The translations under genes were made by a program, and so were the position numbers. A stretch of DNA of 63,437 nucleotides, filler included, from Folioceros fuciformis (lineage: Eukaryota): assembly GCA_049999805.1 (NCBI GenBank). It is 7 parts of 7 records of this genome, joined end to end, with 100 filler letters (N's around TTAATTAATTAA, not from the genome) between each part and the next. Parts side by side here need not be neighbours in the genome. Positions count along the whole stretch, not along the records: positions 49,757 to 60,912 come from JBNGIO010005436.1; 6 more parts are not named here. The stretch is one strand, 5' to 3'. This document shows positions 1-63,437 of this stretch, one piece after another. Under the pieces are notes generated by a model, which ran no database searches, was not told where the DNA came from, and saw only the letters and a list, made by a program, of their open reading frames with translations. Numbering within the stretch: position 1 is the stretch's first letter; each line of letters opens with the position of its first letter.

Positions 1-444
1 TATATATGCTGCCAGGTCCCGCATCTTGGAGGAATGCAGTGCCTGCCACTCCGGGATCACAGAGAGCCACAGGAACTGGACGCCTCCTCCCTCCACAAAG
101 CCCCCACCCGTTGCTCTCCACTCTTCTTGTCCAGTCCCGCCGGCCCGCCCTGCTGCGCTTGCGGGACGCCAGGGCCTCCGCGGACTCCGAACACGGACCG
201 GACCGGACCGCCTCCTTGCAGGCTCTCTCGCGCTGCCATTGTTGCTCGCGTCTGTCGGGAGACGAGACGGGGAGCCACGAGGACCGCAGGCACAGGGGCT
301 TGGCCTGGCCCGGCGCCGCCCGGACCGACCGCACCGGCTCTCCACCTGCGCCTGGGAGCTTGCAGCGGGAGGAAGGCCAGGAATCGGTGCCGACGAGGCG
401 CGACAATTGTTAGAAGGCTTGGAAGGGTCGGCAAGGCAGAGCCA

Positions 445-495
445 AGGAAAGGAAAGGGACGCAAAGGGAAGGAAAGGAAAGGAAAGGAAAGGAAG
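445..495 (+). repeat. (GGAAA)n purine microsatellite upstream of PDR copy 1
   Basis: Imperfect aggaaaggaaag... run visible directly. Confidence 0.8.
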
Positions 496-647
496 GAGTG
501 GCAGGGGGAGATAAGCAATTTGATGCGCGATACACACCTTGCGCTGCGGCGTACACTGCCCCTTGCTCTCCATCTCGGCCGCGCTGTGTCCGTGTACCGA
601 CCAGGCATTGCGCAGCCACGTCCGCGGGGTGCTGCACCTGAGGTCGG

Positions 648-3600
648 ATGGCCGGGCCTGTGCCGCTCGACGGCGATGTCTTCCGCTCTGGGAGGATGAG
701 CGGCCGTTTTTCCGGGGGCTGGGCCGCCGACCCCGTCTTCTCCCGCTCCTCCACCGGCCGCCGGGAGGTGGACGATGAGGAGNNNNNNNNNNNNNNNNNN
801 NNNNNNNNNNNNNNNNNNNNNNNNNNNNNNNNNNNNNNNNNNNNNNNNNNNNNNNNNNNNNNNNNNNNNNNNNNNNNNNNNNGCTGCTGCAGGTCACGGA
901 GGAGGACAATGAGCGCTTCCTCAAGAATGTGCGGGAGAGGGTGGACTTGTGGGTTCCTCCACCTCCCTTCTAATTCCCCTTCTTTTTTTCTTTCTTTTTT
1001 CTTCTCTTTGAAAGATTCACGCAACCTGGAGTGGTCCAGGACTCTTGCTCACTCGTATAGCTCTCATGTGTGTGCTCTCCCTTCTCCCAGGGTCGGCATC
1101 GAGCTGCCAACCATCGAGGTGCGGTACGAGAACTTGAATGTGGAGGCCGAAGTTTACGTGGGGGAGCGGGCGCTGCCCACCCTCCTTAACTACATGGTCA
1201 ACGTCGTCGAGGTACCAATCTCCTTCACTTCCTGCTCCCGGCCCTCGCTACCACACTCTGCCTAGCTGCCACAGTGCCCGTGACGTGAAGCTGACGGAAT
1301 CGATTCTCCCTTGCTGCTGCTGCTGCTGCCGCTGCAGGATGTGCTGGGGATGGTGGGCTTGTCGACCGCCAAGAAGCGAACTCTGCACATTTTGCAGGAG
1401 GTTACCGGGGTTATCAAGCCAGCCAGGTATCTCGTCTTGCACTCTGCCTCCTCTCCTCTCCGCTGCCGATGCCGATGCCGATGCCGATGCCGCTGTGCCA
1501 TCCGTCCATTTCCTGAGTCTGCTCCACCTGACTGCAGGATGACGTTGCTTCTGGGGCCTCCTAACGCCGGGAAAACCACCTTCCTCAAGGCTCTCTCCGG
1601 GAAGCTAGATGACGACCTTAAGGTATCTTGCAACGCAACGCTGCAAGGAATTGCAATGATTGTCATGCTCCGCACCCTGCCCCCTTGGTCTTAACCCGCT
1701 TCCCTTCCCCTCCCCTCCACTCCCTTGCTTGCAGATGGACGGGGTGGTGACATACAACGGTCACCAGTTGAACGAATTCGTCCCGCAGCGAACGTCTGCC
1801 TACATCAGTCAACATGATTTGCAGATAGGGGAGATGACCGTCAGAGAGACTCTGGATTTCTACGGCCGATGTCAAGGCGTTGGCTCCAGATACGGTACCC
1901 GACAACACGCCCCCTCGCGCGCTCTCTCTCGCGCCAACTTGGTTTGGAANNNNNNNNNNNNNNNNNNNNNNNNNNNNNNNNNNNNNNNNNNNNNNNNNNN
2001 NNNNNNNNNNNNNNNNNNNNNNNNNNNNNNNNNNNNNNNNNNNNNNNNNTGCACCCATGCCGCCTTTCTTTGCAGACTTGCTCGTCGAGCTTTCCAGACG
2101 AGAGAAAGAGAAAGGCATCAAGCCGGATGCCACCGTGGACGCCTTTATGAAGGTGCACACTGCTGCTTGCCAAGGCCTTGTTCCAGCTCCTGTGCCGCCT
2201 CTCCAGTCTGGACCCCCCTGACGTTTCTCTTCTCTGCCTTGTGCCTTGCTTAATCAGGCCGCAGCCGTACAAGGTCTGGAAACCAGTGTCGTCACGGACT
2301 ACATTCTCAAGGTACACCACCATGCCGCCACGCTTCTTGTTCCCTTGTCGTCTTGTAATTTGGCTACGGCCTCACACTTACATGCATCGTGGCATAGATT
2401 CTGGGGCTTGATATCTGTGCGGATACGCTAGTCGGAGATGAGATGAGAAGGGGAATCTCAGGGGGCCAGCGAAAACGTGTTACCACTGGTTGTTACCACT
2501 TGCTTGCTCCTTTCCACCTTTTCTCCTTATCTTGCAGCTCCTACTTCGGCCTTGTACTGAAACCTTCCATGTTTTTTTCTTCTATTTAAATTATTACAGG
2601 GGAAATGACGGTAGGCCCTGCTAGGGCTATGTTTATGGACGAGATCTCAACTGGGCTCGACAGTTCCACCACTTACCAGATCGTCAAGTGCCTGCGCCAA
2701 TTCGTGCACTTTTACAATGGAACCATGGTGGTGTCTCTGCTTCAACCTGCTCCAGAGACCTTTGAGCTGTTCGATGATCTCATACTCCTGTCTGAGGGAT
2801 ATATCGTCTACCACGGACCCTGTGATTTGGTACTCGGCTTCTTCGAGGCAACAGGTTTTAAGTGTCCGGACAGGAAGGGAGTTGCGGACTTCCTGCAGGA
2901 GGTGATAAATCCTCCTCCGCATTCTTTCCCCTCATTTCGTGTATGGCGAGAAATGCAACCCTGATCATGGACACCGCACCATTCTCTTCCCTCACAATTA
3001 TGCTTTCCCTTGCATACAGGTCACGTCCAGGAAAGATCAACAGCAGTACTGGGCTGACAAGAGCAAACCCTATGCCTACGTGTCCGTGAAAGAGTTCGCA
3101 GCTGCTTTCAGGAAGTACCACATCGGGCAGAGGTTGCAAGAGGACATGGATGTTCCCTATGACAAAACCACAAGCCACCCGGCTGCTTTGGTCAAGCAGA
3201 AATATGCCCTCAACAATTGGGACCTGTTCAAGGCATGCTTTGACAGGGAGGTGCTTCTGGTGAAGCGCAATTCCTTCATATACGTCTTCAAGACAGTCCA
3301 GGTAGGCAACTCCTCCTCATCCATTTAGTGGCATTTTACGTAGGTCCTCATCCATATTGCATCCCTGATATTGCTGTTGGCAATCCGGTTGGGGCAGATA
3401 TCTATTGTGGCCGCTGTTACTGTCACTGTTTTCCTGCGGACCGAGATGCATCACAGGAATGTAGATGATGGAAACCTTTACATGGGGGCTCTGTTTTTCG
3501 GCCTGATAAACGTCATGTTTAATGGCTTTGCGGAACTATCAATGACTATTGTAAGGCTACCTGTCTTCTTCAAGCAAAGAGACTTGTACCTTTATCCCGC

Positions 3601-6600
3601 TTGGGCTTTTGGGTTGCCTGCCTTCCTTCTGAAGGTTCCCCTCTCAGCTTTCGAGTCCACCATTTGGATCATTCTAACCTATTACACCATCGGATATGCT
3701 CCTGAAGCAACAAGGTATGCTGCCGTCCAACTTTCTCAACTTCCCTTACACGTCCGTCAAGACGCTGCTCTCTGACCATTTTCATCTCCGGCATGCATGT
3801 GTCGTGGTGCATCCGCAGGTTCTTCCGCCAATGGTTCTTATTTTTCTGGGTTCATCAAATGTCACTAGGACTTTTCCGATTTATTGCTGCCATGGGTCGT
3901 ACCATGATCATTGCAAACACTTGGGGCTCGTTTGCACTCCTTGTCATTTTTGTCCTCGGTGGTTTCATCGTATCCAGAGGTAGGGAGAGAGTGGGTTTGA
4001 TGTCTTATTTTGGTTCTCTACTCCTTGAGCTGATTTGTAGAGGACATGCAGTAACCTGACGTGTATTGTGTGTCTACAGAAAACATCCATCCATGGTGGA
4101 TCTGGGGATATTGGATCTCTCCTCTTACTTACGGCCAAAATGCCGTGGCTGTGAACGAGTTTCTTGCACCACGCTGGCAGACGGTAAGGCATGAACTCTT
4201 GTGTCCCGACTTCGCTTCTCCTCTCGGGTAGTGTTTCTTGGACCCATGTACTCACCTCACCTAGTCCGCCCTTCTCAATTGCAGCCGTACAATGGATCGG
4301 TTACAGTTGGCAGACAAGTCCTCGAGGGCCGTGGTATCTTTGCAGAAAGTAGTTGGTATTGGAAGGGAGTCTGGTCTCTTATCGGTTTTATGGTTTTCTT
4401 CAACGTCTTGTTCATTTGGGCACTCACTTACTTGAACCGTAAGTAACACCGCTTGTTCACATGTCGAAAATGTGCGCTACTTCTGTTGCCTTGTACTTAT
4501 CTTTGATCCATCTGTGGTTGATACATTGATACACAGCCCTGGGGAAGCCTCAAGCAATCATCTCCGAAGAAGTTCTTGAGGAGAAACGAGCAAACCTGAC
4601 TGGCGGCGAGTTGCCCACCACTGAAATCCCAGAGCACAGGATATCGCTATCTGAACATGTGAATGGTTAGTGAAGTGTCTCTTTTTGAGGTGGTGATGGC
4701 GGTGCTAGGTCGTGATGCTGTGTTACTCAGTTCTTGGGTTCCATGGCACAGGAAATGATGCTTCCACCAGGCGGTCTAGCGTGTCAACTGCCGCCTCTGA
4801 CCGCTTAGATGCAATTGCCGAGGCAACGGGCTTAGCAAGCAAGAGGGGAATGGTTTTGCCTTTCCAACCACTTGCAATAGCTTTCCATAAGCTGAGCTAT
4901 TTTGTGGACATGCCTTCGGTAAGTCACGTGGTTGGTTTGGCCGCTCAGCTTTGTTTGCTCAAATGAGCTCAAATGCTTATGCTTGTGACTATGCTGAACG
5001 TGATTGGACTCCAGGAAATGAAACAACAAGGCGTCACTGAAGACAGGCTTCAGCTGTTGCATGAAGTTAGTGGTGCCTTCAGGCCCGGTGTGCTTACCGC
5101 ACTGGTGGGTGTTAGTGGAGCTGGAAAAACTACTTTGATGGACGTTCTGGCCGGACGGAAAACTGGAGGTTATATTGAGGGAGATATAAGTATTTCTGGC
5201 TACCCGAAAAACCAGGAGACGTTTGCCCGTATTGCAGGGTACTGTGAGCAGAACGACATTCATTCGCCCTTTGTCACTGTCTACGAGTCTCTCGTATATT
5301 CAGCCTGGCTCCGACTTTCGAAGGATGTCAATCGGAAGACTCGGCTGGTGAGTTAGCTGGACATCACGTCTAAGGGTGTTAGTTTTCTACGATTCTTCTT
5401 CCATGCGTGTCATTACATGCGATTCCAATGATGGCGTCTGTTTTGCAGTCATTTGTAGAGGAAGTGATGGATCTGGTTGAACTTGGTCCCTTGAGAAATG
5501 CTCTTGTGGGTATACCGGGGGTTACAGGACTCTCGACCGAGCAAAGAAAGCGGCTGACGATTGCTGTAGAGCTCGTTGCAAATCCGTCCATTATATTCAT
5601 GGACGAGCCAACTTCTGGGCTGGATGCTCGTGCCGCAGCTATTGTTATGAGGACAGTTCGTAACACTGTTGACACAGGTCGTACGGTTGTGTGTACCATA
5701 CATCAACCCAGCATCGACATCTTCGAATCGTTTGATGAGGTACATAGTCTTGACCTGTTTTGTTTGTACAACTTGAACTAAGCTGTGGTTTTCATGCATT
5801 TCATCTTACAATCCTGATGCGTTTGTTTTTACTTCATGCAGCTGTTGCTGATGAAAAGAGGAGGGCAAGTGGTGTATGCTGGTCCACTGGGGAAACACTC
5901 TCGCAGGCTTGTGGAGTATCTTCAGGTTTGGCCTACTCTTCAGTGGATCTGGATCCCTAATCTGCTTGCCGATTATGGAATGGGCTTGGTCCATCTCCTT
6001 ACAATTCCATTCTCTAAGTTTCCATCCTCTTAATTGCAGAGCGTTGAAGGAGTTCCGAATATTAAGCCTGGCTACAATCCAGCTACTTGGATGTTGGAAG
6101 TCACGTCAACATCTCAGGAAATTCGCCTCGGAGTTGATTTTGCACAGGTGTTCAAGGAATCTCAAGTCTATCAGTAAGTTTCCGCGTTTCTTTACCTCCT
6201 GACGAGTGACGTTAGTTCCAAGTGCGAGAGAAAATGGATTGTTGTACTTGCTAACGTGTCTCTCGTTTGCAGACGTAATGAGGCGCTTATCAAGGAACTG
6301 AGCTCACCACCACCCGATTCGAAGGACCTGTATTTCCCTACCAAATACTCACAGACATTCATCACCCAATGTCAAGCTTGCTTGTGGAAGCAGCACAAGT
6401 CGTACTGGCGAAATCCACATTACAATGTCATCAGAATCTTCTTTACGGTAGTGTGCGCGCTACTGTTTGGCAGCATTTTCTGGGATCTTGGACAGAAACG
6501 GTAAATGTCTTCCATTTCAAGCTTTTGATTTTACACAAGTAATCGTTTGTTTTCTGATGGTTGATCTTTGTTGGTGCGCATTTTTGCTCCAGTGATAGTG

Positions 6601-7582
6601 CTCAAGAAGTCGCCAATATCATGGGCGCCATGTATGCTGCTGTTTTCTTTATTGGGGTTAACAATGCCAACACGGTACAGCCGATTGTGGGAGTTGAGAG
6701 AACTGTGTTTTACCGAGAACGAGCAGCTGGAATGTACTCCGCACTGCCTTACGCTTTTGGTCAGGTAAGAGGTTCACGGCATGAGTGACGATGGGTCCGT
6801 TTTCCACCCTCTTGTGCTATATGTATGTGCGGCGCTTAACATTTGGGCTGTCGGGGTTTTGCAATATGTAACTGATATTATTTGTGAACTTTTATGATGC
6901 CTGCAGGTGGTCATTGAACTCCCGTATGTGTTAGTGCAAACTCTTCTCTACTCTCTCATAGTGTACGCGATGATCAACTTCGAGTGGACTGCAGCCAAGT
7001 TTTTGTGGTTTGTGTTCTTTATGTATGGCACTCTTCTGTACATGACAATGTATGGGATGATGACGGTGTCTTTCACTCCCAACCATCAAATTGCTGCCAT
7101 ATCATCAGCAGCATTCTATATGTTTTGGAACCTTTTCTCAGGCTTCATAATCACCCGGCCAGTAAGTTTCCAATCACTGAAAGATTTGAGCTTTGTCTGT
7201 TGCCATGGGTTTGAATTTGAGAGTCGAATGCCTCGAGGTGTGCAAAAATGAACACAGGGGGCTGAGCAAAACTTTTACATCTGCTGACATGGATGCTTGG
7301 ACTCTTGTGCAGAACCTGCCTGTATGGTGGAGGTGGTATTATTGGTGCAACCCGATTGCCTGGTCTCTGTATGGAGTGATCACTTCTCAGCTGGGTGACG
7401 TGACCTCGCAATTACGACAGGCAGACAATGTTAGGACATCCGTCAAGAAGTACCTTGAGGATTCCTATGGCTTTCATCATGACTTCCTCGGGTGGGTGGC
7501 CCTGGTACATGTTGGGCTTGTTGTGTTGTTCGGATTCGTCTTCGCCTACAGCATTAAGCATCTCAACTTCCAAAAGCGGTGA
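648..7582 (+). CDS. Full-size ABCG / pleiotropic drug resistance (PDR) transporter, copy 1 (multi-exon, two N gaps)
   Basis: Exons give the N-terminal FSRSS..DDEE, NBD1 Walker [10 protein letters not shown], signature [28 protein letters not shown]1, [11 protein letters not shown]2 [58 protein letters not shown], and the C-terminal LNFQKR* (stop 7580-7582). Introns are GT-AG. Confidence 0.96.
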
Positions 7583-9572
7583 CGGGAGCGAGACTTCCCG
7601 TCAGCCGAATAGAATTTTCCCAGGCTGCTGCAACCATAGTAGGTTCTCAGGCAATGACCTCGCCTCTGTGGAGGATTGGGAGAGTTTGAAAGGGGCCCTG
7701 CGCACGGAACTTTAGTTCTTGGCAACTTGAGCAGTTTGCCCTCGACACAGAGAGATCTTCCCGGCTGTCATTGGTGCGTGACAACCAGCCGGCTTTGTAA
7801 TAGTTCCCTTCTGTATTTTTGAAACCTCGTAGCACGAGGTTGTTCTCTATCCTGGAGCAAATTATTATTCGATGATATTGCGCAGAATTGTGGACAATGT
7901 TATTCAAATTTGTTTACATCGGTGTATATAGTACCTTTTACGCCTCAGGCAGGTTGAAGGCTTCTTTTCGGTGTAAGGCTTCTTGCTTGTTGACAGAAAA
8001 TACCGTTCAATACCTCGTATTATTTGGTGTAAAGCTCAATGTTTCTGCAGAAATAGCATTCACTCCTTCGACTTGGTGTAAAGCATAAATGATACAGCCG
8101 AATCTCGGCAGACATTTCGGTTATCCTGTATGTTGAAAAAGGATAGACATTATGGTGGCCAGGCGTCTGGGGCGCACGGGCCGTGGACTCACGATCCAAT
8201 TAGGTGAATCCATGCATGCCGTTCGTTCCTTGGGAACTGTGTAAACGCCTGCAAACCTTGTTTAGGTTGTGCGGGATTCCAGCGAATGAATGACCGTGGC
8301 CGTGGCTGTTGTGGTGCTCCAGACGGTAGGAAAGCTAGGTTGTGGCCGACTGCGCAGGTGGTTTGCTTTAAGCACATGTTAGCGGAGGCTGGAGTGAAGG
8401 TTTGCCAAGAAGCGAAGAACATTTGGTGTCTGGAGGGATGGCTTTCTCCTTACTGGCAAAGGCGCCTTTCATTTGCATCAATCTTTCCGTGGTGGAGTAA
8501 TCGGGTGCGGCGTCAAGTCCCGTGACCTACCTACTCCGCGTGGCAACAACGATGCGGCGTTGTGTCTCTTCTGAGATCAACTCCGCCTGGGCCTCGCCTG
8601 GCGGAAGGGAAGGGAAGGGTAGGACTTGGAAGTTGAAGGTAAGATGTATTTAGCGAACAGGAGCAGGAGCAGAAGCAGAAGCAGGAGGCGCAGAGGTGAG
8701 GGCCAAGGGTGTTACGGGGCATGCCGCCTACCACGTCCACCTCTCCACGGACGCAGGCGCAGGGACTGCAGGCGCCGGCAACCTTTCAAGGTTGTGGAAG
8801 GTGTGTAGGTGAGAGAACGATTGCGCGGTGGTGAGGCAGACGGGCGCGCAATTATAACGGACACGAGTGTATGAGTTGATAACAACGTGATGTGCCTCGT
8901 TACCTGGTGGGGAATCAAGGTAACTTAAGTCACGCACTGCTGTGCCGCGCCCCGCCATCTTTTAATTTGCATCACATCCCAGGACTTATCATCACTGGCA
9001 CTGGCCAGCGGCCAGTGCCCGGGATGATGCGTCTTTGTCTTTGTAACTGACAAAGGGGGCGGGGTGGAAAGAAAAGTGAAGCATAGCATAGCATACACGC
9101 AAGTGAGAAAGTGTGGTAAGTCGGTTTAACTAACAGTACCAAGGGCAAGTCCAGTAAATGTGCGAGGCCGTCGGCCTTCTCAGTGTGCTGTAGCCTGCCC
9201 CTTGCAAGAGCGAGGTGTGAAAGCGATGTCCGCAGGCCTCCCACTTCTCCCCCGTCGCGGCATTCCGCTTGGACGGGCGCCAAACGCACCAACTGCACCT
9301 GCCTAACGGCGGACCTGACCTGAGAGCCGTGTGACGGTCTCGCATGCGCGGCACCTCACAGCCGCAGCCGCAGCCCGGATGTGGAGCGGGGGGTAGGCTC
9401 TGAGGCTGCGCTGCGTTTGCGTCAATTACTCACCCGCATGCATCGGTGCCTTGATTCTTCTATACTGCAGCGTCCTCCGTTCCGAGAGCCCGCCGCAGGC
9501 CTGGAGCGTGGAGCCTGGAGGAGGACGAGAGTCGCGACTTGAATTGTAGCCGGATAGCTGGCCGCAGCGGCC

Positions 9573-12500
9573 ATGGCGGCCTCGGGCGATGTGGAATCGG
9601 ACCACCTCCGGACCGGCGAAAGGGGGAGGGGCGTCTTCCCCACCGCATACCTCTCCAGCGCCAACAGCGACGTGTTTTCCCGCACATCAGGCGTGGATGA
9701 GGTGGATGATGAGGAGGCGCTCCGCAGGGTGGCCTTGGAGAAGCTCAAGAGGACGCCTACCTCTACACGCAAGGCGATGGAGAGGCTGGAGAAGCTCCCT
9801 ACTTATGAGCGTGTCAGGAGAGTGGTTTTGCAGCACTTGGATACGGACGACAAGGATATCGACGTCAGTAAATTGGGACGCGCGGATCGACAGACCTTGC
9901 TCGCCAACATACTCCAACTCAATAGCGGCCAGGGTAGCCAGACCTTCCTTCAGAACGTTCGAGATCGCTTAGACAAGTGAGTGATCAGGAGTGAGCGAGC
10001 TCGTCGGCCACCGATTGCGACTGTCTGTCTTTATTCTGTGTGTGTGGAGGCGGGAATCATGAACTCTAATAGAATTTCGGATGATTGTGCAGAGCCGGCA
10101 TTGCCTTGCCTACCATTGAGGTGCGGTATCACCAGCTCACCATTACAGCTCAGGTGCACATTGGCCAACGGGCACTTCCAACGCTTATCAACTCCACACT
10201 CAATGTCGTCGAGGTGACTTTCCTTTCAGTGCAGTACCTACTCCGAGTCGGAGGAATTTGCTTCATCCCTCCTTTCCTTCAGCACCAAGGTGCGCCGGAA
10301 TAATGATTTACTCCTAGTTATTGCCTTGGATTGGTCTCTTCAGGGAGCGTTGGAGAGAATTGGTTTGGCGCCATCCAAGAAGCGGAAGCTTACTGTTCTC
10401 AAAGACGTGAGCGGGATCATCTATCCTGGAAGGTATTCCACACTGTTTCTCTACTCCCAATTGCTAGCGCATTTTAAATTCTCCTCAGCCTGCTCATTAT
10501 TTACCTATTACGCATTGACAGGATGACTTTACTCCTTGGGCCACCAAACGCTGGGAAAACCACTTTCCTGCTCGCTTTGGCGGGAAGATTAGACCCCGAA
10601 CTGAAGGTATCTCGGACTTACAACTGCTCTTCAAATTTACGTTCCAATGTCTTGGGTCTCCGTTCAACTTGGGTGCCTTGCCTCTCACTTATCAACAGTG
10701 CAGACAGATGGCCGTGTCACATACAACGGCCACGATTTGAAGGAATTTGTTCCCCGAAGGACCTCGGCATACATCAGCCAGTACGATGTGCAGGACGGGG
10801 AAATGACGGTCCGTGAAACACTCGATTTTTATGGCAGATGCCAAGGTGTTGGTGCAAGATACGGTAAGACTCCAATCAGCAGATGCACCGTCACACCCGG
10901 CGATAACCAGCTAGCTAATTTCTCCGTAGGCTGGATCCTTATTCAAAAGTCGGCAACGTTGACGATACCGACTGATATCTTTCAGAAACGCTAGTTCAGC
11001 TTGCAAGGGCCGAGAAAGCGTCGGGAATCAAGCCAGATGCGGATGTGGATGCCTTCATGAAGGTAGTGTGAAGTGGTTGCAAGGTCTGAGTTGAGAGTGA
11101 CGGCTTGCCAGCTTCCATCAAGTTACAAATCTGTATAAACCCGTGAGCTCAATCGTTCGCAGGCGGCGGTTGTGGAAGGAGCTGCGACCAGCATCATAAC
11201 TGACTATATTCTCCAGGTAAGTCATCGTAGCTTGTGCTCCCGGTCACTGGGGATGTGCCACACACTTTTTACGTGTCGCTCATCGTCACAGACGTTGGGC
11301 CTGGACATTTGCGCGGACACGTTTGTTGGAAACGAGATGAGGAGAGGCGTCTCTGGCGGACAGCGAAAGCGAGTGACTACAGGTTACTTTTGTTTTGTCA
11401 GTTCTTCGTCCTGCTGACAATGATACCAAAAGCGACTGATGGATTTCCATGGATGTCCAAGTGGCTCACTAGTTGTGGGTGATGTTCAGGGGAGATGTTA
11501 GTCGGTCCCGCCAAGGCTCTTTTCATGGACGAGATTTCAACGGGGCTTGATAGCTCGACCACATATCAAATTGTGAAATTCCTGCGTAATGCTGTACATT
11601 CTTTAGATGGAACAATGGTGGTTTCCCTCCTCCAGCCTGCACCGGAAACCTTCGAACTATTCGACGACCTCATACTGCTCTCGGAAGGCCAGATCGTGTA
11701 CCAAGGACCGCGTGATCTGGTTCTGGACTTCTTCAGAGACATGGGATTCGTTTGCCCGGAGAGAAAGGGTGTGGCCGATTTTCTGCAGGAGGTATGTAAA
11801 TAGCTCTTGGAATCTGCCTGCTCAGACACGCCTGTGACCGTGCCTTCACAAATGATGGCTGCGGATAACACGACATCTGGAATTTAGGTGACGTCAAAAA
11901 AGGACCAAGAGCAGTACTGGCATGATCAATCCCAACCGTACGCTTACGTCTCGGTGGCCACCTTCGCACGTCAATTCAAGAGCTTTCATGTGGGGAAACG
12001 GATCGGTGAGGAAATGTTCATCCCCTATGACAGGGCAAGAAGTCACCCTGCAGCGCTAGTCAAACAGAAATATGCTCTTAGGCGATTCGACCTATTCATG
12101 GCATGCTTCTCCAGAGAGGTCCTCCTACTGCAGCGGAATGCTTTCGTCTATGTCTTCAAAGTTGTACAGGTAAGGTTTTGTCTCAGATTTGAGTGTTTCC
12201 GCCTAGATTCCCTTATGTAGCGCGACGGATATTTTTGACTGAGATCTCGATCTTTCACCACTCTCCATTTCACAGATAACCATTGTCGCCAGCATCAGTA
12301 TGACGGTGTTTCTTCGTACAGAAATGCATCACGATGCTGTTAGTGACGGAACTAAATACATGGGGGCTCTTTTTTTCGGCTTGATCAACGTGATGTTCAA
12401 TGGCTTTGCTGAGCTGGTCATGACAATCGACCGACTCCCAGTGTACTACAAGCAAAGGGACCTGCTGCTATACCCGGCCTGGGCATACACTCTACCTACT

Positions 12501-15500
12501 TGGATCCTAAAAATCCCTCTCTCGCTGATGGAATCAGGCATTTGGGTCATATTAACGTACTATGTTGTTGGATTTGCACCTGAGCCCAGCAGGTTAAATC
12601 ATTCGATCTACACCGTTTCCTACGTCGCATATCTTTGCAGACACCGACTGTGGTATTCTTAACTCTGACACAATTTTTGGGGGATGCATTTTTTGCAGAT
12701 TTTTCACCCAGTTTCTTTTGTTCTTTTTGGTCCATCAAATGGCCCTAGGGCTTTTCCGACTGATTGCCTCAGTTGGTCGGACAATGGTCATTGCAAATAC
12801 AGGCGGCTCATTTGCGTTGTTGATTGTCTTTGTGCTTGGTGGCTTTGTTCTATCAAGAAGTGAGTGGGTTTTTTCAGGAAATAAATACTTGATGGTTTCA
12901 GTGGAGGATTTTTCGAGGGGGATTAAAGCCTAACTCTTCCGCTATTGTGCTAACAGAGAACATCCATCCGTGGTGGATTTGGGGCTACTGGATTTCACCT
13001 TTAATGTACAGTCAAAATGCTGTCAGTGTGAACGAGTTCCTGGCTCCTCGCTGGTCAGAGGTACTTAAACAGTGGCCAGTACGCCTGCTCGAAATAATCT
13101 TGATTGAAGTTCTAAACCTCGATTTTGACTCTGGTTTTCAGAAGTTCATACAAATCGGGCAAACGAACCGAACAATAGGCGAGCGGATTTTGGAAAGTCG
13201 AGGAATGTTTACGGACAAGAAATGGGTTTGGATTGGAGCCCTTGCTCTCATTGGTTATAGTATCCTCTTCAATACGTTGTACACGTTGGCACTTCAATAT
13301 TTAAACCGTAAGCTTTGCGATCTTACAATCCTAAAAGTCTATGCATTGTTGCTAGGCTACATGACACTTCCTCTAGAATCTCCAGGGTATATGATATGGG
13401 TGCCATGTCTTCATCAGGCTTGATCATTCCTCTCTCTACCTTCTTTTATAATTGTTCCGATCTCAAGTAATAAGTATGACGTGGTTACTGGCTGTTGTGG
13501 CATGTGATGGAATACAGCTGTGGGAAAGTCCCAAGCTGTGGTATCTAAGGAAATGCTTGAGGAGAGGTCGTCCAATTCTGCTTCATCCCAGAGGTCTCCC
13601 ATTTCTGCTTCACCCCAGAGGTCTTCCAATTCTGCTTCACCCCAGAATGGTAACACAATTCATTAGTAGTGAATCGACATCTAGTTGTGTTTCCAATGTG
13701 CTCCTAAGTGTTGTGATATCCTGGATAGACTCATTCTGAATGGGGCATTGGGTTTGCAGGAACCCAGGAGTCCAGAAACGCACCAAATGTCGGTGATGAA
13801 GTGGAAATGCTCGAGAATGGTCGCCCTCGGAAAGGCATGGTTTTGCCGTTTCAACCTTTAGCACTCACTTTTCACAATGTCAACTACTATGTAGACATGC
13901 CACCTGTAAGTTTTCTGAGACGCGAAATCGAAATGGAACTTGTCACATTCACCGCTGCACACACGCACTTATCTTACCTTTTTAATTGTTTCAGGCGATG
14001 AAGCAACACGGGGTGACTGAAAATAGACTCCAGCTGTTGAAAAATGTCAGCGGAGTGTTTCGGCCAGGAATTCTAACAGCACTCGTGGGTGTCAGCGGAG
14101 CAGGGAAGACGACACTGATGGATGTGTTGGCAGGTAGAAAAACAGGTGGGTATATTGATGGGGCTATCAGTGTGTCCGGGTATCCCAAGAAACAGGAGAC
14201 CTTTGCACGGATAGCCGGATACTGTGAGCAGCAGGACATACACTCACCGAATCTAACTGTTTACGAGTCACTTGTTTTCTCTGCGTGGCTTCGTTTATCA
14301 TCTGACATTGACGCCAAGAAGCGAATGGTAAGCACTCACAAGCTAGCTAGCTGTTGGCCACCCTTTCTCTTTTGAAACCGGAACAGCTTACACGTCCTTG
14401 GTGTCGTGCTTGCAGAAGTTTGTACATGAAGTTATGAATCTTGTGGAGCTAACTCCTTTGAGGGACGCCTTGGTCGGACTCCCTGGGGTAACAGGTCTCT
14501 CAACAGAACAGAGAAAGAGGCTAACCATTGCTGTAGAGCTTGTTGCTAATCCTTCAGTCATCTTCATGGATGAGCCAACCTCCGGATTAGACGCCCGTGC
14601 TGCAGCAATTGTCATGAGGACAGTTCGGAACACTGTTGACACTGGTCGAACGGTGGTGTGTACTATTCATCAACCAAGCATCGACATATTCGAGGCTTTT
14701 GATGAGGTGAGTTGTGATATGCTCCTCCATTCTGGTCTCGTGATTGTAATGGGACAAACTCGTGAAATCTGTAGCTTAGTCATAAATTCTATTCATCGTT
14801 CACTTTACAGCTCTTGTTGATGAAAAGAGGAGGGCAAGTCATCTACGCAGGTCCATTGGGCAGACACTCCTGCGAATTGATCTCTTATTTCGAGGTTTGT
14901 GTTCTGACGTTTTGAAAACAGTTCAGACGTTGGGGTTAAATGGGTTCAGTTCTTTGACTCTTTTGTCGTCTGATTTGTCCGCTGAATCGCAGGCTGTTGA
15001 GGGGGTTCCTAAGATTTCGGATGGCTACAATCCAGCTACATGGATGTTGGAAGTGACCGAGACATCGCAGGAGGCGCACCTTGGTATTGATTTCGCTGAT
15101 GTCTACAAAGGATCGACTCTTCATGGGTAGGTATCCATCATAAGTTGCTTTGGGTACTTGGTCTTAGAGGTTCGCAGTGTTTGCCCAACCCGCAGGGCTG
15201 CTTAAATCCTGTCCCGCAGGCGAAACGAGGAGATGATTCTGGACTTAAGCAAACCACAATCGGACGAAAAGGAGCTACATTTTCCAACGAAATTTGCACA
15301 GCCTTTCTGGGTCCAGTGCGAAGCAACCTTGTGGAAACAGAATAAGTCCCACTGGCGCAATCCTCAGTACAATGTTGTTCGGATTTTCTTCACGATTATA
15401 GTTGCTGTCATGTTTGGTTCGATATTCTGGGATTTGGGACAAAAACGGTAAGCCGTCCTTACCAACGTTGTTTATTCTGGGGGGTTGAGCCTCAGGTGAC

Positions 15501-16405
15501 ATCTTTTCACTCAAATCTCTCCTCGTTGTGGCAGCTCAAAGTTTCAAGATCTGTCCAACTTGATGGGGGCTATGTATGCTGCCATATTGTTTATTGGAAT
15601 AAACAATGCCGGATCAGTGCAGCCAGTTGTATCTGTTGAGAGATCCGTCTTTTACCGCGAACGTGCGGCCGGGATGTATTCTGCATTGCCTTATGCTTTT
15701 GGCCAAGTAAGAAACCGATTTTCTGTTGGATTGTATCTGAGATGTCGCAGACATCTTCTCGAACTGACACGTCGCATTTTCGGGATACAGGTGGTTATTG
15801 AACTGCCATATGTGTTTGTTCAGACAGTGGTCTATTGCGCGGTTCTCTACTCCATGATCCAATTCGAGTGGACCGCACCCAAATTCTTTTACTTCATCTT
15901 TTTCAGCTATTTCACGTTTTTGTACTTTACCCTATATGGGATGATGACCGTCTCCTTCACGCCCAACCTACCAGTGGCCACTATCGTGTCATCCGCCTTC
16001 TATGGAGTGTGGAACCTGTTTGCAGGGTTTATGATCCAGCGTCCTGTAAGTGGAGTTCTTTGTTTGCATCACCAATTGATGCTTCTGATGATGTCCATAG
16101 TGGGCTGAAATTGTTCCTGTGTTGTGGGACAGCAAATCCCTGTGTGGTGGCAGTGGTATTATTGGGCCACACCTGTGGCGTGGTCAATATATGGTTTGAT
16201 CACTTCTCAGTTGGGTGACGTTAACAGCACCTTAGTACTGGCGGACGGTATCACCACCCAGACGATGAAAGAATTTCTGAAGCACAACCTGGGGTTCGAG
16301 TACGGTTTCTTAGGTTGGGTGGTACTGGCGCATGTGGGATACGTAGTTGTGTTCGCTTTTGTCTTTGCCTTCAGCATCAAGGTCTTCAACTTTCAAAGGC
16401 GATGA
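9573..16405 (+). CDS. Full-size ABCG / PDR transporter, copy 2 (tandem paralog, multi-exon)
   Basis: Same domain order and essentially the same intron positions as copy 1: [51 protein letters not shown]; ends VFNFQRR* at 16405. Confidence 0.96.
13565..13645 (+). repeat. 3 x 27-bp coding tandem repeat ([27 protein letters not shown]) in the PDR2 linker
   Basis: aggtcgtccaattctgcttcatcccag and two variants, in frame within an exon. Confidence 0.9.
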
Positions 16406-16669
16406 GGAGTTTGCTCACTGGAAGTTGGGCTTCTACCTTTGGGAGAAAAATGAGATTTGTCTTCACAGTGGCGAAGCCGGTACTATGTCAAGTAATAACT
16501 CATGAGACTCCATAGTGCAGCTAGTGACCTGCCGTAAAGTTGAGACAGGCCTTTTGTATACAGACAACCGGAATGACGGTGTGTATGTTTCAAAGCAAAA
16601 TTCGTGGAAAATATTGTTGATTCCCTAATAAAAATGAAATTCGATTTTTTACAGCTTGGCAGTAGGATG

Positions 16670-17728
16670 CTAATTCTCCACAGCTTCCACAACGCCAAGA
16701 CGCTGCGACTCTGGAAGCACAGACCAATTTGGGGACTGCGTGGAGCGAAGCCAGCGGAAGTCATCTACTTTTTCCCAAAGCCCCGTCTCCTCATTCAAGT
16801 TGCAAGCCTCCAATTGCCTCTCCACACCCTTGTAGTGGAATGCGTACGGCGCAAATCTTACGCCACGAGTATGTTCCACCACAGGCCTGCTCCTGACCCG
16901 GACATAAAAATCCGAGTCGTTCGTTGAATGAATTCGTATCTGGTGCGAAGCCAACATTAACACACTCCTCTCGACTTCCTCGATTAAAACGGAGCCGCTA
17001 ACGGGACCGGCAAAGATCTGGCAGTCCGTAAGTCTGTGGATGAAGAGCGCCCGGCATGTGCCTCTAAGCTCTACCCTGCAACTGGTCAGGTCTGTGATCA
17101 AGAACTCGCCCAGACCTAATTCCTCAGACTCCTTCACGACCACCTTGTGAGACAAATGGCGGATCCCTGGCACATTGCTGAGCTGTGAATGGCAGCCGGC
17201 AGGTTCCGAGGCGAGAACGGCCGCGGAGGCAGAGGCTTCCCGGCCAATGGCAGGCTTGCTGGAGGCCGGCTTGTTCCGAAACGAGAACTTCTTCCTAGGC
17301 ACCAGCTCCGACAGCGCAAGCCCGGCCTCATCCTTCAGCCTGCCAATGGTCGTGTGGGACGCCCTGACATCGTAGGCCGGCAGGTAGAACGAGGATGTGG
17401 CCAGCAACTGCTCCATCTCCCCGATCTCCAGCATCAACTTGTGCAGCTGGTCCTTGAGCAGCGTCCCATCCGCCCCGGCCTCCTTCACCTCCCGCGCCGC
17501 TACCAAGCCCTGCTCCACCCGCTCCCGGATCTGCCCGAACACACGGTCGAAGTGCTCCACGGTCTCCTGCGTCTCGGGGCTTGCGGCCGACCTGCGGTTT
17601 GCCGCTTCCTGCACGCGGGACTCGTGCAGCAGAGCCAGGCGGCCCAGCATGGCCTGCTGGCGCCGCTCCTGCGAGGCCACATCGCTGCCTGCGCCACTCT
17701 CCGTGAAAGTGAGCACTACGTCGGCCAT
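16670..17728 (-). CDS. TBCC: Tubulin-folding cofactor C (POR/TFC-C ortholog), intronless, 352 aa
   Basis: N-terminal helical TBCC_N region (..SSFYLPAYDVR..LVPRKKFSFR) and C-terminal C-CAP/TBCC beta-helix (GPVSGSVLIE, LASHQIRIH, DFYVRVRSRPVVE, FAPY, WEKVDDFRWLR..SPNW). Confidence 0.93.
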   Translation of the reverse strand: MADVVLTFTESGAGSDVASQERRQQAMLGRLALLHESRVQEAANRRSAASPETQETVEHFDRVFGQIRERVEQGLVAAREVKEAGADGTLLKDQLHKLMLEIGEMEQLLATSSFYLPAYDVRASHTTIGRLKDEAGLALSELVPRKKFSFRNKPASSKPAIGREASASAAVLASEPAGCHSQLSNVPGIRHLSHKVVVKESEELGLGEFLITDLTSCRVELRGTCRALFIHRLTDCQIFAGPVSGSVLIEEVERSVLMLASHQIRIHSTNDSDFYVRVRSRPVVEHTRGVRFAPYAFHYKGVERQLEACNLNEETGLWEKVDDFRWLRSTQSPNWSVLPESQRLGVVEAVEN

Positions 17729-18230
17729 GTCGCGCGCTAACTCTCCGCCCTAAACTCCAGAGACAAGCTGTAACCGACACCTACCCACCACATTCCATTA
17801 GACCTCAGTCGAAAACGCCTTCAATTCTCTGAAGCCAAAGGTCTTGCAAGGATGGAGTGGATGATAGGGATCCTCTTTGTTGGTGGATTGTTAGGGCGGT
17901 TTCGCGTAAGCCCGGACCCGGACCTGGGCTACGCTACACGACGAAACGCGAATTATCCTGCCACCAGAAAAGTAGCCGGGGTCGGGTTTGTAGGATACTG
18001 GTTACGTTGTTAGCCAGGGGTACGCCTATGGAGATACCTCTAAAAGGGCGGACATCTACCAGGCATATGCCATTCCATTGGTCAGTGATGAGCTATGCCT
18101 TCCTAGAACTTTAGTCTCCTTACATAGACTAGCAATCAGTACCCCTTACATAGACTAGCAATCAATACTTCTAAATGCATAAGGTCCCAGATCAGTGATA
18201 TGTTACTTGATCACTTTCCCACAATTGTGA

Positions 18231-21200
18231 TGTTGTGGCTAGGAACTCGTGGTGGGATTGGTAGGGTGGAGTGCCTTCAGTTAGTTGTTGACGTTGTATC
18301 ACTCCTTTGGTCCTTTGGGTTGTATCACTCCTTTGGTCCTTTGAGTCCCGTAGCCACAATGCAGTATCACGTGGTGCACAGAAAACAAAACACACACATC
18401 TCGTTGAGTCAACGAGACACAAGGTTGCTAGACTGACTCCAAAGCACAATCCATAGATGGAGATTACACCTGATGGTACGACAGGATCTAGCAGCAGAGA
18501 CAAGCGTATAGGCCCCTGCTAGAGACAAGCGTATAGGCCCTTTGCTTGGCCCTGGTTACGAAGTCCAAGGCTTTATACCACATCTCGCTAGTCTAGATAT
18601 TCCACGATATAGCTTCGGAAACCCCTCTCCTCCTCTCAATACAAAATATCTTATTGTCCTACTCTTTGTGGCTCCTAAGGTCTTCCTTCCTGATCGCCTC
18701 TTGCATCACTGAATGGGCATCTAGCATCCTTCCCTTAGTGGCTTTTCCTTCAGCTGGCACACCCACGGTCGTGTGCCACGCCCTGCTATCCCCTTGATAT
18801 GTTGCTAAGGTTGAATGGTCGTCTTCCATACTATGGTATCTTGGATCTTCAGTGGAAGAATCATATCTCTCTATCTTCCGATCGTTTCCCCTACCGACAC
18901 TTACTTCAAACAAGCTAGCAAAGGATTTTACTAGCCTATTTGTCTCACCGTCTTCCTCACCACTCTCCCGCTCTTCACGAGTGTCCCACTCAGATTGCCT
19001 TAAGACCTGCCATGATGTTTCACACTCGTTGGTCCATCTCCAGAAAGGAAGATCCTTTCGTAGCATGGTGAGGAAGAGCGACACTAGCTCCCACCACTTC
19101 TCATACTCCTGACTCCACTCCGACCTGAGTTCCTCAAAGATGCTAGCAATACAATCAACTCACCATGATTAGTAGGCCGAGTATCTAGACAAGGGCTATT
19201 ACTAACCAACCCTAGGGCCTCTAACCCTGCAGAGACTTGATGGAGCCATAGGTGGTTCCTCATTGCGTCGAAGCTCTCATTGCAAGCCTTCGTCCATTCG
19301 AAGTTGCAAGACTGGGCTAAGGATATCAGAGGTGGCCTAAGTTCCTCCAGGCTTTCTATACGACACCAACAATGGTGTCTTTCGCAATAACGAACCCACA
19401 GATCCACCTCCTTCCTAGTTCTAGGTCTTTGCAGTGCCTGTGGGTCATAAGGGATTCACAGCACGCCTGAAGCCATATTCAGCCTCACTGCCTCTCTTCT
19501 ATGGGGATCCCTCAATGTGGCCGCCTTCTATATGCTCTCACCAACAACTTAAATAGTAGCCCTATCCTAAAAATACCAAACGCTCACAACCACACAGTCC
19601 TACCTAACTTATCCAATCATAATAACGTAGACACCCTCAAGGTTAGATGCACTCCCCCTCCCTCTAGTCACAGACGTCATAACCTTCTTCCCTCCCTCTC
19701 CTACATATAATCTCAAAGAGCAAAGTCAGATGCCTTATCTGGTTAGGTAGGAGCATCTACCTACTTAACTCAGGCAAAGAACTTCTTCAGGTAGCTAAGA
19801 CTCGCTACCTCCTCCTGAGTCGTGAAATCTGGTGGTAAGAGTATCTTGGCAGCACCTTTAGCGAAGACCTCCTGTAGTAAGAAGGGTCCTTCCCATTGTG
19901 GCTTGAGTTTATACCCTGGCTCCTTCATGTAACGCCAGACGTTAAGCTTCAGGACCCAATCTCCACGTTCTAATGTAGACAACTTCCTCCCTTCATCCAG
20001 GATCTCTTTTCGTCTCTTCTTACTGTGTTCTTCCCTTTGGAAGGCCACCCTTCTCACCTCCTCTAGCTCATTTAGCTCAAGTGCCCGCTCCTCAAGTTGA
20101 ACTCCTCCAGCAATGATGGCGCTTGTGATTCCGAATCCAACAGTGGTTGTCTCCACTTGGGAAGGTACTCTGGCGGGTGCTCCATACACCAGATCAAATG
20201 GGGATAAACCCGAAATGGCCTTGGTTTGGGTCCTGATAGCCCATAGTGCCCAGGAAGGTGGGCATCCCACCTTTGGGGTTCTGCCTCATAGAGCTTAGCC
20301 AACACCTTAATAGCTACCTTGTTGGTGCTTTCTTCCTGTCCGTTAGTAATTGGGTGGTAGGGTGTAGCTAACCTGTGCTTGACCGAGTAGGCTCGGGTCA
20401 CCCCTTCCATCATGTTGTTTGCAAACTCCCGTCCTTGGTCACTTACTATCTCTACTGGGCATCCAAACCTAGTGATCACATTTGAGTATAGGAAATGTCC
20501 AGTGAGCTCTTCTGATAATGATGGTAAAGCCTGTGCTTCAATCCACTTTGTCGCATAATCAGTAGCTATTAAGATATACCTGTTCCCATGAAGAGAGACA
20601 AGTGCCAAGGGTCTAATGTAGTCCAACCCCCACTTGACAAACGGACTGGTTGGGAAGATTGGATTGAGCAAACCTTGCTTCAAGGAAACTGTGGCGTACC
20701 TTTGGCAACTATAATAGTGTTGACAATAGGCACGGACATCTTTGAACATGTTGGGCCAGTAGTAACTAGCGCGCAGAATCTTCTTTGCTGTTGCGACTGC
20801 ATCGAAATGGCCTCCACAGACTAAATCATGCATCTCAAACAAAATGCGAGGAATTTGTTGGCCCCACACACACATCCTAAGTATTCTATTTGGCCCAGTC
20901 TTAAACAGCCTCCCTTCCACCACTGCATAATCCTTGGACCACTTAGCTATCTTCTTACCATAACCAGGTGGTTCCTCAGGTAGCTTCCCGCTGGTGATGA
21001 AATCTGTAATCTGTCCATATAATGTAGCCAGGTCCTCAACCTGAACAGCTAGGGTGGTCAGCTCCCCTTCTCCTTCGAAACATTGGATGTTAAAGATTGC
21101 TGCTTCAACATAGCTTTTCACATCCCTCTCTGGTTTGACCGGGAAAACTAAGGTGTCAGAGTGTATATAGTTTACACACCTTAAGAGAGTAGCTATACCT

Positions 21201-21478
21201 TCGATGGCTACTAAATCTCCTTCAAGCTTCTCCCTTCCAACATAGGACTTCAGTCCAGCCCGGAGGACTGTTATCACAAGAAGGTTGTTGGAGAAAATGG
21301 TAACATGGAGTGCTCCACATCTTGTTGCTTCTACCAGCCCTTCCTTGACAGCCTGCATCACTAGCAACTTTGGGTGAGACCTGTTGACTAACTTAGATAC
21401 CAAGGCTACCTCCTTATCATCTAGTCCTAGCATCAGGGATGCAAAACCAGCGCCACGGGTTATTGATGAGGCAGTATC
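18231..21478 (-). mobile_element. Ty3/gypsy LTR retrotransposon 3' half (non-chromovirus, Tat/Athila-like): degenerate RNase H, integrase, 3' extra ORF, probable PPT/LTR; cut by scaffold end
   Basis: 20072..21433 ORF: RNase H-like segment (D.ASS..GAG..; VTIFSNNLLV), zinc finger H..GGH..C..C, PFVKWGLDY, IATDYATKW, SDQGREF, YHPITNGQ. Frameshifted continuation 19770..20270 (SPFDLVYG, KLKPQWEGPF). Purine tract at ~18622-18637 on the minus strand; LTR limits uncertain. Confidence 0.88.
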
Positions 21479-21578
21479 NNNNNNNNNNNNNNNNNNNNNN
21501 NNNNNNNNNNNNNNNNNNNNNNTTAATTAATTAANNNNNNNNNNNNNNNNNNNNNNNNNNNNNNNNNNNNNNNNNNNN
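21479..21578. other. Artificial scaffold-concatenation linker (N44-TTAATTAATTAA-N44, stops in all six frames); also at 33691-33790, 43198-43297, 49657-49756, 60913-61012, 62044-62143
   Basis: Identical 100-nt structure occurs six times, with abrupt sequence changes on either side. Confidence 0.97.
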
Positions 21579-21638
21579 CACCACGATAGGAACGGGGGCC
21601 CTGCTGTCCGTGGCCCTAGCGCTTCTTTTGTCTCCGAC

Positions 21639-24600
21639 ATGGCAGGTGGATCCAGCGAGCAGAGCTTGCGCAAAGTGCTGGGCGCAATCAAGGACTCCAC
21701 CACTGTCGGGATCGCCAAAGTCAACAGCGAGTACAAGGTTCTTCCCGGATCTGCCCTGCTCCTGCTCCTGCTCCCTCTCGCGGAATTTCAGCGCTTCTCC
21801 CAACCCTACGCTGGCACCTCTGGAGCTTGGCTTGACTGTGTGTTGTCTCGATCTGTGCTGTGCACTGCCGGATCTGCAAGCTTCACAGCTGTGTGCTGTC
21901 CGGGTGGATCTGGAGTTGCGTTTGCACTGTGTGTGCGCTGGACACAGGCCCCTGCTTTTCATTCTTCCTGATTCTCGTGTGTGCTAGGATTTGGACATTG
22001 CAGTAGTCAAGGCGACCAATCATGTGGAGTGTCCCCCCAAGGAGAAGCACGTTCGAAGTGAGTGGTTTTTTCGGATGTCGGAATGGCGGTTTCCAACATT
22101 TCTAGGTTTTCGCCAGCTTCATGATGTGTAGAGGTGATCCTGGTTGGGCCTGCTGGAGATTTTAAGTCATGTGTGTCTGGTGCAGCAATATTTGCCGCGA
22201 CGTCCGCCTCCAGACCACGAGCTGATGTGGCCTACTGCATACATGCTCTGGCCAAGCGAATTGCGAAGACTCACACTTGGAGTGTAAGCTGACTGATTCA
22301 GTAGCACAGTCTTCAGCTTGATGCCCCTCGCCTTCCCGTGGATGCAGGAGCCTGCGCCACTGACGCTGTCTTCTAACTTGCATTGCAGGTTGCTTTGAAG
22401 TCTATGATGGTCATTCACCGCACGTTGCGAGAAGGAGATCCTACATTTAGGGAGGAGCTTATCAACTATAGCCGGACTAGGGGACACATTCTGAATCTTT
22501 CGAATTTTAAGGATGACTCTAGTCCCAGCGGTAGAGAGTCTTCTCAATTAAACCCTCCGGATGATTTTTGGTTCACCTTATCATTCCTGAGGCAGGAGAG
22601 TTTGACTGCCGCTTCTGCTCCTTTTAGCTTGGGATTACTCTGCATGGGTGCGAACCTATGCTCTTTACTTGGAGGAACGCCTGGAATGCTTTCGGGTGCT
22701 CAAGTACGATGTGGAGTCCGAGCGGCCGTCCGTGAGTTTCGCCCGCCTGCCTGTGTGTGTTCTGCTTCTCTCGAGTCTCGTATGTGACATCTTTTTCTCC
22801 TTCTGCAGGGCCACAGCAAGACAAGGGACCTGGATACCGTAGATCTTTTGGAGCACTTACCTGCGTTGCAGCAGCTTCTATACCGATTGATTGGTTGTCA
22901 GGTATTTTTCATTGCAAGCATGCTGCAGTTGAATGGCTGTTACTTTTCGCTCGTTGAATCTTTAAGTTTATTAACTATGGGATTTTGGTGCATCTTGTAG
23001 CCTGAAGGAGCAGCGGTCAGCAATTTTGTGATTCAGGCTGCACTGGGTTTGGTGGGTAAATTCACATTAATGCTCCTTTTTATCTCTGTTGTGCAGGCCA
23101 TCGATTAGACGCATGAATTTTTTACCAAATGCCCTAGAGTTGATTCAGAATTATGAAAACCGTCTGATTTAATGAAAACAATGTTTTTCTCCTGATTGTG
23201 AGTGAAATGCACTTCTTGGACCTTTCTGGCAGTAAAATAGAGGTGATCTCGGGGTAACCAAAATATATTCGTAAACCTTGCTGTGATCACAGGTTTTGAA
23301 GGAAAGCTTCAAGCTTTACAGGGCTATCAATGATGGCATCATCAATCTTGTGGACAAGGTGGGAACACTGAAGCACTGCGTCGGGCAATGAATGATCCGA
23401 GCCCTTACCTGGTTTGATAGGGTCCTAACTGTTCTCTTGCAGTTTTTTGAGATGCAACGACATGATGCCATTAAAGCATTGGAGATTTATAAGCGTGCTG
23501 GCCAACAGGTGTGTAAGTGTTGGAGGCGGCCACTTCAATTGTTCGTGTGGTCCTTCTACTGAGTTGCCAGAGCATTTTTGTGGTGAGCTATCTCTGGTGA
23601 TCTCGTTAACTTCTTTCTGGTGCAGGCAGAAAAGCTTTCAGAGTTCTACGAGGTTTGTAAGGGCTTGGATCTTGCTCGGAGTTTCCAGTTCCCAACGCTT
23701 GAGCAGGTCTGCAGGGAATTAACTGCGAATTTTATACTTGAAGAGCCCGATGCAAGAGTCTATGTTCTCTGTGTTGAAAGTGTCTTTTTGGTTGAATTGA
23801 CATAGCCACCGCAATCATTCCTTTCAACGATGGAAGATTATGTGAAAGATGCACCACGCATTGTGCAGAGCCCCAGAGAAGCATTGGTATTCTCGCTGAT
23901 ACTTTGGCCTTTTTGAATCTTGTGATGTGATGCGAGTGTGACTGACATTCATTTATTTTCAAGTTGCTTGACACTTGAGGGCAATCTACAGGAATATGAA
24001 GAGCGTCCAGCTCCTGTGCGATCTCGAAGAGCAGCATCGCCAGACTCTCAAGATGGGGTTGAGTATCGGGATGCTTCTCCCTCTCGTGGTCCTCCTCGGA
24101 AGGAAGTTCAACCTCCACCCCCGAGCTATGAGAGCGGTGATCTTTTGGTGGGTTGGCTGGCAAACTTTGCGCTGACCTTTTTGGTTTCCACTGTGAAGTC
24201 CCAACCTAGAGATGCACAGTAAGTTGGATGGGGCTAGATGGGTGCCAGTTCTTAATTTCTGTTGCAATTGGTACAGGGCTTAGGCGATGCTCCCCCTTCC
24301 GACCCGTCAACACTTGAGGATAGTAATGCTCTTGCCCTGGCCATAGTGCCATCAGGTATTGTGCTGTCTGTCCAAAGGATGGAGCCGAAGTCCCCCAGTC
24401 TGTAGCTTGTATACTGGAGGTGAAGAAGTGTTTGACATCTTCTGTTCTGTAGGATCTGTGTCGAACGGCTCTGGGGCTCACGACCCGAATGGAGGTTTAG
24501 ACCTTGCTCAAGGAGCCACTGGATGGGAGCTTGCGCTTGTCACTAACCCCACCAATGGCAGTGCAGCAAATAACAGCAAACTGGTTTGTATCATATTTTT

Positions 24601-25149
24601 CTTGTCTAGCATGTTTGGGCCAGGTCTTGTCAGCTTGAGTCTCTTCTGGCAAGCTCTCGATGGAAAGAGGTTCTTTGCTGCCTTTTGAAGCAAGTAAGTC
24701 TTTATGAGCTTTGCTGTGTAGAATTAATTCGTTCTATGTTTGAACAGGCTGGCGGATTGGATAAGTTGACACTGGACAGTTTGTACGATGATGCGTATAC
24801 TAGGCGCTCACCATACACTACTCCTCCAACCAGTTACAATGCTAATCTACCTGGACAGAATCCATTCCAAACAACCCCAGACCCATTCCATGCTTCTAGT
24901 AAGTTTGCCCCCCCACCCAATGTTCAGATGGCAGCAATGGCTCATCACCAAGCCTTGCTTATGCAGCAGCAACAGCAGCAGCAACTATTGGGAATGGGAC
25001 CTCATGTTGCTGCAAATCCTTTTGCCTCTCCATATGGTATGCCATATCCCTACCCAGCAGGGGTTCCACCTCAGATTCCCCCGCAGGTTTCTCAACATGG
25101 CCAGTATCAAAACAGCAGCAACCCATTTGGCAGTCCAGGGCTCTTATGA
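21639..25149 (+). CDS. ANTH-domain clathrin assembly protein (AP180/PICALM-like; ECA/CAP family), multi-exon
   Basis: [100 protein letters not shown]-terminal NPF motifs; stop at 25149. Confidence 0.95.
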
Positions 25150-25587
25150 TTTATTTTCCAGGGGAATTGCCCCTCTGAGATACGGAGTGATCGGAATAAC
25201 AGAAGCACATTAGCTAGCGAGGAAAGGACGACACACCCCGGGGATCTTGAATTCTTGCTGATGCTTCTTCAATGCATCCGCCCGGTGCAGTCAGGATATC
25301 TTGGATATCCATTGGGTTGAGGAGGGTTCTTGTACATCTAATAGGTAGATGGATGAATCGCTGGTAGCTTACGGCTGTGAGCAACGGGACCCTCAGGTTG
25401 ATTGCGTTGAGTGCGTCCGTAGGACGGCGCCGAAATTTGTCTTGAAAAACTTGTATCATACCATATTTTTTTTAACATGACATCTTAAAGGGGTGGACAC
25501 CAGTTTAATGAGACAGTTGGGGAAAGGGGGCTTGATCGGTGATTTGGTTCTAGGGGTTTTTTTTTCAAGTTTTAATCTCATCACCCA

Positions 25588-26827
25588 CAACAACGCTGGG
25601 TTGGCAAGAAAGCTCCATGCAGGAAGCAAGCTCCATGCAGGAAGCATGTTTTGATGTTTAGCAGAGCAGGTTACTAAGAGGTTTGCATGTTTAGCAGAGC
25701 AGGTTACTAAGAGTTCTGCACGTTTAGTAGAGCAGGTTACTAAGAGTTTTGCACGTTTAGTAGAGCAAGTTAATAAGAGTTCTGCATGTTTAGCAGAGCA
25801 GTTACTAAGAGTTCTGCATGTTTAGCAGAGCATGTTACTAAGAGTTCTGCATGTTTAGCAGAGCAGGTTACTAAGAGTTCTGCACGTTTAGTAGAGCAAG
25901 TTAATAAGAGTTCTGCATGTTTAGCAGAGCAGTTACTAAGAGTTCTGCATGNNNNNNNNNNNNNNNNNNNNNNNNNNNNNNNNNNNNNNNNNNNNNNNNN
26001 NNNNNNNNNNNNNNNNNNNNNNNNNNNNNNNNNNNNNNNNNNNNNNNNNNNTAAGAGTTCTGCATGTTTAGCAGAGCAGTTACTAAGAGTTCTGCATGTT
26101 TAGCAGAGCAGTTACTAAGAGTTCTGCATGTTTAGCAGAGCATGTTACTAAGAGTTCTGCATGTTTAGCAGAGCAGGTTACTAAGAGTTCNNNNNNNNNN
26201 TAAGAGTTCTGCATGTTTAGCAGAGCAGGTTACTAAGAGTTCTGCATCTTTAGCAGAGCAGGTTACTAAGAGCATGAGGACCCTAAGCATGGAGCCCTAG
26301 GAAAGTATGTGGTAGTGAATAATAACTTAAAGCTTAAGTAGTTACTAAGTTAGTGACTAAAGCTTGTGTATAAAAGGGGACCTAGCCAAGGGCTAAGCAC
26401 AGTTGAGTTGAGTATCTCCTCAAAAGTCTTGAGAGCACTGGGTGCTAGGGCGATGCCTAGAGAGCATGTGTTGCTTGGGCTGTGAGCACATGAGAGGAGT
26501 GTTGTGAAGGAGCTATTGGAGGAGGTCAAGAGAAGGGAGAACTAAGCTTCTATCTTAGGCAAAGATGGGGAGTTCTCTCTAGCCCTCCAGCTTTGTATAT
26601 TCTTGTTGACTCGTGGTTTGTACGTTCTTATTGACTCGTGGTTTGTATGTTCTTATTGACTCGTGGTTTGAATAAAGAGCAGCAGCAAGGGTGCTGGCTG
26701 CAAGTCCTCCTAGAAGAGGAGGGGGGCTACTTGGAGGCCTAGTGCTGTGTCTGGTGTTTAATTACTGACTCTTGCTTTTGCTTCTAACTATGTGGTTCTC
26801 CCCCACCCCTATGAAGGGGGTGTTACT
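25588..26827 (+). mobile_element. LTR of the same family as the 35132-36348 chromovirus, containing an expanded 32-33 bp minisatellite
   Basis: Colinear with the 35737-36348 LTR (aacaacg..aagctccatgca; tgtgtataaaa.gggacctagccaagggct; aataaagagcagcagcaagggtgctggctg; ends gggggtgttact). 5' boundary approximate. Confidence 0.88.
25655..26272 (+). repeat. Minisatellite, unit ~33 bp (tgcatgtttagcagagcaggttactaagagttc), at least 14 units around two gaps
   Basis: Directly visible; gives the 11-aa repeat SSACLAEQVTK in the ORF track. Confidence 0.95.
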
Positions 26828-26899
26828 CACGGGATGTATTTGCTACTCATCTTTCCTGTGTTTCACGCAGCATTTCGTAGGTATGACCGCCTACATGCC

Positions 26900-27420
26900 A
26901 CAAGCACTAATCACAATCGCTTGTGATCAAGCAAGTTTGTAACTGTGCACTACGGCAAGACAATTGTTTTTGAGATCACAGATGCTTGGATTCTAGTTAA
27001 CGGCGATGCCAGCTCACGTTTTTGCATCTCCAGATCAGTCCGTCAAGGTTGTCCCTCTTGTTCTCTTTTTAGATGGACCCTAAAAAGGTAACTAGATTTG
27101 CAGAGGTAATGCAGATCCAAATGGAGGGCAGCTGGAGAAGGTCGCGTTTGCTCCCCAGATTTAACAGTCCCTCACAATTGCATTTCATCTAGGAATTTGG
27201 CCATCTATCCGGCGTGTTGGTCAACTGGGGAAAACCCGTTTGTTGTGCCTTAATATGACCACCATCCCCCAAATCATCTATCGTATTTCCAGGTCACGTT
27301 GGCCTAGGAACTAGGCTTCCACAAGTGAGTTATTTTATTCCCAAAGCAGAAGGAGGAGAACAACGAAACTGGACACCATGTATGCTTCAAGCTTATTCCT
27401 GGATCCAGCTCACGTCCTCC
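26900..27420 (+). mobile_element. Degenerate non-LTR (LINE L1-type) RT fragments
   Basis: VNGDASSRFCISRSVRQGCPL at ~26996-27058 and FIPKAEGG at ~27334-27357 match LINE RT motifs (RQGCPLS, PKxxGGLG). Confidence 0.7.
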
Positions 27421-27618
27421 AGACCGGCCAACTCTCCTTTGCTGCTAGGGTCAGAGTGCGAACCATATTCTCATATCCTCTCTGTAGGACAGTGCTACAT
27501 AGTTGAGTGGCCCCCCAACTTGCCAATGATGAGATTACCATGTCCAGCTTCCGATTCCAACACTCCATAGCTTCAACCCAAGGCCTATGCGGATGGCCTC
27601 GTAGAACTGGTTGATCTT

Positions 27619-27827
27619 GTCTCGAAGTCTCCTATCCTGCACAGCCAATGGATCCTGCAGTCCATGTCTCGAAGTCCCCTATCCTGCACAGCCAATGGAT
27701 CCTGCAGTCCATGTCTCGAAGTCTCCTATCCTGCACAGCCAATGGATCTTGCAGTCCATGTCTCGAAGTCTCCTATCATGTCCTGCAGTCCATGTCTCGA
27801 AGTCTCCTATCATGTCCTGCAGTCCAT
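27619..27827 (+). repeat. Tandem repeat: 3 x 47 bp followed by 2 x 34-bp deletion derivatives (gtctcgaagtctcctatc...tgcagtccat)
   Basis: Directly visible. Confidence 0.9.
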
Positions 27828-28334
27828 AGACCCCAAGGATGACCCGGCACAAACGAGTCGCTTTAAGGCCCTACCAGTCTCAGCCAATTGTTGTCAAACA
27901 TACCCCACTTTGTACTCGTTACTCTAGACTATCCTACTAGATCTTGCCTGGTTCTGACTAGGACAGACCCTGGTGCCTAGTCAGAGCCTAGTGCCTAGTC
28001 AAACCCTGGTGTGCAAGTCCTCACTCCAAAGCTGCTAGTCTGAACTCTTGCCTCATGTGGAAACCAGCAGCTGTACGGGATGAAAGGCAGTTTATGGAAG
28101 GCAGTTTTAAATACTTTTGTGTGCAGCTTGCCTCAACTTCGATATGTGTGGGATATCCTAGTACTTGAGGTAGGAAACTTGTTCGCCAACTCAGACTTGA
28201 TTTCAATGTGTATGTCTACCAAGTGAGCAATGAGCTTGGGTTCAAAATTAACCCAAGCACTAGGGTTGTTAACTCCCCTTGTATTATAAGTATAGACAAA
28301 TGGTAGGAATAGTAGATTCTGTTATAGTTTGTAA

Positions 28335-28593
28335 TGTTAGTGGGTACTAATATTCTAGTGCTTATGGCAATTTCCAAGGTTTGTGGTCTAAGGTATAGTA
28401 CTATAATAGTGTAGTGGTCTCCCTAGGGTATATAAAGGGCCTCCCCTAAGGTTGTTTGTGAGCTCCTTATGAGTCTTGTTGCTGAGCCTCTTCTGAGTCT
28501 ATGTTGTTGTTGTCTCTATGTTCTTGCTCTTCTGTTATAAAGCCTTCTTTATGTTTATGTGATCCTGGTATAATCCTATCATGGTACCAGAGC
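28335..28593 (+). mobile_element. Short (~247 bp) TG..CA LTR followed by tRNA-Met-type PBS (tggtaccagagc); TRIM-like
   Basis: tgttag...tcctatca with a TATA-like tatataaa; PBS at 28582-28593; second copy inverted at 29363-29610. Confidence 0.8.
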
Positions 28594-29050
28594 ATCTAGG
28601 ATTGTATAATCCCATCATGTATTAGAGCATCAGGTTTCTAAGATACATCTAATCTACCTATCTTAGGTTTCAGGGCTTACGAAATCTCGTGTTTGAGACA
28701 CGTTTATTAAATGTATCTTAGGTTTTATATTTTTTAAAGGTAAGTGGGGTGTCTGAGAAACGTTTAACAAGCGTTTCTCATATATCAAAGCTTTCTAAGA
28801 TATATCTTACGAGTGTGTCTTAGGCTTTCTAAGATATATCTCACGAGTGTGTCTTAGGCTCTAAACGTTTTTTTTGAGAGATACCTCTAACAAGCGGTAT
28901 TTGGGGTTTTTTGAGAGATATGCCTAACAAGCATATATGGGGTTTTTTGAGAGGGTGTTGAGTTGATGGTATTCTAGCTGTGGTTTTTGAGAGGGTACTA
29001 GACTAATGGTGTTCCTACCGTGGTTTTTGAGAGGGAGATTGGCTAATGTT

Positions 29051-29362
29051 GTTTCAGCCCTAATGGTGAGGTTGTTGTGGTTTGTTGCTGTGTGTTTTCA
29101 GGAATTTGTATATATTTATATATATTATGACACAAGATCGTGAGCTTTATTATAAGATACCTAAGTTCAATAGTACTAACTTTTCTTTTCTTTTCTAAAA
29201 GAGCAACCTTAACACGAAACTTCCAAAAAGAAAAGTAAGCCATTGAACTTAGGTATCCTATAATAAAGCTCACGATCTTGTGCCATATTATATGTAAATA
29301 TATACAAATTCCTGAAAACACACAGCAACAAACCACAACAACCTCACCATTAAGGCTGAAAC
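29051..29362. repeat. Long fold-back (arms ~120-140 bp, loop ~50-70 bp), MITE-like
   Basis: 29051-29171 gtttcagccctaatggtgagg...cctaagttcaat is the near-perfect reverse complement of 29242-29362. Confidence 0.9.
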
Positions 29363-29610
29363 TGATAGGATTATACCATGATCACATAAACATAAAGAAG
29401 GCTTTATGACAGAAGAGCAAGGACACATAGACAACAACAGCATAGGCTCAGAAGAGGCTCAGCAACAAGACTCATAAGGAGCTCATAAACAACCTTAGTG
29501 AAGGCCCTTTAAATACCCTAGGGAGACCACTACACTATTATAGTACTATACCCTAGACCACAAACCCTTGGGATTTGCCATAAGCCCTAGAATATTAGTA
29601 GTCTCTCACA
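29363..29610 (-). mobile_element. Solo copy of the ~248-bp LTR, inverted relative to 28335-28581
   Basis: Reverse complement reads tgtgagagactactaatattc...tataatcctatca, highly similar to 28335-28581. Confidence 0.85.
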
Positions 29611-30199
29611 AAGTGGAGATTGGAGCAATAATTTTTGTTTTCGATGTCATTGGCCAAGACATATTGCTCTTTTTTGTGGTTCTCCTTTACTTTCTCCTTA
29701 TCCGAGTAATCTCACTATTACTAATGCTGCATATCCTTTAGTATCTGGTGTATCTTCTTCGTCTGCTTCCCTTCTGAGTTTTCTCTAATTGCTGTTTTGA
29801 GTGCTAGGAGCTTTATATTAGGTGTACCTACATTTGAATCAGATATCTTTCTCCATACTTATTGTGGATTACATTGGACTTCATCCCCTTTCTAAAGATA
29901 TCTCTTGGCTTGGCTTAAGGGTGACTTCTCATTTTTTACCCTATAAGGTGCCATATATCTTGAGTTTTACACAAGCTATTTCGGCATTTGTTCCACTTAT
30001 TTTGAATTCGTGCTTGAGCGATCACCATGTTCCAAAAGAAAGTAGGAGGCAATGCGGATGGAGACCCAGACTTGCCTCAGATTTACAAGCAAGATCCACA
30101 GTAGGGTGAGGGTTGGGGTCGCGGCCAAAGGATACAAGTCCACATAATCAATGGTCGTGTGGAACACCTTAAATCATCAAGGCAAGGTCATGGTGGCAA

Positions 30200-30720
30200 G
30201 ATGGCAGGTGCAAGAACATATGGAGTGTGTATTGACTGTTATCATGGCATATGGAGTGTGTATAGACCGTTATCATGGCACAAGTGGAAGAACATATGAA
30301 ATGCGTATCGACTGTTACCATGGCACAAGTGCAAGAACATATGAAATGCGTATCGACTGTTACCATGGCACACGTGCAAGAACATATGGAGAAGGTGCAT
30401 ACTCTTATCATGGAGCACGAGCAGGAACCTCGAGCTTGTATGTGGGGGGGCGGAGGAAGCTCATACAACCTACGCATGGGCCTCTCCCATGGGGCATACG
30501 TAGGGACCCCATACAACATGGATGCCTCGTATAGGCTGCATGAGAGGACCCCTCTATACAGAGAGCGTGGCGACCCATATGGTGCAGCCTCATATGGGCC
30601 ATGCATGGGCCTCTCCCATGGCCCATACTTGGGGACCCCATATGACATGAATGCCTCCTACATGCCGTATGAGAGGACCTTGTATGCAAAGGATGTGAGG
30701 ACCCCATTTGGGGTGGCCTC
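30200..30720. repeat. 45-bp tandem repeats (~30200-30420) and a ~132-bp duplicated block (~30472-30720)
   Basis: catggcacaagtgcaagaacatatgaaatgcgtatcgactgttac occurs about three times; gcatgggcctctcccatgg..gggaccccata occurs twice. Confidence 0.8.
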
Positions 30721-30723
30721 GTA

Positions 30724-33376
30724 TGTGTAAACGAAACAGAAGTTAATTAGTATATGAGTTGTGTATTTATAGATAGCATATGTAACCCTCAAATATAACA
30801 CTGGTTATAATAACTAGGGTTAATTAACTAATGTTGGGTTAAACCCTCTCAACACCCCCACTTAAGCCAACACGGCTTACCATGGGGCGTACCAGGCTAA
30901 TAGCCAAGGCTAAGGACCAAGCATGAGTATTTCACAAACACGCAACATCATTACGCCCGCACGCGTAGAGCAAGCATAAGAGGCACAGAGCATTGATCAA
31001 GAGTAGAAAATAGGAATTGGCACCATCCTTGGCACGAAGTCTCGACTATGAAGAACGCGGAGGTACATGCAGGCGAGGTTCCCAAGGAAAGGCAAGCATT
31101 AGTAAGCCAACAGTCGCTCTAGCACAAGATCCAATAGCAAGTTTAGCTCTAGTTCACAGACCTGCTCTACCAGAAAACCAAGCGCAAGGTCTCCAAAGTT
31201 TGCGAGACGAGTGGGGCGGCGTAATTGAGATTGAATGGCACACAGACGCTGAGCTTGAGGACTCTGGCTCACTATTCATTGCTAGTGTCACAACCTTGGA
31301 TCCCATAGCCAACTCCACAAATGAGGAGGAGGAGGAGGTGAACAGCTAGTATGCAAGCTGAAGCTTGGCAGAAGGTGCCAACAACACTGATGCCCCCATC
31401 AACACCCACCTGTAGTTCGTGATTGCAACTCTGGAAAAGGTAATGACCTCCTTGAAGCTCAATAGGCAAGGGTAGAAAATCAGCAACCAGCAATAGAAGA
31501 GGAGGTAGCTACTCCAACAGCTTCAACAGCCCCTAGTAGACGCAAGCAATGCCATGCATGCATCAGACAATGGCAAGTGCATCATCTATAGAAGGCGCTA
31601 TTATAAATGGAGCTGACTGCAAACATGTAAGGGTTTCCTCTTTTTTTTGTTTTCACCTAACCACGACTTGATTTCTGACAATGAAGCTTCATCCACTGAC
31701 CAAGGTACTAAACCATAATCAACTCATCACGATTATAATTATATGCAAGAGACAAAACAAAAGATGACACAAGACTCACAGGTTTTAGCTAGCAGAACAC
31801 CTTCAAAGCAAGCAAACAATCTGCAAATTTTGCCAGAAGAGACTGGGGAGCATAGAAATAGTGGTAAGCAGACAGACTGTAGATAGGACAAACAAATAGA
31901 CTATTCAGTACCCAAATAAACTTATGTAAGTTATTGTGGATACGTAAACTCTCTCAACCCCAATCCTGCAACATTTTGAAAGTGTCGACTCCTCAAGAGC
32001 CCTTTTGTAAGTATGTCTGCTATATTGGTGTTTGTGTTGATATATTCCACTTGCACTATTCCTCATTCGACTGCATGTCTGATACAATGATGGTATAACT
32101 CAAGGTGTTTTATGCATGCATGGAAACGAGGGTTGGAAACAAGAGCTATAGCACTCATGTTGTCACAATACAACTTGGTAGGGCCTTGCTATTTTTGCTT
32201 CACAGACACAAGGAACTGTCTTTCCCACTCAGCCTCCTTACAAGCATTAGTAAGTGCCTTATACTCGGCTTCTGTTGATGAAAGTGCGAGTAAATTCTGC
32301 TTCTTACAGCTCCAACTTACAACTGCAGAGGATAGAAGGAAAAATACGCAGACAAGCTTTTTTGGGAGTTTAAATCTGAGGCCCAATTCACATCAACATA
32401 TGAGATAAATAGCAGACTCTTGCTCCCACTTGATGAGTAATGTAAGCCATAAGATATTGTGCCTTTCAAATATCCATAAATACTCTTAACAACTACCCAG
32501 TGTGTGCGTCTACGGTGCCTCAAGAACTGGAACACCACACTCACTGAATAGTTGATGTTTGAACGAGTCCAATTAGAGAGAAAGATCAGACAACCCACTG
32601 GCTCAGCATAAGGGACCACAACCATATCCCCACAATGAGCACTAGTCTACGATGAAAAATATGTTGTCAACTTAATCCCCACTGTTGAGGGAGTAGATAC
32701 AAGGTGAGCATTCTGCAAATTAAATTGATGTAAGATCTCCTTTAAATACTTGGTCTGATGCGGAGTCCTCAAACCAGCTGATCGATTTTGCAGGATTTGT
32801 ATGCCTAAACAAAATTGTAGGTCCCCTTGGTTAGTCATCTCAAACTCATGGCGCAACATATCCTTGATTGTGGTGAGCTACTCCAAGCAAGTACTCAGCA
32901 AAACGCAATCATCCACATAAAGGGCAAGGATAATGAAATGAGGACTAGAGGAGAAGAGGAAAACATTACTGTCGGCAGGAGACTCCAAGAAACCAAGTTG
33001 TTTAAGGTACTTCATAATCCTCCACTACCATGCTCTATGAAATTGTTTTAACCCATAGAATGTTTTAAGTAGCTTACAAACTTTTTGAGGGTGCTACATG
33101 TCAACAAAACCCTTAAGTTGGTCCATGTACAAAGTCTCCTCTAACTCTCTATGTAAAAATGCCATGCATACGTCCATCTACTAGACCTCCAAGTCAAGCT
33201 CAGCTGCCAAGGTCGACAAGATCCAAATAAAGGGAGGTTTCACGATAGGGGAAAAGCTGTCCCCATAGTCAATACTAGGTATCTGACTAAAACCCCTAGC
33301 AACTAACCGAGATTTATATCTGGCTATGGTCCCACCTGTTGAGTTATCGAGCTCTATATGAGCTAAACTCATGTGG
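30724..33376 (-). mobile_element. Degenerate Ty1/copia element E (RT-RNase H, ~1-kb 3' region, PPT, ~130-bp 3' LTR)
   Basis: RYKSRLVARGFSQ, FEMTNQGDLQFCLGIQ, YAEPVGCLIFL, SWSCKKQNLLALSSTEAEYKAL; PPT tggggg then tgttgagag at 30854; TATA-like ctataaata in the LTR. Confidence 0.88.
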
Positions 33377-33690
33377 TGTTAGTTCTCCCGGTTGGGTTCA
33401 TACTAGACTAGTTATAGTTATTAATGAACTTACGATAGTGTAGATTATCCCATATTGAACCTAGAAGTTGTGTACCCCTAAATGTACTACTTAAATGGAG
33501 ACCTCGGACCTTCATAGTAAGACAGTGGTGATGTGTATTGTTTTTGGTTGTGATCACCAATACCACCCTCTCATCTTCTCTCCTCTCCTCTCCTACACTT
33601 GCACATAGACTGGAGTCAATCCTATTGACATGGTATCGGAGCTAAAGAGCCTGGTTGCCAGGCGTAGCCTAGAGTCGGAGAGCCAGGCGG
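33377..33690 (+). mobile_element. 5' LTR (~254 bp, tgttag...ttgaca) plus tRNA-iMet PBS of an element inserted into the copia E RT; cut by scaffold end
   Basis: tggtatcggagc at 33631-33642 immediately after CA; copia E homology stops at ~33376. Confidence 0.78.
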
Positions 33691-34362
33691 NNNNNNNNNN
33701 NNNNNNNNNNNNNNNNNNNNNNNNNNNNNNNNNNTTAATTAATTAANNNNNNNNNNNNNNNNNNNNNNNNNNNNNNNNNNNNNNNNNNNNGTATTTTATA
33801 TTATTAGCTAGCAATTATGATTGTACTTAGTATTAAATATTTATATTTTTTTATTATTAACTAGCATCATGTCTATTGAGAGTGATAGCTTATATAATAA
33901 GGGTAATAGTGGGTCAAATGTTTTCATCCAACTTATGTGCCAAGATCAAGTCTCCCAAGTTGTAAGACTCTAAGACCTTGAATTTGGGCCCTACCACAAA
34001 ATAACATATACCTCTTTAAATTCAAGCCTTATTCAAGGCCATTAGCGGGAGGCACATGGAACACTTANNNNNNNNNNNNNNNNNNNNNNNNNNNNNNNNN
34101 NNNNNNNNNNNNNNNNNNNNNNNNNNNNNNNNNNNNNNNNNNNNNNNNNNNNNNNNNNNNNNNNNNNCAAGTATGGTTACCATGCAGCTCGCAACTAAAT
34201 TGTCGTGAAGAGTTGTCGAGAAGGAAATGCACAGAAGACTACTTTCTTGAGATATGCTATCTAGGGGAAGACTTGTGGGAAGAGAACTTCTCAATGCAAT
34301 GGAAACAAGGCTTGTGAGCTTGGGCACTCAAAAGTGTATTTAATTTGTGGATCTCGTAATCT

Positions 34363-34534
34363 TGAAGCCTTGTGCCTATATTTGAAAGTGGGTTACAAAG
34401 TAATCAAATGTCTAGAAGATGAAGCCTTATGCTTATATTTGAAAGTGAGTTACAAAAGTAATCAAATGTTTAGAAGATAAGCCTTGTGCCTATATTTGAA
34501 AGTGGGTTACAAAGTAATCAAATGTCTAGAAGAT
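34363..34534 (+). repeat. 3 x ~57-bp tandem repeat (aagccttgtgcctatatttgaaagtgggttacaaagtaatcaaatgtctagaagat)
   Basis: Directly visible. Confidence 0.9.
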
Positions 34535-35131
34535 GATACTAAAGGAGGCTATCAAATAATAAAACAACATTCAAATTATGACGAGGGATGTGTAGAAAGG
34601 AAAATCATATTCAAAAATTCATATTTTTCTTGTTTAAAAAACCAATTTGTTAAAGTGTTTTATGGTTATGGAAATGAGATTCTTCCCCTTTCCTCGATGG
34701 TCACCCTTTTTTTGACAATGCATCTTCTTCTCTTTGCAACGAGCATTTGCCAAAGTAGTTAATATGATGATAACAAGTGCTGCTTTGATGGCGTCATTAT
34801 CATCGTGGTAGTTAGGCCTTTAATCATCTCAAATCACCACACCTTCAAAGGGTGTTCTATAGTTATGAGATTGGTATTTGAGAGGGCTCGTTCTTGTTTT
34901 AGCCTTTGGCCCTCTTCGTGTTATTTCTCCTCATTTCTTAGGTATCCTTGTCTCTTATTTCAATAAAATATATAAAATTATTAAAATAAAATATATGAAT
35001 CCTTCGTAAAGCACTTTTATGGATTGGAAACATTTTTTTGTAAATTTCCACTACATCTACATACAGTGTCTTTTAGAACCTCAATAAAATATATAAAATT
35101 ATTAAAATAAAATGTAAGAATCCTTCATAGA

Positions 35132-36348
35132 AGTAACAACGTTGGTTTGAGTGCCAAGCAAGTAAGCTCCATGCANNNNNNNNNNNNNNNNNNNNNNNNN
35201 NNNNNNNNNNNNNNNNNNNNNNNNNNNNNNNNNNNNNNNNNNNNNNNNNNNNNNNNNNNNNNNNNNNNNNNNNNNTCAATGTTGGGGATAAAGTTTGGGT
35301 GAAACTAAAGCATTTCACACTACCCCAAGGATTGTCTTTAAAGTTGAGACCAAAGTATGGATGTCCATATGTTGTCTTGAAGCGCATTGGAGAAGTGGCT
35401 TACAAGTTGGACTTGCCTGATTGGATTTTTGCACACAATGTGTTTCATGTATCTATGTTGAAACCATTTGTGCTAGGCAAAGAGAAAGAAGACATGGACA
35501 GGAAGAAGTACAGTATCCTGGTGCAGCATGATCAAGGATTGCGGGAGATTGAGGAATTCCTTGCAGAAGGTAGCGTGGCTACGAGACGTGGAACTCTACC
35601 TCAGTATATGGTAAAGTTGCGTGGGATCTCAACACCAGTTTGGATAACATTGGAGGATATCCAGAGAGGCTCCTGGATGATTGCTCGTTACACTGGTTAT
35701 CACTGAGGACAATGATTTTTTCCTAGTGGGGGAGGAAGTAACAACGTTGGTTTGAGTGCCAAGCAAGTAAGCTCCATGCAAAGGCATGTTTAGCAGAGCA
35801 AGTTACTAAGAGAGCATGAGAAGCATGCAGCCCTAGGAAAAAGTGTGTGGTAGTGAATAATAGCTTAAGGCTTAAGTAAGTGCTTAAGTAAGTAGTTGCT
35901 AAGTTAGTGACTTGAGCTTGTGTATAAAAAGGGACCTAGCCAAGGGCTAAAAAAGTTCAGTACAGTGGAGTTGAGATGAGTATCTCCTCAAAGCCTTGAG
36001 AGCACGGGGTTGTTGCTTGGGCTATGCCTTGAGAGCATGTGTTGCTTGGGCTGTGAGAGCACATGAAAGGTGCTGTGAAAGAGCTGTGGGAGGAGGTCAA
36101 GAGAAGGGAGAGCTAAACTCCTAGCTTAGGCAAAGATGGGGAGTTCTCTCTAGCCCTCCAGCTCTGTATGTTCTTGTTGACTCGTGATTTGAATAAAGAG
36201 CAGCAGCAAGGGTGCTGGCTGCGAGTCCTCCTGTGAGAGGAGGGCGGGCTACTTGGAGGCCTAGTGCTGTGTCCGGTGTTTAAACCTGACCCCTGCTTTG
36301 GCTTCTAACTGCGTGGTTCTGCCCCACCTCGTTGAAGGGGGTGTTACT
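35132..36348 (+). mobile_element. Chromovirus-type Ty3/gypsy element (interior collapsed in an N gap) with AG...CT LTR termini and ATAGA TSD
   Basis: 5' LTR starts agtaacaacg at 35132; integrase C-terminus (KLRPKYGCPY, AYKLDLP, HNVFHVSMLKPF) plus a chromodomain-like tail, stop at 35706; PPT gggggagga 35728-35736; 3' LTR 35737-36348; TSD 35127-35131 and 36349-36353. Confidence 0.9.
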
Positions 36349-38240
36349 ATAGAGCACTTTTATGGACTAGAAACGTTTTTTGTAAATTTCCAACTACGTA
36401 GAAGCAAACATGAATTCTGTGTAGACAAGTGCATACATGAATTCTGTGTAGACAAGTGCACATGGCAACAAGTTCATCGAGGACCATGATGCATAATAAA
36501 TTCAATGTTAATTCTTTCAGGTTGGTGCCCCTTTAGGGGTCCATGAGGATGGGTGGGAACCAATAGCTCTCACCAATCCTCTAGAGTATTTGATTATTTA
36601 TAGTAATCATTGGGGGAAAAAAAGACATTAATTCCTATACAAGGGCCACATTGTGGATTTAAAGAGATTTTGATGTCGTCATTTGAACATTACCAACCTT
36701 TAGCACATCCATTCATTCCTTCTACGTAGCATTTATGCCCACCATAAGAGTGGAGTTGGAACGTTGCACGTATGGAACAAGCACTGAGAGGGGAAAATGA
36801 GTCTCCATACACAAATAATTGGGGACATGTTCTTGGAATAGCATTTTAAGAAGAGGCATGATTGCATGTAAGATGTCCTTGATTGTTTTGGATTGCATGT
36901 AAGGATAATTGAGACATTTTCTTACAATAAAAATATAAGAAGAGGTCTAATTGCAAGTGTGACTGTAATTTGTTAGAGTAGGGTCTCTACCCTAATAATA
37001 TACTATGTTATTAGATAAATTTTTTAATATAAGTCAGATACCTAGAGATACGACCATTCATATTACTACGATGAAATAGTTTGTAAGCTACACACTACAA
37101 TTTTTTTTATGGTCCAATTTATGTTTCATGATTCAAACCAGTGTTTCCGCCATTGATTTCTATTAAATATTAAACATGATATGAAAGCCTTTAGACTTTA
37201 TAGACCTAGATAGAGAATGTTTAGAATTAAGTGTTTATATGATTAGATATGAAGTTCTTCAACGTTTTAAATTTATTTTTATGGTAGAAACCAATTAATT
37301 AAATTTATTTGAACTAGATAAGAATTTTTTTTATGTTGGTAAGGATTGATTATTAGAAATAGAATTAATTTTTTCTATATTTAGAATTTCTATAGATTTT
37401 TCCACAGGTTTCTTTAATTCACATTCACATTCCAAATTATGAATTCCAAATTATGAATTGAAGGCAGCAAGAATACATAGGAAAAAAGTTTAATACGTAT
37501 ATAAATTGTTAGCAAGATAATCACATAACTTCTAAATTTTGTAGAAAATGATATATTTGGAATCATATGAACACCTTTATCATTATCAATTATATGAATA
37601 ATATATTAGAAATTTAAGACTCACTAGGTAAAAAATGAGACAATTTTTAAATTTAGCAATTGCTAAGTATAATGAAAAGATAAGGAGATAAGTTTCGTCA
37701 CAAAGAAATATTAAATTTGTAAGTACGAAGAAAGAACTAGATTATTATAGCTTCTTTGATCACGTTAATGAAAAAATTCTTGGATCAACACCAAGATTGA
37801 TAACTTATGTAGTCCAGTTTCAAATCTTCAAAGATTTATTACAATCTAAAATTCTAGAAATTCTGCAGCTGATGATAAAAGAATCATTTTAATTATCAAA
37901 ATTTTTTTATCAATAAATACTAAAACATCACATATAAGTTCTTTATTCATTCATAAGGATTCAGAGAAGTTTTATTTTAAATTTTTATTTGATGATGAGC
38001 AGCTAATGTAGCTAATTTAATGGATGAGCAGCTAATGTACCTAGTTTAATGTATCATATATTAATTCTCTTAAAAATGAGATGCAATGTCTCCACGTGAG
38101 GCGTAATGTCTCTCTCTCAGGCCATCATCCTAATCTTGCTTGCTCATCTCGTTCCCATATGTGTATTGTGGCACACTAATAACTTTTGGGTTTCTACGCA
38201 TAGCCAATAGATATTATGGTTTGAGGAATTAATCCATGAC

Positions 38241-38437
38241 CACTAAGGTTTAAGTCAATCCATAATTATTCCACCATGGTCAAATTACTAGGTCTCCATT
38301 TAGTGGGCAATGGCTCCTCGTACCTCCCTTAGGCTAGTTCACTAAGGTTTAAGTCAATCCATAATTACTCCAGCATGATCGAAATGCTAAGTCTCCATTT
38401 CGTGGGCAATGGCTCCTCATAGCTCCCTTAGGCCAGT
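38241..38437 (+). repeat. 2 x 99-bp tandem duplication
   Basis: cactaaggtttaagtcaatccataatta... at 38241 and 38340. Confidence 0.88.
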
Positions 38438-39556
38438 ATTCAAGAGTCGTCTATCTCACGTACTTTGTTCCATGATGTAAATATGACCTTGACTACAATA
38501 GACTTCTTATGTGATGTACATACTTAGGTGGTCGCGGCCCCGCCAAAGTAGGGATGAGAAACCATAAGGTGCAACCATTGGCTGTGGTGGAACCTCAAAG
38601 ACTTAGGTTGACATGACTGGCAACGATTGGCTTCAACAAAAACAAAGAATTAAGTGGATATGACGAACCGTATAATATTAAAAGAATCTAAACGCTCACA
38701 CGGGACGTGGTGGAGCCGGTCTTTCTTTCCGATGCACGAACGTGGCTTCGCGAAGCCAGAGGCCGCATCCGGCGATGGGAGAGGACTCCAGAGGAGCATG
38801 CTTCCAGGGTCAGTGCCAGTGCTTACGCGGCGGAGTGCGGGATAATGCATTCTGGAAGGTTGGGACTCCGGAGAAGGCAAGTGGAAGGCGTGCCGCGAGT
38901 GCATCAGCAAGTTGTGACAGACGTGACGGCCACTTTGTCAGAGGGTGGACTACAGCGTGTGGAAGAGGAAGAAACATGCAGAAATTTTTTTATTTTCAGT
39001 AGCTTGAGTTTGTGGTGGGGCGTGGCTGCCGGCCATAAATTCCTGGATTCTTCGAAGCGCTGCGAGTCGTTGCTTGCATGCACCCACTTGGCGCGCTCTC
39101 CCAGTGGGCTTTACTTTGAGAAACCGCTTGTCGTGAGGGTGAAGGAGATCGTGGTAGAGAGGTATCTCTGGGACGAGCTCTGCAGGGCAGACATACAGTA
39201 CCAAAGGCCTGAATGAGCAACAGCTGTGATTTTTCTCCCGGGTTCAATGAAGGCGTGTACCTGAACGATGCATCGACATTATCGCGGTGGGACGCGTATG
39301 CAGCGTTGCTTCCACCCAATTCCGCTGCCAAAGATGTTTGCGAGATTTTGCCACAGGCACATGTCATCTTCAAATATGTGCCAATGTGGCAACCTTTTGA
39401 ACTTCGTGTCAATACGGTATTCGGAACTGTACAAGGCTGCGTGCACCCCTACCCAATCCAGTAAGTGGAGGGAATGGTGCCAACCAGTACCCAAGATGAA
39501 ATAATTCCCACCTTACCAGGAGAAAGCGCAAAAGCGGTCACTACGTTCAGAGATAT

Positions 39557-42500
39557 TTACACATCGTACACAGACATTCTCTCTGCAATTGAACTTCTAC
39601 AGACTGGGCAGAATTTACATTTCTCCGAGCAGAAGCTGCATCAAGACAGACCAACGGCGTTATCAGCCCACCGTTGTCTAAAGGGCGGTGGGACTCCTTC
39701 AAAAGAACACTTAGCTCAAGTCAAAGCACGAGGAACAGACCTGCACAAGATGCGGTGTCGACAAGGAAGGAGAACAACTGCAATCTCTCGTTCGAAGCAT
39801 ATCCTGCATAGGACCTTTTCCTGGACGAGCAGAATGTATGAGTAGTCCTCGCACAACAAACCTGAAGATGTTGGGACTAGCATGCCGCAACTTTCAGCTG
39901 AACCTACGGAGCACAAGCCTTAAAACGTACGTTCTGGAGCCGGTCGAACTCCTGCTGTTGATGCTTGGATATCTCAGCTTGCTCGCCCAAAGCAGCTTGC
40001 AGTCTCCATACCTGTGTTCCAGCACATGTCCACTCCTGATTGACCAAATTTCCCAACAACGCAAAATCTAGTCAGGGCACTACTGCCGTACCTCTTCCGC
40101 CAGATCCTTTCTTGGCATTTTCTTAACCACCTCCGGTGCAAGCCCGGAAAACGTGCTGTAGCTACATGTCACAACAGATTCCAGTCAACACACCAAATGG
40201 CTGAAACAGAGGAGGAAGGTGAAGAAAGTCGACATTAACATCATACTTGGTTGAATCCGCATTGCTTAGAAGCCGTGCATGATCTTCTCTGCTGGAAGCA
40301 TCAATAGACCACCATCCAAGCAATCTGTCCCACAACGATCCTGTCACGAGTTATCTGCATGTAGGAAAGCAAAGTCACACCATTCACTTCGGTCACGATA
40401 CTTCATCACCTCACCTGGAGCCTTGATGAAGGAATCCACAACACTCAAATGCTTGGGCCAACAAAATGGCAGGTAAGCTTCTTGGCCCGTCTCCGGTTGG
40501 GAGAAGCAGCAATATGTTCTCCATTAAGTGCAGGAGGGCAAACAGGACAGCAACTCCTTGCACCAAAAGGATTGGGGAGAAGATCAAAGCCACCGAGAAG
40601 TTCTTGGCACTGGCCGGTGTTCCCTACAACACACTAGCGCGCGTGAGACCAAGGTTCATCCAAGGCATAACTTAAAAGCTACACCAGTAGAATCTTAGAA
40701 CACAATTACCTCAAGTCGCATGCACAACAGCACTTGGAACACAATGACAGGCACTTTCAGAAGATGACCCCCGATCTCCTGTCGACCACAAACTCCATCT
40801 GAAGCATCATCCTCATCCATTAATGAGACCCTGGCTTGTCCTTCCTCGTCTGCTCCTCTAGATGTTGAGGAGAACGGTGAGCTTATTGATGCTGCTTGCC
40901 CACTTTCAGTCTGAATTGAAGGATTTGACCACTTTGTGCACACCAGGAAAGAGAAACACTGTGCAATGCTGCAGGCAGCAAAAGAGTCAACTACATTACG
41001 GAAATGAAACCAGAAGGAGAATGCATGACAGTACATTTCTATGCAAGCACTACGCACTCACCCAAAGTTTATGAACAAGTCCCACCACCCCAAAGCTCCT
41101 ACGTCTCCTGTTCGGAAAAAAACATGCCCATCAATGCCAGTCTCTGACATGAAAAATATCCATGCATAACATACTGTCACATGTTATGAGCCAGAGGCGA
41201 GTCAAGTTCAAGGTGAGAGGCTGACCACTGAGCTTCAGAAGAGTGAACATAGTGGCAGCGATGAAAAAGACCATTGATACTGCCACCCAAAAATACTGCA
41301 CCACAAATAGTCATGGCTTGATCAATGTGGAATGAGCCAGAAGACACCAAAAAAAGACACTAGCAAATAGGAGTTCACGGTTAGCAATCGAAAAAACTAG
41401 ACTCACGTATAACAGCTCTCTTCGATGCACGAGCCGGAACTATGGTCACTACAAACCGCACCAAGAATTTACGTCTACTATGAAAAGCGGCAATCCAGTT
41501 TACAAAAAACATTTAAAAAAGAGGTCCTTACTGGAAGTGTTTCCCAAATTGCTTCATCTGTCATGCTTTCCTCATCCCCAGGCATTAAGGCCCTGCACAT
41601 CCTGCAAAGGCCCTTGTTCATCATCAAGAGAGACTTGGCCTGACAGACAAGTTATACCCAAAGAATCGTAACCAACCTAAAGTTGTCGACCAGAACAACA
41701 GCCTCAAAGATCAGCAGAGGCAGAAACACCAATTTAAGGCTTATTGCCCCAGATCCGTATTCTGCACAGCACGGTGTAGACGTCAGATACATTGCCAAGA
41801 ATGCTGCCATTTCTGCTGGTTTTTTGAAGTCAGAGACCAGCGTTCTGCACCACGTTCCACACAACCAGACTGATTTGACTCCCTCTAAACTGCTCAACTG
41901 GACATATAAACAGGTATAAACGACTGGAAAAGTGAGGGCTATTCACTGAAGCAAGCAAGACACAGCAGTTCTGCTTGATCCGTTCACACTGTCCTTCTCT
42001 TCACAGACAATGCCTTCGTCCCCATCAAGTGAAAGATTGATGCTAAACATCCTCACAAAATTTGGACATCTCACATCACGTTCAGGGGAGTCATGCGGAC
42101 GATCATACAACACTATGCTAGCCCACCTCTTATCGGATCCAAGGAAAAGCAACATCCCAAGAGCGAAATCCAAGTCATCCAAGTTTCAAGTATCCAATCA
42201 AGTTGTAGTTCCCACAACTGCCCTAAGGTGAGACGGCATGGGATTCACAGGCACAAGCAGCAACATACCTTCAAGGCTGACGAGGTAGCAACAAAGCAGT
42301 GTTTCAAATGAAACAATAAGAGGCACTGCAACAACCGAGTGGCATGGTGCCCACTGCAAAACAAGCACATGTTCTTAGAGGAGAAACGCCTGCCGAATAA
42401 GGACCGTCAGCTCGGCCTCCCTAAGTGCAAGATGCACAGGTAATCTAGTGCTTAGCTCATACAAAATACTTACATGACGGTCATGCGGCACAGATGGAGC

Positions 42501-42845
42501 CGGCAGAGAGAACCGTCCCCTTATAACAACCGCATGGAAAAGGAACAGTGGTAGGAAGACCCACCTACATACACGAACGAGTGGACAAAGTCACCAGCAA
42601 TATCTTCACCCAACTAACACACAAGCCCCCACACTTCAGACATGACATAGAGGCCGAAAGCCACGGTTCAACTCATAGGACTCCCTGAAAATTGAAACTG
42701 CAGCAGCAGGGCAGTAGACGTACCACCAGGAATGTTCGAAGTGGCCTCCGAGCTTCACCACCAAAAGACTCGTGAAACAAAGTAGCGCACCGTGTGCAGC
42801 AACAGCCTGCACTGAACCCAGAATTCTGGTCCAGGACATGGCCAT
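39557..42845 (-). CDS. Transmembrane Fragile-X-F (TMEM185/FAM11) domain plus C-terminal C3HC4 RING protein, multi-exon
   Basis: MSWTRILGSVQAVAAHGALLCFTSLLVVKL..SWW, GRFSLPAPSVPHDRH, WAPCHSVVAVPLIVSFE, IGGHLLKVP, EKVLCRICFEREIAVVLLPCRHRILC..CSEKCKFCPVCRSSIAERMSVYDV* (stop 39557-39559). Confidence 0.92.
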
Positions 42846-43298
42846 GCCTGCACGATTTCGACCGACTTACAATTCCCCGTACACTCTGGCAAGACTACTC
42901 GGGAGGAAGACGGTACCCGGCCGAGCCATTGTACACGTCCTCTTGCTCACCCACCATTCGGAATAACCCTAGAAATGAAGTCCCGCGCTCTCCATTTCCA
43001 CACTCAACCTCACAACCTCTCCTGAGCTGGTTATAGTAAGGGCTGTTGAAGCACCTTCTTGTCCCCCATACCTCCACCGCCTTTCTGGCACCGACACCCC
43101 CAACTCTCCACCCGCGATCAGACCACGGCAGCCCCGGCACCTACCTCAAGCCCCCTCCAAGCTCCCCCGACACCAATTCCATCCACTCCTACTCCTANNN
43201 NNNNNNNNNNNNNNNNNNNNNNNNNNNNNNNNNNNNNNNNNTTAATTAATTAANNNNNNNNNNNNNNNNNNNNNNNNNNNNNNNNNNNNNNNNNNNNT

Positions 43299-44016
43299 GA
43301 AGGCGGATCCGCAGTTTCCCTTCAAGGTTCTGACGGAGGAGGTGATTGGAGTAGGAGCTTGCGTGCTGGGAGACATGGCATCGCGACCGAACTTCGGGCT
43401 GGATGAGCTCGACTTTGTCTTCTCTACTGTTGTGGTGGGAATGATTCTTAACTTCACTTTGATGTATATGCTGGCTCCGACTTCGTTGGTTGGCGCTGCT
43501 GTCTCGTCCCGTCTGCCGGGATTTTTTGCTTCCTGTCCCCCTGGGCACATGTTCGAGGCCGGGGCGTACTCTTTCGTTGACAGGTTGGGGACCTTCATCT
43601 ACAAGGGGATGCAGTTTGCCGCGGTGGGATTTGTGGCCGGCTTGGCGGGGACTGCGCTCTCCAACACGCTGCTGGATATTAGGAAGAGGCTGGATCCTAA
43701 CTTCGTGCCGCAGAACGAGTCGCCGCCGACCATTCTGAATGCGGCCACCTGGGCTGGCCACATGGGGCTCAGCTCCAATCTGCGGTACCAGGCGGTGAAT
43801 GGAGTAGAGTTTGCTCTGGCTGGTGTTATGACTCCCGGTTTGTTCAAGTCCAGCGTGTTCATCATCAGAGCCGTAAATAATGTGCTTGGGGGGACGAGCT
43901 TTGTTTATCTCGCTCGGTTAACAGGGTCACAGAAGAGCGGGGTGGATGACAATTCCTCCCCGCCGCAGGTGGTTGAGGATGACAGCAAGAATGTTGAGGC
44001 TGTAGGTGCTAGTTAG
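43299..44016 (+). CDS. RETICULATA-related (RER2/RER3-like, DUF3411) plastid envelope protein, 5'-truncated by scaffold start
   Basis: ADPQFPFKVLTEEVIGVGACVLGDMASRPNFGLDELDFVFST, CPPGHMFEAGAYS, LNAATWAGHMGLSSNLRYQ, LARLTGSQK. Confidence 0.92.
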
Positions 44017-44856
44017 TTGTAACTTCCGGAAGGTATCTGCGTGCTATTTCCTACTACTTGGTAGTACCACTTTTTCGTTATTGGGAGGTGTAGATCCATG
44101 CAACCTGAGGGAAGGCACGCATGTAGCTGAACAACATGGAGCTTGTCAAACTCGCTTTGATCATGCCGTAGGCCGCCTCAAGTAACAATGGATGCTCATC
44201 ACGTTGTGGGCAACGGCCGATTTGTTTTGAGGGCCTTGTCACACAAAATCTGAGCATGGAGCTCCTTTAAGGATTTTTGTCCAGGGCCGAGAAACTCATT
44301 GCATATGCTTACAGCAAGCACAGGATTGTCAAGTTCGATACCGATGTGCTCCCTAATCCATTCCCTGCTGGGAACATCGTGCCATGACAGTGGCTGTTGT
44401 AACCACGTCTTGCCAACAGTTCCTGTTGAACACACCCTTGCAAGCTGGAACCTGCTCCACTTCAACGCATTTTTTTTTTAAACTGTCGAGTGAGTTACAT
44501 TAGATAAGTGCTGCCTATATCAAACAGAAACTTGCGATGAATTATTCCTGGTAGGAAATATCGAGTACATATTTTCAAACCCGGCCCCCCTTCTTATATG
44601 GGCATGTTACCGACCATATTGCCCTAGATGGGACAAGCCACATCCTAGGTTTTCTATGTAACGTTATCCAACTTTATGCTTTGATTTATACTAGCGCTTA
44701 TTTGTGGTAGGTTAACCTTGCGAAAACGAGGTCGCCGTGCTGAGCCAGCTGCAGCATCAGACCGTCTCGTCCAGATTCCAGGTGTCAAAGCTGCGGCTTC
44801 GGGTCTCTGTCTGCGCAACTGGCGGAAGGCGAGGATGAACCGGTGGTGATCCCAGC

Positions 44857-46275
44857 ATGAGCCCGAGTGATGGAAGCAGTCCCGATTTTGTGAGCTTCAG
44901 AGATCGGCCAGATTGGGCTGATGTGACTCCTGTACCACAAGATGATGGGCCCAATGCTGTTGTGCCCATTGCCATCTCAACCCAGTTCAGGGAGGTGATG
45001 GACTACTTTCGGGCAATCCTCGACAAGGATGAGAGGAGTGAACGAGCACTTCGGCTTACGGCTGAAGTCATATCCGTGAATGCTGCAAATCACGCGGTAC
45101 GGTGGTATTACTCGATGCTTTTGCAATGTAAGGGGAAAATTGGTGTGTTCGTCTGGCCTGTCTAGGGATGGTGATTTGGTGGAACTGTCTTTGTGACTGA
45201 AGCTTATTGAGTGCCTCCTTAGGTATGGTACTTTCGGAGGCTTGTTCTTGAGGCCCTGCAAACTGACCTTGAGACGGAGCTGGCCTATCTTGAGAGTGTG
45301 ACGCAGGAAAATGCTAAGAACTACCAAATTTGGTCAGTGTAGTTTCACGGTGCCTTCTAACTGGGTGTGGGGTTCCTGCCTGTTGATACGTCCTTGCTCA
45401 TCCGTTCATGCCGACCCTGTGCAGGAACCACAGACGTTGGGTTGCGACGAAAATAGGACCTGGATGCGTGGCAAGAGAAATGGAGCTCACGGAAGCTGTC
45501 CTTGAAGAGGATTCCAAAAACTATCATGCCTGGTGTCACCGTCAGGTTAGTTTGTTGGCAGGGTTTGTGATCTGCACCAGGCCTCTCAGCTGAAGTGTAG
45601 TAACGAATGGTGTTCCGGCAACAGTGGGTTTTGACAGAGTTTGGTGGCTGGGAACGGGAGCTCGACTTTTGCGACCGGCTGCTAAGTGAGGATGCATTGA
45701 ATAACTCAGCATGGAACCAGGTTCCGTGTCCTTCTCAAGTCCACACGGCTTCCTTCATATGGCATGCTACTCCTGTTTCCAAGTAATGACATCACAGCCC
45801 CGTCTTGCAGCGCTACTTCGTCATAACCAAAAGCCCGTTATCAGGAGGTATAGCGGTTGCACGACAGTCTGAGATGAGATATTGTCACAAGGTGATACGA
45901 GGTGGAGCAAGTGCTGGACTCTCCGACAACGAGAGTCCGTGGAGATATTTAAGAGGCCTCTTCCGAGACGACAAATCGGGTATGGTGAAGGAGCCTTCCA
46001 TAAGTAACTTATGCGCAGATGTGCTTGCGATGGATCGCAACTGTAAACACGCATTATCCTTTGTTATCGATCTCCTAGAGCTCGGGCTCCATCCTACAAT
46101 GAGCACCCACAAGGAGCTGCTTGAAGCTTTAGATGGGACGCAGGCGTCTTCACCTTCACAGCTGGCTGATACCTTGTACCAGCGACTAGAAACGTTGGAC
46201 GCCATACGGGCAAGATATTGGGCTTGGCGGAGGTGTGAGCTTCCCCATAAGTTAGGTGATATTCAAGGGTTATAA
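44857..46275 (+). CDS. FTA: Protein farnesyltransferase/geranylgeranyltransferase-I alpha subunit (PLURIPETALA-like), multi-exon
   Basis: [37 protein letters not shown] repeats ([47 protein letters not shown]), LDAIRARYW. Confidence 0.94.
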
Positions 46276-46516
46276 GAGTGAAGATCTGAAAGGGCGTGCG
46301 TATTTAGGTGGTGTGTAAGAGATGCAGCTCCGCTCCCTGAAACTTTAGATGGATCGCAAGCGATCTCTTCTTCAAAGCTTGCCGCTGCGATTTGGCAGCG
46401 TCTAGAAAAAGTTAGAATGCCATATCGGCAAAGAGAGGGCTTGACGGATAAGTAAGCTCCCCCGAAAAATCAGGTACTATTTGATCCATTTCTTCTGTAA
46501 AAAATCAAGATTGGCT

Positions 46517-48087
46517 TCAATTTGTACCAAACTGGGACAACATGACGGCTCCTAACAGCACAACAGCAGACGAAACCAAGAGCGTCGCGGCTGCTCTCTT
46601 ACCCTGCACTTCCTTGAAGAAGAAAACAGCCCAGCTTGCACTGACAAGCAGCTGACACTGCACCAAGGGCCATCCCAGAGACAGACCGAGTCCCGTGGTT
46701 GCATAGATGCTGCAACCAGGCCAAGCCAGGCCACGCCAGTATTCTCATCAGGAGCTGTGGCAAGCTGTAGACACGGAAAAAAAAAAGGGAGTGGAAGGGA
46801 GGAATGGGCTCACCTGCAAAAATTCCCAGCACTCCACATCAACCCAGTTGCAATGGGAGGCACAGCTCCGCTTCCCAGCCGAAATCCAGGCAGCGGCTGG
46901 CGGAGGAAACTCAACACGGCGCAGTAGATCCCCAAAACCGCCGTGGTGATCACCATGGCTCCGATGCCAAATGACACAAGGTACTCTACCCCAACAACAT
47001 CCTGCAGCACAAACATCAAGTCACGCTTCCTTCTAACAAGGAACAGTCCAATGAGGCTGGTGTACCAAAGGCTGCATGCACCTTGTTGGCGAATTGCAGA
47101 GGCACCAGGAAACTGCCATTAAGCAGACCCACAAGGATGGCGCAAAGAACGCCTTTGGTGAAGCTGTTGGAGGAGAAGCAACAACGCTTGCCAGAGAGCC
47201 ATGGTCTGCTGGCCTTGGGAGAGGGCGGCAGGGCGATCCAGCCCTCCTCGCCGGAGCCCCCTTCCCCAGCAGCAGCCCTGCCTACCCCCAACATCCCCAC
47301 TGCCATCACCCCGAGCGCCAAGAGCGCCAACCCCGGATTCTTTACCGGCTCCCCGAACACATACGCTCCCCAGATGTAGGACACAAAAACTGCAGCAACT
47401 CAATCCACACATCCTGTAAGTGCATTCCCACTCGCCGCCATGCCCCGGCCCTAACCCCGAGCTCCTGCCTGCAGCAACTCAAGCCAGCATGGTGAATCTG
47501 ACCCTACTACTGAGGCCGCTCCACAGAGACTGTGCCGTGCCTATCCCCGCCAGCCGCACCCCCATGATGGCTCCCACCCCCGTCACCACCCACAGCCCGG
47601 CTCCCACCATACCCCACCACGTGAACTTGAGAGGCTGCACAGGCACAAGATCATGGCACCCGTGAGCAGGTAATGCCACCCTTCCTTATCAATCGTCTTT
47701 GCTGCCAGCACGTCGTCTGTCGCACGTACCACATACAGCAGCACCAACCAGGAAGTGGAGAAGCATGCCAAGGACTTGTAGGCCTGGAACACCACCGGAT
47801 CCAGGGGAGCTGCCATAGCCGACGGCATCCGGATGGGCACAGCTGCCAGCACACAGACGACACCAATCACGGCCTTGTCCATTCACCACAATCTACAGCA
47901 AGGCACNNNNNNNNNNNNNNNNNNNNNNNNNNNNNNNNNNNNNNNNNNNNNNNNNNNNNNNNNNNNNNNNNNNNNNNNNNNNNNNNNNNNNNNNNNNNNN
48001 NNNNNNACAGCAAGGCACCCAGCACCTACCGTAGGATCCGAAGAAGAGAATGGAGCCCAATGCGCCCAGCCATCCTGCGACCTCCAT
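46517..48087 (-). CDS. TMEM144-like (DMT superfamily) membrane transporter, multi-exon, one N gap
   Basis: MEVAGWLGALGSILFFGSYGVP, DPVVFQAYKS, GIGTAQSLWSG, GLLNGSFLVP, YLVSFGIGA, GLMWSAGNFCSIYA..LGLSLGWPLVQCQLLVSASWAVFFFKE; stop 46517-46519. Confidence 0.85.
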
Positions 48088-49756
48088 GATCCCCCCAATT
48101 TCAAACTTCGCAACGAAGCTCAGCGGCTGTCTTGTTCAAAACCGGTGGCGACTCTCTCACACATCTCATCCTCCATGGAGCACTTTCTACCGTTCCGGAT
48201 TCCGCGATTATCGCCAGAGGAAACAAACATAACTCAGGTTAAGGAGATGGGTTCTACAAAACGCAGCCATGTCCTGGGACGAGAAGGCGCAACGTAGACA
48301 TGGCTTTTGGCTCATGCTTTCATACCTTGGTCAATTTGTAAGGAAAGTCTAGTGGATCTTCTCCATCCCAACCATTCTCTTTGCGCTTGCTTTCTCACAG
48401 TGTATGCAAAGCTGCTGCTGCAAGTTTCATGCACAACAAGAGCCTATGAAAACGAACTGGTCTTGGATGGAAGGTGATAGTCATGTGACCACAACTCTCA
48501 TTTAAGTATACTAGAACAAAGGAATTAAGCCACACGAGTGCCTGATTAGGCCTGGCACTCTTGAGTCATTCCTAAGCCTTTGATCAATAGCTAAAGAAGA
48601 TTCACAAGTACCCACACTTTCATTCCCTTTGTCATCGAGACTCACGAGATCACAAAGATTTTCTCCACTTTTGTCAAAGGCTGTGCCAAGACAAGACCCA
48701 GGCCAGTGCTTCCCTTTCTCGTCGGATTGCTTTCCTTGGACGGAGGGTCGATGGCGAAGACGCCGTGAGCTTCGGAGATCTGGCTTCTTCTCACTGCCGG
48801 GTTGTTCATGTGGTCCCTAATTCTAGGGCGCCTGGTTCTACGTGGGGCAGTCCCCCTTAGCTGGGATTTCGGTCGTATTGCAGCAGTGGGATCGTAAGGC
48901 CCCCTTCACTGGGATAGCTCATCTCTGTATAAACATGTACAGCGTAATGAAGTCTCCATTGTTGAAGCAGCAGCAGGAGGAACAGCCCCGGCGGCTGCTG
49001 GTGCGAGAGGTATGACGGCCGGTTATGACCAAGCCAGTGATGCAAAATCGCGGGGTCGTGCGAAACCTGCCATATTAGGAAGGGGCAAGGGCTGGGCAGC
49101 CTGAGCTGTGTAGAGGTTGGCCTACATGTAGACCTAGACCTATGTATGCATGTATGTATGTATGTATACCTGTACCGGATGTGACGCATCCGAGGGCGAA
49201 ATAAGGGCATCAAGGGCGAAACAACAGCATCAAAAGCGCTCACGACTTTGGGCGTACAGTCGAGTACAGTATAGTATTTTCTTTTCATTTTGGCTTATGA
49301 CTGCATCCTCCCTCTTGCTTGAAGTGGAAGTGTTCTTTCTCCTAGTGGCTTCCCATCCCTCCCGTCCCTGGCCTTTCCTTCCTTTTCCCTTCCCTTCGCT
49401 TCCCTCCCCCTTTCCCTCGGTCGCCGTCCCGTGGCTCCGTAGGAAGGAAGCGCAATTCCCGGCACCCAGCCGTGTGAATGTGGAGCTCAGCACCTGCTTC
49501 CGTGCTTGGCCTGGGCTCGTAGATTGGGCGCCGCTCTCGCCTCCAGGAACACCAAGCTTGCTCTTACACTGTGCTTGGGATGAGGCGTGTGGTGGCACCT
49601 GGCATGCCAACCCAGCCTGGGCATAGCAGTACGAGCCCAGGCTTCTATTCTTGAGGNNNNNNNNNNNNNNNNNNNNNNNNNNNNNNNNNNNNNNNNNNNN
49701 TTAATTAATTAANNNNNNNNNNNNNNNNNNNNNNNNNNNNNNNNNNNNNNNNNNNN

Positions 49757-52114
49757 GCACATATACCGAGGCCATTACAGGACCTGATAAACATCACTGG
49801 CAGCCGTCCATTCAAGATGAATATTATTCACTCATCAAGAATTCCACTTGGGAGCTCTGTCCTCTTCCCGCAGGCAGAAAAGTTATTAGCTGCAAGTGGG
49901 TATTTAAACACAAACTTAACGCTGAAGGCCAGATTTCCAGACACAAGTCTCGCCTTGTTGCTCGTGGGTTTACTCAAATTCCTGGTGTGGATTTCACTGA
50001 AACCTTTAGTCCGGTTGTGAAAACCCAATCTATACGCATGATCATTGCTCTTGCTGCTGCCTATGAATGGGATCTTCAACAAATGGACGTCTGTACGGCA
50101 TTCCTGTGTGGCGAGTTAGAAGAGGATATTTACATGTAGCAGCCCGAGGGCTTTGCGGATCCTGAACACCCAGATTGGGTCTGTCGACTAAAGAAGACCA
50201 TCTACGGTTTAAAGCAGTTAGCACGGGAGTGGTATAAGGCCATCGACAAATACCTTAAGTCTATCGGCTTTATACAAAATCCTGGTGATGCTAATGTCTA
50301 CTTGTACTCCCAGAATGGTAAACTGGTGATTTTGGCGTTGTACGTCGATGATGCCATTCTGGCTTCAAACAACCCTGAACTTTTAGCTTGGGTAAAGCAG
50401 ATGCTGCACAGCAAATATGACATGAAAGACATCGGTCCACTTACTTTCGTTTTGGGGGTATAGTTGGTTCGTGAGCCAGCCTCTCGTACCATTTTTCTCC
50501 ATCAGGCTAAGTATATTGCAGAGACTCTTCGACGATTTCATCTTGATTCTTCGAAGCCTGTTTCTACTCCTGGCCCAGTTGGTGCTAAGCTCTCTTGCAA
50601 TCAGTGCCCTCAGACTGATGCAGATCGGCAAGCTATGTCTCCAGTGCCCTATCGCCATGCAGTTGGTTGTCTCAATTACATCAGCTGCTTGACTCGCCCG
50701 GACATCCAGTACTCGGTTAGTGTCGTTTCTCAATTTATGGACAATCCTGGAAAGGAGCACTGGGGTGCCGTTAAACGGATTTTGCGTTACCTGAAAGGCA
50801 CTCAACAGTATGGGCTCTGCTTCCGGGGGCNNNNNNNNNNNNNNNNNNNNNNNNNNNNNNNNNNNNNNNNNNNNNNNNNNNNNNNNNNNNNNNNNNNNNN
50901 NNNNNNNNNNNNNNNNNNNNNNNNNNNNNNGACGGAAGCGGAATACAAATCCTTGACCGAAGCAGCCAAGGAGGCCATTTGGGAACACAGTTTCCTCAGT
51001 GGTTTAGGGTTTCTGCCATCTCAGCCCACTGTGATCTCGTGTGACAATATGTCCACGATTGCTATGACTGCCAATCCGCGATTTCACGCGAGAACTAAGC
51101 ACATCGAGGTGCATCACCATTTTATTCGCNNNNNNNNNNNNNNNNNNNNNNNNNNNNNNNNNNNNNNNNNNNNNNNNNNNNNNNNNNNNNNNNNNNNNNN
51201 NNNNNNNNNNNNNNNNNNNNNNNNNNNNNGCCATCTCAACCCACTGTGATCTCGTGTGACAATATGTCCACGATTGCTATGACTACCAATCCGCGATTTC
51301 ATGCGAGAACTAAGCACATCGAGGTGCATCACCATTTTATTCGCCACTCTGTGCAAGAAAAGGAAGTACAAATTGAGTATATCCCTACAGAGGAGAATCC
51401 GGCTGATCTTCTCACAAAATTTCTGCCTTCCTCTCTACATGCATGACATATGGCTACTCTAGGAGTCACAGGTTTCTCTCTCGCGAGCTAAGTGATCCTT
51501 GGACAGCTGTGCGACTGCAGACTTTGGCGGATGAAGCTCTCCTTCAGATTGAATCGCCATCTTCCTGCAGTCCTCGGTGTTCTGCTGCACGTCTTGGAGT
51601 CTTCGGCAGCAGACATCCTGCTGCTTGCTTCAGCTGATGCTTCAGTTGGAGCTCTTCCACCGTTTTCTCAGCCCCTGCAATTCTGGTTTTACACTTCAGT
51701 GACAGCATGCACATCAACTGGATTTTCCATCCCGCTGCTGTCCATCTCTGCTCCATCGTGCACGTCTTCTCCACATTATGCTGTGCTTTGCGTCGCTCGT
51801 GCTGTGGTTATGTCGTGCCAGGCTGCGCATTCTTTCCCTGTTGCTGGTGAAGGATGTATATTGCGATTGCCAGGACGCACAGGTTCAGAATGACGAGGAG
51901 TGTTTCTCCCATTCTGCTCTCGCGTTTCCGTCGCTAACCTGGCCGATTCGCTCACAGGGGCGTGTTGGAAATTAAACCCCGTTAGGGTTAGCATTTCGTT
52001 TATGTCATAATTAAGCGAATAGCCACTTAGCGAATAGTTACGACGTTTCAGGAAAACACCTTAAAAACCCTTGTTGCAATTTCCTGAAAATTAATTAACC
52101 ATGTTCTTCCAAGA
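49757..52114 (+). mobile_element. Ty1/copia element A: RT-RNase H (premature stops), ~500-bp 3' region, PPT, ~152-bp 3' LTR
   Basis: KSRLVARGF, QMDVCTAFL, LYVDD, TEAEY, CDNMSTIA..HARTKHIEV, NPADLLTK; PPT aggggcg then tgttggaa (51963) ...ttccaaga (52114). Confidence 0.9.
51544..51912 (-). pseudogene. Antisense extra ORF of copia A (N-terminal TM helix plus helical region; internal TAA)
   Basis: ATG 51912: MGETLLVILNLCVLAIAIYILHQQQG..* (51808-51810), in frame with the 51544..51774 ORF. Confidence 0.6.
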
Positions 52115-54537
52115 ACTCTGACATAATGGAGGTCAACTTCACTACTGGACTAAAAAGTCTGGTTTCCTCGTAGTCAAAGCCAGGGATCTAAGTGAAGACT
52201 TTTGCAACGAGTCTGGCCCTATGTCTTGCTACTGCTACTGCTCCGTCTGGATTGAGTTTGCGCCTGAATGTCCACTTGCAGGAGATAGGTTTTCTTCCTT
52301 TCGGTAAGTCCACTAACTTCCACGTTTTGTTGCTCATTAAGGAGTCGTACTGTGATTGTACTGCAGCTGTCCATTCTGGTGAAGCAAGTGCCTCGTCTAT
52401 GGATAGGGGTACTCCCTGCATTTCAATGGCTGACAGTGCCTAGTGTGCAGCATCTTCCAAGTGGTCGGCTGTGAGGTTGAGAGATGGAGGATGCCTGGCG
52501 CTCCATGCGACCTGTGAGGGTATCACTAGGAGTGTATGGTGGCTCTTTCCATTCACTTCGTGTAGGTTTGTTTCTAGTGGATCTCCTGATAGCTTCTAGA
52601 GGTGCAGGCAGAGTGGGTTCGGGATGGTACACTTGGGGCATTATCTCCGGGGATGTAAACTCTGGGGTTTGGGAGTATGTAGATGATGTGGAGTGAGAGA
52701 GGTCTGGTTGCTGCTGTACAGGCTGCTAGGCTAGTGGTTGTTGGGTTGGTGGTGTAGGTTGTTGAAGTACTTCTTGCTTAGATCACCTTTTGAGTTTGCA
52801 GTGAGGTGATGTTGTCATCATAGTCTGTGGCCCCTTCAAACTCAAGGGGGGATTCAGTGGTAGGATGGCCAAAAATGCTAGGTGTAGGCAAGGGAGTGGA
52901 AGTGAGGGAAGACTGGAGGAGTGTGTTGAGAAAATGGGTTTCGTGGAAATGAACACTGCGGGAATGAATTACCTCTCGGGAGTGGGGATCAAAGAGCTGG
53001 TAGGCTTCGACTTGGTTGGAGTATCCTATGAACAACATCTTTTGACCTGTATCATCCCACTTCCTTAAGGTTTCTGCAGCAATATGGGCAAAGGCAGGAC
53101 TACCAAAAATACGGAGGTGGGATACCCTAGGTTTGTGGCCGCTCCACCTCTCGAATGGAGTAGTGCTGGGGAGTTCCTTAGTTGGAAGCCTGTTTTTCAG
53201 GTACGTGGAAGTGCACACAGCTTCTGTCCAGTATGCTTTTGTTAAGCCTGCGAGTTTGAGGAGAGACCTCGAGATTTCCAACAAGGAACGATTCAGTCGT
53301 TCAGCAAAAGGGTTTTGTGAGGGAGTATAAGGTACCATGTATTGTCATTGAATGCCCTTAGAGCGGCAAAATCTTTGGAAGGCATGGCTGATGTACTCAC
53401 CCCCGTTGTCTGTTCGCAGGGTGGTTACTTGAAAACCTGTTTGCCGCTCAGCAGTGAGAAGAAAGTCTTGGAAACATGAAAGGGCCTAGTCCTTTCGCTT
53501 CAAGAAGTAGACATGGCAATATCTGCTCCATTCGTCCAGGAAGGTAATGAAATAGCTGTGGCCTCCAAAGGAGTCGGTGCTCATGGGTCCACATATATTG
53601 GAGTGGATTGTCTCAAGCAGTCGTCTGGCACGGATAGGAGAAGGGTCTTTGAAAGGTGATTGGTTTAACTTGGTATACGGACATATCTCGCAGAAGAAGT
53701 CCTTGTGAACTTTGAGCTTGATAGGATCCTTATACATGGTGGGGTCTGCAAGCATGTTGAGGTATCTGGAGTTCATATGGCCTACACGGCAGTGCCATAA
53801 CAAGGACTTGTTTGAGGATGTTGGTGGACTACTATCTACCAGGAGTGATGTAGATTGGATGTTCAGGAGGTAAAGATCATTGAAGGGAAGTCCGTGAGCC
53901 AGGGCTATTTTGTCAAAGTCTTTGCTGTGACAGATGGTGCAGTGGTTTCCTTGGAACGTGATGGTGAGGTCATGTTCTGTGGCTAAGTTACGGATTGACA
54001 GCAAGTTCTTGGTCATTGCAGGTACGTGGAGGACTCCGTTGATGGTGAGGAGCTCTCCAGTAGAAAGACGCAATTGGACTTTTCATGAACCCTGAATGGG
54101 TAGTGCGCTATCGTCTCCTAAGAGGACGTGTTGGTAGGAGAGGATCGGGTGGTAGGAGGTAGACATGTCTTGACAGCTACATATGTGTGTGGTGGCTCCG
54201 GAGTCTAAGAACCAACGACATGTGTCTGTTCTGGTAAGGGTGAGGCAGACTGCTAAGATGGAATTGGCTTATAACGACTTTGGTAGTTGTGGTAAGGTGA
54301 GACTCGTTTCTGGGAGCTTCTCTGCGTGGCTTGCCTGCCTGCTTCTTTTGGCATTCACTTTTGTAGTGACCAAGATTTTTGCACTAGTTACATGCTCCTT
54401 TGGCTGATTTTTTGTCAAATGATCTGTTTTGTCAAATGATCGATTTGGGAAGCCCGAGAAGCTTGGAGAAGGTGGGCCTCTTCGGTTGGGGAAACCTCCT
54501 CGTCCTCCACCATGCCTATTTCCTCAACCTCTGGAAG
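52115..54537 (-). mobile_element. Ty1/copia element B fragment (gag C-terminus, protease, integrase, RT start), truncated by elements A and C
   Basis: WFLDSGATTH protease, LWHCRVGH GAG-pre-integrase, IHSNICGP, RTDNGGEY, YTPSQN..AERLNR, TWKLVDLPKGRKPISCKW. Confidence 0.9.
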
Positions 54538-57500
54538 TGAAGAGTGATGATACTTTCTATAAGTCCGAAGACACTCAAAAACAACATCTAAGGACTAGAT
54601 GCAAGAAAGCATATATAGAATAAAAGTATATATCAATAGTAACATGGTGTTGTTTTTATAGTCAAAGTATTGCTAACCCTATCAGTTCAATAACCGAGTT
54701 ATGTTAACCATACGTTACTTATGTAACCTCTAACACCCCCTCTTAACTTGACGAGGTTAAAGGAGAGTTTCTTAAACCCTAGTCCATCATAAACCCTCGC
54801 CCTTCCTCATGATGAGACGAGATGCAAGTATTAATGCAGCGTAAGCGGGAAAGCACGCAGGCGGCCTGTCTGTCGATCCAACTCAACCAAGAACCACATT
54901 AAGTCTCGGAGCTGATCAAGGATGGAGTTGTTTGCCTTTCCCTTTTGCCACACCAACGTTGTACACAGTTGCTACAGAAGTTGTCCTGAAACAAGCAACA
55001 ATGGCGCGTAGGAGGAACAGGGGCATAGGCTGTCAGAAGCATCCACGGGAGGAGTCATCACAACAGTAGAGTAACTCCTTTGAGCCTGGCGAGACACAAG
55101 CAGCAAAAGGGCCTACAAAGTGGCCAACGCAATCAAACAGGAACTTGGTGTGTTATCTCCTCCAGACAGTGAAGAAGTGTGAAGAAGCCGAGGAAGCGGT
55201 CAAGGCCGCAAAGTGTCAAGTCATGGATCCTCAGGATTGGATAGCCAAGTTTCCATCAAGAGATCCGACCATGTTTCCACTATTAGAATCTGAGATAAGG
55301 CACCTTCTGTAGGAACTGTCCATGCTTGGGTATACTGGTAAAGTCGGCGGCGGCTCTGAAGCTGACAACACCTAAAATACATATCCTCTTGAAAGAGGTA
55401 AGTCTTCTGGATCATTGTGTTGGTACAGAGGGCAACTCACGATTGTTTGTACATAGGTTGCTTCATCCACTGAGAACCCTCGTTTGTGCTCCTGGTAGGA
55501 AAATCTAGATGATGACCTATCACATGAAGCCTCCTACCAGACTAGCACAGCGTCTACTGAGAGTTGTTCTGAGTAGGCATAGTAAAAGCTTGCAGACCAA
55601 TAGAAGTTAGATGCTTGTAGTGCTTGATTTCGCAAGCCCTTTTGTTAAGAGGTCTGCAGTATTGTCATGTGTGTTTACATAATCCACTTTAGCAACTCCT
55701 CTCTTGGCCACATCCCTGATATAGTGATGGTAGAGCTCGGTGTGCTTAGTTCAAGCATGAAACCTCGGATTGGCCACAAGGGCGATAGCTGACTTGTTGT
55801 CACATAGTAGTGGAGTGGCTGTTGTTTGAGTCATGAAAATAGATTCTAGGAACTGTCTTTCCCACTCAATCTCCTTACATGCGTCTGTCAAAGCCTTGAA
55901 CTCAGCTTAAGTAGATGAAAGGGCAAGGGAGGATTGCTTTTTGCAGGACCGGTTGACAGTGCTAGAGGATATGAAGTAGACATAAGCAGAGAGACTTTTC
56001 CTGGAGTCTGAATCCGAAGCCCAATCGGCGTCCGCCAAAACTGTAAGAACACACTCCTTTTTACCACTAGCTGTATAATGCAAGCCAAGGTTGATGGTGC
56101 CTTTAAGGTAGCGATAGATCCGCTTTACTGTAGACCAGTGAGCTCTACCAAGAGTCTTCAAGAACTGGGCTACTACACTAACTGAGAAGCTAATGTTAGG
56201 CCTAGTCCAGTTAGCCAAGAAGATCAGGCACCCAACTACCTCTGCATAAGGGACAGAGACCATGTCCATTTCCTCCTCTGCAGACTTTGGGGATTGATCT
56301 GCAGTGAGTTTTTCACCAACAACAAAGGGAGTAGACATTGGCCGAGATTCATCAAGGTAAAAATGCTTTAAGATCTCCTTTAGGTATTTAGTTTGATGAA
56401 GAACTATGGTACCATTCTGTCTGTTTCTTAGAATCTGTATGCCCAAGCAGAACTGTAGAGGGCCTTGATTCGTCTTCTCAAATTCACTGCCCTGAAGAGC
56501 CTTAATAGTATTGAGCTGAGACACACTATTACTGAGGAGAATGGCATCATCAACGTACAAAGCCGGAATCACCAACGAGCCTGAGCCAGCTAAGTAAAAA
56601 ACATTTGTGTCTGCTGAGGATTGTAGGAAATGAGACTGAATCAGGAACTTTCTGATACGTTTGTACCATGCTCTCGGACTCTGTTTTAGGCCATAAATTG
56701 TCTTCAACAGTTTACAAACTTTATGAGGCCACTTCTGATTAACAAACCCTTCAGGTTGAACCATATACAGGGCCTTCTCAAGCTCTCCATGTAGAAAGGC
56801 TGTACAAACATCCATTTGGTGAAGCTCAAGATCGAACTCAACAGCAAGGGCAAGCAAGATTCGAACAGATGGTGGCTTGACCACAAGTGAGAATGTATCT
56901 CCAAAATCGACACCTGGAATCTGTGAGAATCCCCTAGCTACAAGTCTGCTCTTGTATCTAGATATAGTTCCATCAGCTTTAAGTTTGGTTTTAAAAACCC
57001 ATTTGCAAGTGATTGGCTTACGTCTAGGGGGAAGATATGCAAGTTCCCATGTGCCATTCTTCATCAACAAGTTGTACTCATCATCAATGGAGACTCTCCA
57101 GTGTTCAGCATCAGGTCCTAACAAAGCCTCTGAATAACTTTGTGGGTTTGGTCGAACATCAGGTACATGAAGATCTATTACATGCGCTCCATGTCTAAGA
57201 AAATCATGGGCCTAATATGGAGGTTCAAGCCAGTTGTCACAAGACCTACGCTCTTGCACTGGGTAGTGGAAAGGTTCAACTTCAGGGACTTCCACAAGAG
57301 CTACTTCATCAGGGTCAGTTAAGTGCTCCTCATTCACAACTTCCTGTAGAACCTCCTCTGCGGCCAAATCATCTGATCTGATTGAGTCTTTAGACTGAAC
57401 TAATCGAATGTCTTTGTCTTGGTTGGCAGGATCTATAACTGGTTGGGCATCCTGTGCATACAAATCATCAACTCCACATCGTCCAGCACCAAGTTCAGCC

Positions 57501-57759
57501 GGAATCAATACTTCACCATCAGAATCTGGATAAGTATAAGGAACTTGAGTCTGTTCTACATCTAGACCAGCAAACAAGTCTTGTGTTGTGGAGAAAAGTT
57601 CTAACTCATATAGTCATGTTACTTCTAGGTCAGAACGACGAGAAGTGAGCTATGCATGACAAGGTAATTTTAGAATTTGAAGGGTCAAACAGTCTATAGG
57701 CTTTAGACTCTTCGGAATATCCGAGAAAAATAAGAGGTTTAGCTCGATTATCTAACTTC
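54538..57759 (-). mobile_element. Ty1/copia element C (integrase end, 405-aa RT ORF 55907-57124, RNase H, ~850-bp 3' region, PPT, ~198-bp 3' LTR)
   Basis: RT motifs QMDVCTAFLHG, LYVDD, ADADWA; PPT agaggggg then tgttagag at 54735; LTR contains ctataaaa; LTR 3' end at ~54538 is approximate. Confidence 0.92.
54812..55375 (+). pseudogene. Antisense extra ORF of copia C (~187 codons, three in-frame stops)
   Basis: Manual translation: MRRDASIN...FATPTL...KWPTQSNRNLVCYLLQTVKKCEEAEEAV...LLESEIRHLL*ELSMLGYTGKVGGG; homologous to 58035-58508. Confidence 0.72.
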
Positions 57760-60700
57760 TGATCCAATCGATAGAGCATTGGTAGCTTGATAGCAGCGTA
57801 TGCCTGTGAATAGGAGGAATATGAAAAACATGAGCAATTAATTGAAACATGAAGTACCAAGAGTATTTATAGTATAATGTATTTAACCTAATTAACTAAG
57901 TATATTTAACCCGAGATGGTTATCTATTCAACACTCCCACTTAACCTCGACGGGTTAAAGTGAAAAGCTATTTATCCAGATCTTCTTCAGCAAACCCTAG
58001 GCTGTCACGGCGCTTCAAATTCCCTTTCCTTGCAATGAGTAGAGACATCAGTGAAAATCCTGTTGCATGGGTCGCCCTATCTCTCTTGTTGCTGGAAATT
58101 GCAGCCATTACCTTCCTTGCAACGCCATCAATCGTAAGGCTCATCATCAGCATGATCAAGTATGTGAGCGATAGGCTATCAAGCCAAAAGCAATTGGAGA
58201 GCAAAAGCCAAAGCCAGGAAGAAGAATTCTAGGGTTCAAGCAGTCCCAAGGCTTCACTGAAGATGTGGCCAACCACGGCGCACAAGCGCACGTTGTTGAA
58301 TCTGGCTAGGGCAGATGCTGAGTGCAGTAGATTGGAGAGGCTAATGGAGGAAGCCCAGGCTCGCACATCCCAACTCAAGGAACAGGCCGGGGCAGGAGTA
58401 GAGATGAGGGAGGACGACAGGCAGTTGACAGTGGACGAATACAAGGATCTGCTAAGGGAACTGTCTGCTCAAGGACTGTACACGCCAAGGGAAGAAGGAG
58501 GCGCGTGACTCTAGAGGTAACAATGTCCGTGATTCAAGTGATTCCATGTTCCAGGGTTAGATCAGTGTTTGGCTTCATCCTCTGAATGCATGGAAATTAA
58601 TTGCTTGTCTGGCCTATGTTGACTCCCACTGAAAGGGGAGAGTGTGCATGGGGAAAGCAGACAAAGCTGGATAGGTGATTGAAACAAACATGTGCCTGAA
58701 TGTATTGTATATGCAGGCAGGAGGAGACATGAAGGAGAAAACCACATAGTAGAAGCTAGAATTGTTTGGGATACTCTAGGTCTGCTTATCATGTAAGCTT
58801 TAGTGTTGTAGTAAAGTGTGATGAGAAATCTACAAGACCCAAGCCATCTACATGTGTCTGATGCTTGTGCTTGGGCAAGGACTTTGTGAGAATGTCAGCA
58901 ACATTAGAATCTATATGTATGTAAGTGGGCAGAACAATACCTCTGGATTTTACATCTCTAACGTAATGGTGCTAGATCTCAATGTGTTTGGTATGGGCGT
59001 GGAAGCGGGGACGCTCAACAAGGGCAAGAGCAGACTGATTGTCGCAAAAGAGGATGGTAGGTTCTGGCTGCACTGCATGGGCTAAAGCCAGAAAGGCCCT
59101 CTCCCACTCCACCTCTTTGGCAGCATCAGTTAAGCGTTTGTATTCTGCCTTTGTGCTTGACAGAGCTATACTTGTTTGTTTTTTATAGCTCCAACCAACA
59201 GCCGCGAAGGACAGAAGGAATGCTTAGGTCGAGAGGCTCTGACGTGAATTGCCATCAAATGCCCAGTCAGCATGAACGAAACCATGTAAGGTAGGGTGTG
59301 AACCTCCTCGCTTGTAACATAGGCCCAAATAATGTGTACCCTTGAGGTAACAGAATACCCATTTAACTGCTGTCCAATGATTTCTCCCAGGACATTCCAA
59401 GAAATGAGAAGCAGCGTTAACTGCAAACGTGATATCAGGACGTGTCCAATTGCTCACAAACAAGAGGCTTCCCACAGCATGTCTGTACGGGACATCCTTC
59501 ACATCTTCGATATTCATAGCTGAGGTGGGACTATCCAGTTTTGTGAGTCGCACACCAGTTGCTCCAGGTGTGGCAACAGGGTGAGCTGCGTCCATGTTGA
59601 ATTGTTGCAGAATTTCAGCAATGTATTTGTGTTGATGAATAATAATCATTCCTTGCTCTCTCACTCGCAGCACTTGAATGCCCAGGCAGAACTTCAACTC
59701 ACCAACATCAATCATTTCGAATTCATTACGTAACAAAGCTTGAACTTTTGCTACTAGCAGCTTGTCGTCGGCTACAAATATAGCATTGTCTACATATACT
59801 GCCAACAGCACATAGGAGGAGCCTTCATCATATATATAAACTGATGGAGCAGCGGGACTCTGTCGAAAACCAAGTGCACGCAGGCAAGTGTCTAGTCTAG
59901 CATTCCATCGTTCTGCAAATTGTCTCAAGCCATAAATACACTTGATTAACAGACAAACCCAATCTGGATGTGTAGGGTCCTCATAGCCCTCGGGCTGCTC
60001 CACGTACAACTCTTCCTCTAAGACACCATGTAAGAAAGCAGTCTTGACGTCCATTTGCTCAAGCTCCAAGTCATGTTCAGCTACTAGAGCAAGAATGAGG
60101 CGGATAGATTGGGATTTGACTACAGGGGAGAATGTCTCCTGAAAGTCTAGGCCTGGAATTTAGGTAAACCCCCGGGCACACAAACGAGCCTTATACCTAG
60201 CAATCTCCCCCTTAGAGTTAAGTTTGTGTTTGAAAACCCATTTCCAGGTAATGGGTCTGTGGCCTTCAGGACGGGGAACAAACTTCCAGGTACCATTTTG
60301 AATTAAGCTATTGTACTCATCTTCCACATTATATTTCCACTTATCCCTATCTGGGCTTGAGAAGGCTTCCTTGAGTGTGACAGGCTTAGGAGGAATAATT
60401 GGTGGGAAAACATGGGGGATAGTGGGAGTGCAGACTCCCACTGACTTGAGAAAATCAATGGATGTGTAACGAGGTTCTGTCCACTCAGAGGGAGGGCGAT
60501 ACACACGTGCAGACCGACAAGTAGGCTCAGGTGCATCCGCTGGTGGAACAGGTAATGGCTCATTGTCACCTGCAAAATCAGAGTCTTGGGAAGAATTGTC
60601 AGGTTCAGATGCTGAATCTAAGTGATTATCTAGAGTTGGGGCAGGATCTGCAACGGATTCATCATCTTGTGACTGGACAACTAGGTCAGCACCTCCATCA

Positions 60701-60912
60701 ATGTCATCAGGGTAATCATCATGTTCATCTGTAAACGCCAAGTGACCATCATGTTGTTCGAATAATATGCCACCACCTGTGACTGGTGGCTCAAGTGTCT
60801 CCAGGAAAGTCACACTCCTCGCTATAGTAGGCTGTAGAGTGTCTGCATCAATAAGTTTGTAAGCTTTAGCAATCTCGCTGTAACCAACAAATATTAACCC
60901 CTTTGAACGGTT
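57760..60912 (-). mobile_element. Ty1/copia element D (integrase end, RT, RNase H, ~850-bp 3' region, PPT, ~174-bp 3' LTR) inserted in the integrase of C
   Basis: QMDVKTAFLHG, VYVDN, HADWA, STKAEY; PPT gtgggag then tgttgaatag at 57933; LTR with ctataaata ends ..ggatca at 57760, directly before the KLDNRAK of C. Confidence 0.9.
58035..58508 (+). pseudogene. Antisense extra ORF of copia D (157 codons, one in-frame TAG): N-terminal TM helix plus helical/coiled-coil domain
   Basis: Track ORFs 57960..58232 and 58263..58508 share a frame and are separated only by TAG 58230-58232; hydrophobic VAWVALSLLLLEIAAITFLATPSIVRLII. Confidence 0.75.
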
Positions 60913-61312
60913 NNNNNNNNNNNNNNNNNNNNNNNNNNNNNNNNNNNNNNNNNNNNTTAATTAATTAANNNNNNNNNNNNNNNNNNNNNNNNNNNNNNNN
61001 NNNNNNNNNNNNTCTGTGGATAGTCTAAGAGGTGGTAGATCCTTGTGGTGGTAGGGCCAGAAGCTCATTGGTGGCAGGTTGTGCTAGAAGTCTAAATAAG
61101 TGGCTGGTGACAGCCGGCTGGCCTATTAAAATAATATTTCTCAAGTTAGAGAGAGGTGAAGTCAGAGAGAGAGAGAGGCTCCTATAAGATCAGGTGAGCC
61201 TGAAGGAAGAAGGAGTCATTCACTTTGGGAGTCAGTCTATCTCTTTGTGAGCTCTTGGAGGTCCTCTCTTCATGAGCTCTTGTGGTCTGTCCCTGCTTGG
61301 TTTAGGACCTGT

Positions 61313-61473
61313 AGTGTGTTGCCGGCTGTGCAACGTCTGGTAGGATCGCAAGCCGTGTGTTGCCGGCTGTACAGTGTCTGGTAGGATCGCAGGCAGCGTG
61401 TTGCCGGCTGTACAGTGTCTGGTAGGATCGCGGGCAGCGTGTTGCCGGTTGTATAGTGTCTGGTAGGATCACA
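61313..61473 (+). repeat. 4 x ~41-bp tandem repeat in an LTR/UTR-like repeat scaffold
   Basis: gtgttgccggctgtacagtgtctggtaggatcgc.ggcagc units; one inverted unit also at ~62599-62641. Confidence 0.88.
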
Positions 61474-62143
61474 AGGTGTAATGACCAGGGTGTAGGGGCT
61501 TGCCCCTAGCTCTTGATTGTAAAGGGTGTGTCTTTCTCTCGACCTGTCCACTCTTGTTCCTTGCTTGGTCAAGTGCTGTAGGCCGGCCATGTCTCATGGC
61601 GTCTGGTAAGGTTGTGGGGAGGAGATACCCAAGAGGGGAGTGTGTTCCCTTCTTCCTTTTGTTTGGGGTTAGTCTAGTGACTCTTGCCGGGTAGGAGGAG
61701 TCCGTAGGGAAGTGTAGAAGGTAGTGGTGTCGTTGCTGGTAGTTGTTGGTGTTGGTGTTGGTGCTGGAGCGAGAGAGTGAGTGAAGTGAGTGAAGGAAGT
61801 CGCAGATCTGAGAGGTTAGAGTCGTTGTAGTGACTGGAGTGAGTTTGTGGGCACCGAGAGAGGTGCAGCTGACCGCCGGACAGCGAGGCCTGTCCTACGC
61901 CTGATCGGAGCTGGAGGGGAGCCCTCGAATCCATCATCGAGTTGATCAAGTCCGACCCTCCATCCACAGCAGCAAGGAACCCCATCGCTCCTTCGTGGGA
62001 ACGAAACCCAATGTCTCAACGACAGTGGGATAAGTGTGGCCACNNNNNNNNNNNNNNNNNNNNNNNNNNNNNNNNNNNNNNNNNNNNTTAATTAATTAAN
62101 NNNNNNNNNNNNNNNNNNNNNNNNNNNNNNNNNNNNNNNNNNN

Positions 62144-63437
62144 TAGGAGGGGGGACGAGACCCTCCCATTCGAGGGTATAGGAGGGGGGACGAGACCCTC
62201 CCATTCGAGGGTATAGGAGGGGGGACGAGACCCTCCCATTCGAGGGTATAGGAGGGGGGAATCTGACTGTGTCAAACCCGGGGGAATCTGACTGTGTCAA
62301 ACCCGGGGGAATTGCCAAGCTCGCCTGAAAGCAATGCGGATAGCAATCTAGTCGGAAAGGATTCACCGGCTCTCTCCCTGAGGCGGTCTGGGAAACGGCC
62401 CAAGACCCGGCTGCAGTTGGACTGGCAGGAAGGTGCTTGGGTGTGTGAGATGTCCAAGGTCGGCCTGATTCTGAAAAAACAGGGGCGGGGGCAGNNNNNN
62501 NNNNNNNNNNNNNNNNNNNNNNNNNNNNNNNNNNNNNNNNNNNNNNNNNNNNNNNNNNNNNNNNNNNNNNNNNNNNNNNNNNNNNNNNNNNNNNCTTATG
62601 ATCCTACCAGACACTATACAACCGGCAACACGCTGCCCGCGTGTGAGCTCTCGATCTTTGGGGATCGGGTCTCGTTCCCTCCCATTCGGGGGCAGAGGAG
62701 AAAGCCAGGGACCGGGGTGGTCTATGGAGGCGGTTGGTGTGGAGACGCTGATAATGGACATGCTGGTGGAGCAGACGAACGACATTACCACCTTGGACCC
62801 TAACAGCGAGAAACATCTGCGGTACACGGATACTAGGATTGATGAGCAAGAGTGACAAATTTCCATCAAGGGCATGCCGATGTCGCTGGTGTTGGAGGAC
62901 AGTGGCGGCAAGTCCTATCTGTGCAATTTGATGGACACACCGGGGCACGTGAATTTCTCGGATGAGATGACAGCCGCGTTGCGGCTNNNNNNNNNNNNNN
63001 NNNNNNNNNNNNNNNNNNNNNNNNNNNNNNNNNNNNNNNNNNNNNNNNNNNNNNNNNNNNNNNNNNNNNNNNNNNNNNNNNNNNNNTAGGAGGGGGGACG
63101 AGACCCTCCCATTCGAGGGTATAGGAGGGGGGACGAGACCCTCCCATTCGAGGGTATAGGAGGGGGGACGAGACCCTCCCATTCGAGGGTATAGGAGGGG
63201 GGAATCTGACTGTGTCAAACCCGGGGGAATCTGACTGTGTCAAACCCGGGGGAATTGCCAAGCTCGCCTGAAAGCAATGCGGATAGCAATCTAGTCGGAA
63301 AGGATTCACCGGCTCTCTCCCTGAGGCGGTCTGGGAAACGGCCCAAGACCCGGCTGCAGTTGGACTGGCAGGAAGGTGCTTGGGTGTGTGAGATGTCCAA
63401 GGTCGGCCTGATTCTGAAAAAACAGGGGCGGGGGCAG
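62144..63437 (+). repeat. 351-bp block present twice (62144-62494 and 63087-63437), containing 35-bp hairpin-bearing and ~26-bp tandem repeats
   Basis: taggaggggggacgagaccctcccattcgagggta x3 and gggggaatctgactgtgtcaaacc x2; the blocks appear identical. Confidence 0.9.
62742..62985 (+). pseudogene. Fragment of U5 snRNP GTPase Snu114/EFTUD2 (GFA1/CLO-like) with an in-frame stop
   Basis: [74 protein letters not shown] at 62853-62855 where Arg is expected. Confidence 0.9.

Follow-up and report, generated by a model that had tools for sequence, protein, structure and literature searches.

A possible antisense accessory gene between pol and the 3' LTR of a nested plant Ty1/copia element

Element A and Its Surroundings

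The window, meaning the whole 63,437-base stretch that was analysed here, is plant DNA made of stitched contigs, which are joined by six linkers of 44 N, TTAATTAATTAA, and another 44 N. Since the TTAATTAATTAA linkers place stops in all six frames, the window is to be read as a chain of unplaced contigs, in which the two flanks of a linker are not true neighbours. Host genes elsewhere in the window include exons of a PDR-type ABC transporter, TBCC, and a RETICULATA-related gene, and pieces of Ty3/gypsy integrases are also present. The antisense frame that is the subject of this report sits in the contig at 49757-60912, within the first of several copia elements, referred to here as elements A to D (Table 1).

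Element A has the features of a Ty1/copia retrotransposon: (i) an RVT_2-type RT, followed by RNase H; (ii) a PPT; and (iii) an LTR with TG...CA ends. It is truncated at the contig edge (49757), its 5' half lying beyond that edge, and its pol contains two 100-N gaps. RVT_2 matches (E 4.5e-33 and 4.6e-24) cover 49840-50460, RNase H extends up to 51443, and the RT is 54% identical to that of element C and 48% identical to that of element D. A 115-base repeat with 97% identity (51015-51129 versus 51230-51344) flanks a 100-N gap in this region; it probably represents two haplotypes or an assembly overlap, with no real duplication. The 3' LTR opens with TGTTGG at 51963 and closes with ...GACA at 52123; from 52124 on, the sequence is that of the RT of a minus-strand copia, element B. 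Contigs of sequencing runs X2 and X3 that reach 52124 run on as uninterrupted B-type RT and are therefore empty sites, indicating that element A is a nested insertion in the RT of element B and that its 3' LTR is complete. In a blastn comparison of 51400-52300 with the window, only the region itself and three short chance matches were returned.

Table 1. Positions of the elements, frames, and other features in the window
Feature	Position	Strand	Basis
Element A pol, RT and RNase H part	49840..51443	+	RVT_2 matches, RT identity
Premature TGA in element A pol, window copy	51444..51446	+	Sense codon in X1/X2 contig
Element A true pol stop, TAA	51489-51491	+	X1/X2 contig reading
Sense open frame, 133 codons, in pol frame behind single TAA	51492..51890	+	Translation
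Element A antisense frame, 122 codons and stop, one internal TAA	51544..51912	-	Translation
Polar C-terminal 87 codons, low-confidence predicted helical	51547..51807	-	AF2, single sequence
In-frame TAA breaking the window copy	51808..51810	-	X1/X2 differ at its first letter
Hydrophobic segment ETLLVILNLCVLAIAIYIL, residues 3-21, putative signal-anchor/transmembrane helix	51850..51906	-	KD19
Element A PPT, short purine run directly before LTR	about 51954..51962	+	Read from sequence
Element A 3' LTR, 161 bases, TG...CA ends	51963..52123	+	Sequence
Element B, copia: protease, integrase, RT start	54268-52124	-	
Element C: pol stop and LTR start	about 55607; about 54735	-	
Element C antisense frame, 155 codons stop to stop, one TAG	54845..55309	+	
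Element D: pol stop and LTR start	about 58789; about 57933	-	
Element D antisense frame, 157 codons, one TAG (58230-58232)	58035..58505	+	
Linkers (44 N, TTAATTAATTAA, 44 N), first three	21479-21578, 33691-33790, 43198-43297		
Linkers (44 N, TTAATTAATTAA, 44 N), last three	49657-49756, 60913-61012, 62044-62143		
Host genes and Ty3/gypsy integrase pieces	12893-16108 (+), 16670-17749 (-), 43246-44016 (+), 20072-21526 (-), 35137-35706 (+)		

The Antisense Frame of Element A

On the strand opposite to pol, an ATG at 51912 opens 34 codons, MGETLLVILNLCVLAIAIYILHQQQGKNAQPGTT, with a run of 17 hydrophobic residues. Past the TAA, the same frame continues for 87 codons (...RWTAAGWKIQLMCMLSLKCKTRIAGAEKTVEELQLKHQLKQ...) until it reaches a stop at 51546-51544. 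The place of the frame, its ATG, and its single TAA had been given in a preliminary description of this DNA, and translation of the minus strand (122 codons, one stop) bears them out. The ATG lies ~42-50 bases from the purine run of element A and has an A at -3 and a G at +4. The spacer from the true pol stop to the PPT measures 458 bases, of which the frame covers 369, and the frame terminates 53 bases before that pol stop. An intron that would excise the TAA was considered and rejected, as no donor/acceptor pair spares the hydrophobic segment; such an intron is also needless, because a sister copy of the element (see below) does not have the stop.

The most distinctive feature of the frame is its hydrophobic N-terminus. 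A single-pass membrane protein was defined by one stretch of ~19 residues with a KD of at least 1.6, and the antisense frame of element A contains such a stretch, with a KD19 of about 2.45 at residue 4. When the N-terminal stretch was shuffled 5000 times and read in three frames, no equally hydrophobic start appeared, and none was seen in 3000 shuffles of the spacer. The hydrophobic start is far beyond chance. A purine-rich sense strand near the PPT was examined as a source of this hydrophobicity and rejected, since the purine content is just 0.47-0.63 and the local shuffles argue against it. Segments with a KD19 this strong number 15 across the six frames of the window, those of elements A and D included, and several of these are inside real membrane-protein genes. 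The 87-codon tail, on the other hand, is polar, and AF2 run on the single sequence predicts helices at its residues 3-15, 25-35, 37-44, and 50-63, with a mean pLDDT of 48.8.

A Sister Copy with Sense Codons at Both Stops

A sister copy of this part of element A is represented by one contig in each of two DNA runs (X1 and X2) from a single study. The X1 contig (678 bases) spans 51314-51991 with 12 differences and no gaps, and the X2 contig (647 bases) spans 51314-51960 with 13 differences, also without gaps. Both carry a sense codon at the antisense TAA of the window. They also carry one at the premature TGA of pol, which extends pol by 15 codons to the true stop and gives it a typical copia C-terminus. 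These sense codons indicate that it is the window copy that has decayed. For the prediction that the antisense frame is kept open in other copies of the family, a single further copy could be compared, and it is open at the position of the window's TAA. Thirteen differences are listed, of which 11 belong to the X1 contig, one (51826) to X2 only, and one (51993) lies just beyond, in the LTR; since one difference per contig falls outside this list, another break in the X1/X2 antisense frame is possible.

The direction of the differences leads to the same reading. At 9 of the 13 listed positions the window has A and the contig has G, mostly at CG or CWG sites, a pattern that likewise marks the window copy as the decayed one. 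The one-sided differences over 51314-51993 look like methyl-cytosine decay on one strand, and the nonsense codons in the antisense frame and in pol are both transitions typical of methylated CG/CWG sites. Within the antisense frame, the listed differences comprise three non-synonymous changes, one exchange between stop and sense, and two synonymous changes; within the sense frame, they comprise four non-synonymous and two synonymous changes, and no stop. With n=6 in each case, these counts have no power either way, and no purifying selection can be seen in them. Over 51230-52600, run X3 departs from the window by 50 C>T changes and 69 G>A changes and resembles a bisulfite-type library. Run X4, presumed to be RNA, gave no contig over this stretch.

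Comparison with Elements D and C

Elements C and D are further copias on the minus strand, with pol-to-PPT spacers of about 850 bases each. Candidate junctions, read from the sequence, place the insertion of C in the gag region of B and that of D in the integrase region of C. In element D, the antisense frame opens with an ATG at 58035, roughly 100 bases in from the PPT. Its hydrophobic segment (58062-58118) has a KD19 of 2.33 at residue 10, which 6 of 5000 local shuffles equal, and a long helix after the TAG is predicted with a pLDDT of up to 98 (mean 79.7). The frames of A and D therefore agree, as had been proposed, in position, orientation, and architecture: an antisense ATG near the PPT, a hydrophobic segment, one stop, and a part predicted to be helical. 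In the antisense frame of element C, the first ATG comes late in the frame, and no hydrophobic segment was found (maximum KD19 1.09). The three frames have in common that each contains one in-frame stop, located in a polar, S/Q/E-rich linker before the helical part. The chance of two PPT-side hydrophobic segments in two of three elements is estimated at ~0.002 from the density of the 15 segments in the window, a figure that precedes any correction for post-hoc choice.

At the level of sequence, the frame of A is not detectably related to those of C and D. BLASTP between the antisense translations (A/C, A/D, and D/C) found no match, and blastn and tblastx among the three spacers detected only the region of the PPT and LTR start in D versus C (64% over 159 bases). 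In Smith-Waterman comparisons, the A-D, A-C, and D-C scores were equalled by 79, 590, and 3 of 1000 shuffles, respectively. The likeness between D and C, around a WPT...L...C...E stretch, is marginal. The preliminary description had noted a resemblance of A to C (W..LxCxL..AE..V), which the 590 shuffles scoring equally well show to be unreal, and a profile comparison of the C and D alignment with A by hhalign returned a probability of 0.3%. Of the suggestion that the antisense gene is a feature of the whole clade, the shared architecture of A and D stands, whereas homology (by BLASTP and hhalign) and a hydrophobic segment in C were not found. Common descent of the three frames may nevertheless be compatible with similarity that escapes detection, given that even the RTs of A, C, and D are merely 47-54% identical.

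Database Searches

Searches with the antisense proteins returned no homologues. For the element A protein, a word-based search yielded three candidates and no matches, and phmmer found none among 1,835,955,588 representatives at E<=0.001; for the element D protein, there were no matches among 162 candidates. No Pfam family was found at E<=0.01 for the 87-codon piece of element A. Viral contigs contained no copia relatives, whether the query was the RT of C alone or the C and D alignment. In the Atlas, the 87-residue piece of element A (recognition 1117) had no usable match. A 91-residue piece of element D (recognition 2126) was placed there with Mu Gp27-like small helical proteins at 0.93; this was judged to be a chance match, and the 166 shared features are under the 170 typical of true family members.

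A metagenome scan with the pattern of the element A frame gave 483 matches, which reduce to two loci, L001 (948-1103) and L002 (3001-3078). Both are GC-rich soil bacterial contigs; the last 11 residues of the protein that they encode also occur in the A frame, and their DNA differs from the A frame at synonymous sites. These loci were rejected, because ~1 such match is expected by chance in the collection and because a pattern search yields them by construction.

Coding Signals and Alternative Readings

Quite possibly, there is no gene on the antisense strand at all. The spacer would then be a non-coding, TA-depleted, and CAG/CTG-rich region whose frames are open by chance on both strands; its role, if any, would be in cis, through structure in the genomic RNA, or that of a template from which antisense or small RNAs are made, and the hydrophobic start would be a coincidence picked post hoc. 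The length of the antisense frame is indeed within chance for the composition of the spacer. When the dinucleotides of the 458-base spacer are shuffled, at least 87 open codons occur on the antisense strand in 754 of 2000 cases, and the one-stop length of 129 is reached on that strand in 447 of 2000 (129 open codons were found in 110 of 5000 mononucleotide shuffles). In the spacer, TA stands at 0.27 of expectation, the lowest value in the contig (0.22 for 51557-51856), and it is because of this depletion that both strands are open; the sense strand is equally so, with 133 codons in the pol frame. CWG sites number 26 per 300 bases, versus about 7-17 elsewhere, and CAG/CTG is the highest of the contig. 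The sense RNA of the spacer (51492-51962, +) also folds better than shuffled sequences (z -2.21, equalled by 2 of 100), although Rfam returned no matches to the spacer at E<=1. A non-coding spacer would likewise agree with the lack of homologues in the protein searches and of mutual similarity among A, C, and D. In addition, a hydrophobic 19-mer with a KD19 of 2.46 lies at 54330-54386 (+), antisense to the zinc-knuckle region of the gag of element B, and it shows that such stretches can occur by chance antisense to copia.

Several observations speak against chance alone. The hydrophobic segments of A and D, rare as they are in local shuffles, lie at matching positions and on matching strands, and the TAA that breaks the window copy is missing from the sister copy. 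The antisense region is also periodic in steps of three bases, with a chi-square of 25.2; this value is reached by 2 of 2000 shuffles and by a share of 0.062 of 916 windows, most of which are known coding regions; no tandem repeat that could cause it was found in the element A spacer. The plain correlation of each frame with the coding pattern (0.52 for antisense, 0.00 for sense) was set aside as a coding test, since 0.52 is reached by 25 of 38 non-coding-like windows and the measure is thus uninformative. Instead, a projection test was used, in which the codon-position composition of a frame is projected on the pattern of known coding regions. According to this test, the antisense frame ranks first of six in each of A, D, and C. 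The shuffles used for comparison were restricted to those in which some frame contains no more than one stop, and among them the observed projection is reached by 16 of 941 for A, 0 of 232 for D, and 9 of 115 for C. When the element A frame is divided into thirds, the projection is reached by 46, 651, and 85 of 2000 shuffles, respectively; the middle third, therefore, carries no coding signal. Codon-usage log-odds are about zero or below in all six frames. Taken together, the coding signal in the antisense frame is moderate.

The sense strand of the spacer was weighed as the coding strand, either as a C-terminal extension of pol made by read-through or as a separate small hydrophobic ORF in the position of env-like genes. 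From its ATG, this frame spans 51531-51893 and encodes 120 aa. It is unbroken, longer than the antisense frame, and in phase with pol, and it remains open in the X1/X2 contig. Of the dinucleotide shuffles, only 162 of 2000 reach its 133 codons, and of the mononucleotide shuffles, only 330 of 5000 do so; its KD19 is 1.85 near residue 14. However, its composition does not fit the coding pattern, as the correlation given above indicates, and its translation is rich in S, L, A, and C with few charges, as would be expected of the mirror image of a polar helical protein. There were also no matches to the sense frame (51492-51890) among 1130 longer candidate proteins, and nothing comparable is present on the sense strand of elements D and C. 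Coding by the sense strand is therefore improbable. Two separate products, a hydrophobic micropeptide of 34 residues and an ATG-started protein of 70 residues on either side of a genuine stop, would account for the single in-frame stop in the polar linker of A, D, and C alike, but they are scarcely credible for element A, where the stop is a copy-specific transition, missing from the X1/X2 contig, and lies beside a like mutation that breaks pol.

Discussion

Antisense ORFs between pol and the 3' LTR are known from Grande of maize (gene23), RIRE2 of rice, Retand of Silene, and PvRetro13 of Phaseolus (PMC7264820; PMC11963269). In the portions of these two papers drawn on here, the Retand lineage is described as Ty3/gypsy, with spacers that are kilobases long and antisense ORFs of >600 bases, and many of the encoded proteins, which are nuclear or bind DNA, carry a TRP28 (PF04195) or SMC domain (PMC7264820; PMC11963269). 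For the class called aORF-3R, the criterion is that every copy of a family, or the majority of copies, has the ORF in open form, and an antisense promoter of HTLV is mentioned in the same text (PMC7264820). With regard to size, a survey of eORFs counted only those of at least 250 codons (PMC6317226), whereas >600 bases is the limit in PMC11963269. Within Ty1/copia, the sense eORF of SIRE is the sole one named as characteristic in the part of the survey that was consulted (PMC6317226). Full-text searches of the literature brought up no paper with a title or abstract on a short antisense ORF for a membrane protein in copia.

Compared with the accounts of these classes in the cited texts, the frame of element A resembles aORF-3R and eORF-3'R in its place, after the stop of pol and before the PPT, in its orientation opposite to pol, and in having no similarity to known proteins, the class as a whole being fast-evolving and lineage-specific. 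At 122 codons in a 458-base spacer, it falls below the size limits given for such ORFs. Unlike the Retand and Grande proteins as they are described, it has no TRP28, SMC, or other Pfam domain and carries a putative membrane anchor, and its host element is a Ty1/copia rather than a member of the Ty3/gypsy Retand lineage.

Two other kinds of genes invite comparison. The env-like ORFs of SIRE (Ty1/copia) and Athila have a predicted membrane segment and helical regions. They are likewise extra ORFs located after pol, but they are on the sense strand and several hundred codons long, whereas the A frame is antisense and short. ASP of HIV-1 and HBZ of HTLV-1 are encoded opposite to gag-pol and transcribed from the 3' LTR inwards, and ASP is small and hydrophobic. 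The phmmer search found no sequence relation between them and the A frame (0 matches), and they belong to another host kingdom. LTR-driven transcription is known for ASP and HBZ; for the A frame, it would be assumed by analogy.

On balance, the frame of element A is tentatively interpreted as a real antisense accessory gene, which would encode a small, N-terminally anchored, helical protein and has been inactivated in this copy. A chance frame in a stop-poor, non-coding spacer is nearly as likely. As a gene remnant, the frame could, at about the same level of confidence as the gene itself, be grouped with the extra ORFs encoded opposite to pol in the stretch that precedes the 3' LTR, and the family of element A would, as part of this still provisional interpretation, be a low-copy Ty1/copia family. 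The intact form is 122 codons long, with one putative, strongly hydrophobic helix in the first 21 residues. Positive residues after this helix would orient the protein such that its N-terminus anchors it in an endomembrane, and the tail of ~100 residues, polar and probably helical, would be located in the cytosol. By analogy with retroviral antisense genes, transcription would begin within the 3' LTR and proceed inwards. At the membrane, the anchored tail could bind a component of the element or of the host, for instance during particle assembly or trafficking. The case is built on two elements and one sister copy, and should be regarded as a lead rather than as a result.

A wider reading, which is doubtful at present, would be that, in this plant species, a clade of Ty1/copia elements carries a fast-evolving antisense gene, directed inwards from the 3' LTR and encoding a small membrane-anchored helical protein. 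If true, this gene would be a plant-retrotransposon counterpart of the retroviral antisense proteins, and surveys would have missed it by leaving out extra ORFs shorter than 250 codons. A short, membrane-anchored antisense ORF in a compact copia would widen a class known from large Ty3/gypsy elements, would imply that accessory genes are hidden by the size limits of surveys, and would also provide a small, easily expressed protein for probing the accessory functions of retrotransposons.

Follow-up and report, generated by a model that had tools for sequence, protein, structure and literature searches.

A candidate antisense reading frame between pol and the 3′ LTR of two decayed Ty1/copia elements of Folioceros fuciformis

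Do compact Ty1/copia retrotransposons carry a small gene on the strand opposite gag-pol? The question is raised by two elements, C and D, in a 63,437-nt stretch of the Folioceros fuciformis assembly GCA_049999805.1 (hereafter the window, joined from seven parts of seven records). An earlier note had described, in each element, a plus-strand open reading frame (ORF) between RNase H and the polypurine tract (PPT), and had proposed a selected accessory gene new to copia elements.

Both elements belong to Ty1/copia, with an RVT_2-type reverse transcriptase (RT; PF07727, E = 8.9e-66 for C at 55907–57211 and E = 5.5e-50 for D at 59224–60159). Their domain order, with integrase before RT, is also that of copia: in D, an ORF at 60160–60960 (minus strand) contains an SH3_retrovirus domain at residues 17–57 and the start of RVT_2 at residues 222–265, and in C an integrase SH3-like domain (57630–57800) lies upstream of the RT. 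Pfam domains and the RNase H tail delimit a pol remnant in C (55554–57800, minus strand), which is truncated by the LTR of D and ends in a stop codon at the RNase H tail (55554–55556), with a frameshift inferred before the stop. By the same evidence, pol of D spans 58789–60960 (minus strand), with the RNase H tail stop at 58789–58791. Matches to a boundary motif place the PPTs at 54736–54747 in C and 57934–57945 in D (both minus strand), the PPT/LTR boundary motif AACACYCCCNCTTAAC being found at 54732 and 57930, respectively, and in C and D, as in the comparison elements A and B, a 3′ LTR starting with TGTT follows immediately 3′ of the purine tract. The 3′ LTR of C starts at 54735 and extends leftwards (TGTTAG... 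on the minus strand). That of D is ~129 bp long (57805–57933, minus strand, from sequence reading and the Pfam match of the adjoining C integrase), has the terminal inverted repeat TGTTGAATAG / CTATTCACA, and ends in ...CACA. Because the 3′ LTR of D adjoins the integrase of C, D appears to be nested in C; no 5′ LTR partner for C or D was found within the 63-kb window. In both elements a spacer of ~800 bp separates the pol stop from the PPT.

Retranslation of these spacers gave the same plus-strand frames and stop positions as the earlier note had listed. The frame in C (54812–55375, plus strand, 188 codons, with a further in-frame ATG at 54809) sits between the PPT, at 54747, and the pol stop at 55554, and has three in-frame stops at 54842 (TAA), 55067 (TAG), and 55310 (TAG). 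The frame in D (58035–58508, plus strand, 158 codons) sits between 57945 and the pol stop at 58789, has a single in-frame stop at 58230 (TAG), and is open already from 57945, ahead of its ATG at 58035. Codon counts run through the in-frame stops. The two frames are therefore positionally equivalent and lie opposite gag-pol; in both copies in the window pol is dead, and so is the antisense ORF. Their translations share the motifs M.RD.S.N, F.ATP, and YT..GG, the last of which requires a one-residue gap, and alignment yields a 70-codon ungapped block (WPT ... LL.ELS..G; 55121–55330 in C and 58266–58475 in D, plus strand) in which all 15 previously listed identities were present. In C as well as in D, this C-terminal module of ~70–80 residues, from W-P-T to L-L-x-E-L-S-x-x-G, shares its frame with the ATG. 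The island around the ATG is conserved between C and D, and the N-terminal half is variable: residues 10–28 of D are hydrophobic and resemble an anchor-like helix (Kyte-Doolittle 19-residue mean 2.33), whereas the C frame has no hydrophobic segment (1.09), again as described before.

Smith-Waterman alignment of the two antisense translations gave a score of 66 (Gumbel p = 1.9e-5), which was matched by none of 2000 residue shuffles (mean 28.8, sd 4.6, maximum 52). Among the 36 possible C–D frame pairs, the antisense/antisense pair ranked first, the next two having p = 0.007 and 0.014; the best of 36 frame pairs for each of the other five element pairs (p = 0.0012–0.056) marks the noise floor. 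The best 70-residue ungapped window on the block diagonal scored 50, and the runner-up of 207 diagonals scored −2 (mean −40, sd 18). When mismatches were permuted with nucleotide identities fixed, the antisense frame scored 37 against 5.4 ± 9.5, and 7 of 2000 permutations reached 37. Moreover, the ATGAGnnGAGA island, GTGGCCAAC, and GGAACTGTC fall in one common frame in C and D; the spacing differences between islands (78 nt and 0 nt) are both multiples of 3, and the frame is kept from the start-codon island to the C-terminal block despite the 78-nt (26-codon) difference in distance. Since the likeness was clearly strongest in the antisense frame, it is not simply equal in every frame, which answers a doubt that the earlier note itself had raised. 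Collectively, the similarity between C and D exceeds chance and is strongest in the antisense frame. Our preferred reading, held tentatively and with slightly less than even confidence, is that a small, fast-evolving coding ORF opposite gag-pol may survive in C and D in decayed form.

The main competitor, possible though in our judgment doubtful, is a non-coding 3′ region (3′ untranslated genomic RNA, perhaps with an antisense non-coding transcript or promoter) bearing short cis-acting motifs, in which case the open frames would be a by-product of T-poor, purine-rich DNA and the protein score would come from residues spelled by the islands (W, P, C). The plus strand of the C and D spacers is indeed T-poor (~20% T), and stop counts, taken as the minimum over six frames, were not significantly low in C (P = 0.45), D (P = 0.079 for 57945–58508; P = 0.22 from ATG to stop), A (P = 0.41–0.79), or B (P = 0.66). 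Against dinucleotide shuffles, the single-frame P values of 0.0095 (D, 57945–58508) and 0.08 (C) apply only if the frame has already been fixed by similarity. Stop depletion is thus marginal after allowing for T-poor composition and six frames, and the spacer of B is open in all six (2, 5, 3 and 2, 2, 1 stops). On the other hand, nine control copia spacers from metagenomes had ordinary stop densities of 2.9–7.1% in their best antisense frame.

The pattern of conservation likewise cuts both ways. Homology between C and D at the DNA level reaches upstream of the ATG into non-codable sequence (the PPT motif, AAACCCTAG, and CCyTTCCT), all six frames are raised on the true DNA register (ranks 1, 4, 7, 1, 1, and 1 of 207), and WPT by itself contributes 23 of the 50 points of the block score. 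The block DNA is 36% identical over 240 nt, and neither the identity at codon positions 1, 2, and 3 (39, 36, and 34%; no third-position excess of change) nor the amino-acid identities in the three plus frames (16/80, 13/80, and 15/80) favor an antisense ORF. However, DNA identity on the block diagonal (82/210) came first by little (80 for the runner-up of 619 diagonals), and DNA Smith-Waterman alignment gave p = 0.008, two to three orders weaker than the protein-frame value; exact spacing over 192 nt, together with the in-frame 78-nt difference, would be unexpected in saturated non-coding DNA. Contigs cover related copies of both families. One D-family contig (~10% divergence) is gapless across 57980–58398, with 4 gap letters upstream of the ATG, which favors the ORF; one C-family contig has a 45-nt skip ahead of WPT, with one other letter in place, which speaks against an antisense ORF.

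Neither homologues nor fold support emerged from searches and models, as a non-coding region would predict. A search of 5.8 billion protein clusters with the C and D antisense ORFs and the B frame returned no match at E ≤ 0.01, Pfam contained no family for the antisense ORFs, and phmmer with the D ORF against 1.84 billion representatives gave no credible match. The sole phmmer match, a 3485-aa protein aligned to D residues 109–140 in 7 stretches, was taken as low complexity. No relation to the described gypsy antisense ORF proteins was seen in the cluster, phmmer, and Pfam searches, a comparison that is indirect rather than one-by-one. The ESM Atlas recognition value was 2126, where 91% of known-family proteins reach 2300, and the AF2 single-sequence model had a pLDDT of 64.

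We compared C and D with the other copias. Element A (30855–31933, plus strand; PPT 30855–30866, pol stop 31931–31933) has a spacer of ~1064 bp, in which the plus-strand frame from ATG 30882 contains 13 stops in 366 codons and does not significantly resemble C or D. Element B, with pol on the plus strand, has a spacer of ~461 bp (51492–51962, minus strand), and its antisense frame, from 51912 to 51544, comprises 123 codons with one internal stop and a hydrophobic N-terminus. By RT identity, C is nearer to A (60%) and B (54%) than to D (47%), yet no homology of the A and B antisense frames to those of C and D was detectable, which weighs against an antisense ORF. Two compact copias from metagenomes, L040 and L041, share TTAAG.GGG.GTGTT at the PPT/LTR junction and have an RVT_2 polymerase 40–43% identical to that of C, but no more than ~11 and ~60 nt separate their pol stop and PPT, leaving no room for an extra frame. 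A spacer of 461–1064 bp, found in all four copia elements of the window, is thus peculiar to this group relative to L040 and L041; because it is long in the four and short in the two, the spacer resembles an acquired region. For the accessory gene proposed in the earlier note, then, position and frame-specific similarity held up, whereas openness beyond composition, homologues, and presence in A and B were not seen.

It is improbable, in our estimate, that the C–D likeness is a chance match chosen by eye from many comparisons. The match was not reported by tblastn with composition-based statistics at E ≤ 10, MAFFT on the C and D DNA did not recover the 70-residue block, DNA islands with 10 of 12 matches are frequent on unrelated diagonals (n = 17) and count against the ORF, and the likeness appears in just one of six element pairs. 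Nevertheless, the p value of 1.9e-5 refers to frames set beforehand by position and remains ~0.004 when multiplied by 216 (6 element pairs × 36 frame pairs), the block diagonal stands 52 points over the runner-up, and from the PPT through the block the motifs occur in colinear order. Least probable, and by our reckoning very unlikely, is that the true coding frame is the mirror, a small pol-sense ORF downstream of pol (SIRE-type) of which the antisense frame is a shadow: the pol-sense frame is nearly as open over the same spans (3 versus 2 antisense stops in D, 5 versus 4 in C), gives the second-best frame pair (C-1/D-1, score 46, p = 0.007), and beats the mismatch-permutation control (19 versus −5.7 ± 9.4, P = 0.0055), but its translation is Ser/Leu/Ala-rich low complexity, the similarity is far greater in the antisense frame, a conserved start is missing from the pol-sense frame, and stops interrupt it soon after pol.

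If C and D do descend from elements with a coding antisense ORF, how might it have been expressed? In C, a telo-box-like AAACCCTAG at 54774–54782 (plus strand) precedes the two ATGs, at 54809 and 54812, by 35–38 nt, and a second AAACCCTC occurs at 54791; in D, AAACCCTAG lies at 57992–58000 (plus strand), 43 nt upstream of the ATG. Of the seven AAACCCTM sites in the 63-kb window, four precede the ATGs of A, C, and D by 18–43 nt on the plus strand. In active ancestors, the ORF would have been transcribed antisense from the 3′ LTR or the PPT-proximal region, the candidate signals being AAACCCTAG, 35–43 nt ahead of the ATG, and, within the LTR, a TATA-like TATTTATAG or TTTTTATAG in reverse orientation. 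The transcript would be convergent with pol and would end 178–280 nt before the pol stop; its product of ~155–190 aa may have modulated the cycle of the element itself, a role proposed for gypsy antisense ORFs, and the antisense RNA could pair with genomic RNA to form dsRNA. For membrane targeting, movement, and anti-silencing, the functions suggested previously, the hydrophobic N-terminus of D is the sole indication. Such a route has parallels, since the sections of PMC7264820 drawn on here describe antisense promoters in the copias AtRE1 (Arabidopsis) and Mdoryco1-1 (apple), and in the HTLV 3′ LTR, with transcription from at or near the 3′ end into the element. For AtRE1 and Mdoryco1-1 these sections describe promoters rather than a conserved protein, which also suits a non-coding 3′ region, while C and D offer a candidate frame known from sequence.

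More tentatively than for the coding remains themselves, we suggest that C and D may represent a short-LTR Ty1/copia group with an old, fast-evolving antisense accessory gene, expressed from a bidirectional 3′ LTR with a telo-box-like AAACCCTA ~40 nt before the start. Its small protein product would combine a conserved, helical C-terminal module with an N-terminus that varies and in some cases anchors the protein in a membrane, and the gene would be a putative copia counterpart of the Tat/Retand antisense ORFs and of retroviral antisense proteins. In the consulted parts of PMC7264820 and PMC4093653, antisense extra ORFs between pol and the 3′ LTR (aORF-3′R / eORF-3′R) are described for Tat-type Ty3/gypsy elements: gene23 of Grande, driven by a promoter of its own that lies upstream; RIRE2/Wallabi/Gran3; Retand; and, as ORF2, 15 Phaseolus gypsy families. 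Like the C and D frames, they lie opposite gag-pol, have no similarity to known proteins, and are strongly divergent among families. By contrast, C and D are Ty1/copia elements with ~130-bp LTRs rather than large Tat elements, are known from broken copies alone, by sequence, and have far shorter frames (158–188 codons versus 211–939 aa in Phaseolus, according to the same portion of PMC4093653). Within copia, the passages of PMC6317226 used here report a sense env-like ORF (eORF-3′F) in 74% of SIRE elements, in 19 groups with little similarity between groups. This too is a very divergent extra frame between pol and the 3′ LTR without a conserved domain, but the best-conserved frame of C and D is antisense, far smaller, and housed in compact elements with short LTRs. 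The same passages give the REXdb cut-off for an extra ORF as 250 codons, above both the 158 and the 188 codons found here. Consistent with the earlier note, the parts of PMC7264820, PMC6317226, and PMC4093653 consulted revealed no antisense ORF family of copia elements; the surveys there regard copias as structurally uniform and single out just the SIRE sense env-like ORF.

Were the region non-coding, it would amount to a 3′ spacer particular to this lineage in which a few motifs are conserved, and would be of merely local interest. If the coding reading is true, the C and D frame would be a copia version of the Tat-type gypsy antisense ORFs, and antisense accessory genes would not be peculiar to Tat-type gypsy. 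It would also show that small ORFs under the 250-codon survey cut-off have been overlooked, and would provide a compact system (~5 kb, ~130-bp LTRs) in which the role of such genes, or of antisense transcripts, may be probed.

Four copia-type polymerase genes and one fragment were found in the window, which contains 23 N runs. Their reverse transcriptase (RT) regions lie at 32335–33333 (minus strand) in element A, 49759–50817 (plus strand) in B, 55907–57211 (minus strand) in C, and 59152–60402 (minus strand) in D, and the RT fragment of a fifth copia element sits just past the B 3' LTR (52137–52409, minus strand). Measured against C, the RT of A is 60% identical, that of B 54%, and that of D 47%, which sets D furthest apart among the four. 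A shared motif, read on the plus strand as AACACYCCCNCTTAAC, marks the junction of the polypurine tract (PPT) with the 3' LTR: C has it at 54732, D has it at 57930, and A has a one-mismatch version at 30851; the B junction is at ~51962/51963. Pol stops were placed by the conserved RNase H tails (AD.LTK...GL..F) at 55554 in C (with one frameshift inferred), 58789 in D, 31931 in A, and 51491 in B. Together with the PPT positions, these give spacers between pol and PPT of ~806 bp (C), 843 bp (D), 1064 bp (A), and 461 bp (B). The D 3' LTR (~129 bp, 57805–57933, with inverted ends) adjoins the integrase SH3-like domain of C (57630–57800, E = 4e-13), suggesting that D is nested in C; a D 5' LTR and a target-site duplication were looked for within the window and were not found. 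Upstream of the D RT, in the sense of the element, is a tandem array of ~4 units of 41 nt that are 86–90% alike (61313–61473).

Elsewhere in the window, two colinear stretches of ~5.6 kb (1747–7401 and 10716–16221) are 65–80% identical and probably represent another repeat family in two old copies. Two stretches of 351 bp (62144–62494 and 63087–63437) are 100% identical, each with an N run before it, and many N runs in the window are exactly 44 or 100 bases long; this duplicate and these N runs probably reflect scaffolding or masking rather than biology.

Within the spacers of C and D, the plus-strand frames that run opposite to pol, their stops, and their common motifs are exactly as the earlier note described. 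Of the 806-nt C spacer, 564 nt belong to the C frame (54812–55375), leaving 178 nt between the frame end and the pol stop; of the 843-nt D spacer, 474 nt belong to the D frame (58035–58508), leaving 280 nt. With X at the stops, a Smith-Waterman comparison of the two translations scored 66 (Gumbel p = 1.9e-5), which none of 2000 residue shuffles reached (mean 28.8, sd 4.6, maximum 52). When only the ORF spans were considered, this pair of antisense frames was the best of the 36 C–D frame pairs. The runners-up were both in register, namely C-1/D-1 (score 46, p = 0.007) and C+1/D+1 (score 49, p = 0.014), and all others had p values of at least 0.11. The likeness is therefore not spread equally across frames, in keeping with the earlier proposal of a shared antisense protein: p is 1.9e-5 in the proposed frame, versus at least 0.007 elsewhere. 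The two frames share an ungapped block of 70 codons (WPT...LL.ELS..G, from 55121 in C and 58266 in D). When a 70-residue ungapped window was slid along all 207 diagonals (mean –40, sd 18), the diagonal of this block scored 50 and the runner-up –2; shared composition therefore does not explain the likeness. In a permutation control, in which identical nucleotides were fixed and mismatching ones permuted (2000 permutations), the antisense frame scored 37 against 5.4 ± 9.5 expected, a value reached by 7 of 2000 permutations. Collectively, the C–D similarity is real, and a protein-level likeness in the proposed antisense frame appears to account for it best. A decayed antisense ORF in C and D is the account that we tentatively put forward, at a little under an even chance.

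Conserved motifs in a spacer that does not code for protein would also leave C and D alike, and this reading has an appreciable chance of being right. The other five frames on the DNA register of the block are also raised (ranks 4, 7, 1, 1, and 1 of 207; scores –3, –11, –8, 4, and 22), which argues for some DNA-level homology. Identity at the DNA level ranks first on the block diagonal by a small margin (82 of 210 positions, versus 80, among 619 diagonals), and the DNA Smith-Waterman p value is 0.008; the protein signal is much stronger than this DNA signal. Two results weaken the case for a protein: in the block, the three plus frames have similar numbers of amino-acid identities (16, 13, and 15 of 80), and its codons have no excess of change at third positions.

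In both elements, a colinear series of islands leads from the PPT into the frame, all on the plus strand: the PPT motif, AAACCCTAG (54774 in C, 57992 in D), CCyTTCCT...ATGAGnnGAGA (54812, 58035), GTGGCCAAC (55120, 58265), and GGAACTGTC (55312, 58457). Between C and D, the spacings of these islands differ by 20 and 5 nt before the ATG and by 78 and 0 nt after it, the latter two being multiples of three. AAACCCTM sites number seven in the window, versus 4.5 expected by chance, and four of the seven lie on the plus strand 18–43 nt upstream of the first ATG of the antisense frames, in A (30841), C (54774 and 54791), and D (57992). The site is inside the LTR in A and inside the internal region in C and D, so the spacing between site and ATG is preserved better than that between site and PPT. 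We take AAACCCTA to be the plant 'telo-box' promoter element. Each LTR also carries on its plus strand TATTTATAG or TTTTTATAG, the reverse of its own TATA box, and this box may be used bidirectionally. A stem-loop beside the PPT was considered and rejected after 59-nt segments from all four elements had been folded (z-scores –0.24 to +0.37).

Chance is an unlikely source of the C–D likeness. Islands with 10 of 12 nucleotides identical are frequent on unrelated C–D diagonals (17 were found), and the same test of 36 frame pairs on the other five element pairs gave best p values of 0.0012–0.056, a noise floor against which the C–D value of 1.9e-5 is to be read. That the real coding frame is instead the mirror frame on the pol-sense strand has a small probability. 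In its favor, one pol-sense frame also exceeded expectation in the permutation control (19 against –5.7 ± 9.4, reached by 11 of 2000), where the remaining four frames did not, and a pol-sense frame is nearly as open as the antisense frame (3 stops in D, 5 in C).

Returning to a decayed antisense ORF, we assessed openness by comparing stop counts with 2000 dinucleotide-preserving shuffles per span. The C frame has four stops including the terminal one (single-frame P = 0.08, best-of-six P = 0.45). In D, the span 57945–58508 has two stops (single-frame P = 0.0095, best-of-six P = 0.079); restricting D to its ATG-to-stop stretch gives 0.0275 and 0.22. The antisense frame is thus only weakly unusual in its openness; the single-frame values are modestly significant provided that the similarity test is allowed to fix the frame, and otherwise not significant. 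The plus strand is T-poor (~20%), hence stops are fewer on both strands. Codon-position periodicity (chi2 of 14.4 in D, p = 0.026; 12.2 in C, p = 0.057; 9.5 in A, p = 0.15; window-wide median 9.1) was set aside as coding evidence, being too weak and biased by the choice of the frame with fewest stops. The plus strand of the spacers is 55–57% purine, versus 50–52% for pol, a skew that is suggestive only.

The A spacer (30867–31930) is the longest, at ~1064 bp. Its plus-strand frame from the ATG at 30882 (ACCATGG context) has 13 stops in 366 codons, fewer than the 22 and 29 counted in the two remaining plus frames, but this depletion is not significant against dinucleotide-preserving shuffles. 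The B antisense frame (51544–51912, minus strand) spans 123 codons, is interrupted by a single stop, and has an N-terminus (TLLVILNLCVLAIAIYILH) that is strongly hydrophobic (KD 2.45) and resembles that of D (2.33); the B spacer is very T-poor, and all six of its frames are open (stop counts [2,5,3|2,2,1]). The A and B frames had no detectable likeness to those of C and D. A match between A and D (LPENQAQGLQSLRDEWGG versus LRELSAQGLYTPREEGGA, p = 0.012–0.021) was not the best of its 36 frame pairs and was not counted.

Outside the window, we compared 80 metagenomic copia loci with RT identities of 36–44%, 20 of which have LTR pairs. tblastn of the A–D frames against these loci gave no match (best E = 0.6), and none of nine control spacers from them (302–1654 bp) has an open antisense frame, the best such frames having ordinary stop densities (2.9–7.1%). 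In two of these loci, the pol stop lies ~60 nt (L041, 4182–4256) and ~11 nt (L040, 4219–4245) from the PPT, whose motif is as in the window. These two are nearly without a spacer, suggesting that the long spacer is a peculiarity of the window's copia group; four elements with RT differences of 40–53% retain it. Among viral contigs scanned with the C + D RT alignment, none of 117 pattern matches was a relative.

The D, C, and B frames had no match at E ≤ 0.01 in a search of 5.8 billion protein clusters, and no Pfam family matched the antisense frames at its cut-off. phmmer of D against 1.84 billion representatives returned a single protein (P0001, 3485 aa), seven stretches of which matched residues 109–140; this protein is presumably repetitive, and we took the match for a coiled-coil or low-complexity one. 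A single-sequence AF2 model of D, with X at the stop, has three helices but is of poor quality (pLDDT 64, pTM 0.31). In the ESM Atlas, the 91 C-terminal residues of D (recognition 2126) had small phage Gp27-like proteins as their best clusters (0.93, 166 shared features), which we rejected as neighbors at chance level. Openness, homologues, and occurrence in A and B, each of which would be an independent sign of coding, are weak or missing.

Two DNA runs yielded contigs of the D copy in the window itself (467 nt without a difference), along with related copies that are ~83–90% identical over both frames. A D-family contig (57848–58398, 56 differences) has its sole four gap letters at 57975–57979, upstream of the ATG. 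Among the differences listed, C-family contigs have one base inserted after each of 54827, 54849, and 54882 (net +3), and one C-family copy skips 55074–55118 with one other letter instead. These indels would be compatible with constraint against frameshifts. Most differences between copies are transitions (884 of 1320 in X1, one of the two runs). From a run guessed to be RNA (X4), a single 36-nt piece was placed on this region, in pol. In a further DNA run of the same sample (X3), C>T and G>A make up 490 of 685 differences over 54500–59300, as in bisulfite-converted libraries, and this run could report the methylation state of these copia elements.

Among gypsy elements, antisense ORFs lying between pol and the 3' LTR are on record for Grande, RIRE2, and Retand (PMC7264820), and likewise for 15 Phaseolus families (PMC4093653). 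By the account of the latter survey, 63 of 65 copia families in Phaseolus are without an extra ORF, and the other two carry a sense env-like ORF (PMC4093653). REXdb reported 582 copia elements with ORFs of 250 codons or more, falling into 45 groups, and drew attention only to the SIRE sense ORF (PMC6317226). Our literature search found no copia antisense ORF family, and the supplementary tables of REXdb might list antisense cases. Antisense promoters have been described in the copia elements AtRE1 and Mdoryco1-1 (as cited in PMC7264820). If real, the antisense ORF of C and D would be a variant on the known theme of antisense ORFs rather than a separate kind.
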